Below are positions 1-39,683 of a stretch of 39,683 nucleotides of DNA, piece by piece. Source of the stretch: a virus (taxonomy: Duplodnaviria; Heunggongvirae; Uroviricota; Caudoviricetes). Numbering within the stretch: position 1 is the first letter of the stretch; the number at the start of each line of letters is the position of its first letter. The position numbers were made by a program, and so were the translations under genes. The stretch lies in the IMG/VR virus record IMGVR_UViG_2886169441_000004. One strand, written 5' to 3'. Below the pieces are notes generated by a model, which did no database searches, was not told where the DNA came from, and saw nothing but the letters and a program-made list of their open reading frames with translations.

Positions 1-1293
<1,293 letters not shown>

Positions 1294-1315
1294 TACCCAA
1301 TTTTTCTGAATCTAA

Positions 1316-1335
1316 AAAGCGCCTGCGGGCGCTTT
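1316..1335. terminator. GC-rich hairpin directly after serS stop (AAAGCGCC-TGCG-GGCGCTTT)
   Basis: Perfect 8-bp stem read from sequence; a T-run follows on the minus strand and a weaker A/T tract on the plus strand. Confidence 0.5.
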
Positions 1336-1411
1336 AAGTAGAGGTTTAATCATTTGAAAATAAATGGATTTTATTTTTAAGTGTCCATATAACGTCCATC
1401 TTTGAATGCAA

Positions 1412-1448
1412 AAAGCCCACAGCTTCTATGCTGTGGGCTTTGTTTTTT
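1412..1448. terminator. bidirectional rho-independent terminator
   Basis: 12-bp stem AAAGCCCACAGC / GCTGTGGGCTTT with loop TTCTAT, followed by GTTTTTT on the plus strand and flanked by an A-run on the other side. Confidence 0.6.
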
Positions 1449-1598
1449 GGTGTCCTCATGAGTGAGGGAACCAAAAAGAAAACCCGCAGTTTTTACGCTG
1501 CGGGCTTGTTGTTCACGTCAACTGGAAATAGGGTGCCTTTTCGACCTTTACCCTGGCAACCGATTGACGGGGAAGTTGCCTTCCCCGTCGCGGTTTCC

Positions 1599-1739
1599 TT
1601 ACTGCTTACACTGTAAGAACGCCGCAAACTCCGCTCCCCAGAAACTCATCCGTATTTCACACAGCGAACCGTGCAGCATCCAGATGATGAGGATTGCCGT
1701 CACGCAGAATGTGATGGCCGTAAGCGATTTTTGCGACAT
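1599..1739 (-). CDS. candidate small hydrophobic protein, 46 aa (MSQKSLTAITFCVTAILIIWMLHGSLCEIRMSFWGAEFAAFLQCKQ)
   Basis: Manually translated minus-strand ORF below the track cutoff; ATG preceded by AAGGAG at about 8 nt spacing; predicted single transmembrane segment. Confidence 0.3.
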   Translation of the reverse strand: MSQKSLTAITFCVTAILIIWMLHGSLCEIRMSFWGAEFAAFLQCKQ

Positions 1740-1930
1740 AGCGCTTGCTCCTTTTTCGGGGAGGCGCTAACCTATCACTTGCTGAGGGTAGATGGTTAGG
1801 GCCTCGGGTTAACGTTAAAGTTGACTCGGGGCCTTTCCACATCTGGCCTTCGGGTATTCCCTCCGACCATCAGCCGAAAGGCACCCGCACGTAATCTATC
1901 GCTTTTTTGTTACTCCGGCAATTCTGCCTG

Positions 1931-2191
1931 TTAATTCTGAGATAAAGGCAAACTCATCTGATTGTTTCCCCTGTGTGAAGCTGGCAGATCATGCCACGGG
2001 ATACCTTCTGAAGAGTGAACGCCGGAGGCGTGTTTTGATGTGAATTTATGGAAAGCTTCCAGTGTTGAGAAGCATACGCCGCATTCCAGATTGTTACACT
2101 GGTAATACTTTTGCCGCACGGTGTTTGAATCATTTTCCGGACGACTGGTGCGGATACGGGCAGATGCGCCACAAAGCGGACAACGGAACAT
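1931..2191 (-). CDS. ogr: Ogr/Delta-type zinc-finger late transcription activator
   Basis: Starts MFRCPLCGASARIRTSR with a second Cys pair (YYQCNNLECGVCF), matching the P2 Ogr MFHCPLC zinc-finger pattern; sits right after gene D as in P2. Confidence 0.85.
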   Translation of the reverse strand: MFRCPLCGASARIRTSRPENDSNTVRQKYYQCNNLECGVCFSTLEAFHKFTSKHASGVHSSEGIPWHDLPASHRGNNQMSLPLSQN

Positions 2192-2231
2192 AGCGACCTC
2201 CCTTAACGTGGTGCTGCCTATTCTAAGTTGC

Positions 2232-3341
2232 TCACTCTGTTTCCGCTATCCATTCCGGGATTTTTGCCTCAAGCTCAAGCTGCGTGGTAAAACCGCTGTT
2301 ATCAATGGTGTGCTCGGCTTTTGCAATGATCCAGTCCTGATTATCAATCTCGCTTTTAAATCCTGTTACCGTGCCATGCATTTCGGGGTAGAGTTCTGCA
2401 CGTCCACGCGCCAGCGTGATGGAGAATGATGCGGCTCCGCGTTGTAGTTGCTGCCACTTTGCCGCCGCTGCGCGTCTTGCTGCCTGCTCGTTCTGATAAG
2501 TCTTGCGTAACACAAACACATTGCCTTCCGCGCCTTCCATATAATCACCTTCGCGGCTGCTGCTTTTCTCCTTTTTGGGTTTTGGCGGTTTACGGCGTTT
2601 CACGCTGACTTTTTTCTTTTTCCCGTAATTAAGATCAAGCCAGTAAGCGCGTACCCCCGTATACGCTTCGCGGTCAGCAATGCGGAACTGATGGCGATCG
2701 CCGCTGCTGCGTGTGATGGCAAACGATGGCAACGGCTGGCCCTGTGCGTTCACGCCACCGCCGGGCATGATGAATAACAGATTACCGCTTTTTACCGTGG
2801 TGATTGCGCCCAGCATTTCCGCCATGCGCGTAAGGAAGGACATGTCGCTTTCTTCGGTCTGGTCGGCGTGGTCGATTTCGATATCCATCAGCATTTCGCT
2901 GATTTGCGGTTTCAGACCATACCGATGAGCGATGGCGGATACCACACGCTCAACGGTCACATCATGCCAGGACACCTCACGTTTAACGTTAAATTCATCC
3001 CGAAAATCTGCGCTTCTGGCTGAAACAGTCAGCCTGTCCGGCGGTCCTTCGTGAGCGATTTCATCAACAATGTAAGTGCCTTTTTCTGTCAGCGGTTCTC
3101 CTTTCCAGCCAATGAGAACCGTCAGGCGCGCGCCCCGTGGCGGTAGCTGCAACTGACCATCCGCATCATCCAGCGTGATGGTGAGCTGGTCCGCCTCAAA
3201 TCCCCGGTTGTCGGTCAGTGACAGGCTCATCAGGCGCTCTGCCACGCCTGACAGCGTTTTACCCTCCGCGAGAATATCAAAATCCGGCATTTTCACGGGG
3301 TCTGTGCCCTGACTGAGCAATTGCATGGTGGTGTCGGTCAT
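2232..3341 (-). CDS. D: tail protein D (late control D family)
   Basis: ORF 2232..3473 resembles P2 gpD; start placed at the internal ATG at 3341 (MTDTTMQLL), which has a GGGAGGGAG Shine-Dalgarno just upstream. Confidence 0.88.
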   Translation of the reverse strand: MTDTTMQLLSQGTDPVKMPDFDILAEGKTLSGVAERLMSLSLTDNRGFEADQLTITLDDADGQLQLPPRGARLTVLIGWKGEPLTEKGTYIVDEIAHEGPPDRLTVSARSADFRDEFNVKREVSWHDVTVERVVSAIAHRYGLKPQISEMLMDIEIDHADQTEESDMSFLTRMAEMLGAITTVKSGNLLFIMPGGGVNAQGQPLPSFAITRSSGDRHQFRIADREAYTGVRAYWLDLNYGKKKKVSVKRRKPPKPKKEKSSSREGDYMEGAEGNVFVLRKTYQNEQAARRAAAAKWQQLQRGAASFSITLARGRAELYPEMHGTVTGFKSEIDNQDWIIAKAEHTIDNSGFTTQLELEAKIPEWIAETE

Positions 3342-3398
3342 CTGCTCCCTCCCTGTGCGGCATGGTCGCATGTGCGTGCGGAGGGGGTTACTGCTTTT

Positions 3399-3422
3399 TG
3401 TTGTCGCCGTGGCGGGAGAACG
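3399..3422 (+). promoter_or_regulatory. candidate Ogr-responsive late promoter element upstream of FI (TGTTGT-N12-AGAACG)
   Basis: Imperfect dyad about 90 bp upstream of the FI start; the same TGTTGT-N12-AGAAC pattern recurs in the O/P divergent region. Confidence 0.4.
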
Positions 3423-3498
3423 GCGCAGGGGTGAGATTACGCGCGTGGTGGGTGATGATTGTTGCCGAATCATTTAACGGATACAAGGGGCTGAAGCT

Positions 3499-4683
3499 AT
3501 GAGTGAAACTCGTTTTCATGGTGCCCGTGTCACGGAAAGTACCGACCTGGTAACAGCGATTAATGATGTTGATTCCAGCGTTATCGGTATCGTGGCAACG
3601 GCGGATGATGCGGATGCGGAGCTGTTCCCGCTGAACAAGCCCACACTGCTGACCCGCGTCAATGACGTGCTGGGAAAATGCGGGACTACGGGGACGCTTT
3701 ATCGTGCGCTTAAGGCTATCGCAGACCAGGTGAGCACAAAAGTGATCGTCGTTCGCGTGGCTGAACACAAAGAAGAAGGCGGTAGGACGCAGGATCAACT
3801 GGTTATCGGTGGTTCTGAATCTGACGGCAGCTATACGGGGATGTATGCGCTGCTTGTTGCAGAGCAGGATGAAAGCATCGGATACCGTCCGCGTATTCTG
3901 GCCGCGCCGGAGCTGGACACGGAGGCGGTGACAAAATCCCTGTGCGTGATTGCGGGTAAACTGCGCGCGTTTGTGTATGCCACATGTCATGGTTGTAACA
4001 CGATGGCTGAGGCGATTACCTACCGCCAGAAATTCAACGAACGTGAGGTGATGCTCTTATGGCCTGACTTCATCGCCTACAACCCGAAAAGTGGCAAAAA
4101 CGAAACGTTCCCCGCGCCTGCTTATGCGTGCGGCCTTCGTGCGTACATTGACCATGAGCAGGGCTGGCACAAATCGCTGTCCAACGTTCCGGTTAAAAAT
4201 GTGCTGGGGATGTCGAGGCATGTGTTCTGGTCGTTACAGGCCGAAGACAGTGATGCCAACAGCCTCAACAACAAAGAAATCACGACCATTATTCGTCGTA
4301 ACGGGTTCCGCTTCTGGGGCAACCGCACACCGGAAACGAACGCCTACATCTTTGAGGTGTATACCCGAACCGCACAGGTGCTGGCTGATTCAATTGCGGA
4401 AGCGCAGTTTGAAACCATCGACAGTCCACTGACGCCTGCGAACGTGAAGGATGTTATCAGTGCCATCAGGGCAAAATTGGATTCGCTGGTTACTGCCGGG
4501 AAACTGATTGGCGCGGAGTGCTGGTATGACGTGGTGGATAACGGCACCACGGATTTACGTCAGGGGCGTGTGCGTATTCGCTACAAATATACGCCCGTTC
4601 CCCCGCTGGAAGACATGGAGCTTTACCAGACGTTTACTGATGAATTCTTTGGTCCCGCATTTGCGGTGCTGGGAGGTGCCTGA
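3499..4683 (+). CDS. FI: contractile tail sheath protein FI
   Basis: 394 aa; strong similarity to P2 FI across conserved blocks (DADAELFPLNKP, QGWHKSLSNV, RRNGFRFWGNRT, YTPVPPLE). Confidence 0.93.
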   Translation: MSETRFHGARVTESTDLVTAINDVDSSVIGIVATADDADAELFPLNKPTLLTRVNDVLGKCGTTGTLYRALKAIADQVSTKVIVVRVAEHKEEGGRTQDQLVIGGSESDGSYTGMYALLVAEQDESIGYRPRILAAPELDTEAVTKSLCVIAGKLRAFVYATCHGCNTMAEAITYRQKFNEREVMLLWPDFIAYNPKSGKNETFPAPAYACGLRAYIDHEQGWHKSLSNVPVKNVLGMSRHVFWSLQAEDSDANSLNNKEITTIIRRNGFRFWGNRTPETNAYIFEVYTRTAQVLADSIAEAQFETIDSPLTPANVKDVISAIRAKLDSLVTAGKLIGAECWYDVVDNGTTDLRQGRVRIRYKYTPVPPLEDMELYQTFTDEFFGPAFAVLGGA

Positions 4684-5195
4684 TGGCTGTACCAAAACAT
4701 CTTCGCTTTTTTACGTTGTTTGTGGATGGTGAAAACGAAGTGGGTAAAGTGACATCCGTCACGCCGCCCAAACTGACGCGCAAAACCGACAGCTATCGTG
4801 GTGGTGGCATGATGGGAGCAGTAAGTATTGATCTCGGTCTGGACGACTCCGCGCTTGATGCGAGCTTTGTCATGGGGGGAGCTGTTCGTGCACTGTTCCT
4901 TAAGTATGGCGGCACGATTGACGGCACGCTGCTGCGTTTTGCGGGTGAATATTACACCGATGCAGAAAGCGATCTGTATGAAATCGAGATGCGCGGGCGT
5001 GTGACGGAAATTGATATGGGGGAGGCCAAACAGGGCGAAGCCACATCACACACTTACGCTGTCAAAAACACCTACTACAAGCTGAGCGTTAACGATCGCC
5101 CGCTGTGGGAAATCGACCTGTTGAACCACATCTACCGGAAGGACGGCAAGGACATTGTGCCTGACCGCATTCGTTCCGCGCTTGGGCTTGGCTGA
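4683..5195 (+). CDS. FII: tail tube protein FII
   Basis: 170 aa immediately after FI with a TGATG stop/start overlap; N-terminus MAVPKHLRFFTLFVDGENEVGKV is typical of P2 FII. Confidence 0.9.
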   Translation: MAVPKHLRFFTLFVDGENEVGKVTSVTPPKLTRKTDSYRGGGMMGAVSIDLGLDDSALDASFVMGGAVRALFLKYGGTIDGTLLRFAGEYYTDAESDLYEIEMRGRVTEIDMGEAKQGEATSHTYAVKNTYYKLSVNDRPLWEIDLLNHIYRKDGKDIVPDRIRSALGLG

Positions 5196-5250
5196 TAAGT
5201 AATATGCAGGCGGCGCAGTGCGTCGCCTCTGACTGAAAAGGAGACAACTG

Positions 5251-5625
5251 ATGAAAGATATCGATACTGAAACCCGGAATAACACCGTAGCGGATGATGT
5301 GACGTCAGGTGAGGATATGGCTGTCGAACGTGGTGTAAAACTTTCCCGGCCAATTGAGCGTGGTGCCGAAAAAATCACATATGTGGAGATCACCGGGGCT
5401 ATTGAGCAGGCGGGATCCCTGCGTGGTCTGTCGCTGTCTGATGTGCTGAATCTGAAAGCGGATACCATGTTCACGCTGTTGCCTCGCGTGACCTCGCCAC
5501 GACTGGATGAAGTGATGATTAAAAAAATGTCGTCACGCGATTTTATTCAGTTGTGCGCTGTGGCTGTAAATTTTATGAGCGAGCCAGACTCTGGCGCGAA
5601 GAGCGTGCAGGAGACGGCAGCGTAA
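5251..5625 (+). CDS. E: tail assembly chaperone E
   Basis: 124-aa ORF between FII and the tape measure gene; AAAAGGAG Shine-Dalgarno upstream; position and size fit P2 gpE. Confidence 0.8.
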   Translation: MKDIDTETRNNTVADDVTSGEDMAVERGVKLSRPIERGAEKITYVEITGAIEQAGSLRGLSLSDVLNLKADTMFTLLPRVTSPRLDEVMIKKMSSRDFIQLCAVAVNFMSEPDSGAKSVQETAA

Positions 5626-5789
5626 TCACCCTGGTGTGCTTTGAGCACATCGAAGATCTGGTGGCGGATATTGCCGCCATTTTCAACTGGTCGCCCGCCG
5701 AAATCTTCATGATGACGCCCGGCGAAGTGGTTAGCTGGCGTGAGCGGGCGGCACTTCGCAGCGGGAATGCAGATAATGAAGACTCTTGA
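5553..5789 (+). CDS. E' extension in the -1 frame (E+E' frameshift product)
   Basis: Open -1 frame overlaps the 3' end of E and stops just inside the T gene; candidate slippery heptamer A AAT TTT at 5568..5574. Confidence 0.6.
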   Translation: MRCGCKFYERARLWREERAGDGSVITLVCFEHIEDLVADIAAIFNWSPAEIFMMTPGEVVSWRERAALRSGNADNEDS

Positions 5790-8583
5790 CATCCGGGTCG
5801 CTTTCAGCGCCGTTGACAGGCTGACCCGGCCTGCCGAAAACGCCCGCCGCCTGATGGGGCAGTTTGGTGACTCCATTCAGCGAACGCAGGGGGCGATCAA
5901 AAATCTCGAGCGTCAGGCGCGTTCATTTGAGCGCGCCCGCGACGCTGTCAGTAAAGCGGATGCGGGTATCGTGAAAGCACGACGCCAGCTTAACGCCCTT
6001 AATCAGTTACAACGCACGGGTACAGTGCTCAGCGAAAAACAACAAAAGCTGATGCAGCAGTTAAGCACCCGGCTTGAACGCCTGAATGAATCGCGCACAC
6101 GGGAAATTCAGAAAATGCGGGAGCTTGGCGGAGAACTGAAACGCCACGGCATTTCCCTGACAGGCAGCGATAACACCATCCAGCAGGCCATCAGACGCAC
6201 CGAACAATACAACAACCAGCTTGAACGCGAACGGCAGGCGCTTGCGCGTGTAACGCAGGCTCGTGAGCGGTATTCGCGCGCGCAGGAAACCGCGGGAAAA
6301 CTGAAAACAGGTGGTGCGCTGGCAATTGGTGCGGCAGCGGCGGGCGGCTATGCTGCCGGGCGTTTTTTGCAGCCCGCGATCGGGTTCGGCAAAGAGATGT
6401 CCCGCGTTCAGGCGCTGACGCGAATCGACAAAAACAGCCCGCAGTTTAAGGCGCTGCGTGAGCAGGCGTTAAAACTTGGCTCTGAAACACAGTTTACTGC
6501 GAGTGATGCCGCCAGTGGGCAGAGCTTTCTGGCAATGGCTGGTTTTACTCCGCAGGCCATTCAGGCCGCATTGCCCGGTGTTCTTAATATGGCGCTGGCA
6601 GGTGGCGTCGAACTCGGCGAGACGGCTGATATAGGCTCCAATATCCTCACACAGTTCAACCTGACAGCCGATCAAATGGACCGGGTTGGCGATACGCTGA
6701 CAGCGGCATTCACCCGGACCAATACTGATTTACGCGCGCTGGGCGAAACCATGAAGTATACCGGTCCGGTTGCCGCAAAACTTGGTATCAGTCTTGAAGA
6801 AGCGGCAGCCATGGCCGGGATGCTTGCCAATAATGGTCTTCGTGGAAGCGATGCTGGTACGGCCATGCGCGCAAGTCTGTCCCGCCTTGCATCACCGCCA
6901 AAAGCTGCGGCTGATGCGCTGAAAGAGCTGGGGGTGTCAGTTGCTGACGCCAGAGGCAAAATGCGCCCGATGGAGGATGTGCTGCTTGATCTCTATAAGG
7001 CGACACAAAAATACGGACAGGTGGACCAGGTTTCCTTCTTCAAGGACATCGCCGGAGAAGAGGCGTTCGTTGGTTTGCAGACGCTTGTTGCGGCGGCTGG
7101 TTCAGGAGAGCTGCAAAAACTGACCAGAGAATTGCAGGGGGCAAGGGGAGAGGCCGATCGCGTTGCAAAAGTAATGGCCGATAATCTTGATGGGGACCTG
7201 AAAAATCTCGACAGCGCATGGGAAGGTCTTCGTATTCGCATCAGTGATCTGGTTGACGGTCCGCTGCGTTCTGTCACGCAGTGGCTCACGCGGGTGCTTG
7301 AAAAAATCACCTCGCTGGCGCAGGCCCATCCGGTACTGACGCGCCAGCTACTGATAGCAGGCGGTGCGTTGCTGGCAATGACTGCAACGGTTGGCTCGTT
7401 GTCGCTGGCTATTGGTGTGCTTGCTGGCCCGCTGGCAAAACTGCGTCTTGGCTTTTCCCTCCTGACCGGTTCAATGAATGCTGTCAGACTCCTGCCAGCA
7501 CTATGGGGAATGGTGACGGGTTCCGTTTCGTTACTGGGGGGCGCTATCGGGGCGTTGTTCAGTCCGGTCGGCCTTATCGTGGCTGCGCTTGCCGGAGCTG
7601 CCGTTCTCATCTGGAAATACTGGGATCCCATCAGGGCATTTTTTGCCGGGGTGTTCAGCGGGATTATGGAAAGGCTGACCCCGTTGCGCGAAACCTTTGA
7701 ACGGTTTGGTCCTGTTTTTGACGCAATCGGGAGTGGGATCAGCCAGGTGTTTAACTGGTTTAAATCGCTGCTGTCTCCGATGGAGTCCAGCAAGGAAACT
7801 CTGGATAAATGTACCAGTGCTGGCGAGATATTCGGTAACGTTCTTGGCGGTGCGTTACAACTTGTTCTGACACCTGCAAAAATGTTGCTGGATACGCTGG
7901 CGTGGATACTTGAAAAGCTTGGTGTGCTTCCGGATGAAGCGGAAAGGGCGCGCAAGAAAATCGAAGACGCACAGCGTGCGGCCATTCTTCAGGACAAGGT
8001 TGCCTTGCTTCAGGGGGACCTGGCGAAAATCAATCCGCCGAAGCCTGTGGAAAATGGCAATGGCACCGGAGGTGATAACCCCAAAGACAATAAACCGCTC
8101 ACAGACAGCAATACCGGTACGCTGCGCAGACTCAGCAAAATTGCTGATAACACAGGTAAGCTGGTTGAGGAGACGAAAAAACGCATTGGCCCCGGCGATA
8201 TTGTCTTTAAAAACCTGCCCCGAGCACTTGCTGTTCGTGGGGAGTGGCAGGAGCGGAAGATTGCGCAGGTCAGTAAGCCTGCCCCCGCAATTAATATCAC
8301 ACCCGTGGTCCCGGCTCCGCTGCCTCCGGCGCTGGTCCCTGTTGTTGCGGCCAGCTCCCGCCCGGTGGCGGAGGCTATACGATCTCCAGTGGCATCAGTT
8401 CCTGTAACTTCCCGTAACCGGGAGCCTGTTGCCTCCGGATTTGGTGGTGAAATTCATGTTCATCTGCATAACGTTGTTACGCAGAATCCCCGCGAACTGG
8501 CGAAACTGGTCGGTGAAATGGTCAGGGCAGAAATGGAACGGCGCGCCCGTGCCGGGCGTGGCAGTTTTTACGATAAAGATTGA
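5776..8583 (+). CDS. T: tail tape measure protein T
   Basis: Very long ORF (up to 947 aa from 5740) with Ala/Gly/Leu-rich coiled-coil and hydrophobic stretches; start probably ATG 5776 (MKTLDIR), with 5740 and 5767 as alternatives. Confidence 0.9.
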   Translation: MKTLDIRVAFSAVDRLTRPAENARRLMGQFGDSIQRTQGAIKNLERQARSFERARDAVSKADAGIVKARRQLNALNQLQRTGTVLSEKQQKLMQQLSTRLERLNESRTREIQKMRELGGELKRHGISLTGSDNTIQQAIRRTEQYNNQLERERQALARVTQARERYSRAQETAGKLKTGGALAIGAAAAGGYAAGRFLQPAIGFGKEMSRVQALTRIDKNSPQFKALREQALKLGSETQFTASDAASGQSFLAMAGFTPQAIQAALPGVLNMALAGGVELGETADIGSNILTQFNLTADQMDRVGDTLTAAFTRTNTDLRALGETMKYTGPVAAKLGISLEEAAAMAGMLANNGLRGSDAGTAMRASLSRLASPPKAAADALKELGVSVADARGKMRPMEDVLLDLYKATQKYGQVDQVSFFKDIAGEEAFVGLQTLVAAAGSGELQKLTRELQGARGEADRVAKVMADNLDGDLKNLDSAWEGLRIRISDLVDGPLRSVTQWLTRVLEKITSLAQAHPVLTRQLLIAGGALLAMTATVGSLSLAIGVLAGPLAKLRLGFSLLTGSMNAVRLLPALWGMVTGSVSLLGGAIGALFSPVGLIVAALAGAAVLIWKYWDPIRAFFAGVFSGIMERLTPLRETFERFGPVFDAIGSGISQVFNWFKSLLSPMESSKETLDKCTSAGEIFGNVLGGALQLVLTPAKMLLDTLAWILEKLGVLPDEAERARKKIEDAQRAAILQDKVALLQGDLAKINPPKPVENGNGTGGDNPKDNKPLTDSNTGTLRRLSKIADNTGKLVEETKKRIGPGDIVFKNLPRALAVRGEWQERKIAQVSKPAPAINITPVVPAPLPPALVPVVAASSRPVAEAIRSPVASVPVTSRNREPVASGFGGEIHVHLHNVVTQNPRELAKLVGEMVRAEMERRARAGRGSFYDKD

Positions 8584-8589
8584 GGAGTC

Positions 8590-9084
8590 ATGGCCATGAT
8601 GATGATCTACGGCATGTTTGTTTTTGAGCTGCGCACGCTGCCGCATCAGCAGTTACAGCAAAACAAAAGCTGGCGGCATGTGAAAAATGAACGCGTTAAC
8701 CGTTCAGCAAGCTGGCAGTATATCGGTGCAGGTGATGATCGCATCGTTCTTTCTGGTGTGCTTTATCCTGAAATTACAGGTGGCGAAGTGTCGCTGTCGC
8801 TGCTGACCACGCAGGCGTATACAGGACGACCCTGGCCTTTGATTGATGGCGTCGGGCAGATTTACGGCATGTATGTCCTGACTGAAACGAATACGACCCG
8901 CTCCGAGTTTGATCGCTACGGTAAGGCGAAAAAGATAGAATTTTCACTGACTCTTGAACGCTGTGATGAGGATTTGCGGGAGCGCCTGCAATCCTCATCG
9001 TTCAGTGATATGCTGTCCGGCTTCAAAGATAAGGTGACATCATCTCTTAACAGCGCGGCCAGTTCAGTTAAAGGGCTGTTCTGA
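8590..9084 (+). CDS. U: tail protein U
   Basis: 164 aa; conserved SWRHxxNxRVNRSASWQYIG and PWPLIDG blocks as in P2 gpU; GAGGAG Shine-Dalgarno. Confidence 0.87.
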   Translation: MAMMMIYGMFVFELRTLPHQQLQQNKSWRHVKNERVNRSASWQYIGAGDDRIVLSGVLYPEITGGEVSLSLLTTQAYTGRPWPLIDGVGQIYGMYVLTETNTTRSEFDRYGKAKKIEFSLTLERCDEDLRERLQSSSFSDMLSGFKDKVTSSLNSAASSVKGLF

Positions 9085-9093
9085 TTTAACACA

Positions 9094-9123
9094 AAAACCG
9101 CTAATGGTCAGATTAGCGGTTTT
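9094..9123. terminator. perfect palindromic hairpin between convergent U and invertase genes
   Basis: AAAACCGCTAAT-GGTCAG-ATTAGCGGTTTT with 12-bp arms; A-run on one side and T-run on the other, so it can terminate in both directions. Confidence 0.65.
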
Positions 9124-9712
9124 CATTTTCCTGAGTCTGCCCGGTTGTTTCTTCAGTCTGTATATCGCCTACAGGGTGATAACGATAAATCGTCGATGTG
9201 CCAATGCCGTAAATTATTGCCAGTTGTTTTCTGTCGTGCCCGTTTTTGATTAGCCTTGCTATTTGCTCATGCTGTTCTTTTGTCAGCTTCGGTCGACGTC
9301 CGCCTGTGCGCCCCCTTGCGCGCGCTGCCGCCAGCCCGGCCAGTGTACGTTCAACAATTAATTCACGTTCCATTTCAGCCAGGGCACCCATCACGTGGAA
9401 GAAAAAACGCCCCATTGGAGAAGATGTGTCTATGCTGTCGGTCAGACTGCGAAAATTAATCCCTCGCTCCCGTAGTTCCCCGACGAGAGAAATCAGATGT
9501 TTCATGCTTCGCCCGAGGCGATCCAGTTTCCAGACAACCAGCGTGTCACCTTTTTGAAGGCGCTTTAAAGCGCGTTTTAATCCCGGTCGGTCTGTCTTTG
9601 TCCCGCTTAATTTATCTTCAAATATTTGTTCACATCCTGCACAAACAAGAGCGTTTCGTTGCAGGTCTGTATTCTGGTCATTTGTTGATACCCTTACATA
9701 GCCAATCAGCAC
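9113..9712 (-). CDS. pin: serine recombinase, DNA invertase of the Pin/Hin/Gin/Cin family
   Basis: Near-identical over most of its length to e14 Pin as I recall it (LIGYVRVSTNDQNTDLQRNAL..., catalytic Ser in the RVST motif); start placed at GTG 9712 with GGGAGA upstream, while the track's extended ORF begins at a TTG. Confidence 0.92.
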   Translation of the reverse strand: MLIGYVRVSTNDQNTDLQRNALVCAGCEQIFEDKLSGTKTDRPGLKRALKRLQKGDTLVVWKLDRLGRSMKHLISLVGELRERGINFRSLTDSIDTSSPMGRFFFHVMGALAEMERELIVERTLAGLAAARARGRTGGRRPKLTKEQHEQIARLIKNGHDRKQLAIIYGIGTSTIYRYHPVGDIQTEETTGQTQENENR

Positions 9713-9766
9713 ACTGAATCTCCCGTCCAAAAGCGCAAATCATGCCATGCAGGCCAGAAACGGCCA

Positions 9767-9792
9767 TTATTTAAAACCTCGGTTTACGAGAA
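9767..9792. other. gix/hix-like 26-bp crossover site (TTATTTAAAACCTCGGTTTACGAGAA), invertase-proximal
   Basis: About 21 of 26 positions match the Mu gix site as I recall it; present in inverted orientation relative to the site at 12309..12334. Confidence 0.6.
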
Positions 9793-10284
9793 CTCGGCAC
9801 AAGCGGGGAGAAAATACCGTTACTCAGTACAGCGAATACCTGGACCAATCGACAAACATTCAGCGGTGGCCTTTCTGGGGAACTGTCCGGCAATGCCGCT
9901 ACTGCAACAAAACTGAAAACAGCACGAAAAATTGCTGGAGTTGGTTTTGATGGTTCTAGCGATATTTCAATTAGTGCCAAAAATGTCATGCTTTGCCTCC
10001 GAAAACAGGAATACGTTGCGTGATAACAGTTGGATGGAATGGATAGGGAGCTATAACGCATATTGGTGGTGCATCACGTTAATTTTCATTTATATAAGCG
10101 GAAGTTGTCCTGCGTCAGTTCGGTTAATTATAAAAATGGGGTATTTTTACGTCGCCGTGATGGTTATGGTTTGAAGGTGGTCGATTTTACACCACCACGA
10201 AAACCTTCAGCGGAGATGTTGGTGCATTTATCGGGTCATGAATGTACTGGTATCACATCAGTGCTTGCGTATTCATTGTTGTGA
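9793..10284 (+). pseudogene. alternative tail-fibre C-terminal segment, interrupted by stop and frameshift
   Basis: Manual translation gives a tail-fibre-like stretch (GELSGNAATATKLKTARKIAGVGFDGSSDISISAKNV), then a stop; a downstream frame encodes [18 protein letters not shown], which resembles the minus-strand tip. Confidence 0.5.
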
Positions 10285-10607
10285 TATGACCGGCTTTACA
10301 TGGCGATGGTATCTGTTATGCTATTACGTCCATGTATGCGCTTGTCCCGGAAGCATTCAGTATAGACATAATATACGGGCGTGTTAATCCTCGATTACGG
10401 TACTTGATTCCGTTATGTGAAAGATGTTCGACTGGTTCACAGCAATATATGGATGAACAACTGCGAACATGGAATTTCCAGGCCTCAGGTCATGTATTGT
10501 CGTATTAATGTCAGGATACAGGGTCTAACTCGCGATAATATAGCGGTGTTATTACAGACCGTTCAAAAGTATATAATGGCACTGGTATAATGTAGCGAGC
10601 GTTTAAT

Positions 10608-11114
10608 ATGATGCACTTAAAGAACATAAAGCGGTAAGCTAAAACATGAACAGTATGAGTTAACAAAGAAACACAGTATGGCTTTACTCAGGACGGAAAA
10701 AACTGGTATGAGGAAGAAAAATTTCAGCCAGACACATAAAATGTTACGATGAATAATATTATTGTCGCCATCACCAGAGATGCCTTCACGCTTAATCCCG
10801 AAGGTTTTAGCGTCGTCGAGGTTTCCGATATAACGGCCAATCGTCGGACCGATGATTCCGGTAAGTGGATGTTTAAGGACGGAGCTGTGGTTAAACGGAT
10901 TTATACGGCTGACGAACAGCAACAACAGGCCGAATCACAAAAGGCCGCATTGCTTTCCGAAGCTGAATCAGTCATCCAGCCGCTGGAACGCGCTGTCAGG
11001 CTGAATATGGCAACAGACGAGGAACGCACACGACCGGAAGCATGGGAACGCTACAGTGTTCTGGTCAACCGTGTGGATACGGCAAATCCTGAATGGCCAC
11101 AAAAGCCTGAATAA
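10608..11114 (+). pseudogene. tail fibre assembly protein (Tfa) copy with degenerate 5' end
   Basis: ORF 10749..11114 carries the Tfa core ([43 protein letters not shown]); the expected N-terminus at 10608 reads MMHLKNIKR then stops. Confidence 0.6.
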
Positions 11115-11142
11115 AAATTAAGGCCCGTTATCGGGCCTTGTC

Positions 11143-11674
11143 TCATTCAGGTTGTTCGGGAAATGTTACTGGCAGGCTGGAGGTGTCTGTGGATTCGACT
11201 TTCTGCGCATAGAGCATCCACTCGGTTAATTTTTGTTTATTCTCGTCGGAAATGATGCCCAGCCGTAGCTGTGAGTCCCATAGCTGAGTTTTATCCCTGA
11301 CAAGTTGCAACAGGCTCTGCTTTTCATTTTCCGCTTGTTGCCTCTGCTCTTCCTCGGTATAAGTTCGCTTTACCACTACGCCATCTTTGAACATCCATTT
11401 CCCCGAAATATCAGCCCGGCGATTTGCTGTAATATCAGGTAATTCAACGACGCTTGCGCCTTCCGGATTAATGCTGAAACATCCTTTTCCATACAAATAA
11501 TAACGCCGTTATGTCATAGACCATTTTCAAAGTGTCTGGCTGGAAATTCTTTTTTTCCTCATACCAGTTTTTTCCATCAGCTGAATAAAGCCATTTGATG
11601 TTAAATTGCTTTGTTAGCTGGTATTGCTCTTTTGTTTTAGGGTTGCCAGCAGTAATGTTTTTTAAGTGCATCAT
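11143..11674 (-). pseudogene. tail fibre assembly protein (Tfa) split by a frameshift
   Basis: N-terminal part ([40 protein letters not shown]) at 11468..11674 and the remainder ([31 protein letters not shown]) at 11143..11496 lie in different frames and overlap by 29 nt. Confidence 0.6.
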
Positions 11675-11676
11675 CG

Positions 11677-11952
11677 TTAAATACTCCCCGCGTTATACCA
11701 CGTCCCATTAATGCAATACTGAATTGGCCTTGCCTGTGTTGTATCAATTAATTCATCACGGTTTCCGTTAACTGAACCCGTAACGACATAACCTGACCTG
11801 TCAGACCAGCCGGGACCATTCCATGTCTGAACAGATGACAGACCGCCAAGGCGAATACCTGTAATAAACCTTGAGTTACATTCTGTCCGCGTATATGCAC
11901 CAACATCTCCCGCTGAAGGTTTTCTGTGTGGTGTAAAATCGACCACCTTCAA
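11677..11952 (-). CDS. tail-fibre distal (receptor-binding) C-terminal fragment, not in frame with H
   Basis: 91-aa ORF ([18 protein letters not shown]...[13 protein letters not shown]) resembles e14/lambdoid side-tail-fibre tips as I recall them; separated from H by a stop and about 170 bp of decayed sequence. Confidence 0.55.
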
Positions 11953-12119
11953 ACCATAACCATCACGGCGACGTAAAAATACCCCATTTTTATAATTAAC
12001 CGAATGACGCAGGACACTCCGTCTATATAAAATGAATAATTAACGGATGCACCACCAATATGCGTTATAGCTCCGCTATCCATTCCATCCAACTGTATCA
12101 CCAACGTCTTCCTGTTTTC

Positions 12120-13598
12120 CTAGGCAAAGCACAACATATTGCTTAATTGATATCGGAGAACCATCAAAACCACATGCATTTTCTGCGTTTTAATTTTGCA
12201 GTAGAGCATTGCCGGATAGTTCCCAGAAAGGCCACCGCTGAATGTTTGTCGATTAGTCCAGGTATTCGCTGTACTGAGTAACGGTATTTTCTCCCCGCTT
12301 GTGCCGAGTTCTCGTAAACCGAGGTATTCGATAACGGCAGCAACGGTCGATTTCGCAAGAATATCCCGCCCGACTTTTGTCAGGGTTGCCAGGCTGGCGA
12401 CATCATTCCCCGTAAAATACGGAAACTTGCCTGCCGCAGTAGTAAGTCCGGCCAGCGCCGTCAGGGTGGCATCTTTCGGTTGCTTACCCGCAAGCGCGTT
12501 AGTCATGGTGGTCGCAAAATTCGGGTCGTTGCCCAGCGCCGCAGCCAGCTCGTTCAGCGTGTTCAGTGCATCAGGTGACGAATCTACAAGGGCGGCAATC
12601 GCAGCCATAACGAAAGCCGTGCTTGCGATTTGGGTATTATTCGTTCCCTGTCGCGCAGTTGGTGTTGTTGGCGTTCCGGTCAGTGCAGGACTATTTAAGG
12701 GCGCTTTCTTGTTCGTTTCATCCATTACCGCCTTAACAGCTTTCGATGTCGCGGCCAGTGTTTCAGACGTGCTGTTGGTGGCACTACTGAGCTGGACTAT
12801 CCCTTTTTGTGCCGTCGTGGCGTCCTGAGCGGTATATTTTGCGTTAGCAAGGTCATACGCGGCCTTTACTGCTTTCGGCGTTGCAGCCTGCGTTTCAGAC
12901 GTGCTGTTGGTGGCGCTACTGAGCTGGACAAGGCCTTTTCGCGTCGTGCTGGCATCCTGCGCAGTATATTTACCGTTAGCAAGGTCATACGCGGCCTTTA
13001 CTGCTTTCGGCGTTGCAGCCTGCGTTTCAGACACGCTGTTAGTGGCGCTACTGAGTTGAACAAAGCCTTTTGCGGTCAGCGAGGCGTCCGGGTGACGTCG
13101 TGACTGTTCATGCTCTTTCAGTTTGTCATCCACGTAATCCACTGTGGCCATCACCATGGTGTTATCCACGGTAAGCACCACGGTGGCAGTGCTGGATACG
13201 GTCAGAATGGTGCGAAATGTTTGTGCACGACCGGACCCTTCGGCAACGGCTGGCTTGTAACTTTCGGCAGTATTGCCCACCGCGATTAAATCGCCGTGCT
13301 CATCAAATACACCAATTTCCCGGATCCAGAATCCGCCCGTTTCAGGAGGAATAACCAGCTCCGCAATAATGCGGTTCTGATGTGTTGCGTCCAGGATGAC
13401 GCGATTAACAGTATGTCGCCACACCTCATGCACCAGACGGGTCTGCTTACTGTCTGGTGTGGGCAACGTGCCGCCACCGTCGCCCACGGCCATATGAGTC
13501 AGGCGGACAGGCTTACCATCTGGCGCGGCTGCCTGAGCTAATTTTTTGGCACCCGTATCGGTGATAACGGTTTTAAATTTACGTGTTGTGGTACTCAT
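12120..13598 (-). CDS. H: tail fibre protein H (constant part intact, distal end decayed)
   Basis: N-terminal 300 aa resemble P2 gpH (MAVGDGGG, IIAELVIPPE, HEQSRRHPDASLTAKGF); contains about 2.5 tandem 44-aa repeats; the ORF ends in non-fibre sequence after the crossover site. Confidence 0.85.
   Translation of the reverse strand: MSTTTRKFKTVITDTGAKKLAQAAAPDGKPVRLTHMAVGDGGGTLPTPDSKQTRLVHEVWRHTVNRVILDATHQNRIIAELVIPPETGGFWIREIGVFDEHGDLIAVGNTAESYKPAVAEGSGRAQTFRTILTVSSTATVVLTVDNTMVMATVDYVDDKLKEHEQSRRHPDASLTAKGFVQLSSATNSVSETQAATPKAVKAAYDLANGKYTAQDASTTRKGLVQLSSATNSTSETQAATPKAVKAAYDLANAKYTAQDATTAQKGIVQLSSATNSTSETLAATSKAVKAVMDETNKKAPLNSPALTGTPTTPTARQGTNNTQIASTAFVMAAIAALVDSSPDALNTLNELAAALGNDPNFATTMTNALAGKQPKDATLTALAGLTTAAGKFPYFTGNDVASLATLTKVGRDILAKSTVAAVIEYLGLRELGTSGEKIPLLSTANTWTNRQTFSGGLSGNYPAMLYCKIKTQKMHVVLMVLRYQLSNMLCFA
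12309..12334. other. gix/hix-like 26-bp crossover site (TTCTCGTAAACCGAGGTATTCGATAA) inside the 3' part of H
   Basis: About 22 of 26 positions match gix; its reverse complement is near-identical to the site at 9767..9792. Confidence 0.6.
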
Positions 13599-13600
13599 GC

Positions 13601-14131
13601 TTAATCGTCCGGATAAATGGTAATGACTTCGCCGTCGTAAGTTGCTGCCGCCGCGAAAATATCTCCCTGAATCTCCTGAATGATATTCAGCCCTGTCATG
13701 TGGCGGCTGACCGGGCGGGCATCAGCAATCAACCGCTCCATTTCCAGATACATTTCCTCCGTCACGCCACTGTCCAGCGTGCCGACTTCAACGGTAAATG
13801 TTCCCGGTTCTCCGCCGAACTCCCACCACTCAGACACGCGAATGAGGTATCCCAGCGGCTCAATGGCCCGGCGCAGTGCGCTGATGGTCCCTTTGTGTCG
13901 GTGTATCAGCCATGCATCACGAATCACCTGTCGCTTTGTCTCTTCCGGCCAGTTGCGATCCCAGCGGTCAACGGAAAATGCCCAGGCGAGATAAGGCAGC
14001 AGATGCACCGGGCAGGTGTCCGGTGACCACAGCGTGTTGAGGTCTACCGGGATGTCTGTAATGCGCGCTCCGACAGCTTCGGCGCAACGCATGAAATTGC
14101 TGGCTGATGGCGGTAACAGTGAATTACTCAT
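13601..14131 (-). CDS. I: baseplate/tail protein I
   Basis: Similar to P2 gpI (LLPYLAWAFSVDRWD, PVSRH); start placed at ATG 14131 (MSNSLLPP), overlapping the J stop. Confidence 0.85.
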   Translation of the reverse strand: MSNSLLPPSASNFMRCAEAVGARITDIPVDLNTLWSPDTCPVHLLPYLAWAFSVDRWDRNWPEETKRQVIRDAWLIHRHKGTISALRRAIEPLGYLIRVSEWWEFGGEPGTFTVEVGTLDSGVTEEMYLEMERLIADARPVSRHMTGLNIIQEIQGDIFAAAATYDGEVITIYPDD

Positions 14132-15020
14132 TACGCCCACCTTCGCTGATGGTGAATGACTCACAGCGCGCCGCCTGTATGTCGCTGATGGCCATATTCT
14201 GTGTGGGTTCGATTATCTCCACGCGTTGCACGCCGTGCACATGAAGTGCGGCAGCAATGGCTGACAACGCCACGTCCTGACCAATAAGCCCCTGCTCAGC
14301 CAGCCACTTCCTGAACGACGATTCAGCCGCAGCCAGAATAGGTTCGGATTCCGGGCCGGGGTAAAAGTACAGTTTTGCATTCAGCCGCCATGTCACGATG
14401 CTGGCGCTCTGTACGGTCAGTCGGTCGGCCACCGGGCGGGTATCCTCTGCATTCAGAACGGCGCGAACGGTATTAAGCAACGCCTCCGTTGCTGTGCCGT
14501 CGCCTTCAGTGGACAGAATGGAAACCGTCACACAGGCCGGAGACGGGCTGATGGCCCGCGCATCACGCACCAGACCGCTGGCGCTGCGTGCAAAATACTC
14601 GTATGCACCTGACGGGCCAGCAACACTCAGGCCGTCATACGCCCGCTGCGCCCGCAGTCTCAGCGAGGTGTCGCTCTCCATCACCGCGTCGGTGGTATCC
14701 GTTGCCGGAGTGATAACCAGGCGCTTTGTGTTCATATTGCCCGCGAGGTTGTCCAGGTTTGTCCCTGAACCGTGGCTTAACATGCAGGCGCGTGCGCCCT
14801 CGTTAACCCGCTGGCGTAACAGCATTTCACGAAACGACATGGTTTGAGCGATAACGTTCAGGGGTTCTGATTCCAGCTCCAGCGCGGCGGAGACGGCTTC
14901 ACGCTGTTCGGCAGGATAGGACGCAATCATCATGGCCTTTGTGTCAGCCAGAATTGCCTCAAAATCAGGCTCCGCGATGATGGCGGGTTCCGGTAACTGG
15001 GAAAGATCAACAGCAGGCAT
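14124..15020 (-). CDS. J: baseplate assembly protein J
   Basis: 298 aa; similar to P2 gpJ from the N-terminus (MPAVDLSQLPEP) through the TVQSA and HVHGVQRVE blocks. Confidence 0.9.
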   Translation of the reverse strand: MPAVDLSQLPEPAIIAEPDFEAILADTKAMMIASYPAEQREAVSAALELESEPLNVIAQTMSFREMLLRQRVNEGARACMLSHGSGTNLDNLAGNMNTKRLVITPATDTTDAVMESDTSLRLRAQRAYDGLSVAGPSGAYEYFARSASGLVRDARAISPSPACVTVSILSTEGDGTATEALLNTVRAVLNAEDTRPVADRLTVQSASIVTWRLNAKLYFYPGPESEPILAAAESSFRKWLAEQGLIGQDVALSAIAAALHVHGVQRVEIIEPTQNMAISDIQAARCESFTISEGGRNE

Positions 15021-15023
15021 GAT

Positions 15024-15374
15024 TTACTCTCTCAGCGTGATGGTTAATTCAACATTCTGCATGGTCTGCATGACAGTGCCCGACAGCGTCACCCCGGCGC
15101 GGCCTCCTGCCTTCCAGACAACGTCGATGGCGTCCAGGGCAATGCGGGGTTCCCATCGTGTCAGCGCAATCACGGCAGCACTCATGCATTGCAGACGCGT
15201 GGTGTTATTCATGGGTTCGTCAATCAAATCAGGCACAAGGCTGCCATATTCCCGTCGCATAACCCGGCTTGCCAGCGGGGTGATCAGGATGTCCCTGACT
15301 GACTGTTTCAGGTGCTCCATATCGTTCAGGTTTCCCGTCCCGTCCGGGTTCATTCCTGTGTAGCGGGTTGTCAC
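15024..15374 (-). CDS. W: baseplate protein W (gp25-like)
   Basis: 116 aa; conserved ILITPLASRVMRREYGS and AAVIALTRWEPR blocks; start overlaps the V stop. Confidence 0.87.
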   Translation of the reverse strand: MTTRYTGMNPDGTGNLNDMEHLKQSVRDILITPLASRVMRREYGSLVPDLIDEPMNNTTRLQCMSAAVIALTRWEPRIALDAIDVVWKAGGRAGVTLSGTVMQTMQNVELTITLRE

Positions 15375-15952
15375 TGCGGGCCTCCTGTCGAATCGCTGCC
15401 ACCTTTAACGCCACCGTGCTTATGCGTATGCACGGTAATGCCGTTTGAGGTGAAATTGCCGCCGCTGTGCGTGATATTGCCGCTCATCTTTCCCTCTTTT
15501 GTGACGTCAAGCGTCGCCGTTCTCAGAAGGTTTGTGCATTCCACGACGGGCGTATCCAGTGTCACGCTGACGGATGCCTGCAGGGTGGCTGTTTTCATGC
15601 CGCTGGCGCTCAGTGCGCCAGCGTCTGCGTCGTAGCGGAACACCGCGCCATCCGGCGCGCTGACCACGATTTCTTTCAGGCTTTTGCCGGGGGCCGGACT
15701 GGCATCACTCCACAGGCTGCCAATTATCATGGCGGTTTCCGGGTTGCCGCCAATGCAGGCAATTACCACCTGTTCGCCTGGTGATGGCGGCAGCCACACA
15801 TTGAAGGCTCCCGCGCGCGTGGTGTTCCAGCGCAACCAGCCTGTTTCCAGTTCGCCGCTGCGAACGCGCACGCGCCAGGACTTCTCATCAACTTCAGAGA
15901 TGATCCCGGTGCGGATGATGTTGCTCAGCAGTCGCATGAGTTCTGCGCTCAC
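15371..15952 (-). CDS. V: baseplate spike protein V
   Basis: 193 aa; position and sequence fit P2 gpV; start overlaps the S stop. Confidence 0.87.
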   Translation of the reverse strand: MSAELMRLLSNIIRTGIISEVDEKSWRVRVRSGELETGWLRWNTTRAGAFNVWLPPSPGEQVVIACIGGNPETAMIIGSLWSDASPAPGKSLKEIVVSAPDGAVFRYDADAGALSASGMKTATLQASVSVTLDTPVVECTNLLRTATLDVTKEGKMSGNITHSGGNFTSNGITVHTHKHGGVKGGSDSTGGPQ

Positions 15953-16593
15953 CGTACAGCCTCCGCAATCCGGCCCAGCACCGTGTTATAAATCAGGCGC
16001 TCATCTGCCTGGCTGATACCCAACAGCTCACGTACCGGGTAATCGGTGAAAATGCCCGGCGCAACCTGATCGCGCTCACCGAACTGATGAACGCGTGCAA
16101 TACGTGCGGCCACGCCGCTGTAACCCACCGTCACACCGGAGGCATCTGCACGGGCTTTCAGGTAGCGGGCGGTGCGCAGTTTTACGAACATGGGGACGCG
16201 CTTTGTGCTGTCCTGGTTGATGCGCCGGGTGCGTATTTCCAGAAAACGGTCGATGTCATCCCGGTAAAACGTGCGGATATTGTTTTTATCCTCATCCCAC
16301 CCGGTAATGGTTCGCCCGTATTTCCCTGTGTCGTGATGCCAGTTTTTCAGCGTGCGTGCTTCGTTATTCCAGATAAAGCGAATGCGCTCCTGTATCCGGG
16401 TTACGCGGCGTCTGCGTGGTGTCCATTCGGTCCCGTCCGGCGCTTTTTGTGACCGGATACGTGCCTGCTGGGCGCGACGTAAATCCTGTGCCAGCTTTCT
16501 GGCGATGTTATTGATGGCCTGCTGATTCAGGCTGTCGCGGATAGCCTCAAAGGTTTCATCCACGCGGGTGAATGCCTTATCCATCGCTTTCAC
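15949..16593 (-). CDS. S: tail completion / virion morphogenesis protein S
   Basis: 214 aa between R and V; assigned by position and recalled similarity to P2 gpS. Confidence 0.82.
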   Translation of the reverse strand: MKAMDKAFTRVDETFEAIRDSLNQQAINNIARKLAQDLRRAQQARIRSQKAPDGTEWTPRRRRVTRIQERIRFIWNNEARTLKNWHHDTGKYGRTITGWDEDKNNIRTFYRDDIDRFLEIRTRRINQDSTKRVPMFVKLRTARYLKARADASGVTVGYSGVAARIARVHQFGERDQVAPGIFTDYPVRELLGISQADERLIYNTVLGRIAEAVR

Positions 16594-17044
16594 CCCACGT
16601 CACATCCTGGAATACATGCGACCAGTCGCCTTCGGAAGAAGGCAGACGGGGTTTTGGCTCCGGCAGGTGTTCTGCCTGCGGTGTGCCCTGACTGTTGCGC
16701 GTGATGCGAACGCGTTCCCGCAGGGGGAGCGTAAACAGGAGATCGGCGCTGTCATCGTCATTGATAACGGCAGAAAATTTGATGTCCTGATTACGCTCCG
16801 GATTGAGCAACAACTGTGGCTGATTTTCGGATAACCACGCCAGCAGCGGCAGCGTGAGGTCGTCCAGCTCTCCGGCGTAATCCATGACAAACATCACCAT
16901 CTGATAGCGGTAAACAAACGAGGGCGCTTCTCCGGTCGTTTCAATGTTGCCGCTCTCCACGAAAATGGTGAATTTCTCGGGATTAGCCTGGCACCACCGA
17001 CACCCATGAAGCATGGACTCTCGCAGACTGTTTGTCTTAAGCAT
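16577..17044 (-). CDS. R: tail completion protein R
   Basis: 155 aa upstream of S; assigned by position and recalled similarity to P2 gpR. Confidence 0.8.
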   Translation of the reverse strand: MLKTNSLRESMLHGCRWCQANPEKFTIFVESGNIETTGEAPSFVYRYQMVMFVMDYAGELDDLTLPLLAWLSENQPQLLLNPERNQDIKFSAVINDDDSADLLFTLPLRERVRITRNSQGTPQAEHLPEPKPRLPSSEGDWSHVFQDVTWGESDG

Positions 17045-17067
17045 CTGTTTTGCTCTCCTGCTCTTCC

Positions 17068-18945
17068 TTATGCTGCGGGATTATTGATTTCCAGCACCAG
17101 GCTGCCGATATCGACGCCGTACGCGGCATTTTTAGTGATATCAGTTAACGTCAGCGCATTCAGCCCCAGTGTCAGACTGTCTTTTATGACCTGGAATGCC
17201 GGGCCAGCCACTCCATTCAGTTTCGGAGTAACCGTGGCACTGCCGGCGGTGAACACCAGCTCCAGCGTCTGCCAGTCGTTACTGTAATTCCCGAACTCGC
17301 CCAACTTTGTGTTTCCTGCTTTCTTGTGATGCATCAGATTCAGTTTGCCGTCTGTGGTCTGGGTGAAGAACGACATCAGGAACGGGTTACCAGTCCCGGT
17401 CATCGCCACGACGTCAGGTAACGCTACATCGGTATACAGATAAATTCCCAGACCGAACTGATTGTTGGTCAGTGCGCCTGACAGTCGAAACTTACAGCTC
17501 AGTCTGCCACCCCGTGTCAGCAGGGAGACTGCGTCATCCACCGGGCGCGTCAGGGACCAGGCTTTATTGCTCTGCTTGGTGATCTTAAATACACCCTCTG
17601 ACAACTGAATTCCGCCATTCTTAATGCTCCAGCCCTGCGCAGCAGCATCTCCGGCTGTCGGCAACAGGGAGATTGTGCGTACGGATGCATCTTCAGACGG
17701 CCCCGATGGCGTGTCGCCGCCGGGCGAGGGTTTGATTTCCGGTGCCTTACCACTGATGAAGGCTAAGGTGCGACCGGCTACGTTCAGAATAGCGGTTGCC
17801 ATACGATCGGGAATAATGCCACGACGCGCCCATGAGCTGAAATGCGTCTGGCGATTTGATGATACCCAGTTTTTGTTCGTTCGGGATGCCGAACCGTAAT
17901 ATCCCTCACTTGCAGCATCCGGATCTTCCGTTGGTGCGTTGGTGGAGGTATTGTTGCCACTACCATCGGTCAGGAACGGCACAAAGAAAACGTTGTCGCT
18001 CTCCCTGTTTTTGTACGCCCCGTAAATGGTGTCGTACTGCGTGCCGTAGGTGTTTTTCCAGTAATACGTCGTGTCACCACAAATCCATGGCACACTTGCC
18101 GCTCTGCCTCCATGACACTGCGTGTTAAACTCGGTAATGTCCGCACGAAACTGTTTCAGCATGGCCGTAAACAGCGGAGGTTGCTGTGAGTACGTAGCGG
18201 CGCTCATGTCAAATTCGCCCTGCATCCAGCATACGGCCAGCAGCATGTTTTTTGGGTTTTTCTGCAATGCGGCCTTCGTGCGCAAAATCAGGTCCTGATA
18301 TAAAGGTTTACCCACACCCCAGCGAGCCGAATCCTGACTGGCTCCTGTGGACTCGCTGAATGTCCCCTCCGCGCCCTGGGTGAATGCCGAACCACCACGA
18401 CAGCATGGAACCAGTAAAATCCCGGCATTCTGTGGAATGTAAGGCAACAGGCGTTTGGCAATATGCAAGCCCTGTCCGACACAGCCATACTGCCCTTTGC
18501 TCAGGTCTGCATTCGGGTGATTCAGTGCGCTCATATCCTGAACATCATGCAGGCAGTGGTCTGCCGGAATGATGTCGTTAAATGCGCATGCTTTACCACC
18601 GGGAGTCACTGTGTTGCGACGGGCCAGTTGCTTAATGCGTGGGTGGGGCGCATCGTAAGAATCCGGCAGCGGCATTCCCTCACCATATGACATGGCATTG
18701 GATTGACCAGCAAGTACCACCACGTAATACCACTCCGGCACGCTGCCGTGCTGGGGGGAATCAGGTGAGATGTCTGTAGTGCCATCGGCCACCATTGCCT
18801 GCATTAGATACCACGGGGTGCCGGGTTCGTAGGCAACCCGCGTCTCCCCCTGAAGATGCCACCCTTTCGCAAGATGTTCATTCACCTTTTGAGTCAGTTC
18901 AGCCTGTGTCATGGCTGTAATCAGTGCAAAGTTCTTACTGGTCAT
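17068..18945 (-). CDS. nanS: NanS-p-like sialate O-acetylesterase moron (N-terminal DUF1737-like region, SGNH/SASA esterase core, C-terminal lectin-like region)
   Basis: 625 aa; SGNH block I motif GQSNAMSYGEG; size and architecture fit prophage NanS-p esterases of E. coli; not part of the canonical P2 gene set. Confidence 0.78.
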   Translation of the reverse strand: MTSKNFALITAMTQAELTQKVNEHLAKGWHLQGETRVAYEPGTPWYLMQAMVADGTTDISPDSPQHGSVPEWYYVVVLAGQSNAMSYGEGMPLPDSYDAPHPRIKQLARRNTVTPGGKACAFNDIIPADHCLHDVQDMSALNHPNADLSKGQYGCVGQGLHIAKRLLPYIPQNAGILLVPCCRGGSAFTQGAEGTFSESTGASQDSARWGVGKPLYQDLILRTKAALQKNPKNMLLAVCWMQGEFDMSAATYSQQPPLFTAMLKQFRADITEFNTQCHGGRAASVPWICGDTTYYWKNTYGTQYDTIYGAYKNRESDNVFFVPFLTDGSGNNTSTNAPTEDPDAASEGYYGSASRTNKNWVSSNRQTHFSSWARRGIIPDRMATAILNVAGRTLAFISGKAPEIKPSPGGDTPSGPSEDASVRTISLLPTAGDAAAQGWSIKNGGIQLSEGVFKITKQSNKAWSLTRPVDDAVSLLTRGGRLSCKFRLSGALTNNQFGLGIYLYTDVALPDVVAMTGTGNPFLMSFFTQTTDGKLNLMHHKKAGNTKLGEFGNYSNDWQTLELVFTAGSATVTPKLNGVAGPAFQVIKDSLTLGLNALTLTDITKNAAYGVDIGSLVLEINNPAA

Positions 18946-19223
18946 TGTGTTACTCCCGTCTGGTGTGTCAGTTCGGCTATTCTCTTATCCAGTTCAGCAA
19001 TGGCCCGTTTATCCGCGTTACAGGTTTCCAGTGCATCCAGAAGGCGGTCGCCCCATATTCCGAGGTTTCCCCATGTGGGTGGGTCAGGGAAGGGGGGAGG
19101 CGTTACCGGCATGGTCAGCGTCTGCGGTATAAGCCGGACTGACGGCGCTGGCCCTGGCGCGTTCTGCGTGCCTGCGCAACCTGTCAGTAAAACGAGCGTC
19201 AGGCAAAGCGTGGGCGCATTCAT
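18942..19223 (-). CDS. lysC: outer-membrane spanin lipoprotein (LysC/Rz1-like)
   Basis: Starts MNAPTLCLTLVLLTGCAG with a lipobox; Pro-rich; overlaps the 3' end of the LysB-like gene in another frame. Confidence 0.6.
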   Translation of the reverse strand: MNAPTLCLTLVLLTGCAGTQNAPGPAPSVRLIPQTLTMPVTPPPFPDPPTWGNLGIWGDRLLDALETCNADKRAIAELDKRIAELTHQTGVTQ

Positions 19224-19479
19224 CTTTTGCAATATCGTTGCGTAGCTGTTCACGTCTTACCTCTCCGTCCTGATTGCGTTGCTGATTTTCCGCGCGGAGC
19301 TGAGCCAGCACCTGCTGCATATCCTGTACCCCGGCGCTGATGATATTCAGTGTGTCGACGGTACTTTTCAGGGTGCTGGCCTGCGCTTCGTTTCTGGCGT
19401 TCTCCCGGCCCAGCGACCACGACAGACGCATGGATGTAATCAGAAGGAAAGCGACGCCAAGCGTGGGCCAGAGCTTCAT
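19084..19479 (-). CDS. lysB: inner-membrane spanin (LysB/Rz-like)
   Basis: Start placed at the internal ATG (MKLWPTLGVAFLLITS), giving an N-terminal TM helix followed by a coiled-coil-like region; sits right after the endolysin. Confidence 0.6.
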   Translation of the reverse strand: MKLWPTLGVAFLLITSMRLSWSLGRENARNEAQASTLKSTVDTLNIISAGVQDMQQVLAQLRAENQQRNQDGEVRREQLRNDIAKDECAHALPDARFTDRLRRHAERARASAVSPAYTADADHAGNASPLP

Positions 19480-19868
19480 GCCGGATAGGCTCCGTGTGGT
19501 AACTGAAAATGCGGTCCGTCTTTCAGGGTCTTCCAGTCGCCGCCCCATTCCACCGGAATATTCAGTTCCTGGCTGGCCTGTCTGAATGCTGCTGCGATTT
19601 TTTCGTACAGCGGCCATTCCCATGACACCTGGTTGCCGACATAAGCCACAACATCCACGGCATGCCCTGTGAGATGGCGACTGTTCATGGTCTGGCTCTT
19701 GCCTGTGGTCACGAGCTGCTTCTGACGATAACGACTGCGCAATCCTTCGGTGATACCAAAATCCACTTCCGAGATTTCCAGCGCCCGTCGGGTCACTTTC
19801 ACCAGATCAGGATTTACACCCTGCAAATTCTTTTCGCTCCGGCTGCTGAATTTAAATGTGTTGCTCAT
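19476..19868 (-). CDS. endolysin, peptidase M15-type (zinc L-Ala-D-Glu peptidase-like)
   Basis: 130 aa with an HLTGHAVDV zinc-binding pattern; lies between holin and spanins; differs from the P2 K lysozyme type. Confidence 0.78.
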   Translation of the reverse strand: MSNTFKFSSRSEKNLQGVNPDLVKVTRRALEISEVDFGITEGLRSRYRQKQLVTTGKSQTMNSRHLTGHAVDVVAYVGNQVSWEWPLYEKIAAAFRQASQELNIPVEWGGDWKTLKDGPHFQLPHGAYPA

Positions 19869-20188
19869 TCGTTCCTCTCCTTCACCCTGCGATCAAATAT
19901 TGCAATAACCTTGTCGCGTGCTTTCTCTGCGCCCATAAAACCGATTGAGGCACCAAAAAACGTCACTGCATCCTCAGGGATCCCGAAGAAGCGCAGCGAC
20001 CCGGCCACGGCCATGGCAAGAACGCCGCACGCCAGCGATCCCGTTACGGTCTGAACCAGTGTTCGTCCGTCATAAAGACTCATCAGCGCGGAAATGCTGA
20101 CCGCCGCGCCTACTGCATACACCGTTGGCAGGTGGTCAAAGAGCCACGCAATAACCTGCTCTGTGATCCCTGTTTGAATGGTGCTCAC
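19865..20188 (-). CDS. holin, lambda S-like
   Basis: Start placed at GTG 20188 with GGGGGAG upstream (MSTIQTG...); about 108 aa with several hydrophobic helices and a charged C-terminus. Confidence 0.7.
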   Translation of the reverse strand: MSTIQTGITEQVIAWLFDHLPTVYAVGAAVSISALMSLYDGRTLVQTVTGSLACGVLAMAVAGSLRFFGIPEDAVTFFGASIGFMGAEKARDKVIAIFDRRVKERNE

Positions 20189-20190
20189 TG

Positions 20191-20391
20191 CTACTCCCCC
20201 CACAACTGAATCATTTCTCGTTTCTTCTTCTCCGGCTCCGGCATCTCCACTTCCTGCCCGGCGTCCAGAAATACCTGCTGACAGAGTCCGGGGTTGGCAT
20301 CCAGCACCTTTTCGGTGACGCCCTGTGTCGTGCCGTAGTACCGGAAACAGAGCGAATCCACGGTGTCGCCTTCCAGTGCCTTCACTTTCAT
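20191..20391 (-). CDS. X: tail protein X
   Basis: About 66 aa (MKVKALEGDTVDSLCFRYYG...) resembling P2 gpX; ATG overlaps the L stop. Confidence 0.8.
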   Translation of the reverse strand: MKVKALEGDTVDSLCFRYYGTTQGVTEKVLDANPGLCQQVFLDAGQEVEMPEPEKKKREMIQLWGE

Positions 20392-20885
20392 CAGCACAGC
20401 TCCGCAAACATTCGCGGTCGTCCCAGAATGTCAGAGATGGCCCAGCTCACATCGCGCCACAAATCCGATGTCTGTATATCCAGTGCGTCCGCCCGGCGGT
20501 CGCCCTTGTCCGTTGTGTCCGCATCGCGGTAACGCTCCAGAATCAGGGCGCGTGTGGCGGTATAAACAGCATTGCGCCAGTGCCAGAGATTGACGCTTTC
20601 TCCGTTAATTACAGGGGCCGGAACATCGGCCAGCGTCTGATAGCCAGCCGCCTGTTGTTCCTGCTGCCATGCTTCCAGCTCGCGGGTAACGTGTGCTATG
20701 GCCCCGGTGGCGGTATGCAGCAGGCGGGAGGTGGTCACGCGGCCCGGCAGTCGTACCGCCAGACGCAGCTCGCGCAGCACAATATCCGGCCAGAATGCAC
20801 CCGCTGAAATACGGGTATCGCCATCATCGGTGTCGGTGATGTCGTCCTCTGCGGGGCCGGGGTTAGTTCTGGCAACCATACTCAT
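20391..20885 (-). CDS. L: head completion/stabilisation protein L
   Basis: Assigned by position after M and recalled similarity to P2 gpL; start placed at ATG 20885 with AGGAG upstream. Confidence 0.83.
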   Translation of the reverse strand: MSMVARTNPGPAEDDITDTDDGDTRISAGAFWPDIVLRELRLAVRLPGRVTTSRLLHTATGAIAHVTRELEAWQQEQQAAGYQTLADVPAPVINGESVNLWHWRNAVYTATRALILERYRDADTTDKGDRRADALDIQTSDLWRDVSWAISDILGRPRMFAELC

Positions 20886-20986
20886 GGGGTTCACTCCTGA
20901 AAAAATCGGGCGGTGGGTGCGCGGTGTAAACGGTCACGGAGTCAAACCGGAACACCGCGCACGCCGCCCGCTGACGGGGTCAGTCG

Positions 20987-21787
20987 TTAACCGCGCTTTG
21001 CCTTCTGCGTCGCGGTGGTTTTTCGTGTTGCAGGCTTCCGCGTTGTCTTTTTACTTTTGCTGCTTTCGTCCTGCGCCTGCTGTGCGCTGGCGTCTTCTGG
21101 TTCGGCTGCGGAATCGGCTTTTTTCAGGGCGCGGGAAAGGGTTGCAATCTCGCGTTTCACACCTGCGTTCGGGTTCAGGTGCATCGCTTCGCGCAGCAGC
21201 TTCAGTGATGAGGCCATGTTGTCTGCATCGGTCAGGCCACGACGGGCAAAGGCACACGCCTTGCATAATTTGGCGCGCACTTCGTCCGGCATGTCCTGGT
21301 TGGCGATAATTTCCCAAAGTGTGTCCAGTGGTTCGATAAAGGCGGATAAATCCGCGTCGGCATCCGTCCCAGCCTGCGTCAGTACCGGGTTGCAGATTTC
21401 TTCGGTCAGTACCGTGGCAGCAGTACGGCCAAAGTTATCCGGCATGATGAGGTTGTGACGGACCACATATGCACCAATACGCAGCGCCAGCGGAAGATCG
21501 CCGCAGTCAATCGCCCACACCATCAGCGTGGCAATTACTTCGTCCTGTTGCCCGCCGTCAGCCTCCAGCGTTCCCTCAATCCAGCCGGAAAAGTCCGGCA
21601 ACAACTCTTTTTTGATGGCGGCTTTCGCGCTTCTGGCCTGTATGGCCTTTAGCCTGGCCTGTGCCAGACGCAGACGATACAGCACCTCTTCATGCGCGGT
21701 ACACGCGGCGTGGTCCACACCTTCATTCGCCCGGCCTGCGCGCTGTGCCATCACGTTCTGCCAGTGTTGTTGTGCAGGAGTAATCAT
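20987..21787 (-). CDS. M: terminase endonuclease (small) subunit M
   Basis: 266 aa with a basic Lys/Thr/Arg-rich C-terminus; assigned by position and recalled similarity to P2 gpM. Confidence 0.87.
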   Translation of the reverse strand: MITPAQQHWQNVMAQRAGRANEGVDHAACTAHEEVLYRLRLAQARLKAIQARSAKAAIKKELLPDFSGWIEGTLEADGGQQDEVIATLMVWAIDCGDLPLALRIGAYVVRHNLIMPDNFGRTAATVLTEEICNPVLTQAGTDADADLSAFIEPLDTLWEIIANQDMPDEVRAKLCKACAFARRGLTDADNMASSLKLLREAMHLNPNAGVKREIATLSRALKKADSAAEPEDASAQQAQDESSKSKKTTRKPATRKTTATQKAKRG

Positions 21788-21806
21788 TTTTTCTCTCCGT
21801 TACAGG

Positions 21807-21825
21807 CGGGCATGATGCCCGCCGT
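21807..21825 (-). terminator. hairpin GGCGGGCAT-ATGCCCGCC between N and M (partial terminator or attenuator)
   Basis: Perfect 9-bp-arm palindrome directly after the major capsid gene stop. Confidence 0.45.
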
Positions 21826-21832
21826 GAGTTGA

Positions 21833-22885
21833 TTAGCTGTCGGCGAACTTCAGGCCAGTGACCATCGCGCACTTGCCATAGTCTTCAACGACATAAGCGT
21901 CATTGATGGACTGGTAGGTGGCGATGCGGTTGTATTCCGGCTCGTCTTTCATCAGGCGACGCATTGAACCTTTCTGCCAGTAAATCGACAGGTTGTTGAA
22001 CGAGGTGATAAGCATCGTTGCATCCGGGAAGAACGGCGCAAGGAACACGCCCAGCCCGCCAATGGTGCGCGATGACAGGATGAGCTGCCCGGCAAGTAAT
22101 TCCGCATTGGGATTCTGGCCGCTGATGCTGTTCAGCACGGGCAGACGCAGCGAGTTAAACAGGTTGCGCCCCATAATCACCGCGAGGTCGTCAGCTTCCT
22201 TGTGCCATTCATCCAGCAGGGATGAGCGCGCATCCTGTACCAGAGCATCGGCATTCGCATACTTACCCGCGTGCGCCACAGTGTTGTCCATGTTGCGGGA
22301 GGTCAGCGTCACGTCATTCATTACGCGCTCGCTGGCATCGGTTCTGATGTGCTCCAGCCAGCCCACGTTAACGTCCTGAAGCAGCTTGTTGGTGTGAAAA
22401 TCAGACTCGTAGGCGTGGGATGTGCCGTTAAAGCCAATCATGATGCGATCAAGCGCTACCTGCCGGGCGATCTGTGTACTGATACGGGACTGAAAATCGC
22501 TGTGGGCCGCCCAGGTATCAAGCTGTGGGTACGAAATAAAGGTATCGTAGTTCACCTGTTCGCACTGGTACTGACGAGACTTCATATCGATCACGTTATT
22601 CGGGTTACGGCGTTTGATGCCGTCATAACTGCTATTCGTGCGCGCAATTGGCCCGGTGGTGTCCAGGAGGATTTTTTCGCCTTTCTGGTCGGTCACGCCG
22701 ATCACGTTAATTCTTTTCGTAAATTCGGTACTTTCCTTTGAGGCGTTTTCAAAACGCTGCTGCACCGCGGGTTCCACGGTAAATCGCGATACCAGTGCAG
22801 ATACCGGGATATTGTTAAGCGACGCCTGCTGCGCCATATAGCAACCCAGCTTGTTGCGGGTAATATCTGACATCACCAGATTCAT
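21833..22885 (-). CDS. N: major capsid protein N
   Basis: 350 aa; conserved blocks shared with P2 gpN (RFTVEP, KGEKI, MIGFNG, YVVEDYG); AAGGAG Shine-Dalgarno. Confidence 0.92.
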   Translation of the reverse strand: MNLVMSDITRNKLGCYMAQQASLNNIPVSALVSRFTVEPAVQQRFENASKESTEFTKRINVIGVTDQKGEKILLDTTGPIARTNSSYDGIKRRNPNNVIDMKSRQYQCEQVNYDTFISYPQLDTWAAHSDFQSRISTQIARQVALDRIMIGFNGTSHAYESDFHTNKLLQDVNVGWLEHIRTDASERVMNDVTLTSRNMDNTVAHAGKYANADALVQDARSSLLDEWHKEADDLAVIMGRNLFNSLRLPVLNSISGQNPNAELLAGQLILSSRTIGGLGVFLAPFFPDATMLITSFNNLSIYWQKGSMRRLMKDEPEYNRIATYQSINDAYVVEDYGKCAMVTGLKFADS

Positions 22886-22908
22886 AAAAAATTTGCTCCT
22901 TTGTCTTA

Positions 22909-23745
22909 TCAGAAGTCAGCCAGCTGGTCGGAGGCTGCGCCCGTTGCGGTGAAGCGGTTCTGCGGATCGCCGTCCTGCGTGCGCAGTTTTTCCTTCAATG
23001 CTGTCAGCTCTGTGGTCAGTGACGTGATTTTCTGGCGGTCCTGCTGATGGCGGGTTTCCAGCACATTAAAACGGTCGATAATGTCGGCCTGTGACGTTGC
23101 AACGCCTTCCACCGCTTCCTGAATTCGGGAGAAACTGGCGTCATCCGCTTTGCGGCCACGACCAATAATCCCCATTACGCGGTTAAACCACTGGGTGCCT
23201 TCTTCCTGGCGTTGTTCTGCCATTTCGATGATTTCAGACTCGATGGCTTCGGAGATAAGCGGTGCTTCACCCTGGATACTGTTGAACGTCATCACCGCCT
23301 GACGTTGCTGTGCCGTGAATTTCAGGCGCTCAGTGCCCAGGCTTGCCGGGGTGTCGGTCATCGCCAGCCCGACCAGATAGGCGCGCCCGTTAACGGAGAA
23401 CTGCGGGTGCAGTTCGATACTGGAATAGATTTTCTTGCCGTCAGCGACAAGCTGCTTCATGCGCTCGGTCGGTTCGATTTCTGCATACAGCGCAGTACGT
23501 CCGGCCAGCGGACCTTCCGTAATGTCTTCCGTACTCAGTGCGGTGACATCGCCCATTGCGGAAAATTCGCTTGACGGACATGGCGAGAGATAGTGCTCAA
23601 CGTTCACGCGGGCAGCGTAAACATCCGGGTTGAAGTTCTCGGCGGCTTCACGCAGATGCACCGGACTGATTTCACGGCCATCAACAGTTGATCCGGAGAC
23701 AGCCACGCGAAACTTTTTGCGGGATGTCTTTTTTTCATTAGCCAT
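22909..23745 (-). CDS. O: capsid scaffolding protein O
   Basis: Similar to P2 gpO; start placed at ATG 23745 (MANEKKTSRKKFRVAV) with GAGGGG upstream; the track ORF extends to 23778. Confidence 0.88.
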   Translation of the reverse strand: MANEKKTSRKKFRVAVSGSTVDGREISPVHLREAAENFNPDVYAARVNVEHYLSPCPSSEFSAMGDVTALSTEDITEGPLAGRTALYAEIEPTERMKQLVADGKKIYSSIELHPQFSVNGRAYLVGLAMTDTPASLGTERLKFTAQQRQAVMTFNSIQGEAPLISEAIESEIIEMAEQRQEEGTQWFNRVMGIIGRGRKADDASFSRIQEAVEGVATSQADIIDRFNVLETRHQQDRQKITSLTTELTALKEKLRTQDGDPQNRFTATGAASDQLADF

Positions 23746-23813
23746 AGTTTTTGCCCCTCTGACTGGTTCTTCAGTCATGATGGCAAAGCGTAACAGGCTG
23801 ATACAAAGGGCTT

Positions 23814-23837
23814 TTGTTGTAAGAAAACAGTCAGAAC
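23814..23837. promoter_or_regulatory. candidate Ogr-responsive dyad (TGTTGT-N12-AGAACA) in the O/P divergent late promoter region
   Basis: Imperfect dyad centred about 55 bp from plausible transcription starts of both the P and O operons; same pattern as upstream of FI. Confidence 0.4.
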
Positions 23838-23899
23838 AGAGGGTTAAGGAGAACAGTTTCGCGCGCGGGTAATCTTCCTGTAATTACTCAGGGGGAGCA

Positions 23900-25651
23900 A
23901 TGATTCAGGACGCTTTTGTGCGCCAGCGTGCGCGGCAACTTTACTGGCAGGGTTATCCGCCCGCAGAAATATCACGTCTGATGGGAATAAACCCGAACAC
24001 GATTTATGCGTGGAAAAAACGTGACCAGTGGGATGAAACGCCACCCGTGCAGCGTGTCACGCAGTCCATCGATGCGCGCCTCATCCAGCTTACTGAAAAA
24101 CAGAATAAAACAGGCGGTGACTTTAAGGAAATAGACCTGCTGACCCGGCAGCTTAAAAAGCTGCATGATGGCCAGCCGGATGTGATGGCCGCAGGAAAGA
24201 AAGGCCGGGCGAAAAAACTCAAAAATCATTTCACGCCGGAACAGATTGCCGCACTGCGGGAAAAAATCATCAGCAGGCTGGAGTGGCATCAGCGGGGCTG
24301 GTTTGACTCCCTGACCCTTTGCAGGGAAGCCGGGATACGTAACAGGATGATCCTGAAATCCCGACAGATTGGGGCGACCTGGTATTTTGCACAGGAAGCA
24401 CTGCTGATGGCGCTGCGTGACGATGTGGCGCAACCTTACCAGCGTAACCAGATTTTTTTGTCTGCGTCGCGTCGTCAGGCGTTCCAGTTTAAAAGCATTA
24501 TTCAGAAGGCCGCGGCTGAAGTTGATGTGGAGCTGAAAGGGGGCGATAAAATCATCCTCTCCAACGGCGCAGAGCTGCATTTTCTCGGCACTTCTGCTGC
24601 GTCGGCACAGTCCTATACGGGCAATTTTTATTTTGATGAATTTTTCTGGGTCAGTCGCTTTGCTGAACTGCGCAAGGTGGCTGGCGCTATGGCAACCCTC
24701 AGCGGACTGCGGCGCACCTACTTCTCCACGCCATCCACCGAAACGCACGAGGCATACGCCTACTGGAACGGCGACCGCTGGAACGAGAAAAAGGCCTCGC
24801 ATAAACGCCAGCGTTTTTCTGTGGACTGGAAAACGCTGCATAATGGGCTTATCTGCCCTGACCGGACGTGGCGGCAAATTGTCACGCTGGAAGATGTGGT
24901 TAATCACGGCTGGAAACACACCGATATCGACGAAATTCGTGATGAAAACACCGAAGACGAGTTCCTCAATCTCTATATGTGTGAGTTTGTCCGCGAAGGG
25001 GAATCGGCATTTAACCTGAATATCCTGATTGGCTGCGGTGTTGACGGATACGACGACTGGAAAGACTGGAAACCTTTTGCTCCCCGCCCGATGGGGAATC
25101 GTCCGGTATGGATTGGGTATGACGCAAACGGCAGTAGTGGCAACGGCGACAGCGGCGCTGTGTCCGTGGTGGTTCCTCCGGCTGTTCCTGGCGGCCGTTT
25201 TCGAACGGTGGAGACGCGACGCGTTCAGGGGCTGGAGTTTGAAGAACAGGCCAGAGTCATTGAAGAGTTCACGTGTCGCTACAACGTGGAACACATCGGC
25301 ATTGATGTGACGGGCGGGAACGGGGAGGCTGTTTATCAGATAGTGAAGCGGTTTTTCCCTGCTGCTATTCCGTACACCTTCACGCTGTCATCAAAACGGT
25401 CGCTGGTACTGAAAATGCTGCAAATAATGCGTGCCGGGCGGTGGGAATACGATCGCGCCGAACGCGAGCTGGTCGCGGCCTTTAACGCCGTGCGTAAGGT
25501 GAAAACACCGGGCGGCTTTATCACTTACGAAACGGACCGCGCGAGGGGGATCAGCCACGGCGACCTTGCGTGGGCAACCATGCTTGCTGTCATTAACGAA
25601 CCAATTGGCGGCGAAGGAGAAAACGAGCGTTTCATGGTTATGGAGTTCTGA
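23900..25651 (+). CDS. P: terminase ATPase (large) subunit P
   Basis: 583 aa; assigned by recalled similarity to P2 gpP and divergent position from O; GGGGGAG Shine-Dalgarno. Confidence 0.94.
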   Translation: MIQDAFVRQRARQLYWQGYPPAEISRLMGINPNTIYAWKKRDQWDETPPVQRVTQSIDARLIQLTEKQNKTGGDFKEIDLLTRQLKKLHDGQPDVMAAGKKGRAKKLKNHFTPEQIAALREKIISRLEWHQRGWFDSLTLCREAGIRNRMILKSRQIGATWYFAQEALLMALRDDVAQPYQRNQIFLSASRRQAFQFKSIIQKAAAEVDVELKGGDKIILSNGAELHFLGTSAASAQSYTGNFYFDEFFWVSRFAELRKVAGAMATLSGLRRTYFSTPSTETHEAYAYWNGDRWNEKKASHKRQRFSVDWKTLHNGLICPDRTWRQIVTLEDVVNHGWKHTDIDEIRDENTEDEFLNLYMCEFVREGESAFNLNILIGCGVDGYDDWKDWKPFAPRPMGNRPVWIGYDANGSSGNGDSGAVSVVVPPAVPGGRFRTVETRRVQGLEFEEQARVIEEFTCRYNVEHIGIDVTGGNGEAVYQIVKRFFPAAIPYTFTLSSKRSLVLKMLQIMRAGRWEYDRAERELVAAFNAVRKVKTPGGFITYETDRARGISHGDLAWATMLAVINEPIGGEGENERFMVMEF

Positions 25652-26697
25652 TGAGCAGAAAAAATAAAAAAGTGCGCATGAGTTCACGCATTGATCTCGC
25701 TGATGCGCTCAGGAAAGAATCATCGCTCAGTGCATTCACATTTGATGGTCCTTATCGCCTGACCGGGCATGACCTGCTGGACAATATGTACTGTGCTGAT
25801 AACGGGCGGTGGTATGAAACCCCGGTGGACTGGTACGGTCTGGCAAGAGCAGCCCGGCAAACGTCCTGGCATCAGTCTGCGCTTTACTTTAAGCGCAATG
25901 TATTACTCGGTTGCTACATCCCGCACCCGCTGCTTTCCCGGCAGGATTTCTCGGCGCTGGCGCTGGACTGGTTTGTGTTCGGTAACGCATTCCTTGAGCT
26001 TCGAAGCAATATGCTCGGCGAACCGCTTAAATTACGGCACGCCCTGGCGAAATACATGCGACGCGGAAGCGATCTTGAATCATGGTGGTATGTGCAGGAT
26101 GGCAAGGACGCGTTTCAGTTTCGTCCTGGCAAAGTGTGCCACCTGATGAATCCGGATATTAACCAGGAAATCTACGGCATGCCGGAATATCTTGGCGCAT
26201 TACTCTCGGCCAGCCTTTCTCATTCGGCGGACATGTTCAGAAAACTGTACTACGACAACGGATCCCACGCCGGGTGCATCATCTACATCGGTGCAGCGCA
26301 GGTAAACCGCGAAAGCATGGACTCCCTGAAAGAAACGCTACAGGGGGCACGTGGTGGTGGTGCGTTTAAAAACGTGCTCATTCATGCGCCCAACGGGGGC
26401 AAAGAGGGGGTGCAAATTTTGCCGTTCCAGCAGATCACCGCAAAAGATGAATTCATGAATGTTAAGGCGGCATCCCGTGATGATGTGCTGGCTGCGCACC
26501 GCGTTCCGCCGCAACTGATGGGGGCGATGCCGGGCGAAAAAAGTGCGTTTGGCGATGTGGAGAAGGCAGCGCGGGTTTACGCAATTAACGAGCTGATGCC
26601 CGTTATGGAGGCTATGAAGCACATCAATGACTGGCTTGGCGAAGAGGTGATCCGTTTTAACTCTTATGCTCTTCTTGATGAAAAAACAGCCCCGTGA
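25651..26697 (+). CDS. Q: portal (capsid vertex) protein Q
   Basis: 348 aa; start overlaps the P stop (ATGA); assigned by recalled similarity to P2 gpQ. Confidence 0.93.
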   Translation: MSRKNKKVRMSSRIDLADALRKESSLSAFTFDGPYRLTGHDLLDNMYCADNGRWYETPVDWYGLARAARQTSWHQSALYFKRNVLLGCYIPHPLLSRQDFSALALDWFVFGNAFLELRSNMLGEPLKLRHALAKYMRRGSDLESWWYVQDGKDAFQFRPGKVCHLMNPDINQEIYGMPEYLGALLSASLSHSADMFRKLYYDNGSHAGCIIYIGAAQVNRESMDSLKETLQGARGGGAFKNVLIHAPNGGKEGVQILPFQQITAKDEFMNVKAASRDDVLAAHRVPPQLMGAMPGEKSAFGDVEKAARVYAINELMPVMEAMKHINDWLGEEVIRFNSYALLDEKTAP

Positions 26698-26714
26698 TGG
26701 GGCTGTCCTTTTTA
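26681..26714. terminator. bidirectional rho-independent terminator after Q
   Basis: Stem CAGCCCC / GGGGCTG with loop GTGAT, flanked by an A-run upstream and T-run downstream; also lies after the stop of the convergent gene 26712..27236. Confidence 0.65.
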
Positions 26715-27236
26715 CCAGAGTTGAACCATTTTCTGGGTGCCGTCAGGCTTGAGATTATCAATTTCAGAGAGAACGTAATATTGAATGGCTTCACAAACGG
26801 TGGTGTAGGGTGAATTACCTTCTTTAAGTGGCACGATATTATTATTAACGCGAACCTGTATTTCATCGTTATACATTGCGATCGAAACAGGAGTGTGCAC
26901 GAACGCGACTTCGCCAGGTGTGTCGTCAACCACCGTTTCAATACTAAAAGTCAGTTTTCGCTCATCATTGCTGCCCCGTGCTTTGGGGGTAGCGGCAGGG
27001 ATCTGGGATAAAGGCATTCTGCGAAATCCTTCGGCTGCTTCCAGTCCGCATGAAACGTAATGCTGGCGATTACCGTCGCTATCTGTCCAGGTCTGTGATG
27101 GCAGCTCCAGCGAGATTTCATAAGCATCAACAATGCCCTGGGCAAGGCGTACAAGCGGGGTCAGATCTTCATTGCGGCGAAAGCTCTCCTTTACCTGCTC
27201 CCGTTTTTCTCTTAACTGCTTGTAATTAATGACCAT
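26712..27236 (-). CDS. hypothetical cargo protein, about 174 aa, no recognisable domain
   Basis: ORF 26712..27275; start placed at ATG 27236 (MVINYKQLREK...) with GGAGG at 7 nt spacing; convergent with the portal gene. Confidence 0.6.
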   Translation of the reverse strand: MVINYKQLREKREQVKESFRRNEDLTPLVRLAQGIVDAYEISLELPSQTWTDSDGNRQHYVSCGLEAAEGFRRMPLSQIPAATPKARGSNDERKLTFSIETVVDDTPGEVAFVHTPVSIAMYNDEIQVRVNNNIVPLKEGNSPYTTVCEAIQYYVLSEIDNLKPDGTQKMVQLW

Positions 27237-27336
27237 AAGACAGCCTCCATTGATTTCTTTGCTCGTATTTTGCACTTATGAAGTATGGTCGGCAAGGTGC
27301 CGTATCGCTGACGCGCTTCGCTTGTCTGCTGCTTCG

Positions 27337-27363
27337 CCGGGGCATAAAAAATTTATGCCCCGG
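27337..27363. other. perfect 27-bp palindrome CCGGGGCATAAA-AAA-TTTATGCCCCGG
   Basis: 12-bp arms read from sequence; upstream of the 26712..27236 gene in the non-coding region between the head genes and the cargo operon. Confidence 0.5.
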
Positions 27364-27735
27364 CTCTCCAGCTCCTGTATCAATCAGATAATTTCACGAC
27401 GCCTTCCAGTTTATCGCCACCATCGACGGTCAGACTCTTACGCAATTCCACCGCGTTGACTGCATGTTCTCGCTGCCTCAGTGCGATTTTGACGGCCTTA
27501 CCTTTCACCCCATCAAATCAAAAGCCCTCACGCCTTTTTCATGCTCAGCGTGAGAAATATGGCCATTCTGTTGTGTCTCTGCGACATCGTTCAGGGAATG
27601 CTATTTACCCCCTGAAACGCGGGCTGTTCCCCCGTCACCTGCGCGCAGAAAAAGCGCGTTTTTTTGTGCACGCACGGATCCTTGACGGATCCAGCCGCCA
27701 TGCGGGCCGGAAGGGTAAAAAGTCGTTCAAAAAAA

Positions 27736-27762
27736 TTGTGCAAATTTGTGCACTTTTGTGCA
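27736..27762 (+). promoter_or_regulatory. three TTGTGCA direct repeats at exact 10-bp phasing (candidate operator overlapping a promoter)
   Basis: Repeats at 27736, 27746 and 27756, followed by a TATATT -10-like hexamer at 27777..27782; a fourth TTGTGCA copy at 27664. Confidence 0.4.
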
Positions 27763-27862
27763 GGTAAGCATGCCTATATATTTGACCGTGGCTTGCCTTT
27801 GATGTAGTTTATACGTCACAAAAACCACAAAACGTGGTTATGATTTCTATGAGGGGGTTGAT

Positions 27863-27898
27863 ATGAAAAAAATGTATGATGAATTTGATGGTTTCTAA
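27863..27898 (+). CDS. candidate 11-aa leader peptide (MKKMYDEFDGF)
   Basis: Short ORF with GAGGGGG Shine-Dalgarno at about 5 nt spacing, immediately upstream of a terminator hairpin and the cargo operon. Confidence 0.3.
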   Translation: MKKMYDEFDGF

Positions 27899-27918
27899 GC
27901 TACGTTGACCTCTAATGA

Positions 27919-27946
27919 GGCGGGGATTTGCTCCCCGCCTTTTTTA
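27919..27946 (+). terminator. intrinsic terminator/attenuator hairpin 14 nt upstream of the cargo operon start
   Basis: Stem GGCGGGGA / TCCCCGCC with loop TTTGC, followed by seven T residues. Confidence 0.6.
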
Positions 27947-27959
27947 TGGATGAAATAGG

Positions 27960-28457
27960 ATGAACCCAATAACACTACAAATCATCAGCAATGCTATTGT
28001 TCTGCTTGGCGTTTTGGTTGCCATTGGAACCATTATCTACAATGTGCGTACCGCAAAAAAAACTCAAACGGCCAACTTTCTTTTTGAGAGTCGGCAAGAT
28101 ATGCAATATATAGAGTCATTGCATACCCTGAAACAAGTGCATCGTTCAGGCAAATCATTTCGTTCTTATGTTTTTCCTTGTGATGGTTGCATAATAACAG
28201 ATGAAGAAATGGCCGAGCGTCGAAAATTTCAATATATTTTAAATTTTTACGAGCGAGTTGCTGTAAGTATTCGTGAAGGTATTTATGATGAAAAAATGAT
28301 AAAAAGAACATCTTACACAACAGTTGTAGAGACATATGATATTGCCGAGCCATTAATTAAAGCAATCAGAGAAAGCATTAATTCGGATACTACATATCAA
28401 GAATTCGAATGGTTAGTAAGAAGATGGAAAGCTAATCCTTTACGGAAAAACAAATAA
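27960..28457 (+). CDS. cargo protein 1: 165 aa, N-terminal transmembrane helix plus soluble domain, unknown function
   Basis: Markedly AT-rich ORF; N-terminal hydrophobic stretch ITLQIISNAIVLLGVLVAIGTIIY; no similarity to P2 core genes. Confidence 0.7.
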   Translation: MNPITLQIISNAIVLLGVLVAIGTIIYNVRTAKKTQTANFLFESRQDMQYIESLHTLKQVHRSGKSFRSYVFPCDGCIITDEEMAERRKFQYILNFYERVAVSIREGIYDEKMIKRTSYTTVVETYDIAEPLIKAIRESINSDTTYQEFEWLVRRWKANPLRKNK

Positions 28458-28496
28458 TGTTTTACCCTTTAATTTACAAGTAACACAGGGGGAAGT

Positions 28497-29339
28497 GTGA
28501 CACAGAATCCGTTTTCATTTTATGACTTTTTGGGCTATCTAATTCCAGGTGGGTTATTCCTGTTTATCCTTTTTTTGTTTTCTATTGAAATTAACCCTGT
28601 TTATATAGAAGGTATTCTTAACCATATCCTGAAATATAAAGAAATAATAAGTGTATTTATATATGTGGTATTAATCGTTCTATCATATATTTCAGGTCAC
28701 TTCATATCTATTCTATCATCCTGTTTAATTGAAAAATACATGAACAGTAAACTTGGGTATCCTTCAATTTATCTGTTTTCTAAAAGAAGCTCCCTGAAAA
28801 TAAAACGACATAATACTAAGTTCAGTATAGTTAATTTTATTCGTGGAGTTTTTTTATTTCCTGTATCAGCTTTTGATAAAGCAGAACATCATAAAACCAC
28901 ACTGCATTCTATACTTATTAAAGTCTTTTGGCCGCAAATACGAGATGGTTATATAAATGTTTTTTCTGTATCTACGCTATATCGACGTAAGGGCTTGAGG
29001 GGCGATCTTTTTCGCCTTGCTTATCATTATGTGTATGAACATTCTAAAAATCATCAGGTGAAAATGCAAAACTATGTTGCTTTGTATGGTTTTTGTAGAA
29101 ACATTACATTTGTTTTTCTCGCTTCAGTCTGGTTGCTTATGTTCCTGCTCCTTCTATCCTTTTTAATAGATATAAATATCAGACTGTTACCTTTTTGTTT
29201 TCTTCTCTTGTTTTGTATTGCTGCATCCCGAGTATTTTATTATGGTTTTGTTAAGTATTATCGCCGCTATTCTCTTGAGGTTTTAATGGCATTTGCGGTA
29301 CTTCAGCACGATAAAAAAACTTCGGCAATTTCATCATGA
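28497..29339 (+). CDS. cargo protein 2: 280 aa, polytopic membrane protein (about 4 TM helices around a roughly 110-aa soluble region), unknown function
   Basis: AT-rich ORF 39 bp after cargo protein 1; GTG start with GGGGGAAG upstream; two hydrophobic helices at each end. Confidence 0.68.
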   Translation: MTQNPFSFYDFLGYLIPGGLFLFILFLFSIEINPVYIEGILNHILKYKEIISVFIYVVLIVLSYISGHFISILSSCLIEKYMNSKLGYPSIYLFSKRSSLKIKRHNTKFSIVNFIRGVFLFPVSAFDKAEHHKTTLHSILIKVFWPQIRDGYINVFSVSTLYRRKGLRGDLFRLAYHYVYEHSKNHQVKMQNYVALYGFCRNITFVFLASVWLLMFLLLLSFLIDINIRLLPFCFLLLFCIAASRVFYYGFVKYYRRYSLEVLMAFAVLQHDKKTSAISS

Positions 29340-29350
29340 TTTGAAACATT

Positions 29351-29373
29351 GGCACCCTGTTAGCAAGGGTGCC
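29351..29373. terminator. hairpin GGCACCCT-GTTAGCA-AGGGTGCC between the convergent cargo operon and parR
   Basis: Perfect 8-bp stem read from sequence, placed between the two convergent 3' ends. Confidence 0.5.
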
Positions 29374-29422
29374 AGAATGATGTGTTGGTCTGTATTTTAT
29401 TAGTTCACATACAATTATCAGA

Positions 29423-29737
29423 TTATTCTGGGAATAAGGTCTGAATATTCTTTTTTATTTTATAAAAATTGCATTCAACTCCGCTAGGCTGATTATCCTG
29501 GTATGTTTCCTTGATGCTAACGGTATTGAAGGGGAGGTTGTCCTCTGGCCATTCGGCCATCCAGTAGGCAAATGCTGGGTTGCGCTTTATGAGCGCTAGC
29601 CCAGCCAGAAAGGCCGCGCGTTGCGCGCGGCTGCGTTCGGAGGCTGGCAGGCTATCGAGGTAATTGCACGCCTCCTGTTCACTCTTGACGGCGGCGGGCT
29701 TCAGATAGAAACTTATCCGTCTGGTTGGTGTCGTCAT
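29423..29737 (-). CDS. parR: ParR-like centromere-binding protein (ribbon-helix-helix)
   Basis: Start placed at the internal ATG; RRISFYLKPAAVKSEQEACNYLDSLPASERSRAQRAAFLAGLAL resembles the N-terminus of plasmid R1 ParR as I recall it; directly downstream of parM. Confidence 0.78.
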   Translation of the reverse strand: MTTPTRRISFYLKPAAVKSEQEACNYLDSLPASERSRAQRAAFLAGLALIKRNPAFAYWMAEWPEDNLPFNTVSIKETYQDNQPSGVECNFYKIKKNIQTLFPE

Positions 29738-29741
29738 TGGT

Positions 29742-30701
29742 TTACTCCTTGTCCATTGCGTACAGCCCATTAACCAGAGCAAACTGTGGCACCCCGTCCG
29801 CGATGAAAGTCGCATTAACTCCGCAGACTTCGCGGATAGCGGGTGCCACAATCTCCGCCCCTCCACCGACAACCATCACCCGCCCGTAACCCGAAAAAAC
29901 CGCCAGCGCGCGGATCACGCGTTGTTTCAGTGTTTCTTCCTTTTCACGAATAACCGCCATCAGGCTGGCGTAATGCGCGTCATTGTGGATGTGCTGGCGC
30001 AGCCAGGCTTCATCATGGCGATGTTCGATAATGGTATTGGCGATGTGGTGACTGGTGCGCATACCGTTAGTGGCCATCACCGACAGTACGGCATCGGCCA
30101 TCAGGGAAACGCCTACGTGTGGATCGCAAAACACCTGGCTGATACCTGCCAGTTGCCCTTGAACCTTTGCCACATCCAGCGTGGTTCCGCCTAAATCCAC
30201 AATCAGCAGGGATTCAAACGGACTCATGTCAGCCAGTGCTTTAAAGCCAGCCGGAATGGATTCAGGCATAACCCGCACGTTACGGATAGTGAATGCTTCG
30301 CCGTTCTGGTATTCCACCGGGCGCATAACGTTCGCTTTTTTGCGGTTGATGTTGGCCATGTCCGGCTGTGCGTTTGTGTCGAAATACTCGCTCAGTGGCA
30401 GGGTGACAACCACATCCACCTCCTGTGGCGTGATGCCTGATTTGACCAGCGCGTGATGAATGGCGATTACATTCACATCGCTGTACTGGTATTGCGTGTC
30501 GGTCGTCTGGACAAAGCGATCGCTAACCGGATCAAAACCATAGCGCACGCCATCAAGCATGTAGTTCGCGGGCTGCATGCCACCGAACGGCGCAGACCAT
30601 TCCGACTTGAAGCTGTTCGGGCTGATGGCGTTGCGGCGTTCGCCATTCTCAGTCCATGCCAGCTTGATGTTGGTGGAGCCGTCGTCGATACAAATTTTCA
30701 T
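29742..30701 (-). CDS. parM: ParM/StbA-like actin-type segregation ATPase
   Basis: 319 aa; N-terminal phosphate-1 motif MKICIDDGSTNIKLAW and later blocks (ISPNSFK, QYSDVNVIAIHHAL, IVDLGGTTLD) resemble R1 ParM. Confidence 0.88.
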   Translation of the reverse strand: MKICIDDGSTNIKLAWTENGERRNAISPNSFKSEWSAPFGGMQPANYMLDGVRYGFDPVSDRFVQTTDTQYQYSDVNVIAIHHALVKSGITPQEVDVVVTLPLSEYFDTNAQPDMANINRKKANVMRPVEYQNGEAFTIRNVRVMPESIPAGFKALADMSPFESLLIVDLGGTTLDVAKVQGQLAGISQVFCDPHVGVSLMADAVLSVMATNGMRTSHHIANTIIEHRHDEAWLRQHIHNDAHYASLMAVIREKEETLKQRVIRALAVFSGYGRVMVVGGGAEIVAPAIREVCGVNATFIADGVPQFALVNGLYAMDKE

Positions 30702-30726
30702 GTCGCTTTTCCTTATGTTGATTAAT

Positions 30727-30845
30727 TAATCGTTTACGGGATTCTGAAATCCCGTTTTTGCCTGTTTTGTGCGCGCTTCATATATCGCTGCGCGTTTTTT
30801 GCTCATTTACGGGATTCGTAAGTCCCGTTTCTGTCTGTTTTTTGT
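30727..30845. repeat. two about 42-bp direct repeats, each with a palindromic core ACGGGAnTCnnAAnTCCCGT followed by a T-rich tract, 74 bp apart
   Basis: Read from sequence, upstream of parM; the distal copy overlaps the last codons of gene A; possible parC-like centromere or operator, or a terminator pair. Confidence 0.5.
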
Positions 30846-33600
30846 TTCCACTGGTCAGGCCACCCCGCAGCAGGTCTGCTTTGCGGCTGGCGCGTTCAGT
30901 GGTTTCACTGATTCTCTGTGCGTGCTCTGCGTCGCGGATGGCGCGCAGCATGTCAGAAAGCACGGTAACGGGTGTTTTCATGGTGTTCTGGCCCTGCTGA
31001 AGTGTGGATGCCAGGCGTGCGGCGGCTTCAGGGTCTGATGCCCCCAGCTGTGCCAGATAGCTGGCGACCGGGTTATGGCGGATCTCCGTGCTGCTTACGC
31101 CATGATTACGGCTCAGGCGCTGCCAGAGCTGCGTGATTCGGCTGTCCGGGCGGGTATCCGGTTTGCGTACAATTTCAAATCCCTGCGGTGCAATGATGCT
31201 GCCGTCAACGTACAGACTGCCGCCCCGTAACAGGTGCTGCATCTGTTGTTCACCGATATGCAGGCCGAGAGATTCAGCAGACTCCCGCCATTCTTTAGCG
31301 AGTAATTCGTGGTTATCAGGCAAAGGCCGCTGCTGTTTGCGGCTCTGTGTCCAGCTCTGCATTTCATCGCTGCTGTTTTTTGCCTGTTTGTCACGAAGCG
31401 AACGCATCAGCGCCCGGCGTTCGTGTCGTTTCAGTGAGCGCATCCATTCGTTCACTTCAACGCCGTCAGGGAGCTGCGGCCACGGTGCTGGCCGTTCTTC
31501 CGGCTGTTCTGTCCCGTTGTTGTCCGTTTCCTGTACACGGGGACAGTTATTGCCACGAGTCCAAGGGGCGGCAGGGCCGCCCTGAAGGTCAAAACCATTT
31601 TCGCGGGCGCTGTCTTCCGCTTCCGGTTTACGTCTTACCAGCTTCCAGTTATCCGGATGCGTGCACACACGGGAGGATTCCCCGATGAGTGGTGACCAGA
31701 TCCCGTAAATCTGTACGCTCTGTTCGCCGTAATCGTTCAGCTCATCTGCGAGGTCGTAGGCGGTGCGAATCAGGTAGTCCTTGCGTGGAACAAGCACGCC
31801 ACCCTGTTTTTCAATGTAGGTGGCAAAACACCCGGCATCGGCGGCAGCGAGTACCGCATCCATTGCATCATCTTTCAGCCGTTGCGGGCCTTCCGGATTG
31901 CGTGCCATCTGGCTGGCAAGGCGGCGCAGTTCACGCCACACCTGACGGGAGGGGATGCCAAAGAACTGGAACTGACGGACCCGGTGAAGGCGCGCCCAGC
32001 CGATGGCGCGCTCCACGCTCTCGGCCATTGATTTTCCGGTTTCGTGGTCCACGCGTGGCTTGCCCGTTTTCGGGTCGATGCCATCCACGGCGCGGCTGTC
32101 CAGGTTCTTTCCGATGTAGGTGGCGATGTAGCTGGTTGGCGTGCCTTTTGAGCCGTCGACATACTCCACCTTAAAGCGCGGAGTAATATCATTGCCCAGC
32201 TCGTGGCGGTCTTCCTGAATGGCAATATCGCGGGTATGGGACACAATGGTGTCGATTTCTTCCGGATGTGCAAAGACCATCATATGCCAGTGCACGGTGC
32301 CGTCATGATGAGGCTCCACCGTGCGGATGCCATACCAGCGCAGGCCGTCGCGGTTCAGTTTTTTGCGGACCGCCGCAAAAAACGTGTTAACCAGGTAATC
32401 GCTGGAGTCGCGCATTGTGGCCCCGTTCCATTTGGGATTCGGATGACCGTTCTCCGTTGTGGCGTGGTATTTTGACGGGCAGGTGACAGTCAGAAACACC
32501 GCTTTGTCGCCACGGGCTTCGGCCAGAAGTTCCAGTCCCTTCATGGTGGCCATCATTTCTGCCTTACGGTGAACCGGGTTACTTACTCCCGCGTAATACA
32601 CTGTCTCGAGATCAATCGTGAACCCGTCTTCATTTTCCAGCATGAAACTTTTCAGGAAATCGCGTGTTTTCTCGCGCTGTGCGCGAAACTCGCTTAACGC
32701 GTCCTGGCTCAGATAGGGTGATGTTTTTCTGGAAACCAGACAGGCGGCGCGGAGTTGTTCTTCTCTCCACTCGCAACGTAACAGCCACAGTTTGCGTTTC
32801 CACCATTCCGCACAGGTCAGGCGAAGGATTGCGCCCGGCAGCAGCTCCGTGTCCGGTTCGTTCCTCCGGTCTTTGTCTGTTGTCAGTGCGTCATAATGTG
32901 GAGGCATGGCGTGCAGGTGTAACGCCATGCGGGCCAGCATCTGATACGCCTTCAGGGTTACATCCATGGTCAGCTCGCCATCGGTCGCGCCAAAGCCATC
33001 GCAGAGTTTTTCGAAGGTGCTGCTGAACATCGCCGCCGTCATGGTGGCCAGCGTCTGTATCTGGTGTTTGTTGAGCTGCGGCAGGTAAAGCAAATCGTCC
33101 AGGCGTTCGCGTCCGGCAAGGGAGCGATAACCCGGTGTCAGCCAGCGTCCGTCAGTGCTATCCAGACGTTCGAATATTTTGCGCAGGGTTCCGCGTGCAT
33201 AGCGTTCCGCCTGCCAGCTCTTTTTGCCTTTCCGGCGATCGGCTTCCTGTTTTTTGCGCAGGAAGGAGAGGTGGCGAATAAGCGGATCGCGCAGATAGGA
33301 CGGCAGCAGGCGCAGCGAGGCCATGGCTTCATCCACCGCGCCACGTGCCTGTTTTCTGGCGTCTCCTGCCAGTGTGATGGTTTTGTCCTGTTTTTCCTGT
33401 GCGTCCAGGCTTTTATTAATCAGGTTGCCCAGCGGCGTGGCTGAGAACGCCGCATCAGCCATTTCCTGGCGGCGCTCGTTCTCTGCCCGGTAGGCATCCA
33501 GCCAGGAGGAAAGCGCGGATTCAGGAGCGGGGATCCCCGTTCCTTCACGCCCCACTGCGTGGCGCGGTTGTTGCCAGTCCCTGAGGTACTCTGCCGTCAT
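30778..33600 (-). CDS. A: replication initiation endonuclease A (rolling-circle, HUH-type)
   Basis: 940 aa; the VEPHHDGTVHWHMMVF block matches the P2 gpA metal-binding motif; C-terminal region longer than P2 A. Confidence 0.92.
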   Translation of the reverse strand: MTAEYLRDWQQPRHAVGREGTGIPAPESALSSWLDAYRAENERRQEMADAAFSATPLGNLINKSLDAQEKQDKTITLAGDARKQARGAVDEAMASLRLLPSYLRDPLIRHLSFLRKKQEADRRKGKKSWQAERYARGTLRKIFERLDSTDGRWLTPGYRSLAGRERLDDLLYLPQLNKHQIQTLATMTAAMFSSTFEKLCDGFGATDGELTMDVTLKAYQMLARMALHLHAMPPHYDALTTDKDRRNEPDTELLPGAILRLTCAEWWKRKLWLLRCEWREEQLRAACLVSRKTSPYLSQDALSEFRAQREKTRDFLKSFMLENEDGFTIDLETVYYAGVSNPVHRKAEMMATMKGLELLAEARGDKAVFLTVTCPSKYHATTENGHPNPKWNGATMRDSSDYLVNTFFAAVRKKLNRDGLRWYGIRTVEPHHDGTVHWHMMVFAHPEEIDTIVSHTRDIAIQEDRHELGNDITPRFKVEYVDGSKGTPTSYIATYIGKNLDSRAVDGIDPKTGKPRVDHETGKSMAESVERAIGWARLHRVRQFQFFGIPSRQVWRELRRLASQMARNPEGPQRLKDDAMDAVLAAADAGCFATYIEKQGGVLVPRKDYLIRTAYDLADELNDYGEQSVQIYGIWSPLIGESSRVCTHPDNWKLVRRKPEAEDSARENGFDLQGGPAAPWTRGNNCPRVQETDNNGTEQPEERPAPWPQLPDGVEVNEWMRSLKRHERRALMRSLRDKQAKNSSDEMQSWTQSRKQQRPLPDNHELLAKEWRESAESLGLHIGEQQMQHLLRGGSLYVDGSIIAPQGFEIVRKPDTRPDSRITQLWQRLSRNHGVSSTEIRHNPVASYLAQLGASDPEAAARLASTLQQGQNTMKTPVTVLSDMLRAIRDAEHAQRISETTERASRKADLLRGGLTSGNKKQTETGLTNPVNEQKTRSDI

Positions 33601-33606
33601 AGTGAT

Positions 33607-33972
33607 TTACTTCGTCATGCCATTCAGGGTGTCGCGGCAGACTGTAGCCAGCCGCTGAATTTCCAGCACGGTGTCTTCTGTGTCGGCATGGCGATGTGTG
33701 ATGCGGATGCTGTCGGCAATCACATCGACGATTGCAGAGGATGGGCGCTGGTAAATGCCAATAACGGACGGGGTGCCACCTTCAATGCGGTAAAGCCTGT
33801 AATTTCCCTCGTGGCTGTCAATCATGTAGCGACCATCAATAACAATCTTTCCGTCAGCGAGCTGCGGTACAGGCAGGGATTTCAGGTACATGTCATAACG
33901 ATCACGCACGCGAGCGGCAAGATCACGTTCTGTATTGAGCAGGTATTCAAGAAAGTCGTTGGCGAGAATCAT
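33607..33972 (-). CDS. early-operon hypothetical protein, 121 aa
   Basis: ORF immediately upstream of A, same strand, compact spacing. Confidence 0.6.
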   Translation of the reverse strand: MILANDFLEYLLNTERDLAARVRDRYDMYLKSLPVPQLADGKIVIDGRYMIDSHEGNYRLYRIEGGTPSVIGIYQRPSSAIVDVIADSIRITHRHADTEDTVLEIQRLATVCRDTLNGMTK

Positions 33973-34044
33973 TGCGGCAATCCTCTTGTTACAGATGTGC
34001 GAAGGCCTCCCGCCGCAAGGTGCAGGAAAGGCCCGGAACAGGAA

Positions 34045-34275
34045 TTAATGGAGTTTGTTTTGCTGCTGGATGAGCTGTTGAAGCTCGTGCAGATCATCCG
34101 CCAGATAGCTGAAAACAGAGGCGGAATAAATGTTTGATAGTGCGTGGCTGCGCTCATGCAGCATATTGATGTGCATGATTTGCGCGACGCGTGATGCGCG
34201 GGAAAGTCTGCGGTTGATTTCAGTCTGGATGTGACGACGCTCCGCGATAGCGCGGTGCTGTTTGCGGTTTGCCAT
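34045..34275 (-). CDS. early-operon small basic protein, 76 aa
   Basis: ORF with a protein-like composition; preferred over the overlapping low-complexity 205-aa ORF 33969..34586. Confidence 0.5.
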   Translation of the reverse strand: MANRKQHRAIAERRHIQTEINRRLSRASRVAQIMHINMLHERSHALSNIYSASVFSYLADDLHELQQLIQQQNKLH

Positions 34276-34597
34276 GGTGTGGCCCCTTGTGTAGTAAGTT
34301 GTGAAAACTCACCATCCAGAGCTGCGAAACTGTGGGTGGCGAGACGTACGAGGTTCGCAGTACCGGCTACACAAGAACCCGGCCCGACCGAAGTCGGCCC
34401 CGTACGCCCCGCCATAATTCTGACGCGAAAAAAACGTGGCAATACAGTACGCACAAAAAAACCGCTGGCGCGGTTGTGCGCTTGTGTAGTCAGCAGGCTG
34501 CGAAACCCGGCACCCGTTTTATGAGGTGCAGCGGAAATGTAACCTGACTGATTGCGGCATGGCAAGCGGTTTTTTTGTGTGTGCATGCTCTGGTTTC

Positions 34598-34897
34598 TTA
34601 CTGGTTCAGAAAAAAATCAAAAACCTTGTCAATACGTTGCAGCAGCTCTTGCTGTATTGCTTCCGGCGTTTCCGGTTCGCCTGGCACCTCCAATGTCGCG
34701 CAGAAATCAGCGATTTCATGATGGAGCGTCAGGCGAATGGCAGGAGCCGTGGTTCTGGCGTGCTCCAGCTCATCCAGCAATGCCAGCGCAGCAGACGGCG
34801 AGAGCATTGCGCGAAATGCCAGTAATTTTTGAGGTGTTGCCATTCGTTGCAGGGCAAATGCCAGTTCGCGTAGCTTCTGGTGGTTGATGGTGCTCAT
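34598..34897 (-). CDS. early-operon hypothetical protein, 99 aa
   Basis: ORF whose stop overlaps the start of the next gene; same strand as the early operon. Confidence 0.55.
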   Translation of the reverse strand: MSTINHQKLRELAFALQRMATPQKLLAFRAMLSPSAALALLDELEHARTTAPAIRLTLHHEIADFCATLEVPGEPETPEAIQQELLQRIDKVFDFFLNQ

Positions 34898-35160
34898 GTT
34901 CTGGCTTCCTTCAGTAGCTGGTTAAACATGTGAGTAAGTGGATTGCTACACCCGAACGGCATCGGGTTTACGTGGTAAGAAGCCTGGCCTCCAGTTTTGC
35001 GAGCGCGACCACCTGTGCTGCGGTTTGTTCTGATGACTAAGCCGCCGCGCCAAAGTTGGCGTAACTCAGCATTAATGGCTGTGGTTGGAGTATTCAGTGC
35101 TGCGGCGATCTCTCCGCCGCTACACCCCGGATGAGTAGCGATGTAGTCCAGAATGGTCAT
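34894..35160 (-). CDS. early-operon putative winged-helix DNA-binding protein, 88 aa
   Basis: Helix-turn-helix-like segment GCSGGEIAAALNTPTTAINAELRQL; start overlaps the upstream gene stop. Confidence 0.55.
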   Translation of the reverse strand: MTILDYIATHPGCSGGEIAAALNTPTTAINAELRQLWRGGLVIRTNRSTGGRARKTGGQASYHVNPMPFGCSNPLTHMFNQLLKEART

Positions 35161-35360
35161 CTGCGTGGCTCCTGTACCTGTCGGATAAGGTTTACCCGCG
35201 CCACATTAGTGGCGCAGAAGTAAGTGCCGTCAGTGAGGTAGATGTGGTGTGCATCCTTTTCCGAACGATGTTTGTCGATAGTGGTAATCAGGCGTTCGTC
35301 GACCTCGTATTCGCGCCCTCTGGAGGTAAAGCGAACGACGGGAAAATGCTTAATTGCCAT
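35157..35360 (-). CDS. early-operon hypothetical protein, 67 aa
   Basis: Small ORF translationally coupled to its neighbours. Confidence 0.5.
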   Translation of the reverse strand: MAIKHFPVVRFTSRGREYEVDERLITTIDKHRSEKDAHHIYLTDGTYFCATNVARVNLIRQVQEPRR

Positions 35361-35383
35361 TGCGCCCCCTTTGTCCAGTAACT

Positions 35384-35794
35384 CTATGCGTTAAATACGG
35401 TGCACTGTGCGTCATCAATGAATGCGACTTGAGAGCGCTCTATCAGGCGGAGATTTGTCAGAATTTCTGATTCCCTTATGGGGTGAGGAGTGATCAGGTA
35501 TTTATCCTGTAACCCGGCGATAATGGTGTATCGCTGTAGCTCCGAGCCAATTGTGTAAATAAGGCGTCCGGTGTTAGACAAATCCAGTCCGGTGACTGGT
35601 TGTGTTCTGAGAACCGCCAGTTCAGCATCCTGTTTTGCGATAATTTCGGCTGCTTCTGCCGTGACTCTTGCGACTATCAGTGTGTGGGTTGCGACGTCCA
35701 TATGATTATTTGCTATGGCTTTTTTCGCTACTTCGTTTTCTGTCTTTGAAATTTCTTTCAGTGCTCTGATGATACCTTCTTCTTTTGCGTGCAT
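35384..35794 (-). CDS. early-operon hypothetical protein, 136 aa
   Basis: ORF with GGAG Shine-Dalgarno 8 nt upstream of the ATG. Confidence 0.55.
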   Translation of the reverse strand: MHAKEEGIIRALKEISKTENEVAKKAIANNHMDVATHTLIVARVTAEAAEIIAKQDAELAVLRTQPVTGLDLSNTGRLIYTIGSELQRYTIIAGLQDKYLITPHPIRESEILTNLRLIERSQVAFIDDAQCTVFNA

Positions 35795-35997
35795 TTTTGT
35801 ATCTCCGTTATTTGCGTGTGCGAATACCTCCGTTAATACGGATGGTTTTCACGTTTTCTTATTTAATTTGATGTTTTATTTGTATCGTTATTCACCAGTG
35901 AAAAAACGTTCAATCTTTTTTACTGAATGAATAATTCGCACAATGCCAATTGCGCAGACCACTGAAATAATCAGAACAATCCATGACATAAATATAC

Positions 35998-36240
35998 TCA
36001 TGCGATATTCCCCAGCTTATACGGTTCAATATGTTCCCCGCATTCTGCGGCACAGATCAGCTCGGAAAGTTCGTTAAGTGCATCCAGATCATCAGCGTAA
36101 AAAGCCACGTCATACAGACTCCGGATTGCCCTGGTCAATGAGTCACGGGCTGCACGTTCAGCATGAGCGCCTGATGCACTTAAGCGAAAATAAAAACGCT
36201 CAAGTGCTTTGTTAATGAGAGTTTTATATTCTTTGCCCAT
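35998..36240 (-). CDS. early-operon hypothetical protein, about 80 aa
   Basis: ORF 35998..36291; start placed at the internal ATG (MGKEYKTL) with AAGGG upstream. Confidence 0.5.
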   Translation of the reverse strand: MGKEYKTLINKALERFYFRLSASGAHAERAARDSLTRAIRSLYDVAFYADDLDALNELSELICAAECGEHIEPYKLGNIA

Positions 36241-36251
36241 CGCAACGCCCT

Positions 36252-36530
36252 TTAATCTGCTTTCTGAATTTCTGCTTCTGAATCCATACAAATAATTTCG
36301 ATATAGGGTTCATCGCCATTAGTCTTACGTGCTTTTTCCGCTTCGCTAATGATTTCGTGTACAGTCTGGTACGGAAGTTCTACGGTCAGGCGCGTGCCGT
36401 TCAGATAAACGTAAGTAGCTGCATTTTTTTCGGATGGAACAACTCCGTCAATGGCTGATGCGCGTAATAACAGTTCACCGCGAAAATCAATAAAACGGAT
36501 AAATACACCTTGTGCATGCTCTTTGGTCAT
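36252..36530 (-). CDS. early-operon hypothetical protein, about 92 aa
   Basis: ORF 36252..36590; start placed at the internal ATG (MTKEHAQG) with AGGTG upstream, which avoids a 50-nt overlap with the upstream gene. Confidence 0.5.
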   Translation of the reverse strand: MTKEHAQGVFIRFIDFRGELLLRASAIDGVVPSEKNAATYVYLNGTRLTVELPYQTVHEIISEAEKARKTNGDEPYIEIICMDSEAEIQKAD

Positions 36531-36540
36531 AAAGCACCTG

Positions 36541-36891
36541 TTATAAATCAGCCTGTTTAATAAAACTTTGCCCGTGAAGCAGACGATCAACCGTGCGAAG
36601 TGCTTCGTATAATGTGAAATCCTGCCCGAACTGATTGTCGCCGTTGCTCAGTGCAAAAATGCGGTTTCCGGTAAATGGGTTGCGCTGGCATCTGTGAACC
36701 ACGATTCCTGCTTTTTCAATCAGCCAAGTGTGTTCACCAATTTGTTTTACTGGGTAGCCATCCGGCGTTGCGTGTGTTTCGCTCAGGCTGTAGCGAGAGT
36801 TGCTACGTGATGCACTGGTAGCGAAACGGTTAGCATGGCGTTCCGCACCGTTGCGGAAGCGCTGCTGTGAAGAATTGCGCTGTAGTTTCAT
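36541..36891 (-). CDS. early-operon hypothetical protein, 116 aa
   Basis: ORF on the early-operon strand; no recognisable domain. Confidence 0.5.
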   Translation of the reverse strand: MKLQRNSSQQRFRNGAERHANRFATSASRSNSRYSLSETHATPDGYPVKQIGEHTWLIEKAGIVVHRCQRNPFTGNRIFALSNGDNQFGQDFTLYEALRTVDRLLHGQSFIKQADL

Positions 36892-37028
36892 ATTAAAACT
36901 CTGTACCTTCGGTAAGGTGTACTCGTGTCACCTTGTATTGATTTGTGGTATTTTTTTTGTGTGTCTAGGACTTGGACTGGCCGGTTCAGGTCCTGGCTTA
37001 TGTTTAATTAAATTGTTAAGAGGTTTTC

Positions 37029-37220
37029 ATGTCAGAAGATAAAAAAGTTGTTAATTTGTTGAGTGAACTTAGTGCTGCTCTGGATAACATTAACCCTCCC
37101 AGGGTAAAAACGACGGGTGATAAAGACGCATTAAACACAGAGATTCATATATTACTGGCGTTAGTAACTGACAAAATTCAGCGTAAATACCCACCTGTCA
37201 CACAACTGGTTGATTTTTAA
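37029..37220 (+). CDS. small hypothetical protein, 63 aa, on the opposite strand to the early operon
   Basis: ATG with AAGAGG at 6 nt spacing; convergent with the 37227..37649 gene; lower-GC region. Confidence 0.55.
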   Translation: MSEDKKVVNLLSELSAALDNINPPRVKTTGDKDALNTEIHILLALVTDKIQRKYPPVTQLVDF

Positions 37221-37226
37221 TTTGAT

Positions 37227-37649
37227 TTATGCCGGGCTGCTCCCGGCATCTTCTAGCTGCCATAATGTCTCGTCACCTGATAGAGCAAAACGAAATGAGT
37301 GAAGTATATCCCCCCGAGAGAAGCTCACGGCTACAGCTGCGGGAAAGTCAAATATAATCCCACCTTCATTTTTAAAACGATTACGCAATTGATAGGCTAT
37401 CGGTTTGATTTGTGCAGGAAGAGTATCTATATCTCTTCCATTGACAACAGAATCTTTGTTTTCAAGTACTGATTTAGCGATTAGATATAGATGCCAGTAA
37501 CTGGTTACAATTGTTACTCCTGTGATGTGTCGTAAATTAATTGCAATTCGTCCGTTATTATGTTTTTCCGCAAGGTATTTCAGGTTATCAATTAATGCTT
37601 GGTCATTTTTTGAAATAGTTATTGTGAAATCTGACGTGTTTGTTTTCAT
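37227..37649 (-). CDS. hypothetical protein, about 140 aa, AT-rich cargo gene in the early region
   Basis: ORF 37227..37892; start placed at the internal ATG 37649 (MKTNTSDF) because the upstream 80 codons are low-complexity and overlap the cox-like gene; GAGG upstream. Confidence 0.55.
   Translation of the reverse strand: MKTNTSDFTITISKNDQALIDNLKYLAEKHNNGRIAINLRHITGVTIVTSYWHLYLIAKSVLENKDSVVNGRDIDTLPAQIKPIAYQLRNRFKNEGGIIFDFPAAVAVSFSRGDILHSFRFALSGDETLWQLEDAGSSPA
37231..37250. terminator. hairpin GCCGGG-CTGCT-CCCGGC between convergent genes
   Basis: Stem read from sequence between the stops of 37029..37220 (+) and 37227..37649 (-). Confidence 0.45.
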
Positions 37650-37653
37650 ACGA

Positions 37654-38175
37654 TTAGTTGCCTCTGTTGTTTCTGAGTTGGTCCAGTTTTGAGCTTCTGC
37701 CTGTATAAACTCGCTTACCGTTAATGGTCTGGCAGTCTTCTTTATTAGCTGGAGAGAACTTCCTTTTCTGGCGGTCATACGTCCAGTAACTTTTCCAGTT
37801 GTGCCATTCTGGGGGCTCGTGCTCTGGTAGCTCATCAGCCAACTTGTCCCACTCTTTGGCGTTAAACCACCATACTCCGTCTGAGTTTTCATCTTCCGGG
37901 TTTGTGCGCGTCTTGTGTCCCGGCATTTGACCGCGATGAATGGCTACGCGCAGTGCAGATTTTGTTAGCCCAATATATGCCGCGCCTTTTTCCAGAGAGC
38001 AAAGCCCGGCGATCGGACCATCCAGCCGCAAAGTCGCTCCTTTTTTGTAGGAACGCTTTTTCTTGTTTTCTTCGTGCTCGTCGTCGTTGGCGGCATCAAT
38101 GGATCCGCTGAGTGCGTCACTTTCCTGAAGTGGTTGGTGGTCAGATAACTCTTTATCGGCAATGAAGTCCCGCAT
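37654..38175 (-). CDS. cox: Cox-like excisionase/regulator with an acidic N-terminal extension, 173 aa
   Basis: First gene of the early operon, divergent from C; HTH-like segment KGAAYIGLTKSALRVAIHRGQMP resembles the P2 Cox DNA-binding region; AAGAGGA Shine-Dalgarno. Confidence 0.6.
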   Translation of the reverse strand: MRDFIADKELSDHQPLQESDALSGSIDAANDDEHEENKKKRSYKKGATLRLDGPIAGLCSLEKGAAYIGLTKSALRVAIHRGQMPGHKTRTNPEDENSDGVWWFNAKEWDKLADELPEHEPPEWHNWKSYWTYDRQKRKFSPANKEDCQTINGKRVYTGRSSKLDQLRNNRGN

Positions 38176-38234
38176 TTGTTATCCTCTTGCGTTGGTGCGC
38201 TTGTCGCGCCTTGTGATGGTTTGTTTTGGCTTGT

Positions 38235-38290
38235 AAAGATAACCAAAAGGTTATCTTTGTGCGAGAGGTTAATACTCAAATGGTTATCTT
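38235..38290. promoter_or_regulatory. operator-like repeats in the cox/C divergent region: palindrome AAAGATAACC-AAAA-GGTTATCTTT plus a third GGTTATCTT copy
   Basis: 10-bp-arm palindrome at 38235..38258 and a direct repeat at 38282..38290 that overlaps the C start codon. Confidence 0.5.
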
Positions 38291-38621
38291 GTCAATAGAC
38301 TACGCAAAAAAGTTACGTCAGATACGTAAGGCGGAAGGGTTAACACAAAAGCAGTTTGCGGATATTACTGGGTTGTCTTTGGCAACCATAAGGAATTACG
38401 AATCGGGGCAAAAGAACGCTAGAGCAAAAATCGTTGAGGCGGTTCTGCAAGTCGATCGCTTTGAAAAATACATGCTGTGGCTAATAAAAGATAAGACGCT
38501 ACCTGTCGCCGGGCAGATTGCTCCGGCTCTCTCTCTTGATGGATCTATTCAGTCGGAGGGCGATCAGGTTTCAATCGGTATTACCCAAAAATCACCCCGA
38601 TCAGGCCGCAATGTTGGCTGA
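38280..38621 (+). CDS. C: immunity repressor C (HTH, XRE-like)
   Basis: HTH segment LTQKQFADITGLSLATIRNYESGQ and a C-terminal GQIAPAL block also found in P2 C; start placed at ATG 38280. Confidence 0.8.
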   Translation: MVILSIDYAKKLRQIRKAEGLTQKQFADITGLSLATIRNYESGQKNARAKIVEAVLQVDRFEKYMLWLIKDKTLPVAGQIAPALSLDGSIQSEGDQVSIGITQKSPRSGRNVG

Positions 38622-38690
38622 CTCTACACATTGAGCGAATTACATATCGCAAGGAGTGTTTAGTTAATTTATCCGTTGGAGGGGCTAATC

Positions 38691-39683
38691 ATGTCGATTA
38701 AGCAACTCAAAGACGGACGTTATCAGGTCGATGTCAGACCGCAGGGGGCGGAAGGAAAGCGGATTCGAAAAATCTTTGCCCTGAAATCAAAGGCTCAGGA
38801 GTTTGAGAAGTATGTGTTACAGAACTTTCATGACAAGCCATGGCAGGCTAAGCCAGCTGATCAGCGGCGATTATCAGAGCTGCTTGATGCGTGGTGGATG
38901 CTTGATGGGCGTAATCAGGCTTACGGGGATAGCTACAGGGTTAGGCTAGGGAAGGTTGTTCGTGAAATGGGAGATCCTCGCGCCAGTCAGATGACGCGAA
39001 AATTTATGCTTGAATATCGGTCAGAGAAATTACAGGCCGGATTAATGCCGTCCAGTATTAATCGTGACTTATGCGTACTGTCTACCATGTTCACGGTGCT
39101 GATTGAAGCTGAGGTCTTTCACAACGCGAACCCTGTACGCGGTATACGAAAACTGAAAGTTCAGAACACAGAGATGGCCTTTCTTTCTGATGATGAGATT
39201 GAACGGCTTCTTGAGCGACTGGAGGGTGATGTGCGTCGTGTTGCCATTCTGTGTCTTTCTACTGGTGCCCGATGGAGTGAAGCATCGGAACTACGTGGAG
39301 AGCATATCGTTGGCAACCGGGTGACGTTCTTTAACACCAAAAACGGAAAATCCCGTTCGGTTCCTGTGGCGGATTCGGTCGTGCCTCTGATTAAAACCCG
39401 TCGAACGGGGTTATTGTATCAGGTTGATTATCTGAAGTTCCGGGAGATTCTTCAGGAGGTGAAACCGGATTTGCCGAAGGGGCAGGCTACGCATGTCATG
39501 CGTCATACATTTGCCACACACTTTATGATGAATGGCGGAAATATTGTTACGTTGCAACGAATCCTGGGGCACGCAACGATTCAGCAAACAATGACGTACG
39601 CTCATTTTTCGCCGGACTTTTTACTGGACGCGATCAACTTTAATCCGCTGGCTGAAAGTGTCCATAAACTGTCCATCGATTAG
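38691..39683 (+). CDS. int: tyrosine integrase, P2 Int-like, complete 330 aa
   Basis: Similar to P2 Int along its length (MSIKQLKDGRYQVDVRP, AILCLSTGARWSEA, HVMRHTFATHFMMNGGNIVTLQRILGH, YAHFSP); GGAGGGG Shine-Dalgarno; stop codon is the last three bases of the window. Confidence 0.95.
   Translation: MSIKQLKDGRYQVDVRPQGAEGKRIRKIFALKSKAQEFEKYVLQNFHDKPWQAKPADQRRLSELLDAWWMLDGRNQAYGDSYRVRLGKVVREMGDPRASQMTRKFMLEYRSEKLQAGLMPSSINRDLCVLSTMFTVLIEAEVFHNANPVRGIRKLKVQNTEMAFLSDDEIERLLERLEGDVRRVAILCLSTGARWSEASELRGEHIVGNRVTFFNTKNGKSRSVPVADSVVPLIKTRRTGLLYQVDYLKFREILQEVKPDLPKGQATHVMRHTFATHFMMNGGNIVTLQRILGHATIQQTMTYAHFSPDFLLDAINFNPLAESVHKLSID

Follow-up and report, generated by a model that had tools for sequence, protein, structure and literature searches.

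In phage P2, FI is driven by an activator dyad at pF, a promoter that fires in one direction only, and the FI operon ends with D. A divergent design with a shared dyad is used by P2 only between P and O, where the record annotates a single activator site for pO and pP (3057..3087) and transcription starts at 3016 and 3127, 55.5 bp either side of the site centre. The colinear gene order is kept in six more distant genera, represented by P2, Cartapus, YenM_42.18, Dobby, PhiBP82.2 and phiMhaA1, and colinear P2-like phages carry the pF dyad 80-85 bp upstream of FI. The annotations of P88-type phages depart from this order and read D (minus strand), FI to U (plus strand) and invertase (minus strand). 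P88 itself is induced by mitomycin, forms plaques with a burst of ~65 and has been imaged by electron microscopy (PMC5285337). Moreover, phiSM has been described as fully functional (PMC6456863), and SEN4/5 were recovered as produced phage (PMC5261728).

Gene order of a P88-like prophage and its relatives

The window, i.e., the whole analysed stretch of 39,683 nucleotides (39.7 kb), begins with E. coli serS, after which comes a P88-like (Xuanwuvirus) prophage. Positions 1..1293, which had been considered as a phage gene owing to a match to phrog_16140, were rejected as such and correspond to the host serS. Over positions 1..9760, the window aligns at 100.000% identity and with zero gaps to the complete ST131 chromosome NZ_CP103710, an independent genome. 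The P2-type structural set is present, i.e., Q P / O N M L X lysis R S V W J I H G, FI FII E T U D and ogr, as judged from how PGAP annotates the matching ST131 locus (100% identical) and from PHROG and Pfam matches. An integrase gene starts at 38676 and continues past the end of the window (Pfam). A frameshifted integrase suspected at 37227..38279 was dismissed, as Pfam assigns this region to an ORF for a Cox-like protein and a second ORF that it leaves unassigned. Judging from these comparisons, the window most likely represents an ordinary P88-like prophage genome beside serS in an ST131-type E. coli.

The block FI-FII-E/E'-T-U (3499..9084, plus strand) is located between D-ogr (3341..1931, minus strand) and a Gin-type invertase gene (9712..9113, minus strand), beyond which H, I, J, W and V follow, all on the minus strand. 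The ogr homologue (1931..2191, minus strand) encodes an Ogr/Delta zinc-finger late activator (PF04606 Ogr_Delta, 52.4 bits, cut-off 26.3; named 'Ogr/Delta-like zinc finger protein' by PGAP in the identical ST131 locus) and follows D after 40 bp, on the same strand. D (2232..3341, minus strand; Pfam Phage_GPD, phrog_52) encodes the tail/baseplate hub of 369 aa. The longest D ORF reaches 3473; we place the start at the ATG at 3341, which has a GGGAGG Shine-Dalgarno sequence upstream and from which homology runs, the phrog_52 match to the long ORF opening at its residue 43. D is also annotated with 1110 nt by PGAP and in phiSM. On the plus strand, FI (3499..4683; phrog_23, Pfam Phage_sheath_1) encodes the tail sheath and FII (4683..5195; Pfam Phage_tube, 155 bits) the tail tube. 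E (5251..5625; phrog_103, ORF frames and PGAP) and the overlapping E' in the -1 frame (5553..5789; GpE family at 5634..5789 by PGAP in the identical locus) form the tail assembly chaperone pair (5251..5789). They are followed by T for the tape measure protein (5776..8583; phrog_28, PGAP coordinates) and the tail protein gene U (8590..9084; Pfam Phage_P2_GpU, 133 bits; PGAP start 8596).

PHROG and Pfam thus confirm the strands and identities given in the original prediction, which had FI to U on the plus strand and D and ogr on the minus strand with H through V. Both junctions of the block are, as it had stated, intergenic (3342..3498, 157 bp; 9085..9112, 28 bp). Flipping 3342..9112 yields V..H-G, gin, FI..U, D, ogr, i.e., the canonical order with the invertase at the P2 Z/fun position, which had also been foreseen. 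This flipped layout is that of Cartapus (Elveevirus), which has the same gene set and a Gin-type invertase that separates FI from the tail-fibre genes. Unlike in the window, FI-U-D-ogr of Cartapus are on one strand with U overlapping D, and its D is only 53% identical.

The arrangement itself had been taken as unusual, and comparison with relatives contradicts this. A megablast search with positions 1800..9800 against P88, P884B11, phiSM and 500465-2 returned a single colinear piece with 93-96% identity in each case; for P88 (93.3%) and P884B11 (95.8%), coverage was 100% in one piece over the 8-kb stretch compared. Within Xuanwuvirus (P88, P884B11, phiSM, 500465-2 and 520873), ogr, D, FI-U and the invertase gene have the same order and strands as in the window, and the D-FI spacer has the same 157 bp and the same dyad. 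These phages differ from the window only in the tail-fibre/invertible module and in small accessory genes. The order of the window also recurs in SEN5 (64% D identity) and Kp4871-3 (70%). FI is divergent from and next to D in all 43 evaluable species-representative prophages, which come from >20 genera and have D proteins 65-99% identical, and ogr is found downstream of D in 42 of these 43 genomes. Of 5426 complete E. coli genomes, 1380 gave any match and 1355 (about a quarter of the total) carry an unbroken D-FI junction; among the matches listed, no partial E. coli match was broken at this junction.

An assembly error in the source genome, which the original prediction had left as an option, has nothing in its favour beyond the departure from P2 order. 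It is vanishingly improbable, as the identical arrangement is found in independently sequenced phages and hundreds of complete chromosomes, and the alignment to NZ_CP103710 spans both junctions with zero mismatches and zero gaps. Another reading holds that the inversion crippled D expression and left the prophage tail-defective, as D cannot lie on the FI transcript. As regards the arrangement itself, this is contradicted by P88, phiSM and SEN4/5, which make infectious tailed particles with the same order (PMC5285337, PMC6456863, PMC5261728) and are functional relatives of the kind that the original prediction had named as counter-evidence. D also remains intact and conserved throughout the clade (65-99% identity), and we regard a tail defect as extremely improbable.

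Because the more distant relatives are colinear, the inversion appears to be old, fixed and clade-wide. Taken together, we consider the inverted FI-FII-E/E'-T-U block to be, relative to P2, an ancient and fixed rearrangement that defines a large P2-like clade of Enterobacterales (probability of roughly 0.85). Xuanwuvirus (P88, phiSM), Senquatrovirus (SEN4/5), Reginaelenavirus and numerous prophages belong to the clade with the inverted block. The order of D on the minus and FI-U on the plus strand is that of published, annotated and functional phages and of the prophages in roughly one in four complete E. coli genomes, and it has little weight as a discovery. A description of the inversion was found neither in the papers on P88, phiSM, SEN4/5 and Serratia PP4 nor by keyword search of the literature. 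The locus cautions that P2 does not set the pattern for all P2-like phages, and tools for annotation or for scoring prophage completeness should not report such an order as rearranged or defective.

The divergent spacer between D and FI

The 157-bp spacer between the divergent genes D and FI (3342..3498), a putative bidirectional late promoter region, was aligned across 43 distinct relatives, and conservation of promoter motifs was measured on alignment columns anchored at the dyad. The original prediction had placed an Ogr dyad at this junction. An Ogr-type dyad is indeed present, TGTTGT-N12-AGAAC at 3399..3421 (core TGT-N12-AGA at 3402..3419, centre 3410.5), but it is not an exact TGT-N12-ACA. 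The sequence TGTTGT-N12-AGAAC occurs exactly twice in the 39.7 kb, each time within a divergent late spacer. The 43 relatives do not vary in the left half, and their right half reads A[G/C]A..C. An exact TGTTGT-N12-ACA.. is found at the same place in 18 of the 43, and the window is one base off this textbook form (TGT-N12-AGA), its right half-site AGAAC being one base from the ACAAC of the canonical TGTTGT-N12-ACAAC in relatives. The exact TGT-N12-ACA has three matches in the whole window, which is below chance, and none is in a late promoter region. This pattern is too narrow, as P2's own annotated sites (GTTGT-N12-CCAAC) fail it too by one base.

The FI arm holds a -10-like hexamer, GATGAT (3454..3459, plus strand), at 44-49 bp from the dyad centre, an offset that agrees with P2 pO/pP and pF, whose starts are annotated. 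The motif xAnnAT is present at +44..49 from the dyad centre in 42 of the 43 relatives, and transcription is predicted to start near 3466, which puts the dyad at about -55. On the D arm, an extended -10, TGnGACCAT (3362..3370, minus strand), occupies the same 44-49 bp from the dyad centre, giving a predicted start near 3355 and a predicted D leader of only ~14 nt. Among relatives, A45 is found in 42/42 and T49 in 40/42, and the TG at positions 41-42 contributes 1.6 bits, with variable positions next to it. With the -10 hexamers at 44-49 bp, the predicted dyad position is -55.5 on both arms. The N12 spacer varies among relatives, and the distance from the dyad to the ATG drifts by 9-10 bp per arm. 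A promoter scan of the D-FI spacer found no sigma-70 consensus promoter, as expected of activator-dependent promoters. The original prediction had D separated from the FI late promoter, but D is not cut off: the D ATG is ~70 bp from the dyad centre, on the opposite strand, and D has its own conserved extended -10. As the aligned sequences are related, part of the motif conservation may reflect shared ancestry.

The D-FI spacer closely resembles P2 pO/pP. In both, one dyad is central in a spacer of ~155 bp, with -10 elements 44-49 bp to each side, the starts being annotated in P2 and predicted in the window. The second copy of TGTTGT-N12-AGAAC (23815..23837) is central in the 154-bp divergent spacer between O and P and is flanked 44-50 bp either side by the -10-like hexamers TAATCT (P) and CATCAT (O). 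This copy is the homologue of P2's shared pO/pP activator site. In contrast to P2, the window has the shared-dyad design at D-FI too. The distance of 80-85 bp between the dyad and FI is common to the window's clade and the colinear phages; in colinear phages, no -10 is seen on the other arm of pF, a control that comprises only three usable genomes, of which one is AT-rich and ambiguous.

From these features, we infer that the D-FI spacer probably is a bidirectional promoter that depends on Ogr for both arms. Through the inversion, the activator dyad of pF would have come to adjoin D, and the one Ogr dyad centred at 3410.5 would, at about -55, serve two divergent start points. FI-U would be transcribed from the -10 at 3454..3459, and D and ogr from the extended -10 at 3370..3362. 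Such a bidirectional design would be the same as that of the P2 pO/pP pair and of this phage's own O-P spacer. We give slightly better than even odds to the proposal that, after the ancestral inversion, pF's symmetric Ogr site was recruited to drive transcription in both directions, with the whole late programme of the clade run from two dyads and four operons (P-Q and O to G; D-ogr and FI to U). If true, ogr would lie within one dyad-driven operon, and the late activator would directly boost its own production. A two-site, four-operon late wiring was not found described in the searchable literature. The modest interest of the locus is that the clade has apparently accommodated the inversion by bidirectional re-use of a dyad-symmetric activator site, as P2 does at pO/pP.

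Alternatively, D and ogr might be transcribed from an Ogr-independent promoter, either the extended -10 alone or ogr's own TAGAAT in the 40-bp gap, leaving the dyad to FI only. Extended -10 promoters can work without an activator, and the conserved TG at D-arm positions 41-42 fits this possibility, as do the separate promoter that P2 annotates between D and ogr and the -10-like TAGAAT in the D-ogr gap of the window. However, the D-arm -10 stays at the exact mirrored offset of 44-49 bp in 40-42 of 42 relatives despite a leader length that drifts by 9 bp, which is what coupling to the dyad predicts. Moreover, a constitutive ogr promoter in a prophage would be expected to turn on the late genes. 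An Ogr-independent origin of the D-ogr transcript is thus unlikely in our view.

The invertase and the end of the FI-U block

The Gin/Pin-type serine invertase next to U (9113..9712, minus strand; Pfam Resolvase and HTH_7) shows 93-97% DNA identity to gin of Mu and D108. Sites resembling gix were found only at 9767..9792 and 12309..12334, and a search of 1800..12500 placed long inverted repeats (9763..9879 and 12222..12338) solely around the tail-fibre segment. With its invertase, gix-like sites and inverted repeats, this neighbouring switch is like the Gin and Cin switches of the Mu G segment and the P1 C segment, whereas the FI-U block lies outside the switch and has none of its features. 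The invertase is accordingly assigned to the tail-fibre segment and not to the FI-U block.

The FI-U block could nevertheless be actively invertible, through the adjacent Gin-type invertase or another recombinase, with the window capturing one of two states. The invertase gene abuts the block, and weak gix resemblance is seen near both junctions, at 3338 and 9063. These matches, however, reach 13-15/26 at best, with the 99.9th percentile of the window at 14/26, and lack the AAACC-NN-GGTTT core. A scan with the window's two gix-like 26-mers gave background-level matches only and no gix-like site flanking the block, and no inverted repeat within 1800..12500 paired 3342..3498 with 9085..9112. The repeat and gix searches at the block ends were hence negative for the invertase product that the original prediction had considered. 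In addition, the block has one orientation in 43/43 species representatives, most of which are without an invertase within reach, and likewise in the 1355 E. coli genomes. In this assembly, the segment that truly inverts (9767..12334) has a garbled consensus, whereas the FI-U block is base-perfect. We consider an invertible FI-U block highly improbable.

The 28-bp gap between U and the invertase gene had been predicted to hold a perfect palindrome. The palindrome is there and is perfect, but it spans 9094..9123 and its right arm overlaps the final invertase codons. It forms a hairpin with 12-bp arms, a 6-nt loop and T-runs on both strands. Based on a terminator scan and folding energies, we assign it as an intrinsic terminator acting in both directions, placed where U and the invertase gene converge; the FI-U transcript would end there and share the terminator with the invertase gene. 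The calculated folding energies are -15.7 kcal/mol on the plus and -17.1 kcal/mol on the minus strand, with z-scores of -3.6 and -4.2, respectively.

Orientation of the FI-to-U block and its distribution

The window opens with host serS (bases 1..1293), after which a P2-like prophage extends to the window end, where the integrase starts at 38676. Because the window is 100.000% identical, without gaps, to an E. coli O25b:H4-ST131 chromosome (NZ_CP103710) over 1..9760 and 12341..25000, the PGAP gene calls there gave us an independent map. PHROG and Pfam searches bore out the gene identities of the original prediction: ogr (1931..2191) and D (2232..3341) lie on the minus strand, FI (3499..4683), FII (4683..5195), E (5251..5625; E' in the -1 frame to 5789), T (5776..8583) and U (8590..9084) on the plus strand, and a Gin-type serine invertase (9113..9712) on the minus strand, as are the tail-fibre and baseplate genes H, I, J, W and V beyond it. 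D starts at 3341, and the upstream in-frame ATG at 3473 is not its start. With P2 as reference, in which FI-FII-E-T-U-D-ogr is colinear, the block 3342..9112 is indeed inverted relative to its neighbours, and both of its ends are intergenic. Flipping it yields the gene order annotated in phage Cartapus, with the invertase between the fibre genes and FI. A misassembly is ruled out, as both junctions are base-perfect against the independent complete genome NZ_CP103710.

The arrangement is, however, not unusual. We looked for functional relatives with the same order, which the original prediction had named as evidence against its reading, and found them. The 8 kb at 1800..9800 align as a single colinear piece (93-96% identity) to Xuanwuvirus phages (P88, P884B11, Citrobacter phage phiSM, 500465-2 and others), whose annotations place the genes on the same strands. 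The prophage belongs to this genus, which is named and includes characterised phages. P88 was induced by mitomycin C, forms plaques with a burst of ~65 and has the appearance of a myovirus in images (PMC5285337), and the temperate phage phiSM has been described as fully functional (PMC6456863). The same order, there without any invertase, occurs in Salmonella phage SEN5 (Senquatrovirus, D 64% identical), which was recovered as produced phage (PMC5261728); Klebsiella phage Kp4871-3 (Reginaelenavirus, D 70%) also has this order. A scan for D relatives in one genome per bacterial species returned 47 loci, 43 of which had sequence reaching FI. FI adjoins D divergently in all 43, and ogr follows D in 42 of them. 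D identity ranged from 65 to 99% across hosts such as Salmonella, Edwardsiella, Serratia, Erwinia, Pantoea, Enterobacter, Klebsiella, Kosakonia, Brenneria, Pectobacterium and Symbiopectobacterium. Within E. coli, a D|FI junction probe (2900..3940) matched 1380 of 5426 complete genomes and was intact in 1355. In contrast, P2, Cartapus, YenM_42.18, Dobby, PhiBP82.2 and phiMhaA1 (D at most 53% identical) keep the colinear order. The simplest reading is a single old inversion, fixed in one clade. The order is already known, from public annotated records and a quarter of complete E. coli genomes; in our literature search, which covered the P88, phiSM, SEN4/5 and Serratia PP4 papers and keyword queries, no paper was found to mention the inversion or a bidirectional promoter at D|FI.

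The D|FI spacer as a candidate divergent late promoter

The original prediction had D separated from the FI late promoter, but D directly abuts the late promoter region. In the P2 reference record, the pO and pP promoters share one annotated activator binding site (3057..3087), and the P and O transcription starts (3016 and 3127) lie 55.5 bp either side of the GTTGT-N12-CCA centre. That one dyad can serve a divergent pair of late promoters is thus established for P2, and the shared-dyad design is not new. The motif TGTTGT-N12-AGAAC occurs exactly twice in the 39.7 kb, at 23815..23837, central in the 154-bp O|P spacer, and at 3399..3421, central in the 157-bp D|FI spacer. The latter is the predicted site for Ogr, the zinc-finger late activator; it is present, yet one base off the textbook TGT-N12-ACA. 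When arms are aligned on the dyad centre, each carries a -10-like hexamer at 44-49 (45-50 for O): GAAACT (pO) and TAGCCT (pP) in P2, and TAATCT (P), CATCAT (O), GATGAT (FI) and GACCAT (D, with a TG one base upstream) in the window.

With the dyad column as anchor, 43 distinct spacers between D and FI showed an essentially invariant left half-site, TGTTGT, and a right half-site of A[C/G]A..C, with the canonical ACA in 18. On the FI arm, 42 of 43 spacers carry xAnnAT at 44-49, and the D arm has A45 in 42/42, T49 in 40/42 and a conserved TG at 41-42 (1.6 bits each). The N12 spacer and most other positions hold <0.5 bit. The distance from dyad to ATG is not constant (79 to 89 bp towards FI, 63 to 72 bp towards D), so that dyad-to-(-10) is the fixed quantity, as expected if both promoters rely on the dyad. 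As a small control, three colinear enterobacterial phages, one of them AT-rich and ambiguous, have the same pF dyad-to-FI distance as the window and no -10-like element on the arm opposite pF. Judging from this sequence conservation, we consider it likely (about 70%) that the D|FI spacer is a bidirectional Ogr-dependent late promoter. Transcription of FI-U would then run rightward from a start predicted at about 3466, and that of D-ogr leftward from one at about 3355. The main alternative is that the extended -10 on the D arm works without Ogr. The resulting wiring of the clade's late genes, with two dyads and four operons, is only a mildly new idea.

Outside the block, S overlaps V (15937..15952) and no late-activator-like dyad was found upstream of V; in P2, orf30 is followed by a separate promoter, pV. 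The genes from O to H (23745..12120, minus strand), for head, lysis, baseplate and fibre, may therefore form one transcription unit of ~11.6 kb. A gene for a 625-aa DUF6645 protein (17068..18945, minus strand) separates the lysis genes from the tail-completion genes R/S, a large accessory insertion within the late operon at a position where P2 has nothing.

The U|invertase junction and the tail-fibre switch

The palindrome predicted at this junction exists but is not confined to the gap, as 9094..9123 overlaps the invertase gene end. It folds into a 12-bp hairpin on the plus strand (-15.7 kcal/mol, z -3.6) and a 15-bp hairpin on the minus strand (-17.1 kcal/mol, z -4.2), followed by a U-run on both. 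U and the invertase gene converge on it, and it is an ordinary bidirectional intrinsic terminator. The junction is intact in 621 E. coli genomes; in many others the match stops at about 9089, and the invertase and fibre module is thus a swappable cassette after the U terminator.

We also considered the block as an invertible switch, a reading that is largely refuted. No inverted repeat pairing its two junctions was found, and the long inverted repeats that exist (117 nt at 96%, with additional arms) all enclose the tail-fibre segment 9763..12338. With the gix-like sites of the window (9767 and 12309) as queries, the block ends gave only background (13-15/26 matches against a 99.9th percentile of 14), with the conserved core absent. 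Most clade members have no nearby invertase, yet their orientation is the same.

The gix-like sites, 9767..9792 (TTATTTAAAACCTCGGTTTACGAGAA) and its inverted partner 12309..12334 (23/26 identical), bound a 2.5-kb invertible tail-fibre segment; the inverted repeats (9763..9879 / 12222..12338) continue in pieces out to about 10230 / 11892, and the invertase DNA is 93-97% identical to Mu/D108 gin. Against NZ_CP103710, >170 scattered deletions of 1-4 nt, with insertions almost absent, are confined to 9930..10750 and 11920..12220, inside the segment's arms, and the flanks are 100.000% identical. Every fibre and fibre-assembly ORF there is broken up, with a premature end of H at 12120. More than real decay, this resembles a garbled consensus of mixed-orientation reads, which in turn suggests that the invertase was active in the sequenced culture. 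The sequence of both stretches should not be trusted, in contrast to the clean FI-U block. Within H, a 132-nt unit is present in two tandem copies, 83% identical (12730..12993).

Accessory features of the prophage

Rfam matches above the gathering score place a C4 antisense RNA (34332..34419, 83 bits) next to an isrK Hfq-binding RNA (34455..34529, 65 bits), both on the minus strand of the early region; this P2-like phage thus has an antisense immunity element of the P1/P7 type. GC falls to 0.33 at 28000..29000, between the portal end and the ParM-type partition genes, where a DUF4760 protein and a hypothetical protein are encoded; the region is probably an accessory cassette of recent acquisition. 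At the prophage end next to serS, a Hok/Gef-family toxin gene (1599..1739, minus strand) lies between serS and ogr, flanked by strong hairpins (1412..1441, 1480..1507 and 1565..1590); in P88 the same gene is annotated 'MokW-like host killing'. Host serS is matched end to end (E 3e-232) by the PHROG family phrog_16140 ('unknown function'), which seems to derive from bacterial sequence flanking prophages in database records and is liable to mislead automated annotation.

Follow-up and report, generated by a model that had tools for sequence, protein, structure and literature searches.

Apparent decay of the invertible tail fiber segment of Escherichia coli ST131 prophage Phi1: very probably a consensus error from two orientations

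A prophage that retains a DNA invertase and its crossover sites, and whose tail fiber genes are broken in both orientations, raises the question of whether it can make a tail fiber at all. The window analyzed here is a whole stretch of 39,683 nucleotides, IMG/VR record IMGVR_UViG_2886169441_000004. An earlier sequence-only reading of it had proposed that fiber function may be lost. Our analysis indicates that the apparent decay is very probably a consensus error, made by assembling both orientations of the segment together, and not true gene loss.

The Phi1 locus and its switch

By its sequence, the window is prophage Phi1 of E. coli ST131, a P88-like peduovirus with serS and dmsA as host flanks. 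Genome alignment places the counterpart of the whole window at 948556–988444 of strain EC958, and the flanks, about 37 kb, are identical to EC958 save for a single 3-nt shuffle outside 9780–12321. The switch at exactly this locus is already known and its biology is not new. Forde et al. 2014 (PLoS One 9:e104400, PMC4134206) described the invertible tail fiber segment of Phi1 in EC958, with about 50% of the reads in each orientation. An invertible phage-tail inversion, given as 3.4 kb and with Phi1 not named, is also reported from ONT assemblies of EC958 (PMC8235852). The switch consists of the following parts in the window:

9113–9712, minus strand: intact serine DNA invertase of the Gin family, 199 aa from a GTG start aligned with Mu gin
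9767–9792, plus strand: invertase-proximal 26-bp crossover (gix-like) site TTATTTAAAACCTCGGTTTACGAGAA, found by pattern search, central TC at 9779–9780
9780–12321, no strand assigned: invertible segment; its crossover dinucleotides are 2542 bp apart, compared with 2748 bp in EC958
12309–12334, minus strand: fiber-gene-proximal 26-bp crossover site TTATCGAATACCTCGGTTTACGAGAA, inside gene H, central dinucleotide at 12321–12322
12322–13598, minus strand: constant N-terminal part of tail fiber gene H, 426 codons, intact, with Pfam domains Phage_tail_fib and three Phage_fiber_2

The open reading frame of the invertase as called by the program begins further upstream, at a TTG at 9730. The protein contains the Pfam domains Resolvase (E 1.4e-50) and HTH_7 and matches the Mu Gin structures 4m6f and 3uj3 (E 3e-100), the first 135 or so residues being nearly identical. 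The YVRVSTNDQ catalytic serine motif is conserved. The invertase thus has the build of the Gin/Cin/Pin/Hin family of small serine recombinases, an N-terminal catalytic domain (catalytic Ser ~9) and a C-terminal HTH. The DNA of the gene does not differ from EC958. Its first ~330 nt are at least 97% identical to Mu gin, with nt 1–105 completely identical, and the putative Fis-dependent enhancer sis would, as in Mu, lie inside this gin-like 5′ stretch.

The two crossover sites are the sole pattern matches in the window, where none is expected (100 shuffles). They are inverted, agree at 22 of 26 positions with the central TC in both, and fit the family consensus. The site at 9767–9792 is identical to Phi1_3prime (Forde et al. 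2014, Table 3) and aligns with the Mu gix beside gin; that at 12309–12334 is identical to Phi1_5prime of the same paper. The sequence-only reading was right in its identification of a Pin/Gin-like invertase and a Mu-G/e14-P-type segment, bounded by an inverted pair of gix-like sites and carrying mirror-image fiber ends and tfa genes.

The locus is the Gin-type DNA-inversion switch of host range in Phi1. Going by the family and by the parts present here, the invertase, together with Fis bound at the enhancer within the invertase gene, would exchange strands at the two 26-bp sites. A segment of about 2.75 kb would flip, fusing the constant 426-codon part of H to either of two C-terminal ends, each with a dedicated assembly chaperone gene downstream.

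Broken genes in the window and intact genes in its relatives

Two fiber C-termini, each with its own tfa, lie in mirror image inside the segment, with the constant N-terminal part outside it:

9793–10607, plus strand: Sv′, the spare fiber C-terminal part; its first ~140 bp are the sequence of the other arm and the remainder has many small deletions
10608–11114, plus strand: tfa′, a tail fiber assembly gene of Mu U/U′ type, garbled over its first ~165 nt and otherwise equal to EC958 save for 3 substitutions
11143–11674, minus strand: tfa cognate to the joined fiber end, lacking 1 nt at 11472 and again at 11513; Pfam Caudo_TAP
11677–12321, minus strand: Sv, the fiber C-terminal part now joined to H; 11677–11924 is clean and 11925–12222 garbled

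The breaks that the sequence-only reading reported do stand in the given sequence. H stops at 12120, 67 codons past the crossover, giving a protein of 492 aa; in silico inversion of the segment also yields a truncated fiber, of 506 aa. The plus-strand alternative fiber is interrupted as described, the stretch around 9793–10607 holding no open reading frame above 80 aa. The start of tfa′ is garbled over about 165 nt with its ATG kept, leaving a 121-aa open reading frame from 10749 with Pfam Caudo_TAP, and tfa is split by its two 1-nt deletions. An extended inverted repeat is also present, in pieces, between 9763–10230 and 11892–12338, the blocks being 96–97% complementary. The one difference from EC958 close to the constant part of H, at 12255, lies just within the segment, outside that part.

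The EC958 genes are intact in either orientation: the fiber is 661 aa in the native orientation and 740 aa when flipped, and the tfa products are 175 and 177 aa. The EC958 counterpart of Sv′ (L001:3720–4613) carries a gp37_C domain. Many other near-identical ST131 strains are likewise intact, with the same 661/740-aa fibers and 175/177-aa tfa products, and both orientations of the segment are found among RefSeq ST131 assemblies. The intact segment is matched at 99% or more by 203 RefSeq records. Most of the segment is present in 225 genomes, of which roughly one in ten appears less than 99% identical to the intact version, a rough estimate that draws on two separate tallies. Because homolog alignment shows continuous in-frame genes in near-identical ST131 strains, in both orientations, the proposed loss of the fiber genes finds no support. 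Intact, EC958-like genes are almost certainly what the real molecules contain.

Pattern of the damage and its possible origins

Inside the segment, the window differs from EC958 by about 210 deleted bases in some 170 small runs and by 54 substitutions. Two garbled zones contain 208 of the deleted bases, the 54 substitutions and 4 insertions, and a handful more differences lie elsewhere in the segment. The deletion runs are mostly of 1 nt (137 of 169). True pseudogenisation, in which both fiber alleles and both tfa genes have decayed and the strain can form no tail fiber, would accord with the stops and frameshifts, and natural decay of prophage tail genes does occur. We regard it as very improbable: the ~270 differences are concentrated in about 1.1 kb, against essentially none in the 37-kb prophage and host flanks, and ~170 separate small deletions with hardly any insertion correspond to no known mutational spectrum. 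The invertase, the crossover sites and about 100 bp adjoining each site are untouched, and no relative among the genomes searched has the garbled allele. Exact-pattern scans of GTDB genome contigs and of IMG/VR gave no match, nor did an exact look-up of the truncated 492-aa fiber.

Base by base, the damaged arms mix the sequences of both intact arms, with gaps at many positions where these differ, and the mosaic is common to the two. At sites where the EC958 arms differ, the first ~37 of the left arm almost all read as the other arm (B); past these, the left arm is a mosaic of A, B, gap and other bases. The middle of the right arm repeats nearly the same mosaic. The two arms are 89% alike in the window, compared with 72% for the true EC958 arms. 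The interior of the segment is in the EC958 orientation and the outer arm ends are flipped, an arrangement beyond the reach of any one inversion between the gix sites. The damage extends as far as L001 4778 on the left side and 5500/5542 on the right side, the points at which similarity between tfa and tfa′ gives out (L001 4696–4775 and 5544–5623). Private transitions in tfa′ at 10786, 10824 and 11035 are not accounted for by the other orientation.

Generic low sequence quality, such as homopolymer errors of long-read or 454 data arising independently of inversion, would fit the predominance of 1-nt deletions, and a homopolymer cause had been suggested from the sequence alone. This too we consider highly unlikely. 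The remaining ~37 kb of the window is free of such errors. By homopolymer length, the deleted bases are distributed like the background, with 110 of 137 falling in runs of 1–2, and the errors are not linked to homopolymers. The errors coincide instead with the sites where the two orientations differ.

A different, horizontally acquired fiber allele might look deleted only when forced onto EC958. Tail fiber ends are mosaic and frequently exchanged, and related segments with about 90% identity are present in Mu, D108, SfMu and P88. The garbled 881 bp at 9880–10760 nevertheless had no match above 83% when 5,426 genomes of E. coli and 50,697 phage records were searched, and its top matches (80–83%) were still the ST131 locus itself. 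The alignment to EC958 is colinear, with short exact blocks between gaps of 1–8 nt, and the garbled sequence has no long open reading frame in any frame. We consider an acquired allele extremely improbable.

The reading that we prefer is a mixed-orientation consensus. The sequenced culture would have contained both orientations at comparable frequency, and the assembler or polisher would have stacked reads of both on one backbone. A chimeric, deletion-rich consensus would result wherever the orientations remain alignable, that is, over the ~500-bp imperfect inverted-repeat arms and on into the conserved 5′ ~160 nt of tfa and tfa′. In a toy simulation, MAFFT and a plurality vote applied to noisy reads rather than a real assembler, mixtures of 45–50% reproduced the deletion-biased garbling, with 145–239 deletions beginning after the crossover; mixtures of 0–30% gave few errors. 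By side, 145 deleted bases are on the left and 66 on the right, the latter including the two 1-nt tfa deletions, an asymmetry that a simple symmetric mixture does not predict.

Other assemblies show the same kind of damage. Seven further ST131 RefSeq assemblies have private mosaics, limited to the invertible segment, that differ from one assembly to the next; one of them switches between A and B at single informative sites, and one, in the flipped orientation, has 149 deleted bases. The clean flanks, the per-base mosaic of the arms and the differing private mosaics elsewhere cannot together be reconciled with natural decay and are characteristic of mixed-orientation error. Clean long-tract chimeras in M45 and AZ167 were considered as true gene conversion and rejected: they also contain indels and PGAP frameshift calls, and we place them in the same artefact class.

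It is extremely improbable that the indels are real, the product of a burst of local small deletions and arm-to-arm conversion in the actively inverting segment of one ST131 isolate. If they were, both fiber alleles would have been destroyed with the invertase and crossover sites spared, implying an unknown mutagenic side-reaction of serine-invertase cycling or of homeologous-arm recombination.

On the mixed-orientation reading, active flipping can scar a finished assembly, leaving clean flanks followed by deletion-rich, arm-homogenised sequence up to the limit of alignability, and annotation pipelines read such a scar as pseudogenes with frameshifts. Among the complete ST131 genomes from RefSeq that were examined, at least seven have private corruption at the Phi1 switch. 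Pseudogene counts and claims of defective prophages drawn from such regions are not trustworthy without the reads. Conversely, the scar can serve to flag an inversion system that is active.

Comparison with known systems

Phi1 of EC958 shares with the window the ~37-kb flanks, the invertase, both 26-bp crossover sites, the mirror order of fiber ends and tfa genes, and a 508-bp imperfect inverted repeat. It differs in being intact both ways, whereas the window segment is 206 bp shorter and shows small deletions and arm mosaics.

The G segment of Mu (S/U and S′/U′; also in D108 and SfMu) is related through the invertase, which is about 88% identical to Gin, through the nearly identical 5′ DNA of gin, and through the gix-like sites adjoining the invertase gene. 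DNA identity is about 90% for both tfa genes and for portions of the fiber ends. Unlike Mu, which is transposable, the phage in the window is a P2/P88-type peduovirus, and its constant fiber part is P2-H-like, with Phage_tail_fib and Phage_fiber_2 repeats. Its inverted repeat also reaches about 500 bp into coding sequence, closer to the C segment of P1. The P1 C segment has 0.6-kb repeats.

Also close are Escherichia phage P88 and Xuanwuvirus (Peduoviridae) and Citrobacter phage phiSM. Their tail and late-control region is 95–97% identical to that of the window and has its gene order, and they share the invertase and two tfa genes; the fiber ends match in part only, with 34–52% of the region covered. 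A defence-system scan of the adjoining cargo genes gave a single weak match. The inverted FI–U tail block was considered as a second rearrangement that might mark a defective prophage and rejected: the order, with ogr and D divergent from FI–U, is native to P88-like phages, and gpD is an intact open reading frame of 413 aa.

Parts and identity of the fibre switch

The ORF listing and repeat finding bear out the parts named in the sequence-only reading: an invertase, inverted gix-like sites, and between the sites a segment with alternative fibre ends and tail-fibre assembly (tfa) genes.

9113-9712, minus strand: resolvase-type invertase gene (ORF listing; Pfam Resolvase and HTH_7)
9767-9792: 26-bp crossover site on the invertase side, inverted relative to its partner (pattern search)
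12309-12334: 26-bp crossover site on the side of the tail-fibre gene H, inverted relative to its partner (pattern search)

The 26-bp pattern has two matches in the window, exactly these sites, and none in 100 shuffles. The 2.5-kb segment between them carries remnants of two fibre C-termini and two tfa genes in mirror image. The invertase exhibits ~88% identity to Mu Gin, with the catalytic domain nearly identical, and its gene matches Mu gin DNA at 97% identity or more over the first ~330 nt. Mu gix aligns with the site adjoining the invertase gene, and the G segments of Mu, D108 and SfMu display ~90% identity to parts of the window segment. The constant part of H contains three tandem 132-bp repeats (12730-13089, 75-83% identical, from repeat finding) that encode three Phage_fiber_2 repeats, an ordinary fibre feature.

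The window aligns end to end with nt 948556-988444 of E. coli O25b:H4-ST131 strain EC958, a span comprising serS and then a P2-type prophage up to its integrase. Phage P88 and other Xuanwuvirus members are 95-97% identical to the window in the tail region and have their genes in the same order, with gpD, an intact 413-aa ORF, diverging from FI-U. The same locus was described as prophage Phi1 of EC958, with an invertible segment of 2773 bp bounded by these same two 26-bp sites, which sit inside a 508-bp imperfect inverted repeat of 77% identity; EC958 PacBio reads at the segment were ~50% in each orientation (Forde et al. 2014, PMC4134206). A 3.4-kb invertible phage-tail inversion, with Phi1 not named, was also reported for EC958 nanopore assemblies in the MicroPIPE study (PMC8235852). 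We therefore identify the locus as the known Gin-type host-range switch of the ST131 prophage Phi1, probably an active one. Its parts and homology are present in the window, and we infer the inversion mechanism from the family and from Forde et al. (2014).

Broken frames and their distribution

In the sequence as given, the H frame runs from 13598 to 12120 and stops 67 codons past the crossover. The fibre is 492 aa, or 506 aa after in silico flipping of the segment, still truncated. The plus-strand spare fibre end has no ORF above 80 aa in the ORF listing, the first ~165 nt of tfa' (10608-11114, plus strand) are garbled, and the other tfa (11143-11674, minus strand) is split by two 1-nt deletions. 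The early stop, the interrupted fibre end and the damaged tfa genes noted earlier are thus all seen, yet the loss of a complete tail fibre read from them is not supported by alignment to the EC958 homolog, where every frame is open in both orientations (H 661 aa, flipped fibre 740 aa, tfa genes 175 and 177 aa). The intact segment is matched at 99% identity or above by 203 RefSeq records. The apparent decay is very probably a consensus artefact of a culture of mixed orientation.

Base-by-base comparison with EC958 yields 278 differences. Outside the crossover points there is a single one in ~37 kb, the loss of one T and the gain of another 3 nt away (7852-7855). It falls within the tape-measure gene, whose protein has its own accession in EC958 and a common one in other ST131 strains. 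Two zones (9880-10760 and 11890-12230) account for 208 deleted bases, 54 substitutions and 4 insertions; elsewhere in the segment there are a few substitutions and the two tfa deletions. Deleted bases number 145 on the left side of the segment versus 66 on the right, and 137 of the 169 deletion runs are of one base. Generic read errors as the source fail direct tests, since the deletions show no homopolymer enrichment and the rest of the window is clean. A foreign allele likewise fails: across 50,697 phage records and 5,426 complete genomes of E. coli, the garbled 881 bp has no match above 83%. Exact searches for the window's sequence in GTDB genome contigs and IMG/VR, and for the 492-aa fibre, gave no match. 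Three private transitions in tfa' (10786, 10824 and 11035), each of them nonsynonymous, have no explanation in the other orientation and do not occur in the other ST131 assemblies examined; they may be further consensus errors.

Arm mosaic, simulation and other assemblies

Both window arms, the imperfect inverted-repeat ends of the segment, were aligned with the two EC958 arms, A (invertase-proximal) and B (H-proximal). All four are nearly identical for the first ~100 nt inside each crossover site. At the next ~37 informative sites the window left arm is almost all B, the flipped state, and the right arm opposite switches irregularly among A, B, gaps and other bases. Deeper in, the per-base mosaic of these four is almost the same in the two window arms, which are 89% alike versus 72% for the true EC958 arms. 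In the deepest part the right arm matches B alone, and the interior has the native orientation, colinear with EC958. Because flipped outer ends, a native interior and a base-by-base mosaic occur together, a single gix-to-gix inversion cannot be the source, and recombination does not produce dozens of 1-8-nt gaps. Real pseudogenisation fails direct tests on this mosaic and on the confinement of differences to the segment.

The damage ends at nt 4778 of the EC958 locus (L001) on the left and at 5500/5542 on the right, just where the N-terminal similarity of tfa and tfa' ends (4696-4775 and 5544-5623). The footprint is therefore the stretch where a flank-anchored read of opposite orientation is still alignable.

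A mixed-orientation consensus was imitated by a toy simulation, distinct from the real assembler, with 40 noisy reads, MAFFT alignment and plurality consensus.

Consensus errors in the toy simulation by share of flipped reads
0%: 7 errors in total
30%: 31 errors in total
45%: 145 deleted bases, onset past the crossover
50%: 239 deleted bases, onset past the crossover

Near-equal mixtures shortened the consensus by 133-198 nt, and the corresponding left side of the window lacks 145 bases. The toy model shows that a near-equal orientation mixture naturally yields deletion-biased garbling.

Seven other ST131 RefSeq complete genomes (M24, Ecol_542, M45, AZ167, 1446, 1438 and g1-11) were compared. 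Each harbors private mosaics or indels, all within the invertible segment, which PGAP labels as frameshifted pseudogenes. Ecol_542 is in the flipped orientation with 149 deleted bases at positions unlike those of the window, A and B alternate at single informative sites in strain 1438, and in M45 and AZ167 both arms are B-type over long tracts. Members of a single recent clone could not have evolved, strain by strain, different dense sets of lesions at one 1-kb spot amid identical surroundings. By a rough estimate from two tallies (225 genomes at 80% coverage or more, 203 records at 99% identity or more), some 10% of the complete genomes with the segment appear to lie under 99% identity to its intact form. 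The corruption looks like a recurrent database artefact in ST131.

Other genes of the prophage

A 625-aa protein (17068-18945, minus strand) with DUF1737, a sialate O-acetylesterase-like SASA domain and DUF6645 is placed between the lysis and tail genes and resembles prophage NanS-p-type esterase cargo. The region at 27960-29339 (plus strand) and 29423-30701 (minus strand) holds a DUF4760 protein followed by a 280-aa protein, the latter with a weak PADLOC match to Csx27 (E 1e-5) and nothing more. Adjoining these genes inside the prophage is a ParM/StbB-type partition pair; the region is possibly a hotspot for accessory or defence functions, and the pair may be plasmid-like segregation genes. 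In the EC958 annotation, a Hok/Gef family toxin gene (~1599-1739, minus strand) adjoins ogr at the serS-side end of the prophage.

Follow-up and report, generated by a model that had tools for sequence, protein, structure and literature searches.

The Esterase Gene and Its Product

The window, a stretch of 39,683 nucleotides, carries an apparently complete P88-like (Xuanwuvirus) prophage of E. coli, situated at serS/dmsA. In its list of open reading frames (ORFs), the minus strand holds an uninterrupted ORF at 17068..18945 that starts with ATG and encodes 625 aa. This nanS-p-like product is identical to RefSeq WP_000202148.1 ("DUF6645 domain-containing protein") of E. coli JJ1887, and the region 16000-20500 shows 100% nucleotide identity to JJ1887 and many other genomes. 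PHROG_143 matches the protein end to end (1068 bits), and a PDB sequence search returned NanS/YjhS (3PT5; E=1.7e-125, aa 69-388) as well as the NanS-p C-terminal domain (6YP6; E=1.7e-29, aa 430-622). Identity to E. coli NanS (3PT5) is 58% across 316 aligned residues. With the N-domain set aside, the protein shares ~86% identity with the 434, JLK-2012, and phage 86 alleles; counted from aa 75 onwards, the values are 86-87% for these three and ~54% for phi24B. A 625-codon ORF with such scores cannot be of chance origin. Neither Rfam nor tRNA scanning, applied to both the locus and the window, gave any non-coding RNA.

The N-terminal domain (aa 1-56; 18778..18945, minus strand) is a DUF1737 domain of a P2-type subclass, as defined by Pfam, an AlphaFold2 model, and sequence identities. 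Pfam DUF1737 (PF08410) covers aa 4-53 with 28.8 bits against a cutoff of 24, and AlphaFold2 predicts the order beta(4-11)-alpha(14-26)-beta(30-38)-beta(46-54) with pLDDT values of 67-84, including a loop of Y39-EPGTP-W45 followed by Y46. A Pro/Ser-rich linker (aa 57-69, ...TTDISPDSPQHGSV; 18739..18777, minus strand), predicted to be disordered (pLDDT <50 at aa 56-68), comes next; it varies among alleles and is a different one in the L036 allele. The SASA/SGNH catalytic domain (aa 70-390; 17776..18738, minus strand) is identified by Pfam SASA (aa 75-271, 44.3 bits against a cutoff of 24.8), the 3PT5 match, and its motifs. Following published SASA block definitions (PMC9487903, PMC10462455), block I is GQSN at aa 80-83 with S82, block II is CCRGGS (G184/185), block III is WMQGE (240-244) including Q242-G243-E244, and the His block is RQTH (H368), an RxxH motif without the block V Asp, as in NanS. 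These catalytic motifs are kept in 16 of the 16 alleles compared. A second linker (aa 391-429; 17659..17775, minus strand; pLDDT <50 at aa 392-424), with the motifs KPSPGG and TPSGPS, leads to a C-terminal DUF6645 lectin-like beta-sandwich (aa 430-625; 17071..17658, minus strand), which is assigned from Pfam DUF6645 (PF20350; aa 476-586, 70.2 bits against a cutoff of 27), the 6YP6 match, and an all-beta model with pLDDT values of 66-87. For the full 625-aa AlphaFold2 model, the mean pLDDT is 62.7, and the catalytic domain is poorly predicted.

The initial annotation had described a 625-aa protein with a GQSN motif and the three-part architecture of NanS-p esterases, and the ORF, Pfam, PHROG_143, and PDB matches all agree with this description. 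The two domains that it had proposed to look for, DUF1737 and SASA, are found above their cutoffs, and the search turned up neither another hydrolase family nor a loss of catalytic residues, with SASA, GQSN, GG, MQGE, and RxxH all present. By sequence, the ORF encodes an intact protein of the sialate O-acetylesterase type that belongs to NanS-p, a family already known from phages. The family is indeed best known from lambdoid and Stx prophages, and the proposed comparison with alleles of such phages yields the ~86% identity to 434, JLK-2012, and Stx2 phage 86 given above.

The closest chromosomal counterpart, NanS (YjhS, 3PT5), shares GQSN, GG, QGE, and RxxH without the block V Asp, and the two would be expected to have a like activity, the de-O-acetylation of Neu5,9Ac2. 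NanS, encoded in the nanCMS operon, consists of one domain; the present protein has DUF1737 and a lectin-like domain in addition and is placed under phage late control. The lambdoid and Stx-phage NanS-p proteins (933W p42/z1466; phi24B vb_24B_21 = gp84; 434, JLK-2012, and Stx2 phage 86) have the same DUF1737-SASA-DUF6645 order and the same SGNH/SASA motif variants as NanS, and they too are prophage-borne, encoded among the late genes by the lysis cassette, and without a signal peptide. The differences lie in the phage and in the surroundings of the gene. Classical NanS-p is carried by lambdoid phages, between Q/stx and holin S, whereas the present gene belongs to a P2-like myovirus (Peduoviridae) and lies after lysC and before R. 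Annotated terminators flank the 434 copy, but the present gene is coupled in translation, and its DUF1737 forms a separate P2-type subclass distinct from the lambdoid N-domains.

Position Within the Late Operon

The location between lysC and R that the initial annotation had reported is confirmed by the Pfam families of both neighbors. Upstream is lysC, encoding an Rz1-like o-spanin (PF23793; ORF at 18942..19253, minus strand; the JJ1887 RefSeq annotation of lysC maps to about 18942..19202). The ATG of the esterase overlaps the TGA stop of lysC (ATGA), and a Shine-Dalgarno sequence, GGGAG, lies inside lysC, 7 nt 5' of this ATG. Downstream, a 23-nt spacer, GGAAGAGCAGGAGAGCAAAACAG (17045..17067, minus strand), holds the Shine-Dalgarno sequence of R (gpR), a tail completion/terminator gene (16577..17044, minus strand; P2_Phage_GpR, PF06891). 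ORFs, gene families, P88 protein mapping, and the P2 annotation together place the esterase in a co-directional late gene block (15371..23745, minus strand) with the order O-N-M-L-X-holin-M15 endolysin-lysB/lysC-[esterase]-R-S-V..., in which gaps are small or absent. This block is the counterpart of the P2 "O operon," which ends after S in the P2 annotation; here, co-directional genes run on downstream to about 12200. The gene shares with other NanS-p genes a place in the prophage late region adjoining the lysis genes. The canonical lambdoid slot, downstream of Q/stx and upstream of holin S, is not the one occupied, as the gene follows the lysis genes of a P2-like prophage.

A consensus scan found no promoter of the gene's own above chance, the sole upstream promoter-like site ending at the start codon, and a simple consensus scan gave no minus-strand terminator 3' of the esterase stop; a promoter that is internal or not of the sigma-70 type could escape patterns of this kind. 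The P2 late-promoter dyad TGT-N12-ACA had three matches, which is below chance, none of them relevant, and a LexA box had one chance-level match inside gene A and none near a derepression gene. The GC content of the esterase gene, 0.535-0.548 (~0.54), matches that of its flanks (0.55-0.56).

Junctions With P88 and P2, and Prevalence

As the initial annotation had stated, P2 has no such gene: in the P2 annotation lysC overlaps R directly, and the slot is likewise empty in P88. The esterase gene is missing from P88 as well as from six or more further P88-like phages, all with flanks 96% identical. Alignment by blastn and by global alignment shows that the segment 17003..18997 (minus strand) as a whole stands in place of 93 bp of P88, between flanks (15900-17002 and 18998-20500) with 95-97% identity to P88. 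The replaced segment reaches into both neighbors. The last ~18 codons of lysC are unlike those of P88 lysC in the junction alignment, and the first ~14 codons of R read MLKTNSLRESMLHGC as against MLKTDSLREAMTRSC in P88. Every P88-like prophage examined that bears the esterase has the 23-nt spacer, which P88 lacks. A search for direct or inverted repeats bracketing 17003/18997 gave merely short, imperfect chance matches; because of this lack of bracketing repeats, and of other insertion scars, a transposition or site-specific origin was rejected.

The present lysC-esterase-R arrangement occurs in 376 of 5,426 complete E. coli genomes (~7%), including ST131-type strains and O104:H4. Junction identity reaches 99% or more in 367 complete genomes, while 373 contain the 4.5-kb locus in full. 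O104:H4 genomes contain five esterase-like loci, of which one is the P2-prophage allele (WP_000202135.1); this allele may be among the five O104:H4 enzymes mentioned below.

Mosaic Structure and Exchange With Lambdoid Alleles

The core of the gene consists of nucleotide patches that are 75-100% identical to the lambdoid alleles of 434 and JLK-2012, with an overall nucleotide identity to lambdoid alleles of ~85%. Both ends belong to the P2 lineage: the 5' end comprises the lysC tail, DUF1737, and the first ~65 catalytic codons, and the 3' end comprises the final ~50 nt together with the spacer and the beginning of R. For the DUF1737 domain, the lysC tail, and all three 3' pieces, there is no lambdoid counterpart, and the N-domain is only 22-38% identical to lambdoid N-domains. 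In a phage collection, matches to the P2-type N-domain are limited to three records of the same prophage. Between ST131-type and O104:H4 prophages, the gene ends are 100% identical and the core differs by 5-32%, with patches in it that match lambdoid alleles at 85-100% identity. The lambdoid-like patches thus indicate that homologous recombination with lambdoid prophages in the same cell exchanges the catalytic/lectin core. Three contigs that join P2 lysis genes and the esterase to a lambdoid holin (L013, L025, L029) were taken as assembly chimeras formed via the shared repeat, because this junction was found in 0 of 5,426 complete genomes. The suggestion of a cross-family transfer is therefore upheld in part: it agrees with the patches of 75-100% nucleotide identity to 434 and JLK-2012 in the central part of the gene, but a one-off lambdoid import does not fit the P2-specific ends or the second lineage described next.

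A Second P2-Like Lineage and Other Relatives

A second E. coli P2-like lineage carries an esterase homologue in the same lysC-R slot, a 656-aa "sialate O-acetylesterase [Escherichia coli]" (P0011; loci L039-L045). This type is rare, with 14-16 of the 5,426 genomes. The virion proteins of the two lineages are 45-70% identical (gpN 62%, gpL 69%, and gpR 57%), and their N-domains are 54-64% identical over aa 1-56, or 57-65% by tblastn, sharing the signature F.LITA...E..KVN..L..GW.L.G.....EPG.PWYLMQAM. The second-lineage esterase has the same three domains as the present one, with catalytic domains 66-70% identical and C-terminal domains 32-37% identical; its C-terminal cassette is nearer to that of phi24B (up to 55%). 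It also differs in having ~400 bp with a 90-aa antisense ORF between the esterase and R, and in a lysis cassette with a lysozyme-type endolysin instead of the M15 endolysin of the present prophage. Because a deeply diverged second lineage has a homologue in the same slot, the gene is, as judged from these comparisons, an old and patchily distributed resident of P2-like phages and not a recent moron.

A word-indexed search for stand-alone P2-type N-domain genes returned fragments of the same gene only, and a phmmer search against 1.84 billion representatives gave 10 matches. Among these, P0131 and P0133 are second-lineage copies that have been shortened, P0132 is a repeat protein matched spuriously, and P0135-P0138 are genuine small DUF1737 proteins, three of which (P0135, P0136, and P0138) could not be located in IMG/VR. 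In species-representative genomes, no P2-type N-domain was found outside E. coli; the only matches there came from E. albertii and an Escherichia sp. (lambdoid alleles) and from Proteus faecis and a Bacillota MAG (catalytic domain only). Some IMG/VR copies of the gene have internal deletions (L026, L031).

Expression, Function, and Alternative Readings

Taken together, we consider it probable that the locus encodes a functional NanS-p esterase as an integral gene of the late operon, mosaic in structure and old in P2-like phages, with an exchanged core. Under this explanation, the gene would be transcribed and translated with the lysis and tail genes, solely upon lytic growth of the prophage. 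As the N-terminus is a folded domain, the protein is expected to lack a signal peptide and so would be released when the phage lyses its host. Once released, it would strip O-acetyl groups from free or mucin-bound sialic acids, which might then become usable by sialidases and E. coli, as is reported for lambdoid NanS-p. P2-type prophages are classically poorly inducible. If this applies here, lytic expression may be rare, and the benefit to the lysogen population would then be weaker. The presumed substrate specificity is read from the 58-86% identity to relatives. Characterized relatives act on 9-O acetyl groups, and NanS-p has been described in print as serving growth on Neu5,9Ac2 (PMC8065619); according to the same review, all NanS-p proteins of EDL933 and the five of O104:H4 C227-11phicu are active esterases. 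Expression of lambdoid nanS-p is late and induction-dependent, rising by 1-2.4 logs with mitomycin C (PMC10462455).

Alternatively, the gene could be a moron for lysogenic conversion that was taken up recently from a lambdoid prophage of the Stx type, its expression serving the lysogen. In the sense of Hendrix and Juhala, a moron is an accessory gene with its own promoter and terminator, expressed from the repressed prophage and atypical in base composition. The absence of the gene at the same place in close relatives (P88, at least six P88-like phages, and P2), the ~85% nucleotide identity of its core to lambdoid alleles, and the published role in growth on Neu5,9Ac2 all speak for recent capture. 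The term itself, which the initial annotation had used, does not hold strictly: the simple consensus scans gave neither a promoter nor a terminator of the gene's own above chance level, the start is coupled to lysC through the ATGA overlap, only 23 nt separate the gene from R, and its GC content equals that of the flanks. Flanking repeats and other insertion scars are lacking, both gene ends are P2-specific, the N-domain is unlike every lambdoid N-domain examined, and the same slot is filled in a P2 lineage whose virion proteins are 45-70% identical, all of which makes a recent moron unlikely. Classical P2 cargo lies in inter-operon hot spots with its own signals and an atypical base composition, unlike the present gene, which sits inside the late operon, without signals of its own and with typical composition. 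Like the cargo of P2-like phages (P2 orf30/old/tin/Z-fun, cdt-V), it is nevertheless accessory, not needed for the virion, and present in some members only; the cdt-V operon of P2-like prophages is a known cargo (cited in PMC8065619). A further reading, which we regard as improbable, is that of an enzyme that would modify receptors in the manner of a receptor-destroying enzyme, acting on O-acetylated bacterial surface polysaccharides, such as O-antigens or capsules containing O-acetylated sialic acid, and so aiding adsorption or release. The gene adjoins lysis and tail genes and would be made late, and the allele is present in O104:H4, whose O-antigen contains O-acetylated sialic acid. The idea has been raised in a review (PMC8065619). 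However, most carriers, ST131-type strains and bovine STEC among them, are not known to have a sialylated surface antigen, the protein has no tail-fiber or baseplate attachment domain, and within the virion, the capsid is the sole site where the family has been reported (preprint 10.64898/2026.04.10.717836). That the gene is a decaying passenger with no current function is the least credible reading, and very improbable. Internal deletions in some IMG/VR copies and the dispensability of the gene, which P88 lacks, would fit decay, but the ORF is intact with all catalytic motifs conserved, the locus recurs in the hundreds of complete genomes counted above (junction at least 99% identical in 367, full locus in 373), and two diverged P2 lineages retain full-length, three-domain genes.

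The capsid location points to one more reading, compatible with the integral late-gene explanation and adding one step to it. In phi24B, the DUF1737 of gp84 (NanS-p) is reported to form a hexamer seated in capsid hexon pores, with the enzyme domains being cleaved off (preprint 10.64898/2026.04.10.717836). By extension, it is conceivable, though on balance doubtful, that the P2-type DUF1737 binds gpN hexamers of the P2-type capsid, so that virions would carry the esterase and lectin, at least transiently, toward sialylated mucus. The N-domain would then be a virion-specific adaptor and the enzyme/lectin an exchangeable cargo. The more general form, in which DUF1737 is a virion-family-specific capsid adaptor whose P2-type version docks this cargo on gpN hexamers of P2-like capsids, seems slightly more doubtful still. 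Several features are in favor of capsid tethering. The N-domain is predicted to have the phi24B-like fold of a helix and three strands, followed by the disordered Pro/Ser linker, and an aromatic-rich loop (beta2-beta3, Y39-EPGTP-W45-Y46) lies at the place of the phi24B Tyr42 anchor, yet no aromatic residue in it aligns exactly with Tyr42. N-domains group by virion family and the cargo does not. Phage 86 and phi24B have MCPs 100% identical and N-domains 98% identical, and the phage 86 cargo is 86-87% identical to that of 434 and the present protein. The N-domain divergence between the two P2 lineages also equals that of their virion proteins. P4 Psu decorates the centers of gpN hexamers, so this site can accept a ligand. 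T4 Hoc, a mucus-adherence module on the capsid, binds hexon centers as P4 Psu does; if DUF1737 binds gpN hexamers, the whole protein would likewise be a dispensable, external, mucus-interacting decoration, by analogy only, as there is no sequence relationship. On the other hand, the N-domains of 434 and JLK-2012 are 90% identical and their capsid proteins are unrelated (Pfam Phage_cap_E versus a Peptidase_S78-Phage_capsid fusion, BLASTP E=14). Simple linkage accounts for every pattern seen, as conversion tracts can only start where homology starts, at PE[WY]YYV..GQSN. The gene is dispensable for virion assembly, since P88 is without it. P2 capsids are T=7. The binding in phi24B has been observed solely on flat face-center hexons of a T=9 capsid, and it is the result of a single preprint (10.64898/2026.04.10.717836).

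Implications

If the capsid reading is true, this would be the first enzyme-bearing capsid decoration of Peduoviridae, and a modular "adaptor + exchangeable mucus-active cargo" would be common to temperate E. coli phages of the myo-, sipho-, and podoviral types, among them phages of the ST131 and O104:H4 lineages. With DUF1737 as a capsid anchor, the role of the gene would shift from mucus-feeding of the lysogen to interaction of the virion with mucus, and the domain-swap pattern would offer natural adaptors for the display of cargo on different capsids. For the integral late-operon esterase itself, the meaning lies in where such enzymes are found. NanS-p esterases have been discussed almost only as accessories of Shiga-toxin phages, but among complete E. 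coli genomes, ~7% have a NanS-p in a P2-like prophage; the carriers include ST131-type strains, which are pandemic, and the outbreak clone O104:H4. Because the P2-like esterase recombines with lambdoid alleles, unrelated prophage families draw on one pool of enzyme and lectin cassettes, and the shared esterase homology also gives prophages a way to recombine with one another.

Protein Architecture and Family Membership

The esterase gene (window 17068-18945, minus strand) forms one unbroken reading frame of 625 codons, with an ATG start. Its product carries three Pfam domains that score above their gathering thresholds, namely DUF1737 (aa 4-53), SASA (aa 75-271) and DUF6645 (aa 476-586), and is matched from end to end by PHROG_143 (1068 bits). 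In a sequence search of solved structures, aa 69-388 matched E. coli NanS/YjhS (3PT5; E=1.7e-125, 58% identity over 316 aligned residues), while aa 430-622 matched the crystallised NanS-p C-terminal domain (6YP6; E=1.7e-29). The SASA/NanS signature blocks GQSN (S82), CCRGGS, WMQGE and RQTH (H368) are complete and are kept across 16 aligned alleles; the definitions of these blocks, and the lack of the block V Asp in NanS, have been described (PMC9487903, PMC10462455). On every protein-level feature of the NanS-p family, the window protein thus appears to be a member, and, judging by homology, it most likely acts as a NanS/NanS-p-type sialate O-acetylesterase. The initial annotation had proposed a 625-aa esterase with a GQSN motif and three-part architecture between lysC and R, which agrees with these matches and with the LysC (PF23793) and gpR (PF06891) domains found upstream and downstream; there is no sign of another hydrolase family or of missing catalytic residues. 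RefSeq already annotates the gene, as 'DUF6645 domain-containing protein'.

Genomic Setting and Integration into the Late Operon

The esterase gene lies in the run gpX, holin, M15 endolysin, LysB/LysC, esterase, R, S, V. Many complete E. coli chromosomes match the surrounding 4.5 kb at 100% identity, among them those of the ST131-type strains JJ1887, MNCRE44 and an O25b:H4 isolate, and in these the prophage sits between serS and dmsA; the JJ1887 copy has an extra IS1. The window-type arrangement is present in 376 of 5,426 complete E. coli genomes, and the O104:H4 C227-11 outbreak-strain chromosome shows this gene order too, inside a P2-like prophage. Among sequenced phages, the P88-like Peduoviridae (genus Xuanwuvirus) are nearest, and since every P88 virion protein is matched full-length within the window, the prophage looks complete. 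The esterase gene is absent from P88 and from at least six of its relatives, even though both of their flanks are 95-97% identical to the window, with 93 bp of P88 replaced by window 17003-18997. P2 likewise has no such gene, as had been claimed: its lysC overlaps R, leaving no intervening gene, and the two genes are part of the O late operon, of which S is the last gene.

Other parts of the prophage also differ from P88. Although the remaining backbone is 93-97% identical, the immunity and integration module (window 37700-39660) is unrelated (C repressor 38%, Cox 29%, integrase 50% identical), giving a different immunity/attachment type. The invertible tail-fibre region (9160-12200; GC 0.43-0.45) has a DNA invertase gene (9164-9712, minus strand) with alternative fibre tips and genes for tail-fibre assembly around it, in both orientations, and its tail-fibre C-terminus is unlike that of P88. 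Low-GC (0.32-0.40) cargo at 26700-29600, between portal gene Q and parM-like genes, is not found in P88; it holds a 187-aa ORF (26712-27275, minus strand), a DUF4760 protein (27960-28457, plus strand) and a 280-aa multi-pass membrane protein (28497-29339, plus strand) with a weak PADLOC match to Csx27 (E=1e-5), and is a candidate cargo for defence or exclusion, placed at a hot spot of the P2 type. The serS-proximal end carries a hok/gef-type toxin gene (1602-1739, minus strand) that shares 98% identity with its P88 counterpart, together with a gene (~1931-2191, minus strand) for an ogr/Delta-like zinc-finger late activator.

At its junctions, the esterase start overlaps the lysC stop (ATGA), with a GGGAG Shine-Dalgarno sequence 7 nt upstream, within lysC, and only 23 nt, bearing the Shine-Dalgarno of R, separate the esterase stop from the R ATG. 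Consensus scans gave no promoter or terminator signals above chance for the gene and no minus-strand terminator after it, no repeats bracketing the segment were found, and GC content is the same as in the flanks. Scans for Rfam families and tRNAs found none. Divergence from P88 reaches into the last ~18 lysC codons and the first ~14 R codons, and the 23-nt spacer and altered R N-terminus are common to all esterase-bearing P88-like prophages examined, in at least two sequence variants. Taken together, these features indicate that the esterase gene is part of the late operon and not a self-contained cassette.

Mosaic Structure of the Gene

At the nucleotide level, the alleles of lambdoid phages 434 and JLK-2012 match only window 17068-18739 (~85%), and apart from three records of this same prophage, nothing in the phage collection significantly matched the DUF1737 part; in protein alignments, the N-domain diverges from every lambdoid allele. 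The O104:H4 C227-11 allele is 100% identical to the window over 19240-18540 and 17525-16900, whereas its middle is only 68-95% identical, and there the identity of the window allele to JLK-2012 and 434 reaches 100% in patches. From the identical ends and the divergent middle with lambdoid-like patches, we infer that the gene ends are stable P2-lineage sequence and that homologous recombination has swapped the core with that of other alleles, among them lambdoid ones. The initial annotation was thus correct in its observation, but its interpretation as a cross-family moron transfer is only partly supported: the core has been exchanged with lambdoid alleles, yet two of three moron hallmarks (own signals and atypical composition) are lacking, and the gene forms part of the late operon and has P2-lineage ends.

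Related loci show further rearrangements. The Stx2 phage 86 esterase (L051 1727-3622) is of hybrid make-up, matching phi24B (L006 23314-25251) at 98% identity in its N-domain and linker, while the remainder is 86-87% identical to 434, JLK-2012 and the window and only 57% to phi24B. Three loci (L036-L038, 6001-6255) have a window-type N-domain variant in which the Pro/Ser linker ATETPSEPLPNNKT replaces TTDISPDSPQHGSV; this linker is completely different despite a 93% identical fold part, and is thus free to vary. In two P88-like prophages (L026 5019-5876, L031 6001-6858), a large internal deletion leaves pieces of ~197 and 101 aa, so the gene can decay in some lineages. In three IMG/VR contigs (L013 and L025, both 6001-8247; L029 4806-7049), P2-type lysis genes (100% identical) are followed by the esterase and, directly after it, by a lambdoid holin/endolysin, a junction seen in 0 of 5,426 complete E. 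coli genomes. These contigs probably arose as chimeras during assembly, joined at the shared esterase repeat, and call for caution in prophage calling from short-read assemblies.

A Second P2-like Lineage

A scan of IMG/VR with the N-domain recovered many P88-like loci and seven others (L039-L045) that belong to a far more distant P2-like group (gpN 62%, gpL 69%, gpX 66%, gpR 56-58%, gpS 45-48%, gpV 57-59%, gpJ 64% and LysB 27-32% identical to the window) with a lysozyme-type endolysin. Their lysC-R slot holds a 640-656-aa protein with DUF1737, SASA and DUF6645, as in the window. This lineage, also from E. coli (esterase P0011, 277 cluster members), is rare, occurring in 14-16 of the 5,426 complete genomes versus 376 for the window type. 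In one member (L042), ~400 bp (7972-8372) separate esterase and R, versus 23 nt in the window, and hold a 90-aa antisense ORF (8050-8322, minus strand) with no Pfam match.

The N-domains are 54-64% identical between the two P2 lineages versus 22-38% to lambdoid N-domains. The reverse holds for the window's catalytic domain, which is 85-86% identical to 434/JLK-2012 versus 66-70% to the second lineage, and its C-terminal domain is 87-91% identical to 434, JLK-2012 and an E. albertii allele versus 32-37% to the second lineage. Thus, vertical inheritance within P2-like phages seems likely for the slot and N-domain, whereas the enzyme-lectin portion has been shuffled across phage families.

A Possible Role of the N-Domain in the Capsid

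The N-domain may also serve as a virion-specific adaptor, tethering the esterase to the capsid. In a 2026 preprint, the NanS-p member gp84 of phi24B is reported to be a capsid decoration protein whose DUF1737 forms a hexamer in hexon pores, the enzyme domains being cleaved off later (10.64898/2026.04.10.717836). For the window N-domain, the predicted fold combines a helix with three strands, and it comes with an aromatic loop and a linker predicted to be disordered. Across alleles, N-domains group according to virion family, and they have co-diverged with virion proteins between the two P2 lineages. Stx2 phage 86 and phi24B, moreover, share a 100% identical MCP and a 98% identical N-domain, the rest of the esterase being only 57% identical. 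However, the N-domains of 434 and JLK-2012 are 90% identical although their capsid proteins are unrelated, 434 having a lambda-type MCP (Phage_cap_E) and JLK-2012 a fusion MCP of the protease-HK97 type. Neutral linkage accounts for every pattern, as conversion tracts can begin only where homology begins, at PE[WY]YYV..GQSN. Given this mismatch and a sufficient linkage model, capsid tethering is kept as a less likely possibility and not as the main conclusion.

Predicted Function and Implications

Being embedded in the operon, the esterase would be synthesized together with the late genes and, as it has no signal peptide, would leave the cell at lysis. P2-type prophages are classically poorly inducible, and a motif search turned up no LexA box close to the derepression gene, so the enzyme may seldom be made in a lysogen population. 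Lambdoid nanS-p genes rise by 1-2.4 logs on mitomycin C induction (PMC10462455). The NanS-p enzymes of EDL933 and the five of O104:H4 C227-11phicu are described as active, supporting growth with Neu5,9Ac2 as substrate and removing O-acetyl groups from mucin glycans (reviews including PMC8065619). Since O104:H4 genomes have five esterase-like loci, one of which is the P2-prophage allele, this subclass was probably among the O104:H4 enzymes tested for activity.

Known NanS-p genes belong to lambdoid phages and lie between Q/stx and the holin gene, whereas the window gene belongs to a P2-like myovirus, follows the spanin genes and has a DUF1737 domain of a separate subclass. No description of NanS-p in P2-like prophages was found in the accessible literature; the enzyme family is an ordinary one in a genomic context for which that literature offered no account. 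Judged by sequence, the gene appears to represent a P2-lineage NanS-p subclass with a clear mosaic history, and the capsid-adaptor hypothesis, if true, would be the upside of the finding.

Follow-up and report, generated by a model that had tools for sequence, protein, structure and literature searches.

The TTGTGCA repeats upstream of a cargo operon in a P2-family prophage are almost certainly linked to the phage cos site and not to the cargo that follows them, and we consider it fairly probable that they function in packaging. On balance, the interval that holds them appears to be the junction of two separately inherited modules, a cos region to the left of position 27762 and a cargo cassette to its right; this overall reading also covers terminase binding, promoter use and peptide-rich expression, which are proposed below. 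The cassette has its own predicted promoter and a leader in which a micro-ORF, highly likely to be translated and under selection as judged from its codon variation, precedes an intrinsic terminator.

Locus and surrounding genes

The window, by which we mean the whole 39,683-nucleotide stretch of DNA analysed, comes from E. coli ST131 and consists of a P88-like prophage (Xuanwuvirus, P2 family). Positions 26650–28000 are 100% identical to E. coli ST131 genomes, including EC958 and JJ1886, and to phage vB_EcoM-569R5, and at least 80% of this region was covered by the same sequence in 397 of 5426 complete genomes. In E. coli, the unit composed of the peptide gene, the terminator and the DUF4760 gene ranks among the most frequent cargoes of the P2 hotspot. 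P2-like phages have their defence hotspot in the cos-proximal region between gpA and gpQ, and the exact protein set of the window is one of the P2 hotspot arrangements given in supplementary file 6 of the same study (Rousset et al. 2022). The genes and blocks around the junction are as follows.

23900–25651, + strand: large terminase subunit P
25651–26697, + strand: portal Q, followed by its own terminator
26712–27236: variable insert with a 174-aa ORF on the − strand
27304–27762: cos block conserved in P88-like phages, with variable (hotspot) DNA on either side
27960–28457, + strand: first cargo gene, encoding a DUF4760 protein (Pfam PF15956, E = 1.8e-34)
28497–29339, + strand: second cargo gene, encoding a 280-aa protein whose several hydrophobic stretches probably span the membrane

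Beyond the cargo genes lie convergent plasmid-partition-like genes and then a replication gene. The DUF4760 protein has a transmembrane helix at its N-terminus. PADLOC holds no DUF4760 model, and the searchable literature yielded one unrelated paper and one supplementary catalogue for this domain. The second cargo gene corresponds to phrog_12528 (unknown function) and gave a weak match to Csx27 (1.1e-5); it is missing at the other DUF4760 loci and lies outside the conserved unit.

The cargo cassette and its leader

DUF4760 homologues were collected from IMG/VR (39 loci, 74–100% identity) and from a set of one genome per species (19 loci, 32–88% identity), and further loci came from Providencia, Entomohabitans (at a chromosomal, non-phage site) and one metagenome contig. 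The cassette elements upstream of DUF4760 in the window are listed below.

27782–27810, + strand: predicted promoter of the DUF4760 cassette (−35 TTGACC at 27782–27787, 17 nt, −10 TAGTTT at 27805–27810)
27823–27839, + strand: 5′-UTR hairpin AACCAC-AAAAC-GTGGTT
27851–27857, + strand: Shine-Dalgarno sequence GAGGGGG of the micro-ORF, with GGAGG or GGGGG in all variants
27863–27898, + strand: micro-ORF MKKMYDEFDGF, 11 sense codons and TAA
27889–27902, + strand: stop-codon hairpin, with the stop in the loop and the D-G codons paired with the 4 nt after the stop
27904–27913, + strand: GTTGACCTCT, complementary to the Shine-Dalgarno region of the micro-ORF
27917–27945, + strand: intrinsic terminator, consisting of a hairpin (27917–27941; 10-bp stem with 7 G-C pairs, 5-nt loop) and T6 (27940–27945)

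The promoter pattern TTGACn-N16–18-TA(A/G)TTT was present in 14 of the 15 cassettes tested, with a spacer of 17 in 12 of them, and the transcript is predicted to start at about 27817. The original prediction had pointed to a −10-like TATATT next to the repeats. This hexamer does occur, at 27777–27782, but as a −10 element it is beaten by the conserved TAGTTT of the cassette promoter. A promoter returned by a scan, GTCACA-18-TATGAT (27815–27844), was dropped for its lack of conservation and its overlap with the 5′ hairpin, and TATATT was dropped as a −10 on the same grounds. In other cassettes, a hairpin occupies the same place with different stems (GACTAC/GTAGTC, TTCAC/GTGAA and GACGAC/GTCGTC).

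The GC-rich hairpin described as a terminator is real; its tail has six Ts and not the seven first counted, and this T run ends 14 nt before the ATG at 27960. A terminator scan of 26600–28600 gave 7 terminator-like sites versus 2.0 ± 1.5 in shuffled sequences. All 21 of the homologous leaders examined had a terminator, 18–26 nt past the micro-ORF stop and mostly 14–21 nt before the DUF4760 start; those of Pantoea, Litchfieldella and Yersinia have unrelated stems at the same spacing. Both the micro-ORF and the terminator were found upstream of DUF4760 at 37 of the 39 IMG/VR loci and in about 17 of the 19 species genomes, and also in Providencia, Entomohabitans and the metagenome contig. The order of peptide gene, terminator and DUF4760 is kept in many genera, even where DUF4760 identity is as low as about 40%, and the idea that a short ORF and an intrinsic terminator belong to the cargo leader is borne out by this conservation. 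Any transcript to DUF4760 must cross the terminator, which very probably limits downstream expression and likely acts as a fixed brake on transcription.

The short ORF had been described as 11 codons with a strong Shine-Dalgarno sequence, and both features hold, GAGGGGG standing 5 nt before the ATG. Among 29 distinct DUF4760-linked variants, the ending ..D-E-[FY]-[DE]-G-[FL]-stop was kept, the third positions of all six codons of D-E-F-D-G-F varied synonymously, all three stop codons were used, and amino-acid changes were rare and conservative. The commonest form is M[KRT][KRN]x[FYHC]DEFDGF; other peptides are MEAMFDEYDWF, MNSIQDEYDWF, MQLDEYDGF, MDENDGF, MVNYIRDEFEGF and MRYSDEYEGL. Synonymous variation at the third positions, with first and second positions invariant, argues for selection on the translated peptide. 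Its conservation exceeds that of DUF4760 (which falls to about 40% identity), and the cassette holds an unannotated 11-codon gene that is better conserved than the protein after it.

Structures of the leader RNA were predicted with RNAalifold and as minimum-energy folds for 15 leader variants. The stop-codon hairpin has C-G to U-A compensatory changes at two pairs, and the terminator helix has one compensatory pair. A stem between the Shine-Dalgarno sequence and the post-stop ACCUCU is part of the minimum-energy fold of 14 of the 15 variants; its covariation is weak (−10.9 versus −10.1 kcal/mol for mismatched partners), and we do not count this stem as proven because it shows almost no covariation. 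A helix that excludes the terminator was seen neither in the folds of the 15 variants nor in the RNAalifold consensus, the most being a 4-bp CCUC:GAGG pairing. With no competing helix seen in these folds, the leader lacks the hallmark of classical attenuation. The cassette does resemble the trp, his, phe and pyrBI attenuators in having a short translated ORF and then an intrinsic terminator before the first structural gene. It differs from them in that it has no run of regulatory codons (..DEFDGF, with D, E and G conserved), no antiterminator was found in it, its ORF stops 18 nt before the stem, and its conservation is at the level of the peptide and extends across genera.

Read-through could nonetheless be conditional through the nascent peptide, which we regard as possible but doubtful. 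The micro-ORF would then be a cis sensor, in which the nascent ..DEFDGF arrests the ribosome at or near the stop, remodels the leader and allows read-through; a metabolite, translation stress or infection would be the trigger, as with TnaC, SpeFL, ToiL and the Erm/Cat leaders, a proposal that we hold with the same doubt. The C-terminal residues are indeed under extreme constraint while the N-terminal length varies, the stop codon falls within the loop of a hairpin that shows covariation, the Shine-Dalgarno/anti-Shine-Dalgarno stem recurs in 14 of 15 variants, the distance from stop to terminator is fixed at 18–21 nt, and the terminator always stands between the peptide gene and DUF4760. TnaC, SpeFL, ToiL, ErmL and CatL are likewise very short peptides with strict C-terminal conservation, encoded before a regulated, possibly toxic operon, and the cassette peptide is conserved at the amino-acid level. 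However, termination by Rho or the release of a sequestered ribosome-binding site underlies those known arrest leaders, and DEFDGF also occurs as a stand-alone micro-gene. The lack of a terminator-excluding helix weighs against a cis sensor, as does geometry: with the usual ribosome footprint, a ribosome at the stop codon would end about 8–11 nt short of the terminator stem. In addition, the stand-alone copies at operon ends lie upstream of no gene that they could regulate, and duplicated motifs such as MLDEFEGFDEFDGF are more suggestive of binding epitopes.

We favor a fixed brake over a conditional switch, and the cassette may work as follows. A sigma-70 promoter (TTGACC-17-TAGTTT) would fire from about 27817, the 5′ hairpin would stabilize the leader RNA, and the micro-ORF for the acidic ..DEFDGF peptide would be translated efficiently. 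Most transcripts would stop at 27945 as RNAs of about 130 nt whose sole product is the peptide, and a minority would read through to DUF4760, which has a weak ribosome-binding site, and to the second gene. The net outcome would be abundant peptide and little membrane protein, and beyond any role as a nascent chain the peptide may be a trans product, for example a partner of or antidote to DUF4760.

The TTGTGCA repeats and the cos site

The left-hand module contains the repeats and the following elements, the site of cleavage being placed by homology.

27621–27639, − strand: putative cosN, a 19-nt cohesive-end site that reads GGTGACGGGGGAACAGCCC on this strand
27641–27665, + strand: hairpin GCGCGC-AGAAAAA-GCGCG with a T run, adjoining cos and matching the hairpin inside the 55-bp P2/P4 core
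27664–27670, + strand: cos-proximal TTGTGCA, with GTGCA at +26 from the putative cos end (27639)
27736–27762, + strand: three TTGTGCA copies in 10-bp phase, with GTGCA at +98, +108 and +118 from cos and an A7 tract before them

TTGTGCA was found where the original prediction had placed it, at 27664, 27736, 27746 and 27756, all on the + strand, and the last three are spaced by exactly 10 bp. The whole window contains 10 copies against 10.06 expected, so that there is no overall enrichment; the chance expectation for three copies in exact 10-bp phase is about 1.6e-7.

The putative cosN was located by comparing its architecture with that of relatives. It is identical to the P2 cos (GGCGAGGCGGGGAAAGCAC) at 13 of 19 positions in a manual alignment, and an automated search that allowed the P2 cos up to 3 mismatches gave no match. 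Intermediate lineages (CTTGCTCCCCCGCCTCGCC) bridge the two sequences, and the site also resembles the cos of phiRSA1, GGTGAGGCGGGG... (PMC5694545). Since no phage record ending at the putative cos was found, its position is inferred from homology. Homologues of P and Q lie directly upstream of the cos region of the window, and in P88 the conserved block directly follows the portal gene. The order of cos, hairpin, T run and NTGCA is common to the window, P2, 186 and P4, and the ATGCA equivalent of the cos-proximal copy, at +24, falls within the 55-bp P2/P4 core. That core cos site is credited to Ziermann & Calendar (1990) in PMC9122126 and PMC5694545. The window resembles it in that the 19-nt cos is GC-rich and lies beside the portal gene, that NTGCA adjoins a T-run hairpin, and that several short repeats stand on one side of the cleavage site, common to a satellite that uses the same terminase. 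It differs in that its three distal copies fall outside the 55 bp and in that the motif is GTGCA, not ATGCA. No description of the distal copies was found in the literature searched, which comprised sources other than the original 1990 account of the core.

Several comparisons tie the distal array to cos. The block 27304–27762 is 93–95% identical in P88 and in relatives of P88 with other cargo, these relatives having this block alone in common with the window here, and the similarity stops exactly at 27762, the last base of the third repeat. A scan of IMG/VR for the triple repeat gave at least 122 matches, in which the array lies about 98 nt from a P2-like cos. In the flank set of 123, made up of the 122 matches listed and the window, a cos-like TCCCCCG was present within 160 nt upstream of the triple repeat in 114. 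Among the flanks listed, the order was a cos of the P2 type, then a T-run hairpin, TGTGCA and about 65 nt of spacer ahead of the triple repeat. DNA directly 3′ of the third repeat fell into at least 36 unrelated classes, many of which start with the terminator of a convergent gene. Between sub-lineages, the repeats are 85–97% identical, while the spacer is 61–65% identical and the spacer with the hairpin 61–70%. Conversely, DUF4760 cassettes without the repeats exist at loci L258 and L276–L284 and at chromosomal loci.

Other members of the family have the same arrangement. Read in the orientation of the window, P2 has cos, the hairpin, TTTT, AATGCAC, a spacer, TTAATGCA, CATGCA and TTGAATGCA, followed by the old-tin starts, which are annotated at 33424 and 33426 (NC_001895); its third ATGCA repeat overlaps the −35 element of the old promoter, which has been mapped. 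The layout recurs in phage 186, with its ATGCA array at P2-equivalent distances from cos, a convergent adjacent gene (orf97) and a terminator (t95b) between orf97 and the repeats. ATGCA stands at +24, +96, +106 and +118 in P2 and at +24, +96, +106 and +119 in P4 and 12 P4-like satellites, and P2 and P4 are unrelated in the DNA that separates the sites. Satellites of the GTGCA type did not turn up among those searched. Helper and satellite have the cos region alone in common (PMC9122126), and transduction of a P2 cosmid is more than 1000-fold higher with longer cos flanks (PMC9594776).

A comparison blind to the repeat motif gave a similar picture. We gathered cos regions by the pattern CCCCGCCTCGCC, 15–25 nt and TTTT, leaving the motif unspecified, and obtained 111 unique regions, of which 74 had ATGCA and 14 had GTGCA as the 5-mer that follows the T run. 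The segment 85–135 nt after cos contained a mean of 2.38 ATGCA in the 74 ATGCA regions (controls, 0.04–0.05; other class, 0.03) and a mean of 1.57 GTGCA in the 14 GTGCA regions (controls, 0; other class, 0.14). Over the 111 regions, the distal 5-mers formed sharp peaks at 95–99, 105–109 and 115–119 nt, and the cos-proximal and distal copies also agreed in a third class, GATGCA. The proximal and distal copies switch motif class together between lineages. Identity to the gpM of the window was 46–100% in the GTGCA class and 33–39% in the ATGCA class, with Q and P trending alike; because the portal Q and the large terminase P also track the motif class, phylogeny could explain the gpM trend.

Given the arrays at the same offsets in P2, 186 and P4, the agreement in motif class and the linkage to cos, we read the TTGTGCA quartet as a packaging signal, most likely the P88-lineage version of a family-wide quartet to which terminase would bind. 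At the four sites, the phage terminase, probably through its small subunit gpM, would recognize the DNA or assemble on it, with the three distal copies on one face of the helix and the spacer of about 65 nt free to vary. Such a role would liken the quartet to lambda cosB, whose R sites are bound by the small terminase subunit. As expected of such recognition sites, the repeats lie at a fixed distance from the putative cleavage site, are conserved independently of the neighboring genes and, in the ATGCA class, are common to satellites packaged by the same terminase. If so, the repeats on the hotspot side of P2-like prophages are a packaging signal and are unfit to be taken as the "native promoter" of a cargo in cloning or interpretation. 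A quartet at fixed positions in helper and satellite provides a testable definition of an extended P2/P4 packaging signal, which would be useful in the design of cosmids and transducing particles.

The overlap between the third repeat and the −35 element in P2 indicates that the repeats may have a second role in transcription. A wider version of this idea, in which the phage backbone would use the repeats to promote outward transcription into the hotspot, or to modulate it by bending the DNA, and thus a general equivalent of the P2 old promoter, could draw on the same overlap and on phased A/T tracts that could bend DNA, yet it is improbable: many P88-type loci have convergent cargo, with a terminator adjoining the third repeat, 186 has the array without an outward gene, P4 keeps the spacing next to psu, and the cos-proximal copy lies inside the packaging core. 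As at P2 old-tin, the predicted cargo promoter of the window does face outward and lies about 150 bp from cos, on the repeat side. However, the P2 −35 overlaps the third repeat, whereas that of the window is 20 nt past it, and the promoter of the window belongs to the cargo cassette and not to the backbone.

The reading with which the analysis began, that the array is the operator of the cargo promoter and forms one control unit with a leader ORF and hairpin acting as a conditional attenuator, has in our judgment very little probability. It is true that the repeats end 20 nt upstream of the −35 element, that P2 offers a repeat overlapping the old-tin −35, and that the leader ORF and terminator are real and conserved. 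Nevertheless, the array is inherited with cos regardless of the downstream DNA, the motif search suggested for related cargo loci having led to cos and to at least 36 right flanks, many of them convergent. The array is present in 186 and P4 without an outward-facing gene, outside P88 phages DUF4760 is preceded by the promoter and leader but not by the repeats, and a cognate regulator was not found within the cassette.

DEFDGF micro-ORFs outside the cassette

A codon-based scan of IMG/VR for DEFDGF-stop returned at least 120 matches, compared with 1 for the permuted control DFDEGF-stop. Epsilon15-like phages contain stand-alone 8-aa ORFs, MKDEFDGF or VNDEFDGF (MKDEFDRF in epsilon15 itself), which overlap the stop of an N4-gp49-family gene; a palindrome and a terminator come after them, and the next gene is convergent. 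In lambdoid phages, M[LF]DEFDGF or MLDEFEGFDEFDGF is encoded just 3′ of the antiterminator gene Q; a T4-like contig has a 21-aa ORF with an FDEFDGF end upstream of gp47/gp46 homologues; and in other P88-type cargo a motif ORF follows a ClpX-zinc-finger-like gene. "DEFDGF" was not found as a peptide in the searchable literature.

Stand-alone copies without a downstream gene to regulate, together with the duplicated motifs, favor a trans-acting product, and the same peptide in unrelated phages suggests a common target. In its broadest form, this reading makes the DEFDGF micro-ORF a widespread family of trans-acting phage micro-peptides and the NTGCA quartet (+24, +96, +106, +118) the determinant of terminase specificity in the P2 family, a combination that we offer as a speculative and rather unlikely one. 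As such a determinant, the quartet would explain why the 55-bp core alone packages poorly. The peptide, if it acts in trans, would be an obligate partner of DUF4760, such as an antidote or ligand, and its stand-alone forms in epsilon15-like, lambdoid and T4-like phages would serve as counter-measures or mimics. The predicted fold of DUF4760 is most like the EP domain found in EDS1, PAD4 and SAG101, which are plant immune proteins. Acidic C-terminal tails with an aromatic end, such as those of E. coli SSB (..DFDDDIPF), T7 gp2.5 and gp4 and RB69 polymerase (..LFDMFDF), also combine an acidic stretch with a terminal Phe carboxylate, but the order of their residues differs from that of DEFDGF and the likeness is a lead only.

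That the leader of about 130 nt is mainly a regulatory small RNA, its ORF being conserved through constraints on the RNA, is hardly credible: it is a compact promoter-to-terminator unit with a conserved ACCUCU element and hairpins, but the six codons with synonymous third and invariant first and second positions point to selection on the peptide, the motif recurs in unrelated RNA contexts, and Rfam gave no match. The Rfam 15 scan, at a permissive E-value, returned no family at the gathering threshold and chance-level matches only, the best being SorX (E = 0.067, 19.3 bits versus a threshold of 46.6).

Two observations run counter to a peptide that is simply made in abundance. The conserved Shine-Dalgarno-sequestering stem, the stop-codon hairpin and the fixed stop-to-terminator spacing suit a role in cis better, and peptides of 7–11 residues are usually short-lived.

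Predicted promoter region of the DUF4760 cassette

A palindrome, ATTACC-N4/5-GGTAAT, extends over the promoter spacer and the -10 element in most DUF4760 cassettes. This promoter palindrome is located at 27788-27810 in the window and is also found in the compared loci L256, L257, L261, L267, L389, L391, L393 and L406; the copy in L406 is perfect (GTTACC-TTAA-GGTAAC), and that of the window is degenerate (CTTGCCTTTGATGTAG). The palindrome resembles the operator of a dimeric regulator and is a candidate for such a site.

Further upstream, the spacer that separates the cos-proximal from the distal TTGTGCA repeats contains an inverted repeat composed of two GGATCC hexamers with 5 nt between them (27676-27692), which sister lineages do not keep. 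A natural deletion variant, L250 (IMGVR_UViG_3300007747_000080), lacks the equivalent of approximately 27703-27789. This deletion removes all three distal repeats together with the -35 element, and cos, the leader and DUF4760 are retained.

Terminator junction and DEFDGF-type micro-ORFs

Immediately 3' of the terminator, the sequence T5-6 (A/G/C)TGGA(T) is near-invariant among the cassettes (27946-27951 in the window and its homologues); positioned 9-15 nt upstream of the DUF4760 start, it may serve as the weak ribosome-binding site of this gene. At another locus, L253, an insertion sequence encoding a 372-aa transposase lies within the terminator loop (from 1568) and splits the micro-ORF from DUF4760.

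Micro-ORFs with a DEFDGF end (variants, DEFDRF and DEFEGF) are also carried by unrelated phage families, usually with a hairpin or terminator 3' of the ORF. The DEFDGF end gave at least 120 IMG/VR matches, versus 1 for a permuted control.

Loci with DEFDGF-type micro-ORFs
L288, L294, L322 and L387 (2306-2332): epsilon15-like
L289, L297 and L312: lambdoid, after gene Q
L298 and L328: T4-like
L024 and L078: P88-type cargo

Other genes and segments of the window

The window also contains the following features.
26707-27303: second variable segment, with the portal terminator on one side and the cos block on the other; contains a 174-aa ORF (- strand; phrog_5091)
28497-29339: gene 2, 280 aa, several hydrophobic stretches, weak Csx27 match (1.1e-5)
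29423-30701: ParM/StbA-like and Plasmid_stab_B partition genes

The hydrophobic stretches of the gene 2 product probably span the membrane. Gene 2 adjoins DUF4760 only in the E. coli variant of the window and was absent from every other DUF4760 locus examined. The 174-aa ORF gave no match in Pfam or PADLOC; P88 lacks an equivalent of the whole segment, its cos block lying directly 3' of Q. The partition genes belong to the prophage interval that separates the replication gene from the cargo, and they are arranged identically in P88.

Follow-up and report, generated by a model that had tools for sequence, protein, structure and literature searches.

The segment between the portal gene gpQ and the replication gene gpA of P2-like phages was described as a hotspot rich in anti-phage systems, in which 3 of 8 further candidates defended (Rousset et al., 2022, Cell Host Microbe; PMC9122126). 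The same hotspot also bears non-defence cargo, namely a partition system and a cytolethal distending toxin (PMC9122126), and at the hotspot of P4, 6 of 8 unknown loci defended (PMC13586616). The two proteins considered here, designated A and B, were listed verbatim in Table S5B of the P2 survey as system #3, ‘DUF4760’, counted in 1102 of 18,150 loci and described, using Phobius, as ‘1 TM in protein 1, 4 TM in protein 2’; system #1 of that table was StbA + Plasmid_stab_B, with 4592 occurrences (PMC9122126). Neither Table S2A nor Table S2B, which give the tested systems, includes system #3, and it does not figure among the 11 P2 systems listed as cloned and tested (PMC9122126). A full-text literature search for DUF4760 or the WP accessions returned nothing relevant. 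A sequence-only reading of this DNA had called the system undescribed, which the catalogue entry contradicts.

Old and tin of P2 occupy the same locus in the same orientation as A and B, running away from cos and convergent with gpA, and are likewise AT-rich accessory cargo. A and B, both small membrane proteins, share neither sequence nor domains with Old, which is an ATPase/TOPRIM nuclease, or with Tin, which is soluble. The 2TM+1TM+TIR system of the P2-like phage AC1 also consists in part of small membrane proteins at the P2 hotspot (Rousset et al., 2022); it has a TIR gene, whereas no TIR domain was detected at the A/B locus with Pfam. Kinship of A with the 1TM proteins of two validated hotspot systems, that of AC1 and RT-nitrilase+1TM, was rejected by comparison with the DUF4760 family profile (hhalign probability <1%). 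In DefenseFinder the AC1 system is named Rst_2TM_1TM_TIR. Csx27, a membrane protein accessory to type VI-B1 CRISPR-Cas13b (Smargon et al., 2017), has four predicted TM helices, as does B. A Csx27-like 4-TM family was reported by Makarova et al. (2019, FEMS Microbiol Lett fnz088), as cited in PMC7642515 and PMC11662929. Csx27 represses Cas13b, and a role as a nucleic-acid channel has been put forward for it.

The window (the whole stretch of DNA that was analysed, 39,683 nt) derives from a P88/P2-like prophage of a kind common in E. coli ST131 and matches P88-like phage records at 100% identity. Its arrangement matches an entry in Table S5A of Rousset et al. (2022) and is identical to that of system #3, including StbA, Plasmid_stab_B and a 187-aa ORF (WP_001068329, WP_000193205, WP_000686485, WP_000211282, WP_000236495). 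Downstream of the terminase gene (23900-25651; ORF list and annotation), the left border of the hotspot is the portal gene gpQ (25651-26697, plus strand; Pfam Phage_portal and record annotation), and the 187-aa ORF lies on the minus strand between the portal gene and gene A. The right border (29423-33600, minus strand) is made up of a ParR/StbB-like gene (annotated 29423-29737; Pfam Plasmid_stab_B), ParM (29742-30701; Pfam StbA_N/ParM) and the replication endonuclease gpA (30778-33600; Pfam Phage_GPA). A and B are therefore bracketed by gpQ and gpA at the cos-proximal cargo position of P2, where the sequence-only reading had placed them. Their GC contents (0.349 for A, 0.317 for B, 0.33 jointly) lie below those of the window (0.52) and of the portal, parM and gpA genes (0.53-0.58). 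Acquisition of A and B by horizontal transfer, as AT-rich cargo in the place of old and tin, was also proposed in that reading and is supported.

Gene A (27960-28457, plus strand) starts with ATG and encodes 165 aa; its ends agree with RefSeq WP_001068329. A single hydrophobic segment was found at residues 8-26 (19-aa Kyte-Doolittle window), and the predicted topology is N-out/C-in, with one N-terminal TM helix followed by a cytoplasmic all-helical domain. A belongs to Pfam DUF4760 (PF15956; E = 1.8e-34, 119.3 bits vs. a gathering cut-off of 25), residues 12-156 aligning full-length to profile positions 2-141 of 141, and at E ≤ 0.1 no other Pfam family was matched. NCBIfam gave no match for A or B, PDB sequence-profile searches with both gave nothing meaningful, and A matched no model of PADLOC-DB v2.0.0; members of its family gave sporadic weak PADLOC matches (PDC-S35 in 2/16, best E = 0.004). 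The family comprises 2724 clusters at 50% identity, and among the best 150 members listed nearly all were 150-200 aa long and matched full-length; this size and uniformity fit a stand-alone function. Elsewhere, DUF4760 homologues are found singly, whether as orphan genes of low GC on chromosomes or within other prophage modules, and many lie outside defence islands among housekeeping genes (the ast operon, ABC transporters, GGDEF genes). Other, longer E. coli DUF4760 proteins were predicted to be defence genes by DefensePredictor (log-odds 6.7-7.6).

The predicted structure of A (pLDDT 92) most resembled the EP domain of the plant proteins EDS1, PAD4 and SAG101, with Foldseek E-values of 0.2-0.7, which are not significant, and 5-12% identity. 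No sequence relatedness between A and the EDS1 EP domain was found by Pfam (E ≤ 0.1) or by PDB sequence-profile search, and the model suggests a resemblance of fold, as distinct from family membership. EDS1, PAD4 and SAG101 are receptors for TIR-made ribosylated nucleotides, and no TIR gene lies near A; the EDS1 family also has a lipase-like N-terminal domain where the 165-aa A has a TM helix. To our knowledge, the EP domain is regarded as specific to seed plants. It is very unlikely that the DUF4760 cassette forms a widespread module of immunity or stress response, gated in its expression or activity by the translation state of the x-D-E-F-D-G-F peptide described below and carrying a prokaryotic EP counterpart as its cytoplasmic domain.

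Gene B (28497-29339, plus strand; RefSeq WP_000193205, ends agree) encodes 280 aa and follows A after a terminator-free gap of 39 nt. Its GTG start, 4 nt downstream of the SD GGGGGA, is supported by its homologues, whose N-termini share the motif M[NT]QNPFSFYDF. Hydrophobic segments lie at about residues 12-30, 50-68, 206-224 and 230-248 (19-aa Kyte-Doolittle window), in a 2+2 TM layout, and since the K/R-rich central region has a net charge of +15 and the tail +3, B is predicted to be N-in/C-in with a cytoplasmic middle domain. ORFs, RefSeq and hydropathy thus agreed with the earlier description of two co-oriented genes, one with a single N-terminal TM helix and one with two pairs. Hundreds of homologues of each protein, together with omega values between two E. 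coli alleles of 0.07 (A) and 0.26 (B), argue against chance ORFs.

The PADLOC Csx27 model PDLC01605, for which no curated threshold exists, was matched by 18/19 members of the B family (E = 1e-5 to 5.6e-8), B residues 6-244 aligning to profile positions 4-179 of 206. Reversed and window-shuffled B controls gave 0/10 matches at E ≤ 1, which ruled out an artefact of TM composition, and B is taken to be a remote relative of Csx27 on this profile evidence, remote relatedness being the extent of the claim. Csx27 in the strict sense adjoins cas13b and a CRISPR array, whereas B has neither nearby and is phage-borne with portal, ParMR and gpA as neighbours; B also exceeds Csx27 by about 70-80 aa, and its central cytoplasmic region is larger. 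A profile search of a 5.8-billion-protein set with the B alignment gave, among the matches listed, close relatives only, and lone B homologues were found in lambdoid prophages, beside xis/int or after YfdPQR-like genes. The sequence-only reading had recognised neither protein as a member of a known family; the HMM searches it proposed assigned A to DUF4760 and related B to Csx27, and structure comparison of A by Foldseek stayed non-significant.

The reading had also given the genes a leader of their own, which was found upstream of A. A candidate sigma-70 promoter (27782-27810, plus strand) consists of a -35 TTGACC (27782-27787), a 17-nt spacer and a -10 TAGTTT (27805-27810). A promoter scan of the window made no call there, the -10 being weak, and the promoter is proposed from the sequence and from comparison: TTGACT-N17-TA(A/G)TTT stands at an equal position before DUF4760 homologues in unrelated genomic contexts, and the pattern TTGACN-N16-18-TAnnnT occurs in 23/49 distinct leaders. 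A predicted 5' stem-loop, AACCACAAAACGTGGTT (27823-27839, plus strand), follows, and by eye a hairpin of differing sequence occupies this position at other loci. Next is an 11-codon upstream ORF, MKKMYDEFDGF* (27863-27898, plus strand), with the SD GAGGGGG at 27851-27857. Among 70 distinct regions upstream of DUF4760 genes, 57 contained this micro-ORF. Across the 49 leaders, its last six codons keep D-E-F/Y-D/E-G-F through synonymous codons, with counts of GAT 35/GAC 12, GAG 29/GAA 20, TTT 33/TTC 11, GAC 26/GAT 18, GGC 28/GGT 17 and TTC 40/TTT 7; judged by its codons, selection acts on the sequence of the peptide. Distant DUF4760 relatives bear related tiny ORFs. A second mini-ORF in the window begins with the conserved ATGGATGAAA, its count among relatives being unreliable because their main start codons were only extrapolated. 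The micro-ORF was not found described in a full-text literature search for the peptide motif or in Rfam, and an Rfam search of 27300-28100 at a permissive threshold gave sub-threshold noise and no family match.

Downstream of the micro-ORF, MFE folds pair an anti-SD-like segment, GUUGACCUCU (27904-27913, plus strand), with the micro-ORF SD and spacer (27853-27862). An intrinsic terminator (27917-27947, plus strand) follows, formed by the hairpin GAGGCGGGGA / TCCCCGCCTT (27917-27941; loop TTTGC; 10 pairs, 7 of them GC) and a T-run. It ends 13 nt upstream of the DUF4760 ATG, leaving no space for a promoter between terminator and gene A, and a hairpin followed by U4+ was present in 46/49 distinct leaders. 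On an alignment of 18 sequences, 69.6% of cells were paired in the SD:anti-SD helix, with 5/9 pairs changed on both sides, and 91.7% in the terminator hairpin, with compensatory changes in 5/7 pairs; the two together gave 79.9% vs. 47-63% in slid controls. The structure tested was derived from the window sequence, and the covariation support is hence moderate. IS421 interrupts the terminator in five complete genomes, with a target duplication at 27923-27935. The possibility that the upstream hairpin is a cos site was rejected: a search of the window for GGCGAGGCGGGGAAAGCAC, the cos sequence of P2, found no occurrence at ≤3 mismatches, alignment of 26650-28000 with the cos junction of P2 yielded chance-level words only, and the hairpin also accompanies DUF4760 genes outside phages.

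Leader-peptide attenuators and arrest-peptide leaders include the trp, pheA and his leaders, tnaC, and the ermC and cat leaders. The A leader shares with them a strong-SD short ORF directly before the terminator of the regulated gene, and the combination of SD, short ORF and intrinsic terminator is kept across homologues; the terminator is interpreted as an attenuator. Unlike known attenuators, the A leader has no run of codons for a single amino acid and no clear antiterminator: no convincing alternative was found in the leader, the sole predicted helix being SD:anti-SD. The micro-ORF stop also lies 18 nt before the hairpin, so that a ribosome at the stop is estimated to end about 8 nt short of it (assuming a footprint of about 12-13 nt past the A-site codon), and some relatives keep the peptide without the terminator. 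In Pasteurellaceae relatives the micro-ORF is present and the terminator absent, which suggests that the peptide may exceed the role of an attenuator signal; in these and one metagenomic relative no hairpin separates its stop from the DUF4760 start, the two codons overlapping or abutting (TAATG, TAGATG). From the conserved layout, the gene A unit is a candidate promoter, an 11-codon ORF, an intrinsic terminator and the DUF4760 gene, recurring with enterobacterial homologues. Insulation by terminators on both sides, as earlier supposed, did not survive this comparison. The upstream terminator travels with the DUF4760 leader, and the downstream element, read from the sequence between the convergent B and parR-like genes, is a GC hairpin, GGCACCCT-N7-AGGGTGCC (29351-29373), with no adjacent T-run on either strand and no call in the terminator scan.

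Whether A and B form one system was compared by occurrence. B stood without A at 59 of 66 viral loci, A without B at 52 of 59, and the 7 loci with both were all at least 96% identical to the window. No B homologue lay within 6 kb of a DUF4760 gene at any of 29 species-representative genome loci, and in about 23 P2-like phages from other Enterobacterales the DUF4760 cassette occupies this hotspot position by itself, some 600-650 nt beyond the portal gene. Adjacency is thus restricted to one E. coli lineage, and co-occurrence across lineages, as expected of an obligate two-gene system, was not found. In complete E. coli genomes A and B are invariably together (289 genomes each, 5% of the total). 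Between two E. coli alleles dS was 0.285 for B, compared with 0.039 (A), 0.08 (parM) and 0.13 (portal), which argues that B has its own history. The comparative data argue that A and B are separate mobile units and not an obligate pair, as distinct from the curation of Rousset et al. (2022), in which they are one system; within this E. coli lineage they may be co-expressed and cooperate. Occupancy of the locus in related phages, a comparison the sequence-only reading had suggested, bore out its cargo site and not its two-gene system. Overall, what that reading observed stood, and so did its interpretation of cargo, hotspot and leader; novelty, pairing, families and insulation did not.

The explanation proposed, which we hold at about even chances, is that two unrelated, independently mobile single-gene membrane-protein cassettes are stacked in the hotspot, with an anti-phage role as the most likely function of each alone and no sensor-effector pair. 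The first would be self-contained, from promoter, 5' hairpin and MKKMYDEFDGF ORF through the intrinsic terminator to the DUF4760 gene 13 nt on. Transcripts would reach A, and B behind it, solely through terminator read-through, and the lysogen by default would make a short peptide-coding leader RNA and little A or B. The translation state of the micro-ORF would set the amount of read-through, coupled translation, or both, attenuation and induction being part of the proposal. The product of A would sit in the inner membrane (N-out, C-in) and bear a helical, EDS1-EP-like domain in the cytoplasm; the second cassette, a Csx27-like four-TM protein 39 nt behind A, is probably co-transcribed in this lineage. 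Superinfection exclusion or abortive infection would be the means by which each protein singly, at the membrane, shields the lysogen from other phages. An anti-phage role of A and B is plausible from their location: the prior is raised because P2 has old and tin here and because of the proportions of P2- and P4-hotspot candidates that defended. The relation of B to a CRISPR-associated membrane-protein family was also counted toward defence.

It is improbable that A and B instead work together as a single defence or abortive-infection system, A serving for example as sensor or regulator and B as effector at the membrane. The genes are co-oriented, closely spaced behind one leader with no terminator between them, inseparable in complete E. 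coli genomes and curated as one system, and membrane proteins are effectors in several known systems; against this, adjacency is confined to one lineage, each family occurs alone elsewhere (DUF4760 also in the P2 hotspot of other genera), the two genes have differing divergence histories, and no enzymatic or sensor domain was recognised in either protein. A non-defence role of one or both genes for phage or host is rather unlikely; examples would be control of lysis timing or of the envelope, lysogenic conversion, tolerance of stress, or upkeep of a ParMR-equipped episome. Such a role would suit a hotspot that also bears a partition system and a toxin, the lack of a PADLOC match for A, and the position of DUF4760 genes beside holin/lysis genes in some phages (loci L174 and L021) and among chromosomal metabolic genes; classic moron positions (the cos-proximal P2 hotspot, the xis/int side in lambdoid prophages), the kinship of B to a CRISPR accessory family, and the patchy, horizontally moving, low-GC distribution of both genes speak against it.

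The leader permits a further reading, in which the micro-ORF peptide (9-13 aa, acidic/aromatic) and DUF4760 form a two-component module with the peptide as ligand, inhibitor or antitoxin, and the terminator mainly sets the peptide:protein ratio, giving an addiction-like or peptide-gated effector. Amino-acid conservation of the peptide reaches far beyond the terminator, the overlapping or abutting, hairpin-free arrangement of Pasteurellaceae and metagenomic relatives would fit, and the conserved C-terminal aromatic-acidic-Gly-aromatic end would suit a binding pocket. Yet a ribosome-arrest or termination-context signal would equally conserve the last residues before the stop, the stability or binding of the peptide is purely hypothetical, and we know of no precedent for an 11-mer antitoxin; the reading as a whole is quite improbable. 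The preferred account remains that of two independent cassettes.

The A/B pair is one of the three commonest P2-hotspot cargo entries in E. coli and is fixed in many ST131 genomes. Two separable cassettes imply cloning and testing gene by gene, A with its native leader, and the conserved micro-ORF offers a mutable handle on regulation. Were neither gene anti-phage, the locus would be a counter-example to the view that all hotspot cargo is defensive. The main points of interest are the leader micro-ORF, which accompanies the enterobacterial branch of the very large DUF4760 family and has related tiny ORFs in distant members, and the EP-like fold, which together with the Csx27 link provides testable bridges to known immune components. 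If true, kinship between DUF4760 and EP domains would add a further bacteria-to-eukaryote link among the components of innate immunity.

The window is a P2-family prophage in which the terminase (23900-25651, + strand) and portal gpQ (25651-26697, +) genes are followed by a 187-aa ORF (26712-27275, −) that separates the portal gene from the DUF4760 leader, and then by gene A (27960-28457, +) and gene B (28497-29339, +), with ~0.7 kb lacking long ORFs between the 187-aa ORF and gene A. Downstream of B, a ParR/StbB-like gene, ParM and a 940-aa replication endonuclease gpA occupy the minus strand (29423-33600). The segment 27700-29500 was 100% identical to Escherichia phage Entero_P88 (source O25b:H4-ST131) and to vB_EcoM-705R2. 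P2 read in the same orientation has the same layout, Q, cos, then old and tin (leading away from cos and convergent with the P2 A gene), so that A and B sit at the old/tin position, as the sequence-only reading had proposed. Its AT-richness claim was likewise borne out: A has a GC content of 0.35 and B of 0.32, whereas the window as a whole stands at 0.52. The two ORFs also have the lengths and hydrophobic segments that it gave, with a single TM helix in A (residues 8-26) and two plus two in B (about 12-30, 50-68, 206-224 and 230-248). The positive-inside rule would place A's C-terminal domain and B's central domain in the cytoplasm, and both products are predicted to be small inner-membrane proteins with cytoplasmic domains.

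The 187-aa ORF is annotated as 174 aa (WP_000236495, phrog_5091, GC 0.47) and had no Pfam match; it is missing from the O111:H8 allele and several viral contigs, and is therefore itself variable cargo. No cos of P2 or 186 type was found in the window with up to 3 mismatches allowed. The cos of this P88-like phage presumably lies in the 0.5-kb stretch free of long ORFs at 27276-27781; a short likeness to the P2 left cos flank (cgtca..gcgcgcag) was seen by eye at about 27634-27649. The ParM/ParR-type partition module (29423-33600, −) adjoins a gpA of unusual length (940 aa); Rousset et al. (2022, PMC9122126) note that about a quarter of P2-like phages are equipped in this way and might be maintained as plasmids.

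The gpQ-gpA locus was surveyed in 18,150 E. coli prophages by Rousset et al. (2022, PMC9122126), and five accessions in that study (WP_001068329, WP_000686485, WP_000211282, WP_000193205 and WP_000236495) are those assigned by RefSeq to genes of the window. Its Table S5B lists 'system #3, DUF4760, 1102 occurrences', annotated '1 TM in protein 1, 4 TM in protein 2', and both protein sequences are identical to A and B. The pair had been taken as undescribed; it is already in the literature as a candidate, of a known kind, P2 defence-hotspot cargo. The P2 systems tested there were old-tin-orf91, DUF4238, hp+hp+hp, DprA+PRTase, AC1 2TM+1TM+TIR, phosphatase+2 kinases, HEPN, peptidase+TM, hydrolase+SMC, RM-like and exonuclease+HipA; the DUF4760 pair was missing from the cloned-systems table (all four parts checked). 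A literature search found no paper citing the WP accessions of the window proteins, and the sole mention of DUF4760 in a full-text search was incidental. Of 5,426 complete E. coli genomes, 289 carried A and 289 carried B. Four points appear new, as far as the tools tell: the A+B pair is specific to one lineage, where two independent cassettes became neighbours; DUF4760 genes share a conserved micro-ORF/terminator leader; DUF4760 has a predicted EP-like fold; and B has an apparent relationship to Csx27.

The two genes had been read as one system; at most loci the partner is missing, and both occur together only in the window's own lineage. No B homologue was found by tblastn within 6 kb of the DUF4760 homologue (29-88% identity) at 29 species-representative genome loci. 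In IMG/VR, 59/66 B-seeded loci lacked A within 4 kb and 52/59 A-seeded loci lacked B; the 7 loci with both each had 96% or higher identity to the window and are thus the same lineage. Of the viral loci with A only, about 23 were P2-like phages of other Enterobacterales, and P2-like A-only loci were also present in genomes of Xenorhabdus, Kluyvera and Dryocola. The DUF4760 cassette stands at the same spot in these other P2-like phages, 600-650 nt past the portal gene, and in most of these loci the next features downstream lie on the opposite strand. Comparing occupancy across related prophages, a check the sequence-only reading had suggested, thus spoke against the unity of the pair, the cassette standing alone at that spot in the ~23 viral loci. 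B homologues (36-51% identity) were solitary in lambdoid prophages, placed immediately ahead of a DUF4224 gene and integrase or behind YfdP/YfdQ/YfdR-like early genes. DUF4760 homologues were found as single low-GC genes amid housekeeping genes (after the ast operon in Rahnella, by an ABC transporter in Enterobacter) and in other prophage modules (tail region in Providencia and Morganella, near the tailspike in Klebsiella, next to the holin in a metagenomic phage).

Alleles were compared between the window and the E. coli O111:H8 locus (L177, NZ_CP077562.1). dS was 0.039 for A (omega 0.07), 0.08 for parM, 0.13 for the portal gene and 0.285 for B (omega 0.26), with 5/498 nucleotide differences in A and 91/843 in B, the amino-acid changes in B being concentrated in residues 91-155 and TM3-TM4. 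This pattern suggests that the B allele was replaced by recombination or has evolved faster. The simplest reading is that one juxtaposition event set B behind a pre-existing DUF4760 cassette, where it is probably co-transcribed with A, given the 39-nt gap, an SD of its own and no terminator between. That A and B are independent, separable cassettes we regard as highly probable.

Comparison of upstream regions of DUF4760 homologues, drawn from quite different genomic contexts, revealed a common leader architecture. On the + strand of the window it comprises a promoter-like element (27782-27810; TTGACT-N17-TA(A/G)TTT in homologues), a 5' hairpin (27823-27839), an 11-codon micro-ORF preceded by a strong SD (MKKMYDEFDGF*, 27863-27898), a spacer (16-19 nt across homologues), a 10-bp GC hairpin followed by a T-run (27917-27941), and a conserved ATGGATGAAA between T-run and DUF4760 start codon (27946-27962). 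The leader claimed for the genes is thus present and conserved; the hairpin taken for an insulating upstream terminator is real but belongs to this leader. Only 13 nt separate the end of hairpin and T-run from the ATG of A, too few to hold a promoter. An inverted repeat, ATTACC-N4-5-GGTAAT, lies over the promoter spacer/-10 in many DUF4760 leaders (L018, L020, L022, L023), is degenerate in the window (27788-27810), and looks like a candidate operator for a dimeric regulator.

The micro-ORF was recovered in 57/70 distinct upstream regions of DUF4760 genes by a strict pattern search, and with the terminator it precedes DUF4760 in each type of genomic context compared, in the window (27863-27947) and at comparison loci L012-L034, L115-L168 and L174-L176 (consensus MKKxFDEFDGF*; variants DEYDWF, DEFEGF, EEFDGF, NEGWDGF, TGGF). 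Its last six residues, D-E-F/Y-D/E-G-F, were kept in 49 distinct leaders in which codons vary synonymously (GAT 35/GAC 12, GAG 29/GAA 20, TTT 33/TTC 11, GAC 26/GAT 18, GGC 28/GGT 17, TTC 40/TTT 7) and all three stop codons are used. Residues kept while codons vary argue that the micro-ORF is translated and the peptide itself under selection. A hairpin with U4+ followed in 46/49 leaders, its arm sequences varying by lineage; in an 18-sequence alignment, 91.7% of terminator-helix cells pair, with compensatory change in 5/7 pairs. In a second predicted helix the micro-ORF SD/spacer pairs with an ACCUCU-like stretch that directly precedes the terminator (69.6% of cells paired, double changes in 5/9 pairs), a moderate covariation signal, and the whole tested structure outscored slid controls. 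No Rfam family matched the leader, and no paper on the micro-ORF motif was found in the literature search.

Gene A lacks its own SD. In the window ATGGATGAAA opens a 5-codon ORF, MDEIG*, and the TGA of this ORF shares bases with the ATG of A (ATGA), an overlap that suggests translational coupling into A. The same element matches the actual main-ORF start (MDE...) in L019 and Pasteurellaceae relatives. Naturally mutated leaders occur: IS421 lies inside the terminator hairpin in five complete E. coli genomes (L048, NZ_OX637964.1, and genome matches H4-H7), with a 13-bp target duplication (GGGATTTGCTCCC, 27923-27935), parting A and B from promoter and micro-ORF; it could silence them, or they could be expressed from the IS.

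HMM and structure searches, proposed as checks by the sequence-only reading, gave family assignments and no significant structural match. A is a full-length Pfam DUF4760 (E 1.8e-34; phrog_2284), with no consistent match to PADLOC models. A DUF4760 profile search of 1.84 billion cluster representatives returned 2,724 clusters at E<=1e-3; nearly all of the best 150 were proteins of 150-200 aa aligned over their whole length, so that among these the domain makes up essentially the entire protein. AF2 gave a confident, all-helical model of A (pLDDT 92.3, pTM 0.80). EDS1 chains ranked first in Foldseek (top seven TMq 0.51-0.58, probability 0.85-0.99; unrelated matches TMq <=0.32), with E-values of 0.2-0.7 that are not significant. 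The part matched would be the all-helical EP domain, because EDS1 proteins are alpha/beta in their lipase-like half. The likeness is one of fold only, from a predicted model: neither Pfam nor a PDB sequence-profile search gave a sequence signal linking A to the EDS1 family, no TIR gene lies near A, and in a profile comparison the AC1 TIR system's TM proteins proved unrelated to A. Two longer E. coli 'DUF4760 domain-containing' proteins (332-339 aa, about twice A; WP_097432356 and WP_077873354) are predicted novel defence genes (DefensePredictor, log-odds 6.7-7.6) in the searched portion of the PMC13092281 supplement, which pairs them with a UniRef50 cluster labelled PD-Lambda-6 at an apparently low similarity of ~0.14 and in which the A and B proteins were not found.

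B (phrog_12528) had no Pfam or NCBIfam match. The PADLOC profile for Csx27, a membrane accessory protein of type VI-B1 CRISPR-Cas13b, matched 18/19 diverse B-family members (best E 5.6e-8), and 5/19 also matched 'tm_4', another VI-B-associated model. A TM-composition artefact was ruled out, 0/10 reversed or window-shuffled versions matching anything at E<=1; with 18/19 members matching, we accept B as a putative remote relative of the Csx27-like four-TM family. According to reviews (PMC7642515, PMC11662929), Makarova et al. (2019) found Csx27 in predicted operons together with genes of natural transformation and suggested that it is a nucleic-acid channel; their title also includes ubiquitin-like signalling and DNA modification. 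Strongly conserved polar motifs mark the membrane-proximal helix ends of the family (NPFSFYDFLGYLIPGG, GDLFRLAYHYVYE..HQ.KIQNYVALYGFCRN and GFVKFYRRY.LEVLMAF). The structure model of B was mediocre (pLDDT 72.5) and had no specific structural neighbours.

The comparative evidence indicates that A relies on transcription crossing a conserved terminator that follows a conserved, apparently translated micro-ORF. In a lysogen most transcripts would end at 27945, giving a short peptide-coding RNA; changed translation of the micro-ORF (stalling or altered termination at ...DGF-stop) would raise read-through or coupled translation, so that A, and B behind it, would be expressed, each protein then working at the membrane against incoming or developing phage. 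An antiterminator was searched for in the leader and none was found, and a ribosome at the micro-ORF stop is estimated to fall short of the hairpin, assuming a footprint of ~12-13 nt past the A-site codon. The micro-ORF peptide may itself be a partner of the DUF4760 protein, as relatives without the terminator suggest; a two-component module of its own, with the peptide as ligand, inhibitor or antitoxin, is a less likely reading. At distant Pasteurellaceae DUF4760 loci (L036, L039, L170, L171) the stop of M...NEGWDGF* overlaps the main start (TAATG) and no terminator is present, so the peptide is conserved more widely than the attenuator; metagenomic relatives have MKDVTGGF* with a hairpin, or ...MDEYEPV* abutting the ATG.

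Juxtaposition, leader, EP-like fold and Csx27 link do not in themselves establish a functional role. An anti-phage role is a tentative proposal, at best evenly poised, drawn indirectly from the hotspot prior (old and tin, with 3/8 further candidates validated in the P2 hotspot, Rousset et al., 2022, PMC9122126; 6/8 untested candidates validated in the P4 hotspot, PMC13586616), the occurrence of both families at moron-type positions, the Csx27 link of B and the DefensePredictor flags on the other, longer DUF4760 proteins. Independent cassettes, leader attenuation and anti-phage role taken together stand at an even balance. From the sequence-only reading, the AT-rich genes at the old/tin position are kept, and novelty, two-gene unit and insulating terminator give way to a catalogued pair, genes usually alone and a leader hairpin.

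Follow-up and report, generated by a model that had tools for sequence, protein, structure and literature searches.

The 39,683-nucleotide stretch of viral DNA analyzed here (the window) holds an integrated Escherichia coli prophage of P2 type, belonging to the P88 group (Xuanwuvirus). The neighbor of its integration site, serS, is found at the left junction, and the prophage carries int, C, cox, A, and ogr, which bears out the integrating P2-like prophage described in the first-pass annotation. A cassette comprising two repeats, parM, and parR comes last in the early operon (Pe: cox...A). The features discussed below are:

serS, left junction of the prophage: neighbor of the integration site
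29350–29374: 9-bp inverted repeat (TGGCACCCT/AGGGTGCCA) where parR and the cargo genes converge, candidate terminus of the parMR transcript
29423–29737, minus strand: parR, predicted centromere-binding adaptor, 104 residues, PF10784
29742–30701, minus strand: parM, actin-like segregation ATPase, 319 residues, with Pfam and PDB matches
30730–30771: proximal 42-bp repeat, candidate half of parC, palindromic core 30736–30755, within the 76 bp that separate the A stop from the parM start
30772–30794: 5-bp GC inverted repeat (CGCGC...GCGCG) in the spacer, centered between the repeats and enclosing the A stop codon
30803–30844: distal 42-bp repeat, candidate half of parC, palindromic core 30809–30828, within the last codons of gene A
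30778–33600, minus strand: replication gene A, 940 residues, PF05840 at 4.9e-131, directly upstream of parM on the same strand

Both parM and parR are already annotated in RefSeq and PHROGs. A literature search found no functional studies of ParM in P2-like phages, Peduoviridae, Xuanwuvirus, or phage P88, and PhiSM ORF35 is listed in the literature only as a 'fitness' gene.

ParM and ParR are members of the R1 family

Family alignments place both proteins in the R1 family. The ParM-like ATPase of the first-pass annotation is an R1-family ParM, with full-length matches to the Pfam StbA_N (2.7e-82) and ParM C-terminal (1.1e-68) domains, and to R1 ParM structures in the PDB at 1e-92. Along its full length it shares 47% identity with the R1-type ParM of pHK23a, and the phosphate-1, phosphate-2, and adenosine motifs (DDGSTNIK, DLGGTTLD, and GGGAE) are aligned and retained. 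The gene is intact at all 83 loci compared, is 97–100% conserved, and is under purifying selection (pN/pS 0.065).

The downstream gene, previously described as ParR-like, encodes a true ParR of the same family, matching PF10784 (Plasmid_stab_B) at 8e-29. Its ATG at 29737 lies 4 nt past the parM stop and is served by an AAGGAG ribosome-binding site inside parM; this spacing and the order repeats–parM–parR are those of a type II operon, as first proposed. The mechanical ORF list has a 149-residue frame from TTG 29872, which overextends parR. An N-terminal ribbon-helix-helix DNA-binding domain is expected in an adaptor of this type. The match to the pB171 ParR structure (2jd3) is weak (E 0.012–0.024), and an AlphaFold monomer was obtained with low confidence (pLDDT 56), in which predicted helices at residues 20–29, 37–52, and 54–61 fit the family and a further helix is predicted near the C-terminus (residues 91–101).

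ParR comprises an N-terminal ParR/StbB-family domain, a variable linker, and a putative ParM-binding motif at the C-terminus. Across 103 unique sequences, entropy is low for residues 1–60, high for approximately residues 70–100, and low again in the C-terminal NIxxLFPE. The segment TRRISFYLKP, at the place of the DNA-binding strand of the family, is invariant in 20 diverse homologs. The C-terminal motif following the hypervariable linker (NI[QR]x[LFM]FPE) aligns with the KKNAMKLIN C-terminus of R1-type ParR, and at the sequence level ParR thus appears to carry a ParM-binding peptide. Only one of the 83 parR copies is truncated. The parR alleles are far more divergent than those of parM (pS 0.28 vs. 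0.07). A conserved C-terminal motif within a hypervariable half of ParR, together with a conserved parM, is the pattern expected from selection on a ParR–ParM contact.

Repeats at the A/parM junction

The two 42-bp repeats with palindromic cores just upstream of parM have the coordinates originally given, and the distal one does overlap the 3′ end of gene A, whose stop codon is 30778–30780. They are 83% identical and are spaced by 73 bp from start to start (~7 helical turns), with cores of 20 bp, and the proximal repeat ends 29 bp ahead of the parM ATG. No part of the 39.7-kb window other than the two cores matches the palindrome motif; this gives four strand-wise matches, where 0.11 are expected, and none of 100 shuffles reached four. 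AAAC tracts in the repeat region are phased at about 10.5 bp. The position, symmetry, and uniqueness of the repeats suggest that they constitute parC and are bound by ParR.

The four central bases of the cores vary among the 83 loci, and most of the palindrome arm sequence (ACGGGATT/AATCCCGT) is conserved. Conservation of the repeats is weak evidence, given that the compared loci are closely related (96–100% identical), and more distant relatives were sought to test it by a ParR search, a species-level genome scan, and a search of deposited phage genomes. Almost all matches of the ParR search were proteins of Escherichia, Shigella, and Salmonella, and the species-level scan yielded three loci. 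Among 50,697 deposited phage genomes, the ParR protein or cassette DNA matched only 14 records, all of the P88 group. R1-type plasmid relatives carry iterons different from the phage repeats. ParR alleles and repeat variants do not co-vary among the compared loci, which is neutral with respect to ParR binding, as the TRRISFYLKP segment and the palindrome arms hardly vary.

It is doubtful, but conceivable, that parM and parR are functional while the repeats are transcript-level elements instead of a centromere, the target of ParR lying elsewhere or being of a different kind. The repeats could then be plus-strand terminators that shield A from antisense transcription, or hairpins in the A/parM mRNA. 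Consistent with this, both palindromic cores score like intrinsic terminators of the plus strand, where a T run follows an 8-bp stem, and shuffled sequences fold much less well than the junction RNA (z = -4.1), in which the spacer inverted repeat is the middle stem. The repeat architecture is also unlike that of R1-type iterons. However, the strand on which single-base arm variants leave G-U pairs differs between the proximal and the distal hairpin, and no compensatory double changes occur among all arm variants at the 83 loci; neither RNA strand is thus supported as consistently protected, and these variants do not discriminate a DNA site either. An Rfam scan of 29200–31100 gave no match, and the only plus-strand genes directed toward the repeats end 1.4 kb away. 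Finally, the window contains no further copy or enrichment of the motif that would offer ParR an alternative centromere.

Expression of the cassette

No minus-strand sigma-70-like site was found at the scan threshold in 30702–30860, where a weak or non-consensus promoter may nevertheless lie, and an R1-style promoter autoregulated by ParR is therefore not evident in the repeats. The terminator scan recognized no same-strand terminator between A and parM, and parMR is probably co-transcribed with A. As neither a promoter nor a terminator was recognized before the cassette, parMR expression is most likely limited to times when the genome exists outside the chromosome and the early operon is active. 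The inverted repeat at 29350–29374 is proposed as the transcript end with low confidence, since it was not flagged in the terminator scan.

Distribution and integration state

The cassette is present in 1304 of 5426 complete E. coli genomes (about 24%), in up to three copies per genome, and carriers include ST131, UTI89, and O157:H7 strains. Of its 1444 places in these genomes, 1442 are chromosomal and two are on plasmids. At least 80% of the cassette length is found in 1275 of the 1305 matching E. coli records (at least 97.7%), and it is missing from one rare prophage locus. It co-occurs exclusively with the A protein C-terminus of the Xuanwuvirus genus, and among the phage records the last 200 residues of this protein are found in no others than the 14 with parMR.

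A partition system in a phage raises the question of a plasmid-like life style, in which the phage is kept as a stable low-copy plasmid prophage, with ParMRC segregating it and hok/sok providing post-segregational killing. Homologs of both R1 stability loci are indeed present (parMRC and, in the same prophage, a gene for a hok-type toxin). The prophage also encodes a C4 antisense RNA, a family that Rfam describes as antisense RNA and that is known from the immunity of the plasmid prophages P1 and P7. Moreover, a complete P88-like genome has been deposited in PLSDB as a 34,461-bp circular record (pZ1323PEC0009-2). It is the sole such record, it retains the integrase, and it may represent a phage circle, released by excision or induction, whose reads were assembled apart from the chromosome. 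Its strain is not among the E. coli genomes surveyed. A Shigella boydii 26.8 kb 'plasmid' match is a linear, IS1-riddled prophage fragment with no sign of a plasmid state. A phage-plasmid would be an autonomous replicon in which integration is absent or unused, whereas this prophage is integrated beside serS, int is present, and nearly all E. coli copies are chromosomal. In addition, the only replication function identified is the A nickase, encoded in the early operon, and in P2 expression of this operon also leads to late-gene activation and lysis. Stable plasmid maintenance is thus an unlikely account of the locus, and permanent upkeep of a plasmid prophage is not likely to be the role of the cassette. 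A similarly small chance is given to P88-like phages being facultative phage-plasmids, whose excised or newly injected genome, aided by parMRC, the hok-type killer, and the C4 RNA, would remain for many generations in a carrier state, segregating as an episome, before integration or lysis.

Relation to the variable region

In P2, the hotspot between A and the portal gene holds variable cargo such as defence or moron genes. The cassette lies at the edge of this A-to-portal region, and homology with P88 breaks within parR. The adjoining cargo has a GC content of 34%.

The first-pass annotation had offered, as one option, a repurposed actin-like module in the hotspot, and this view is not supported. 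The GC3 of parM (0.64) equals that of gene A (0.64), compared with 0.36 for R1-type parM, and the cassette is steadily present and tied to the A C-terminus of the genus. A related suggestion, that the cassette acts against competitors by incompatibility with or exclusion of plasmids or related phages, or as an anti-phage defence pair of the A-to-Q hotspot, is improbable. The edge location, the homology break, the divergence of parR above that of parM, and the presence of up to three copies per genome would fit such a role. In contrast, a PADLOC search with ParM and ParR gave no match, the cassette is constant while the neighboring cargo varies, and the invariant TRRISFYLKP segment, the largely conserved arms, and the lack of association between ParR allele type and repeat variants all speak against it. 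Cross-reaction with IncF plasmids is unlikely, since the repeats are dissimilar to R1-type iterons. A plasmid relic, acquired by the phage and now decaying without function, might be suspected from the loss of the cassette at one locus and from partition being needless for an integrated prophage. This reading is very improbable and already contradicted by the selection data on parM; the near absence of parR truncation, the retained catalytic motifs of ParM, the phage-backbone composition, and the high proportion of E. coli carriers also speak against it.

Proposed function

We consider that the locus is probably, though far from certainly, a functional type II (ParMRC) cassette of the R1 family and a core, long-resident part of P88-like P2-type phages. 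After infection or excision, with the early operon on, A-dependent rolling-circle replication would yield monomeric circles. ParR dimers would bind the two palindrome-containing repeats at the A/parM junction and, through the conserved C-terminal helix, capture the ends of ParM filaments, so that growing ATP-ParM filaments might push paired phage DNA circles apart. The circles would then be distributed within the cell and passed to both daughters, and the phage may gain by fewer abortive lysogenizations or cured cells, by more efficient replication, or by both.

Several observations count against this model. There are only two repeat units, compared with ten 11-bp iterons in R1-type parC, and both hairpins have the look of plus-strand terminators. 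The repeat region lacks a recognizable promoter, one prophage is without the cassette, and the ParR model is of low confidence.

An active cassette would mean that one of the most common groups of E. coli prophages is regularly equipped with a textbook machine for plasmid segregation, and that the ParR of this group, from the best-studied family, employs a minimal, palindrome-based variant of the centromere. The benefit to an integrating virus of actively moving its DNA could then also be studied in a tractable system in E. coli; possible gains are in the establishment of lysogeny, protection from loss after excision, and organized rolling-circle replication and packaging from monomeric circles. 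The investment of integrated elements in the stability of transient circles, as in SXT/R391 and CGP3, would then extend to enterobacterial tailed phages. It is tempting to speculate further that, were P88-like phages facultative phage-plasmids, a quarter of E. coli genomes would harbor a P2-type element that passes through an unseen plasmid stage.

Comparison with known partition systems

The ParMRC systems of R1, NR1, and IncF plasmids (parA or stbAB; pHK23a) share with the phage cassette the order centromere–parM–parR. The ParM proteins have their nucleotide-binding motifs in common in addition to the full-length identity given above. Both ParR proteins belong to PF10784, with N-terminal domains that are 36–41% identical and a similar C-terminal KKNxxxL(I/F) motif, although the phage protein is shorter (104 vs. 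116 residues). The systems differ in host replicon, an integrating P2-type phage here and a low-copy plasmid for the R1 type, and in GC3. They also differ in the centromere. R1-type parC has a promoter flanked by 11-bp AAAACAACCC-type direct iterons, five in each of two sets, whereas the phage candidate consists of two 42-bp repeats with palindromic cores, inside which a consensus promoter was not found.

In its setting the phage cassette resembles srpMRC, which stabilizes the excised, rolling-circle-replicating form of SXT/R391 integrative elements, is expressed only from an activation-dependent promoter of the element, and has a centromere of four 13-bp repeats, direct and inverted, upstream of the M gene (PMC4489591). 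Both are type II partition loci on normally integrated elements with a transient circle that undergoes rolling-circle replication from a nickase, and both have few repeats upstream of the M gene. SXT/R391 also pairs its partition system with a toxin–antitoxin system (PMC4489591), to which the hok-type toxin gene of the phage may be compared. However, SrpM and SrpR are only distant kin of R1 ParM and ParR, while the phage proteins are clear members of the R1 family; SXT/R391 are integrative and conjugative elements and not viruses, and the function of srpMRC was shown experimentally, whereas the phage cassette is known from sequence.

The AlpAC/alpS system of the Corynebacterium glutamicum prophage CGP3 (PMC4446434, PMC5539076) likewise pairs an actin-like protein that forms filaments with an adaptor that binds DNA, both encoded by an integrated prophage. 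The adaptor sites lie upstream of the operon, the genes are switched on soon after excision, and efficient phage DNA replication requires them (PMC4446434). In contrast to the phage cassette, AlpAC involves another actin-like subfamily and another adaptor, the adaptor gene comes first, and the host is Gram-positive. By analogy with srpMRC and AlpAC, the P88-type cassette may serve to separate circles during early expression.

Gene layout and carrier

The cassette occupies the minus strand at 29423-30860, where transcription runs from the end of the replication gene A across a 76-bp gap to parM and then parR.

30778-33600, minus: replication gene A, 940 aa; PF05840 at 4.9e-131
30803-30844: distal 42-bp direct repeat, within the last codons of A; 20-bp palindromic core
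30730-30771: proximal 42-bp direct repeat; 20-bp palindromic core
29742-30701, minus: parM, 319 aa; both Pfam ParM domains, full length
29423-29737, minus: parR, 104 aa; PF10784 (StbB/ParR) at 8e-29

The first-pass annotation had described a ParM/ParR gene pair in an integrating P2-like prophage, preceded by two direct repeats with palindromic cores, the distal one overlapping the 3' end of A. The gene pair is confirmed by alignment to the ParM and StbB/ParR Pfam families, and the repeats are real and lie where they were placed. The window begins with host serS, finishes with a phage integrase, and carries C, cox, A, ogr and P2-type structural genes in between, identifying the carrier as an integrated P2-type prophage.

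Over the cassette region, Escherichia phages vB_EcoM-569R5 and 705R2 are 100% identical to the window, and P88, PhiSM, 520873, and other Xuanwuvirus members 96-98.5% identical. Separate searches with the cassette DNA, ParR, and the C-terminal 200 aa of A returned the same 14 records from 50,697 deposited phage genomes. The Pfam GPA domain of A spans residues 179-503 only; matches to its C-terminal 200 aa (30778-31380) are confined to these 14 P88-group records, in strict co-occurrence with parMR. The cassette is present in 1304 of 5426 complete E. coli genomes, ST131, UTI89, and O157:H7 strains among them, and at no less than 80% of its length in 1275 of 1305 matching records. A 226-kb contig from a Gram-positive assembly (NZ_JBQPOM010000071.1, 'Vagococcus sp. 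WN89Y') encodes a ParM 97% identical to that of the prophage, most likely reflecting enterobacterial contamination or assembly mislabelling.

ParM and ParR

ParM matches two Pfam ParM domains over their full length (2.7e-82 and 1.1e-68), and solved structures of plasmid R1 ParM match at 1e-92. The protein is 47% identical to ParM of the IncF plasmid pHK23a, retains the nucleotide-binding motifs DDGSTNIK, DLGGTTLD, and GGGAE, and is 97-100% conserved among the relatives compared. The match of ParR to the pB171 ParR structure (2jd3) is weak. By sequence, ParM and ParR clearly belong to their respective R1 families.

A conservation profile of 103 unique full-length ParR sequences displays a well-conserved region (residues 1 to ~60), a hypervariable region (residues 70-100), and a final eight residues, NI[QR]x[LFM]FPE, that are again conserved. 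The N-terminal segment TRRISFYLKP, the location of the DNA-binding strand in this family, does not vary among 20 diverse homologs. The C-terminal end aligns with the KKNAMKLIN terminus of R1-type ParR, and in R1 it is the C-terminal peptide that binds ParM. A conserved motif within an otherwise free-running tail, facing a conserved ParM, is as expected of a maintained ParR-ParM contact. The AlphaFold monomer model of ParR is poor (pLDDT 56; helices at 20-29, 37-52, 54-61, and 91-101), as is to be expected for an obligate dimer.

Phage backbone or hotspot cargo

Eighty-three loci were analyzed, comprising the window, P88, 80 IMG/VR contigs, and a 34.5-kb plasmid record. The parM frame is open and full-length in all 83 (mean pN/pS 0.065), and parR is truncated in one. 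GC3 of parM (0.64) equals that of A, compared with 0.36 for R1-type parM. Intact frames, low pN/pS, and backbone composition together argue that the cassette is neither a recent plasmid acquisition, nor a remnant, nor cargo of the variable hotspot between A and the portal gene. The first-pass placement of the module in the hotspot is therefore not upheld; the cassette abuts the variable region. The selection data contradict decay to a pseudogenized plasmid remnant.

The recombining hotspot has its edge within parR. Nucleotide homology between the window and P88-type sequences is lost at about codon 19 (29423-29683 corresponds to codons ~19-104), the linker is hypervariable, and parR forms two deep allele classes, with pS of 0.28 (codons 1-63) versus 0.07 for parM. 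No association was found between ParR allele class and repeat variants. The real hotspot cargo is probably the region of the following genes, AT-rich at 27900-29400 (plus strand; 34% GC versus 52% for the phage).

28497-29339, plus: 280-aa multi-pass membrane protein; weak PADLOC match to Csx27 (CRISPR type VI-B accessory), 1e-5
27960-28457, plus: DUF4760 protein; AT-rich cargo between parR and the portal side
26712-27275, minus: 187-aa PHROG 5091 protein

In a rare P88-like prophage (NZ_CP115358.1, 1609055-1617182), a frameshifted ead/Ea22-like gene directly follows the A stop codon in place of parMR and the proximal repeat, indicating that an integrated copy can persist without the cassette.

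The repeats as a candidate centromere

The repeats are 83% identical and 73 bp apart, and each core has the architecture ACGGGATT-N4-AATCCCGT (20 bp). Counted strand-wise, the whole window contains four core matches where 0.11 were expected; shuffled sequences never reached that number. Neither core copies nor half-site enrichment were found elsewhere in the window.

The pair is a well-placed candidate for parC, the centromere. The repeats are duplicated and directly upstream of parM, their cores are unique in the genome and have a two-fold symmetry apt for a dimeric binder, and the 73-bp spacing approximates seven helical turns. AAAC tracts across the region are phased at ~10.5 bp, a post-hoc observation. 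The arms are largely kept and the 4-bp center is variable, although the 83 loci are so closely related that this conservation carries little weight. Against this assignment, both cores score as intrinsic terminators on the opposite strand, and the parC reading is limited by the lack of a coding-strand sigma-70 consensus promoter within the repeats or close to them. R1-type parC differs in having 11-bp AAAACAACCC-like direct iterons flanking the promoter on both sides, in place of two palindromic repeats.

Alternatively, the repeats might act as RNA hairpins. Variants in the proximal arms keep wobble pairing on the sense strand, those in the distal arms on the antisense strand; compensatory double changes are absent from the 83 loci, and Rfam does not match the region; neither RNA-strand reading gains support from this pattern.

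Proposed role

The early operon (cox ... A parM parR) lies entirely on the minus strand with the cassette last; C and int are divergent. No same-strand terminator or consensus promoter was found between A and parM, which suggests co-transcription with A, and parR follows parM after 4 nt with its AAGGAG ribosome-binding site inside the parM end. Expression would then follow infection or excision, while the phage DNA is extrachromosomal and its early operon active. In P2, the A nickase drives rolling-circle replication, producing monomeric circles, and this phase would coincide with cassette expression. ParR bound at the two palindromes could couple phage circles to growing ParM filaments, and filament growth would drive the circles away from each other. 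The phage would probably gain by having its copies distributed, with both daughters supplied before integration or lysis.

The first-pass annotation had offered, as its more exciting option, a plasmid-like maintenance capacity. A permanent plasmid-prophage state is disfavored by complete E. coli genomes, in which 1442 of 1444 cassette places are chromosomal and two are on plasmids. Among 72,556 plasmid records, one circular record of 34,461 bp is a whole P88-like genome, but it still has an integrase; the remaining matches fall on very large replicons, on an IncC plasmid with a captured prophage segment, or on a linear degraded fragment. A hidden plasmid phase is improbable. The IncC case is phage captured on a resistance plasmid: on the conjugative 228-kb KPC plasmid pC-Ec2-KPC (NZ_MK439959.1, 70000-80000), the P88-like segment shows 100% identity across parMR and A and adjoins an IS26 transposase. 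A defense or incompatibility role found no positive support.

Other features of the prophage

Two further regions were noted.

34332-34419 and 34455-34529, minus: C4 antisense RNA and isrK Hfq-binding RNA; Rfam, 83 and 65 bits
34045-34275: 'derepression protein' ORF, PF25738; C4 and isrK RNAs directly upstream
9113-9730, minus: serine recombinase, resolvase N-terminal domain and HTH_7

The first looks like an antisense-RNA-controlled anti-repressor module of the P1/P7 kind within a P2-type early region. Related records annotate tail-fiber and tail-fiber-assembly genes around the recombinase, suggesting an invertible host-range segment.

Comparison with known systems

The gene annotations are not new: RefSeq names the products 'plasmid segregation protein ParM' and 'plasmid partitioning/stability family protein', and PHROGs holds both families (phrog_691 and phrog_2515). 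In the searchable literature, no functional work on the cassette was found, only an entry for PhiSM ORF35 among 'fitness' factors. What is new is the carrier, an integrating P2-type phage genus that is very common, together with the cassette's place as last unit of the early operon and the minimal palindrome-based candidate centromere.

Integrative elements with partition systems are known, as are prophages that encode actin-like proteins. srpMRC lowers loss of excised, relaxase-replicated R391, acting beside a toxin-antitoxin system (PMC4489591), and AlpAC, encoded by prophage CGP3, is induced early, and without it the phage circle does not replicate efficiently (PMC4446434). By analogy, these make a circle-segregation role plausible for integrated elements.

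1599-1739, minus: Hok/Gef-family toxin ORF, 46 aa; PF01848, 29.9 bits, above cut-off

This ORF lies at the serS-proximal prophage end, between the serS junction and ogr (1931-2191); Rfam did not call a Sok RNA at gathering score. The prophage thus carries homologs of both classical stability loci of R1, parMRC and hok/sok, the hok side being represented by the toxin ORF.

Follow-up and report, generated by a model that had tools for sequence, protein, structure and literature searches.

Accessory cassettes are a known feature of temperate phages. The morons of phage P2 (old, tin and fun/Z) are pieces of AT-rich accessory DNA set between conserved genes, at the gpA-portal and tail-gene hotspots, that have a promoter and terminator of their own and are absent from, or replaced in, close relatives. 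A regulatory arrangement is found in phage 186, in which CII activates pE, a leftward promoter that lies a few hundred bases downstream of apl, faces the lytic promoter and is co-directional with cI and int. Toxin–antitoxin systems are two-component, tightly linked and co-evolving mobile units, the 3′ ends of which overlap in some antisense-controlled cases; type II systems form an operon, and type I systems such as hok/sok combine a hydrophobic toxin with an antisense-only RNA partner. In the BstA/anti-BstA system, a function expressed by the prophage is cancelled when the phage goes lytic, and self-immunity is provided by a DNA element (PMC8585504). Variable cargo loci have been described in P2-like prophages (PMC9122126, PMC13586616), and a 2026 survey placed 8% of the recognisable defence systems of these prophages between integrase and primase (PMC13586616), which makes the early region a minor but recognised cargo site.

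The locus considered here comprises two convergent genes, ORF63 and ORF140, in a variable cassette directly behind cox of an E. coli prophage, and was analysed within a window (the whole stretch of DNA under study) of 39,683 nucleotides. Like the P2 morons, the cassette is AT-rich accessory DNA between conserved genes that is missing or replaced in close relatives, and ORF63 seems, from candidate signals, to have its own promoter and terminator. Unlike the morons, it sits inside the early operon rather than at their hotspots, it consists of a convergent pair with one member embedded in that operon, and it has no sequence similarity to Old, Tin or Fun. The resemblance to the apl–cII–pE module of 186 is one of geometry: the candidate ORF63 promoter likewise lies a few hundred bases downstream of a cox/apl-type gene, is directed against early transcription and points the same way as the repressor and integrase genes, and the gene beside cox encodes an early protein. 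In contrast to CII, ORF140 has no helix-turn-helix and no CII similarity; in contrast to pE, the facing transcript codes for a conserved protein and then runs into a terminator-like hairpin; and, unlike the 186 module, the cassette is dispensable in phages with 78–96% identical cox DNA and homologous C and int. With BstA the locus would share the proposed logic, i.e. a prophage-expressed function that is cancelled upon entry into the lytic cycle, but there is no homology, and the facing element is a protein gene instead of a DNA element. Toxin–antitoxin systems are similar in being tightly linked, co-evolving mobile pairs, in some cases with overlapping 3′ ends. However, the operon and family matches expected of a type II system are missing, and the lysogen, in which ORF140 may be repressed, tolerates insertions in ORF63; compared with type I hok/sok, there is no hydrophobic toxin and no antisense-only RNA partner, the opposing transcript coding for a conserved protein. 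What is new here is the convergent layout with a probable embedded terminator, the position, and the lack of any relative of known function.

Anatomy of the locus

The window represents a P88-like (Peduoviridae) prophage that adjoins dmsA in E. coli ST131 strain EC958 and, judged by its coordinates, apparently corresponds to Phi1 of the EC958 genome paper. Its closest named relative is Escherichia phage P88 (Peduoviridae, Xuanwuvirus). A 1.1-kb stretch around the pair is 100% identical to the chromosomes of E. coli ST131 EC958, JJ1886 and many others, and also to three phage records. At the right end of the window, the integrase gene (38688–39683, plus strand) is preceded on its left by an HTH_3 repressor of the P2 C type (38280–38621, plus strand), and the face-to-face promoter region between C and cox holds three copies of the repeat GGTTATCTT (38236–38290), the putative C operator. 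The cox gene (37654–38175, minus strand; 173 aa) encodes a Cox-like regulator/excisionase (Pfam Phage_Cox, 1.9e-7; phrog_23196, 1e-116); it is the first gene of the early operon and the upstream neighbour of the cassette, outside its limits. Beyond the cassette the operon continues on the minus strand with the DUF4761 gene (start at 36891), phrog_3800, DUF4754 and further genes, down to replication gene A (30778–33600, minus strand) at its far end.

Pairwise blastn set the limits of the cassette: homology to UMNK88, SMBL and Citrobacter phage Shae_phiSM stops at 36908, 17 nt before the start codon of the DUF4761 gene, and restarts at 37654, the final base of the cox stop. The intervening 745 bp (36909–37653), between the cox stop codon and the 5′ untranslated/ribosome-binding region of DUF4761, have a GC content of 38.3%, versus 50% in cox, 49% in DUF4761, 49–53% in the flanks and 52% in the whole window. 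At least four states of the slot behind cox were found, namely no gene, a 68-aa gene, a 64-aa gene and the convergent pair. In P88, the cox gene of which differs, DUF4761 follows cox directly after a 37-bp spacer and the slot is empty. In UMNK88, SMBL and Shae_phiSM the slot is occupied by a single 68-aa gene on the early strand, encoding two hydrophobic (two-TM) segments, with cox-region DNA that is 95.5% (UMNK88) and 88% (SMBL) identical to the window, and three other E. coli prophages, with a cox region of ~78–83% identical DNA, carry the gene of a 64-aa soluble protein. The cox-proximal position of P88-like prophages is a gene-exchange slot, which adds a locus to the cargo hotspots of the P2 family.

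ORF63 (37029–37220, plus strand) starts with ATG, runs against the early operon and is annotated by RefSeq/PGAP in EC958. A Shine-Dalgarno sequence, AAGAGG (37018–37023, plus strand; read from the sequence), lies 5 nt before the ATG, and AAAAGG is found at the same place in four relatives. The product (7.0 kDa, pI 5.6) is a soluble, acidic protein without hydrophobic segment and, going by its sequence, probably a two-helix protein.

ORF140 (37227–37649, minus strand), the second gene of the early operon, is likewise annotated by RefSeq/PGAP in EC958 and separated from ORF63 by a gap of 6 nt. Its ATG lies 4 nt past the cox stop (37654–37656), with GAGG 11 nt upstream, so that it looks like the second cistron of the operon and may possibly be translationally coupled to cox. 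In this phage it has no promoter-like element or terminator hairpin of its own and would depend on the early promoter. A longer, 221-aa reading frame (37227–37892) was rejected, since it overlaps cox in a different frame and both the relatives and RefSeq back the 140-aa start. The protein (15.6 kDa, pI 6.9) is soluble and mildly acidic, again without hydrophobic segment, and both products are hydrophilic (GRAVY −0.17 and −0.20). The related proteins have pI values of 4.6–6.1 and likewise lack hydrophobic segments. An alpha/beta fold is predicted with low confidence, the N-terminus forming a helix, a beta-hairpin and a helix; a ribbon-helix-helix N-terminus was rejected on the strength of the same low-confidence prediction and the lack of a family match.

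An earlier note on this DNA, made from the letters alone, had described a 63-aa plus-strand gene and a roughly 140-aa minus-strand gene, inserted in a lower-GC stretch between a Cox-like gene and the remaining early operon. Both genes, the drop in GC content, the identity of the Cox-like neighbour and the position between cox (end at 37654) and DUF4761 are borne out. The comparison with related prophages that it had proposed upholds the insertion as well, with exact homology breaks at 36908 and 37654, an empty slot in P88 and replacements in UMNK88, SMBL, Shae_phiSM and the three further prophages.

Distribution, pairing and selection

Among 5,426 complete E. coli genomes, 270 (~5%) carry the region at ≥80% coverage, including the ST131 reference strains EC958 and JJ1886 and the model uropathogen UTI89; other E. 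coli genomes match the flanks only and lack the cassette. One IncC plasmid also has the cassette, as part of this very prophage segment captured beside IS26. Beyond E. coli the pair is scarce. Word-based searches of 5.8 billion proteins returned only E. coli copies of ≥96% identity, which, being near-identical, carry no information by themselves. P88 lacks the pair, and a tblastn search of 50,697 phage records found it in only three identical E. coli phages. This is not the distribution of conserved P2-family early genes, a possibility that the earlier note had weighed against its own reading, and the data support the view that the cassette is an accessory insert in the early region.

The homology and structure searches that the note had suggested gave no match in Pfam, PHROGs, NCBIfam, PADLOC or PDB. 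Scans of both proteins and all family members against Pfam, PHROGs, NCBIfam and PADLOC produced sub-threshold noise only (DUF1408, E 0.022, and phrog_35031, E 0.1), with no PHROG match below E 0.04 and no PADLOC-DB v2 family at E up to 1 for either ORF63 or ORF140; no known defence system is consequently recognised in the pair. PDB sequence and profile searches returned nothing for the large protein and only E ≥0.8 for the small one. AlphaFold2 models were unusable (pLDDT 41.9 from the single sequence, 44.7 from a 3-sequence alignment), and a Foldseek search of the PDB with the latter gave nothing below E 0.4, as expected for a poor model. Literature searches by protein accessions and locus tags yielded nothing beyond the EC958 genome paper, and no published transcription-start-site data set was found for a carrier strain. 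The pair is present in ~5% of complete E. coli genomes, yet both proteins match no known family.

Diverged copies came from other searches. An index-free HMMER search of 1.84 billion representative proteins turned up a single genuine remote homologue of ORF140: P0014, a 138-aa protein of Salmonella enterica (33–34% identical, E 2.7e-7); a 1,073-aa repeat protein matching at E 6.7e-5 was judged spurious from its sequence. The P0014 locus, in a Salmonella prophage, reads int, C-type repressor, Cox, a 58-aa hydrophobic ORF (called in L010) and P0014, opposite which lies a 62-aa gene on the other strand, the two stop codons overlapping by 4 bp. A profile search added a second relative, P0016, with the same opposite-strand partner. 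Two further convergent pairs came from a scan of IMG/VR: locus L023 (large gene 3754–4164, small gene 4161–4343) and locus L036 (large gene 5186–5626, small gene 5001–5189), the latter behind a 192-aa protein that visibly resembles the Cox of the window, plus one extra early gene. Altogether, four diverged copies (L009, L011, L023 and L036) are available, in Salmonella and other temperate-phage contigs, with identities to the window of 24–36% for the large and 25–45% for the small proteins, the latter being 24–39% identical to ORF63 in the multiple alignment. No further relatives appeared in GTDB genome scans, in a metagenome scan (E. coli-type copies only), in E. coli genomes compared with the L036 module by distant blastn, in phages searched by tblastn, or in back-translated motif scans of IMG/VR, which, checked with local HMMs, returned known loci or chance matches only. 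The family is accordingly rare; the E. coli version owes its frequency solely to that of its host clones.

The pairing is strict. The genes stand tail to tail in all five loci, the window included, and their stop codons overlap by 4 bp in three of the five. The genes that flank the pair vary, being DUF4761 in the window, a 259/292-aa gene in L009 and L023 and a 152-aa gene in L036, which indicates that the pair moves as a unit, and the two partners diverge to a similar degree across loci. In every comparison between diverged copies, pN (0.35–0.55) is below pS (0.66–0.87, saturated) in both genes, i.e. both are under purifying selection. Co-occurrence and co-divergence in five loci with different neighbours support the conclusion that the two genes form a functional unit; the count of co-occurrences is five loci, and for the non-coding parts effectively three independent lineages. 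Taken together with the states of the slot, the cassette is firmly assigned as a rare mobile two-gene module under purifying selection, one state of the cox-proximal variable slot.

Conservation within the proteins is confined to a few positions. The small proteins of the window, L009, L011, L023 and L036 share the pattern M-x-E-D-x-K...L-L...A-L...K-Y-P, with M1, E3, D4, K6, L10, L11, A17, L18, K53, Y54 and P55 invariant, so that E, D, K, K and Y are the sole invariant polar residues. In the large proteins, D16, A18, L19, L23, L26, A36, T49, Y51, F110, L116, R120 and L132 are invariant, and the polar ones are D, T, Y and R only. Since these few invariant polar residues form no recognisable catalytic or nucleotide-binding motif, both products are taken as binding proteins and not as enzymes. 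Profile searches of ORF140 and its four homologues detected no helix-turn-helix or other DNA-binding domain.

Signals around the small gene

Upstream of ORF63, the element TGTGGTATTTT (36944–36954, plus strand) resembles an extended −10 promoter; it reads TG-n-TATnnT and has no plausible −35. Its consensus, TGTGnTATnTT, is the sole block that is invariant upstream of the small gene in all five loci, where it lies 66–74 nt before the ATG, and it occurs once in the 39.7-kb window, versus 0.06 occurrences expected. From this conservation we infer that TGTGGTATTTT is the ORF63 promoter. A homopolymeric T tract (36951–36958, plus strand) differs in length between lineages, with T8 in ST131, T6 in UTI89 and T7 in O139:H1 strain P15-25.

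Between the promoter-like element and the ribosome-binding site of ORF63, a terminator scan found a GC-rich leader hairpin with a 14-pair stem (36965–36996, plus strand), which is terminator-like on the plus strand only and is followed by a U-rich stretch, the Shine-Dalgarno sequence and the ATG. For the leader, RNAfold calculates −21.8 kcal/mol. The leader region is common to all five loci, and the strong hairpin is found in three of them (the window, L009 and L036), with weaker stems in L011 and L023; in L009 and L036 the stems are of comparable strength and the loop varies, a single mismatched position of the L009 stem being filled by a G-C pair in L036. The small gene would accordingly appear to be an independent transcription unit, with an mRNA that starts just before or within the leader hairpin. 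Control of ORF63 by the phage repressor was considered and dropped, as GGTTATCTT is restricted to the C–cox region and none is found in the cassette, from which we infer that ORF63 does not depend on the phage repressor. Likewise, a LexA box upstream of ORF63 was dropped after inspection of the aligned upstream regions by eye (no CTGT-N8-ACAG). Rfam matched no RNA family to either the cassette or the Salmonella locus.

Downstream of ORF63, a hairpin composed of ATGCCGGG-CTGCT-CCCGGCAT (37229–37249, plus strand) begins 9 nt past the stop; on the plus strand, the CTTCT behind it is a weak terminator tail. This hairpin is probably the ORF63 terminator, and its calculated stability of −13.7 kcal/mol is no better than that of shuffles (z = −1.0). 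The earlier note had the two genes converging on a shared hairpin. They do converge on it, but it is not intergenic; it falls inside the last seven codons of ORF140 and thus codes for the end of that protein. On the minus strand the hairpin has no T-run, and the scan found no minus-strand terminator anywhere in the cassette, so that early transcription should read through to DUF4761.

A terminator-like hairpin with a pyrimidine run follows the stop of the small gene in four of the five loci (the window, L009, L023 and L036). The sequences differ, and that of L023 resembles a canonical intrinsic terminator. In L011 the stop has been lost, which lengthens the small ORF by eight codons, and the sequence past the new stop folds into no comparable hairpin. 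The hairpins of the other loci overlap the C-terminal ends of the large proteins, and this placement would account for the poor conservation of these ends. In counting such signals, the non-coding parts amount to three independent versions, namely the window, L009 with L036, and L011 with L023.

Possible roles of the pair

Tentatively, we favour a reading in which ORF63 and ORF140 are a cognate antagonist pair gated by the state of the phage life cycle, with ORF63 made in the lysogen and ORF140 in early lytic growth. The cassette would be a self-contained, horizontally exchanged two-gene accessory unit in the variable slot behind cox. ORF140 would be transcribed in second place within the early lytic operon, would stay off as long as the C repressor blocks the early promoter, and would be made within minutes of induction or infection. 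ORF63 would be transcribed alone, from the −35-less extended −10 promoter through the structured leader to the hairpin in the last codons of ORF140, and would be present in the lysogen, with ORF140 appearing once the early operon fires. One of the proteins would then neutralise or replace the action of the other on a presumed target, and the mutual exclusivity would be strengthened by head-on transcription and by RNA complementary over about 200 nt. The confinement of GGTTATCTT to 38236–38290 fits the repressor-independent transcription of ORF63 that this proposal calls for. If correct, the locus would be a compact example of gene geometry enforcing expression states, by means of a terminator embedded in the coding sequence of the partner.

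Transposon insertion data for EC958 are consistent with such an antagonist pair. In the published TraDIS experiment, EC958_1050, which is ORF63 with the same start, received 19 distinct insertion sites in the 173 bp scored (index 0.11), was called non-essential by all three criteria and made no difference in the serum screen; the annotation used there leaves out ORF140, cox and C (PMC3789825). That ORF63 can be disrupted in the lysogen is as expected if its partner ORF140 is repressed there. Conversely, relatives with 78–96% identical cox DNA get by without the pair, so that no phenotype is implied, co-occurrence is counted in only five loci, and a promoter with no −35 may need an activator, which could place ORF63 in the lytic rather than in the lysogenic programme.

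The same promoter feature is the starting point for a second reading, a developmental regulator pair. Here ORF140 would be an early regulator, either a CII-like activator of the facing promoter or an antirepressor, and ORF63 or its transcript would counteract it, thereby tuning the lysis–lysogeny decision or the commitment to induction. The lack of a −35 in the ORF63 element is reminiscent of activator-dependent promoters, the element points towards cox, C and int, of which C and int are on the strand of ORF63, and the location directly behind cox would suit a regulator. However, no DNA-binding domain was detected in ORF140 or its homologues, and the terminator-like hairpin after ORF63 makes it probable that the transcript stops short of C and int. 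In addition, the prophages that do without the pair, despite 78–96% identical cox DNA and homologous C and int, place it outside the core switch. We consider a regulatory role of this type rather unlikely.

Equally speculative, and in our estimate improbable, is a reading in which the two genes make up a new life-cycle-gated protein switch, with a small protein expressed in the lysogen and an early-lytic partner. Their tail-to-tail arrangement would let transcription of either gene shut off the other. Such a switch could be a new anti-phage or anti-satellite defence with self-immunity, or a new anti-defence gene with a safety catch; the pair resides in the prophage that dominates in pandemic E. 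coli of ST131 and ST95.

We give little credence to a related possibility, namely an early gene for anti-defence or host takeover that comes with a governor. ORF140 would block a host defence, a rival phage or satellite, or a host process, and ORF63 would limit ORF140. Several properties of ORF140 agree with this, as it is second in the early operon, small, acidic, non-enzymatic-looking, AT-rich and placed in a slot that changes between close relatives, in the integrase–primase interval from which the survey cited above reports 8% of the defence systems of P2-like prophages (PMC13586616). Against it, the proteins have no similarity to known anti-defence or defence proteins, and the constant attachment of a protein-coding partner under purifying selection is left unexplained.

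A toxin–antitoxin or abortive-infection module, with a growth-arresting toxin and its antitoxin stabilising the prophage or killing infected cells, is unlikely. Two small, strictly linked and co-evolving genes of low GC in an accessory position of a prophage are what such a module would look like from a distance. The genes are, however, convergent in all five loci and not bicistronic; searches of Pfam, NCBIfam, PADLOC and PDB relate them to no family of toxins or antitoxins; they have neither conserved catalytic residues nor the hydrophobic segment of type I toxins; and ORF63 can be disrupted in the lysogen (PMC3789825), in which ORF140 may be repressed. The toxin–antitoxin-like pair of the earlier note therefore fits poorly. 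Superinfection exclusion, also suggested there, is in its membrane-type form not supported, both proteins being soluble and mildly acidic without any hydrophobic segment. Of that interpretation the accessory early-region insert stands, and none of the three suggested functions, anti-defence being the third, has gained positive evidence. Even if nothing comes of the pair, a false toxin–antitoxin or defence annotation would be removed from widely used genomes.

Finally, the view that the genes have no functional link, ORF63 being a chance antisense ORF or the two merely unrelated neighbours, could draw on the frequency of short ORFs in AT-rich DNA and the near-identity (≥97%) of the E. coli copies, but is largely refuted and very improbable given that the four diverged loci, despite their different neighbours, all have a homologue of the small protein facing a homologue of the large one, that pN is below pS in both genes, and that the Shine-Dalgarno sequence and the promoter-like element are conserved.

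Alternative occupants and neighbours of the cox-proximal slot

In several relatives of the prophage that lack the convergent pair, the variable segment between cox and the DUF4761 gene carries other genes (L003 3211-3417, L004 2605-2811, L005 3784-3990, L006 3768-3962 and L008 3729-3923). One occupant, found in E. coli UMNK88, SMBL and Citrobacter phage Shae_phiSM, is 68 aa long and has two hydrophobic segments; a second is an unrelated soluble protein of 64 aa, and neither matched a Pfam family.

Where diverged copies of the pair are present, the surroundings of the large gene (ORF140 in the window) vary. Directly 5′ of this gene, the Salmonella locus (L009, about 7877-7990) and a second contig (L023, upstream of 3754) encode a hydrophobic ORF of about 37 aa, C-terminal end ...TIKFIITYLF. 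Only a 3′ remnant of it is retained in L036 (5627-5680), and it is absent from the window. At their starts, the large gene and the early gene next to it have in common TTAACGAGGTACAAAATGAAA together with an MK(I/L)T(T/I)ED N-terminus, and this shared stretch may serve as a recombination joint for module exchange.

In two of these contigs the pair adjoins an early-region protein of 131-134 aa (L036 5685-6080, minus strand; L011 229-633, plus strand), the N-terminus of which resembles, below threshold, the P2 scaffold protein GpO in its protease domain (E 0.008 for the L036 protein against Pfam Phage_GPO). The early region is an odd location for a GpO-type protease domain.

Sequence elements near ORF63 and cox

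A homopolymeric T tract directly follows the -10-like element of ORF63, the small gene of the pair (36951-36958). Its length differs between lineages, with T8 in ST131, T7 in the O139:H1 strain P15-25 and T6 in UTI89. The EC958 genome paper describes a 454/PacBio homopolymer discrepancy between EC958_1049 and EC958_1050 (ORF63), which by its coordinates maps to this tract. Such differences in length may be neutral, or could shift the start of the transcript or change the geometry of its leader.

The interval from cox to the C-type repressor gene contains three exact copies of GGTTATCTT (38236-38290), with no further copy in the window. Two of the three form a palindrome, AAGATAACC-AAAA-GGTTATCTT, and the copies are likely to be the repressor operators of the window's immunity type.

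Genes elsewhere in the prophage

The classical P2 cargo hotspot (26700-30750) separates the portal gene (25651-26697) from replication gene A (30778-33600), and contains genes for a DUF4760 protein (27960-28457, plus strand) and a ParM-like actin (29742-30701, minus strand), as well as a 280-aa ORF (28497-29339, plus strand) for which PADLOC returned only a weak Csx27 match (E 1e-5). The counterpart of this ORF, matched by coordinates, is EC958_1039; in the EC958 TraDIS study (PMC3789825) its insertion index for transposons was very low, at 0.007, and one of three criteria marked it as essential.

The prophage end opposite the convergent pair, the left end near 1316, carries a Hok/Gef-family toxin gene (1599-1739, minus strand), with ogr on one side and the attachment site on the other; the gene was recognised via the IS26-captured copy of the phage on a plasmid.
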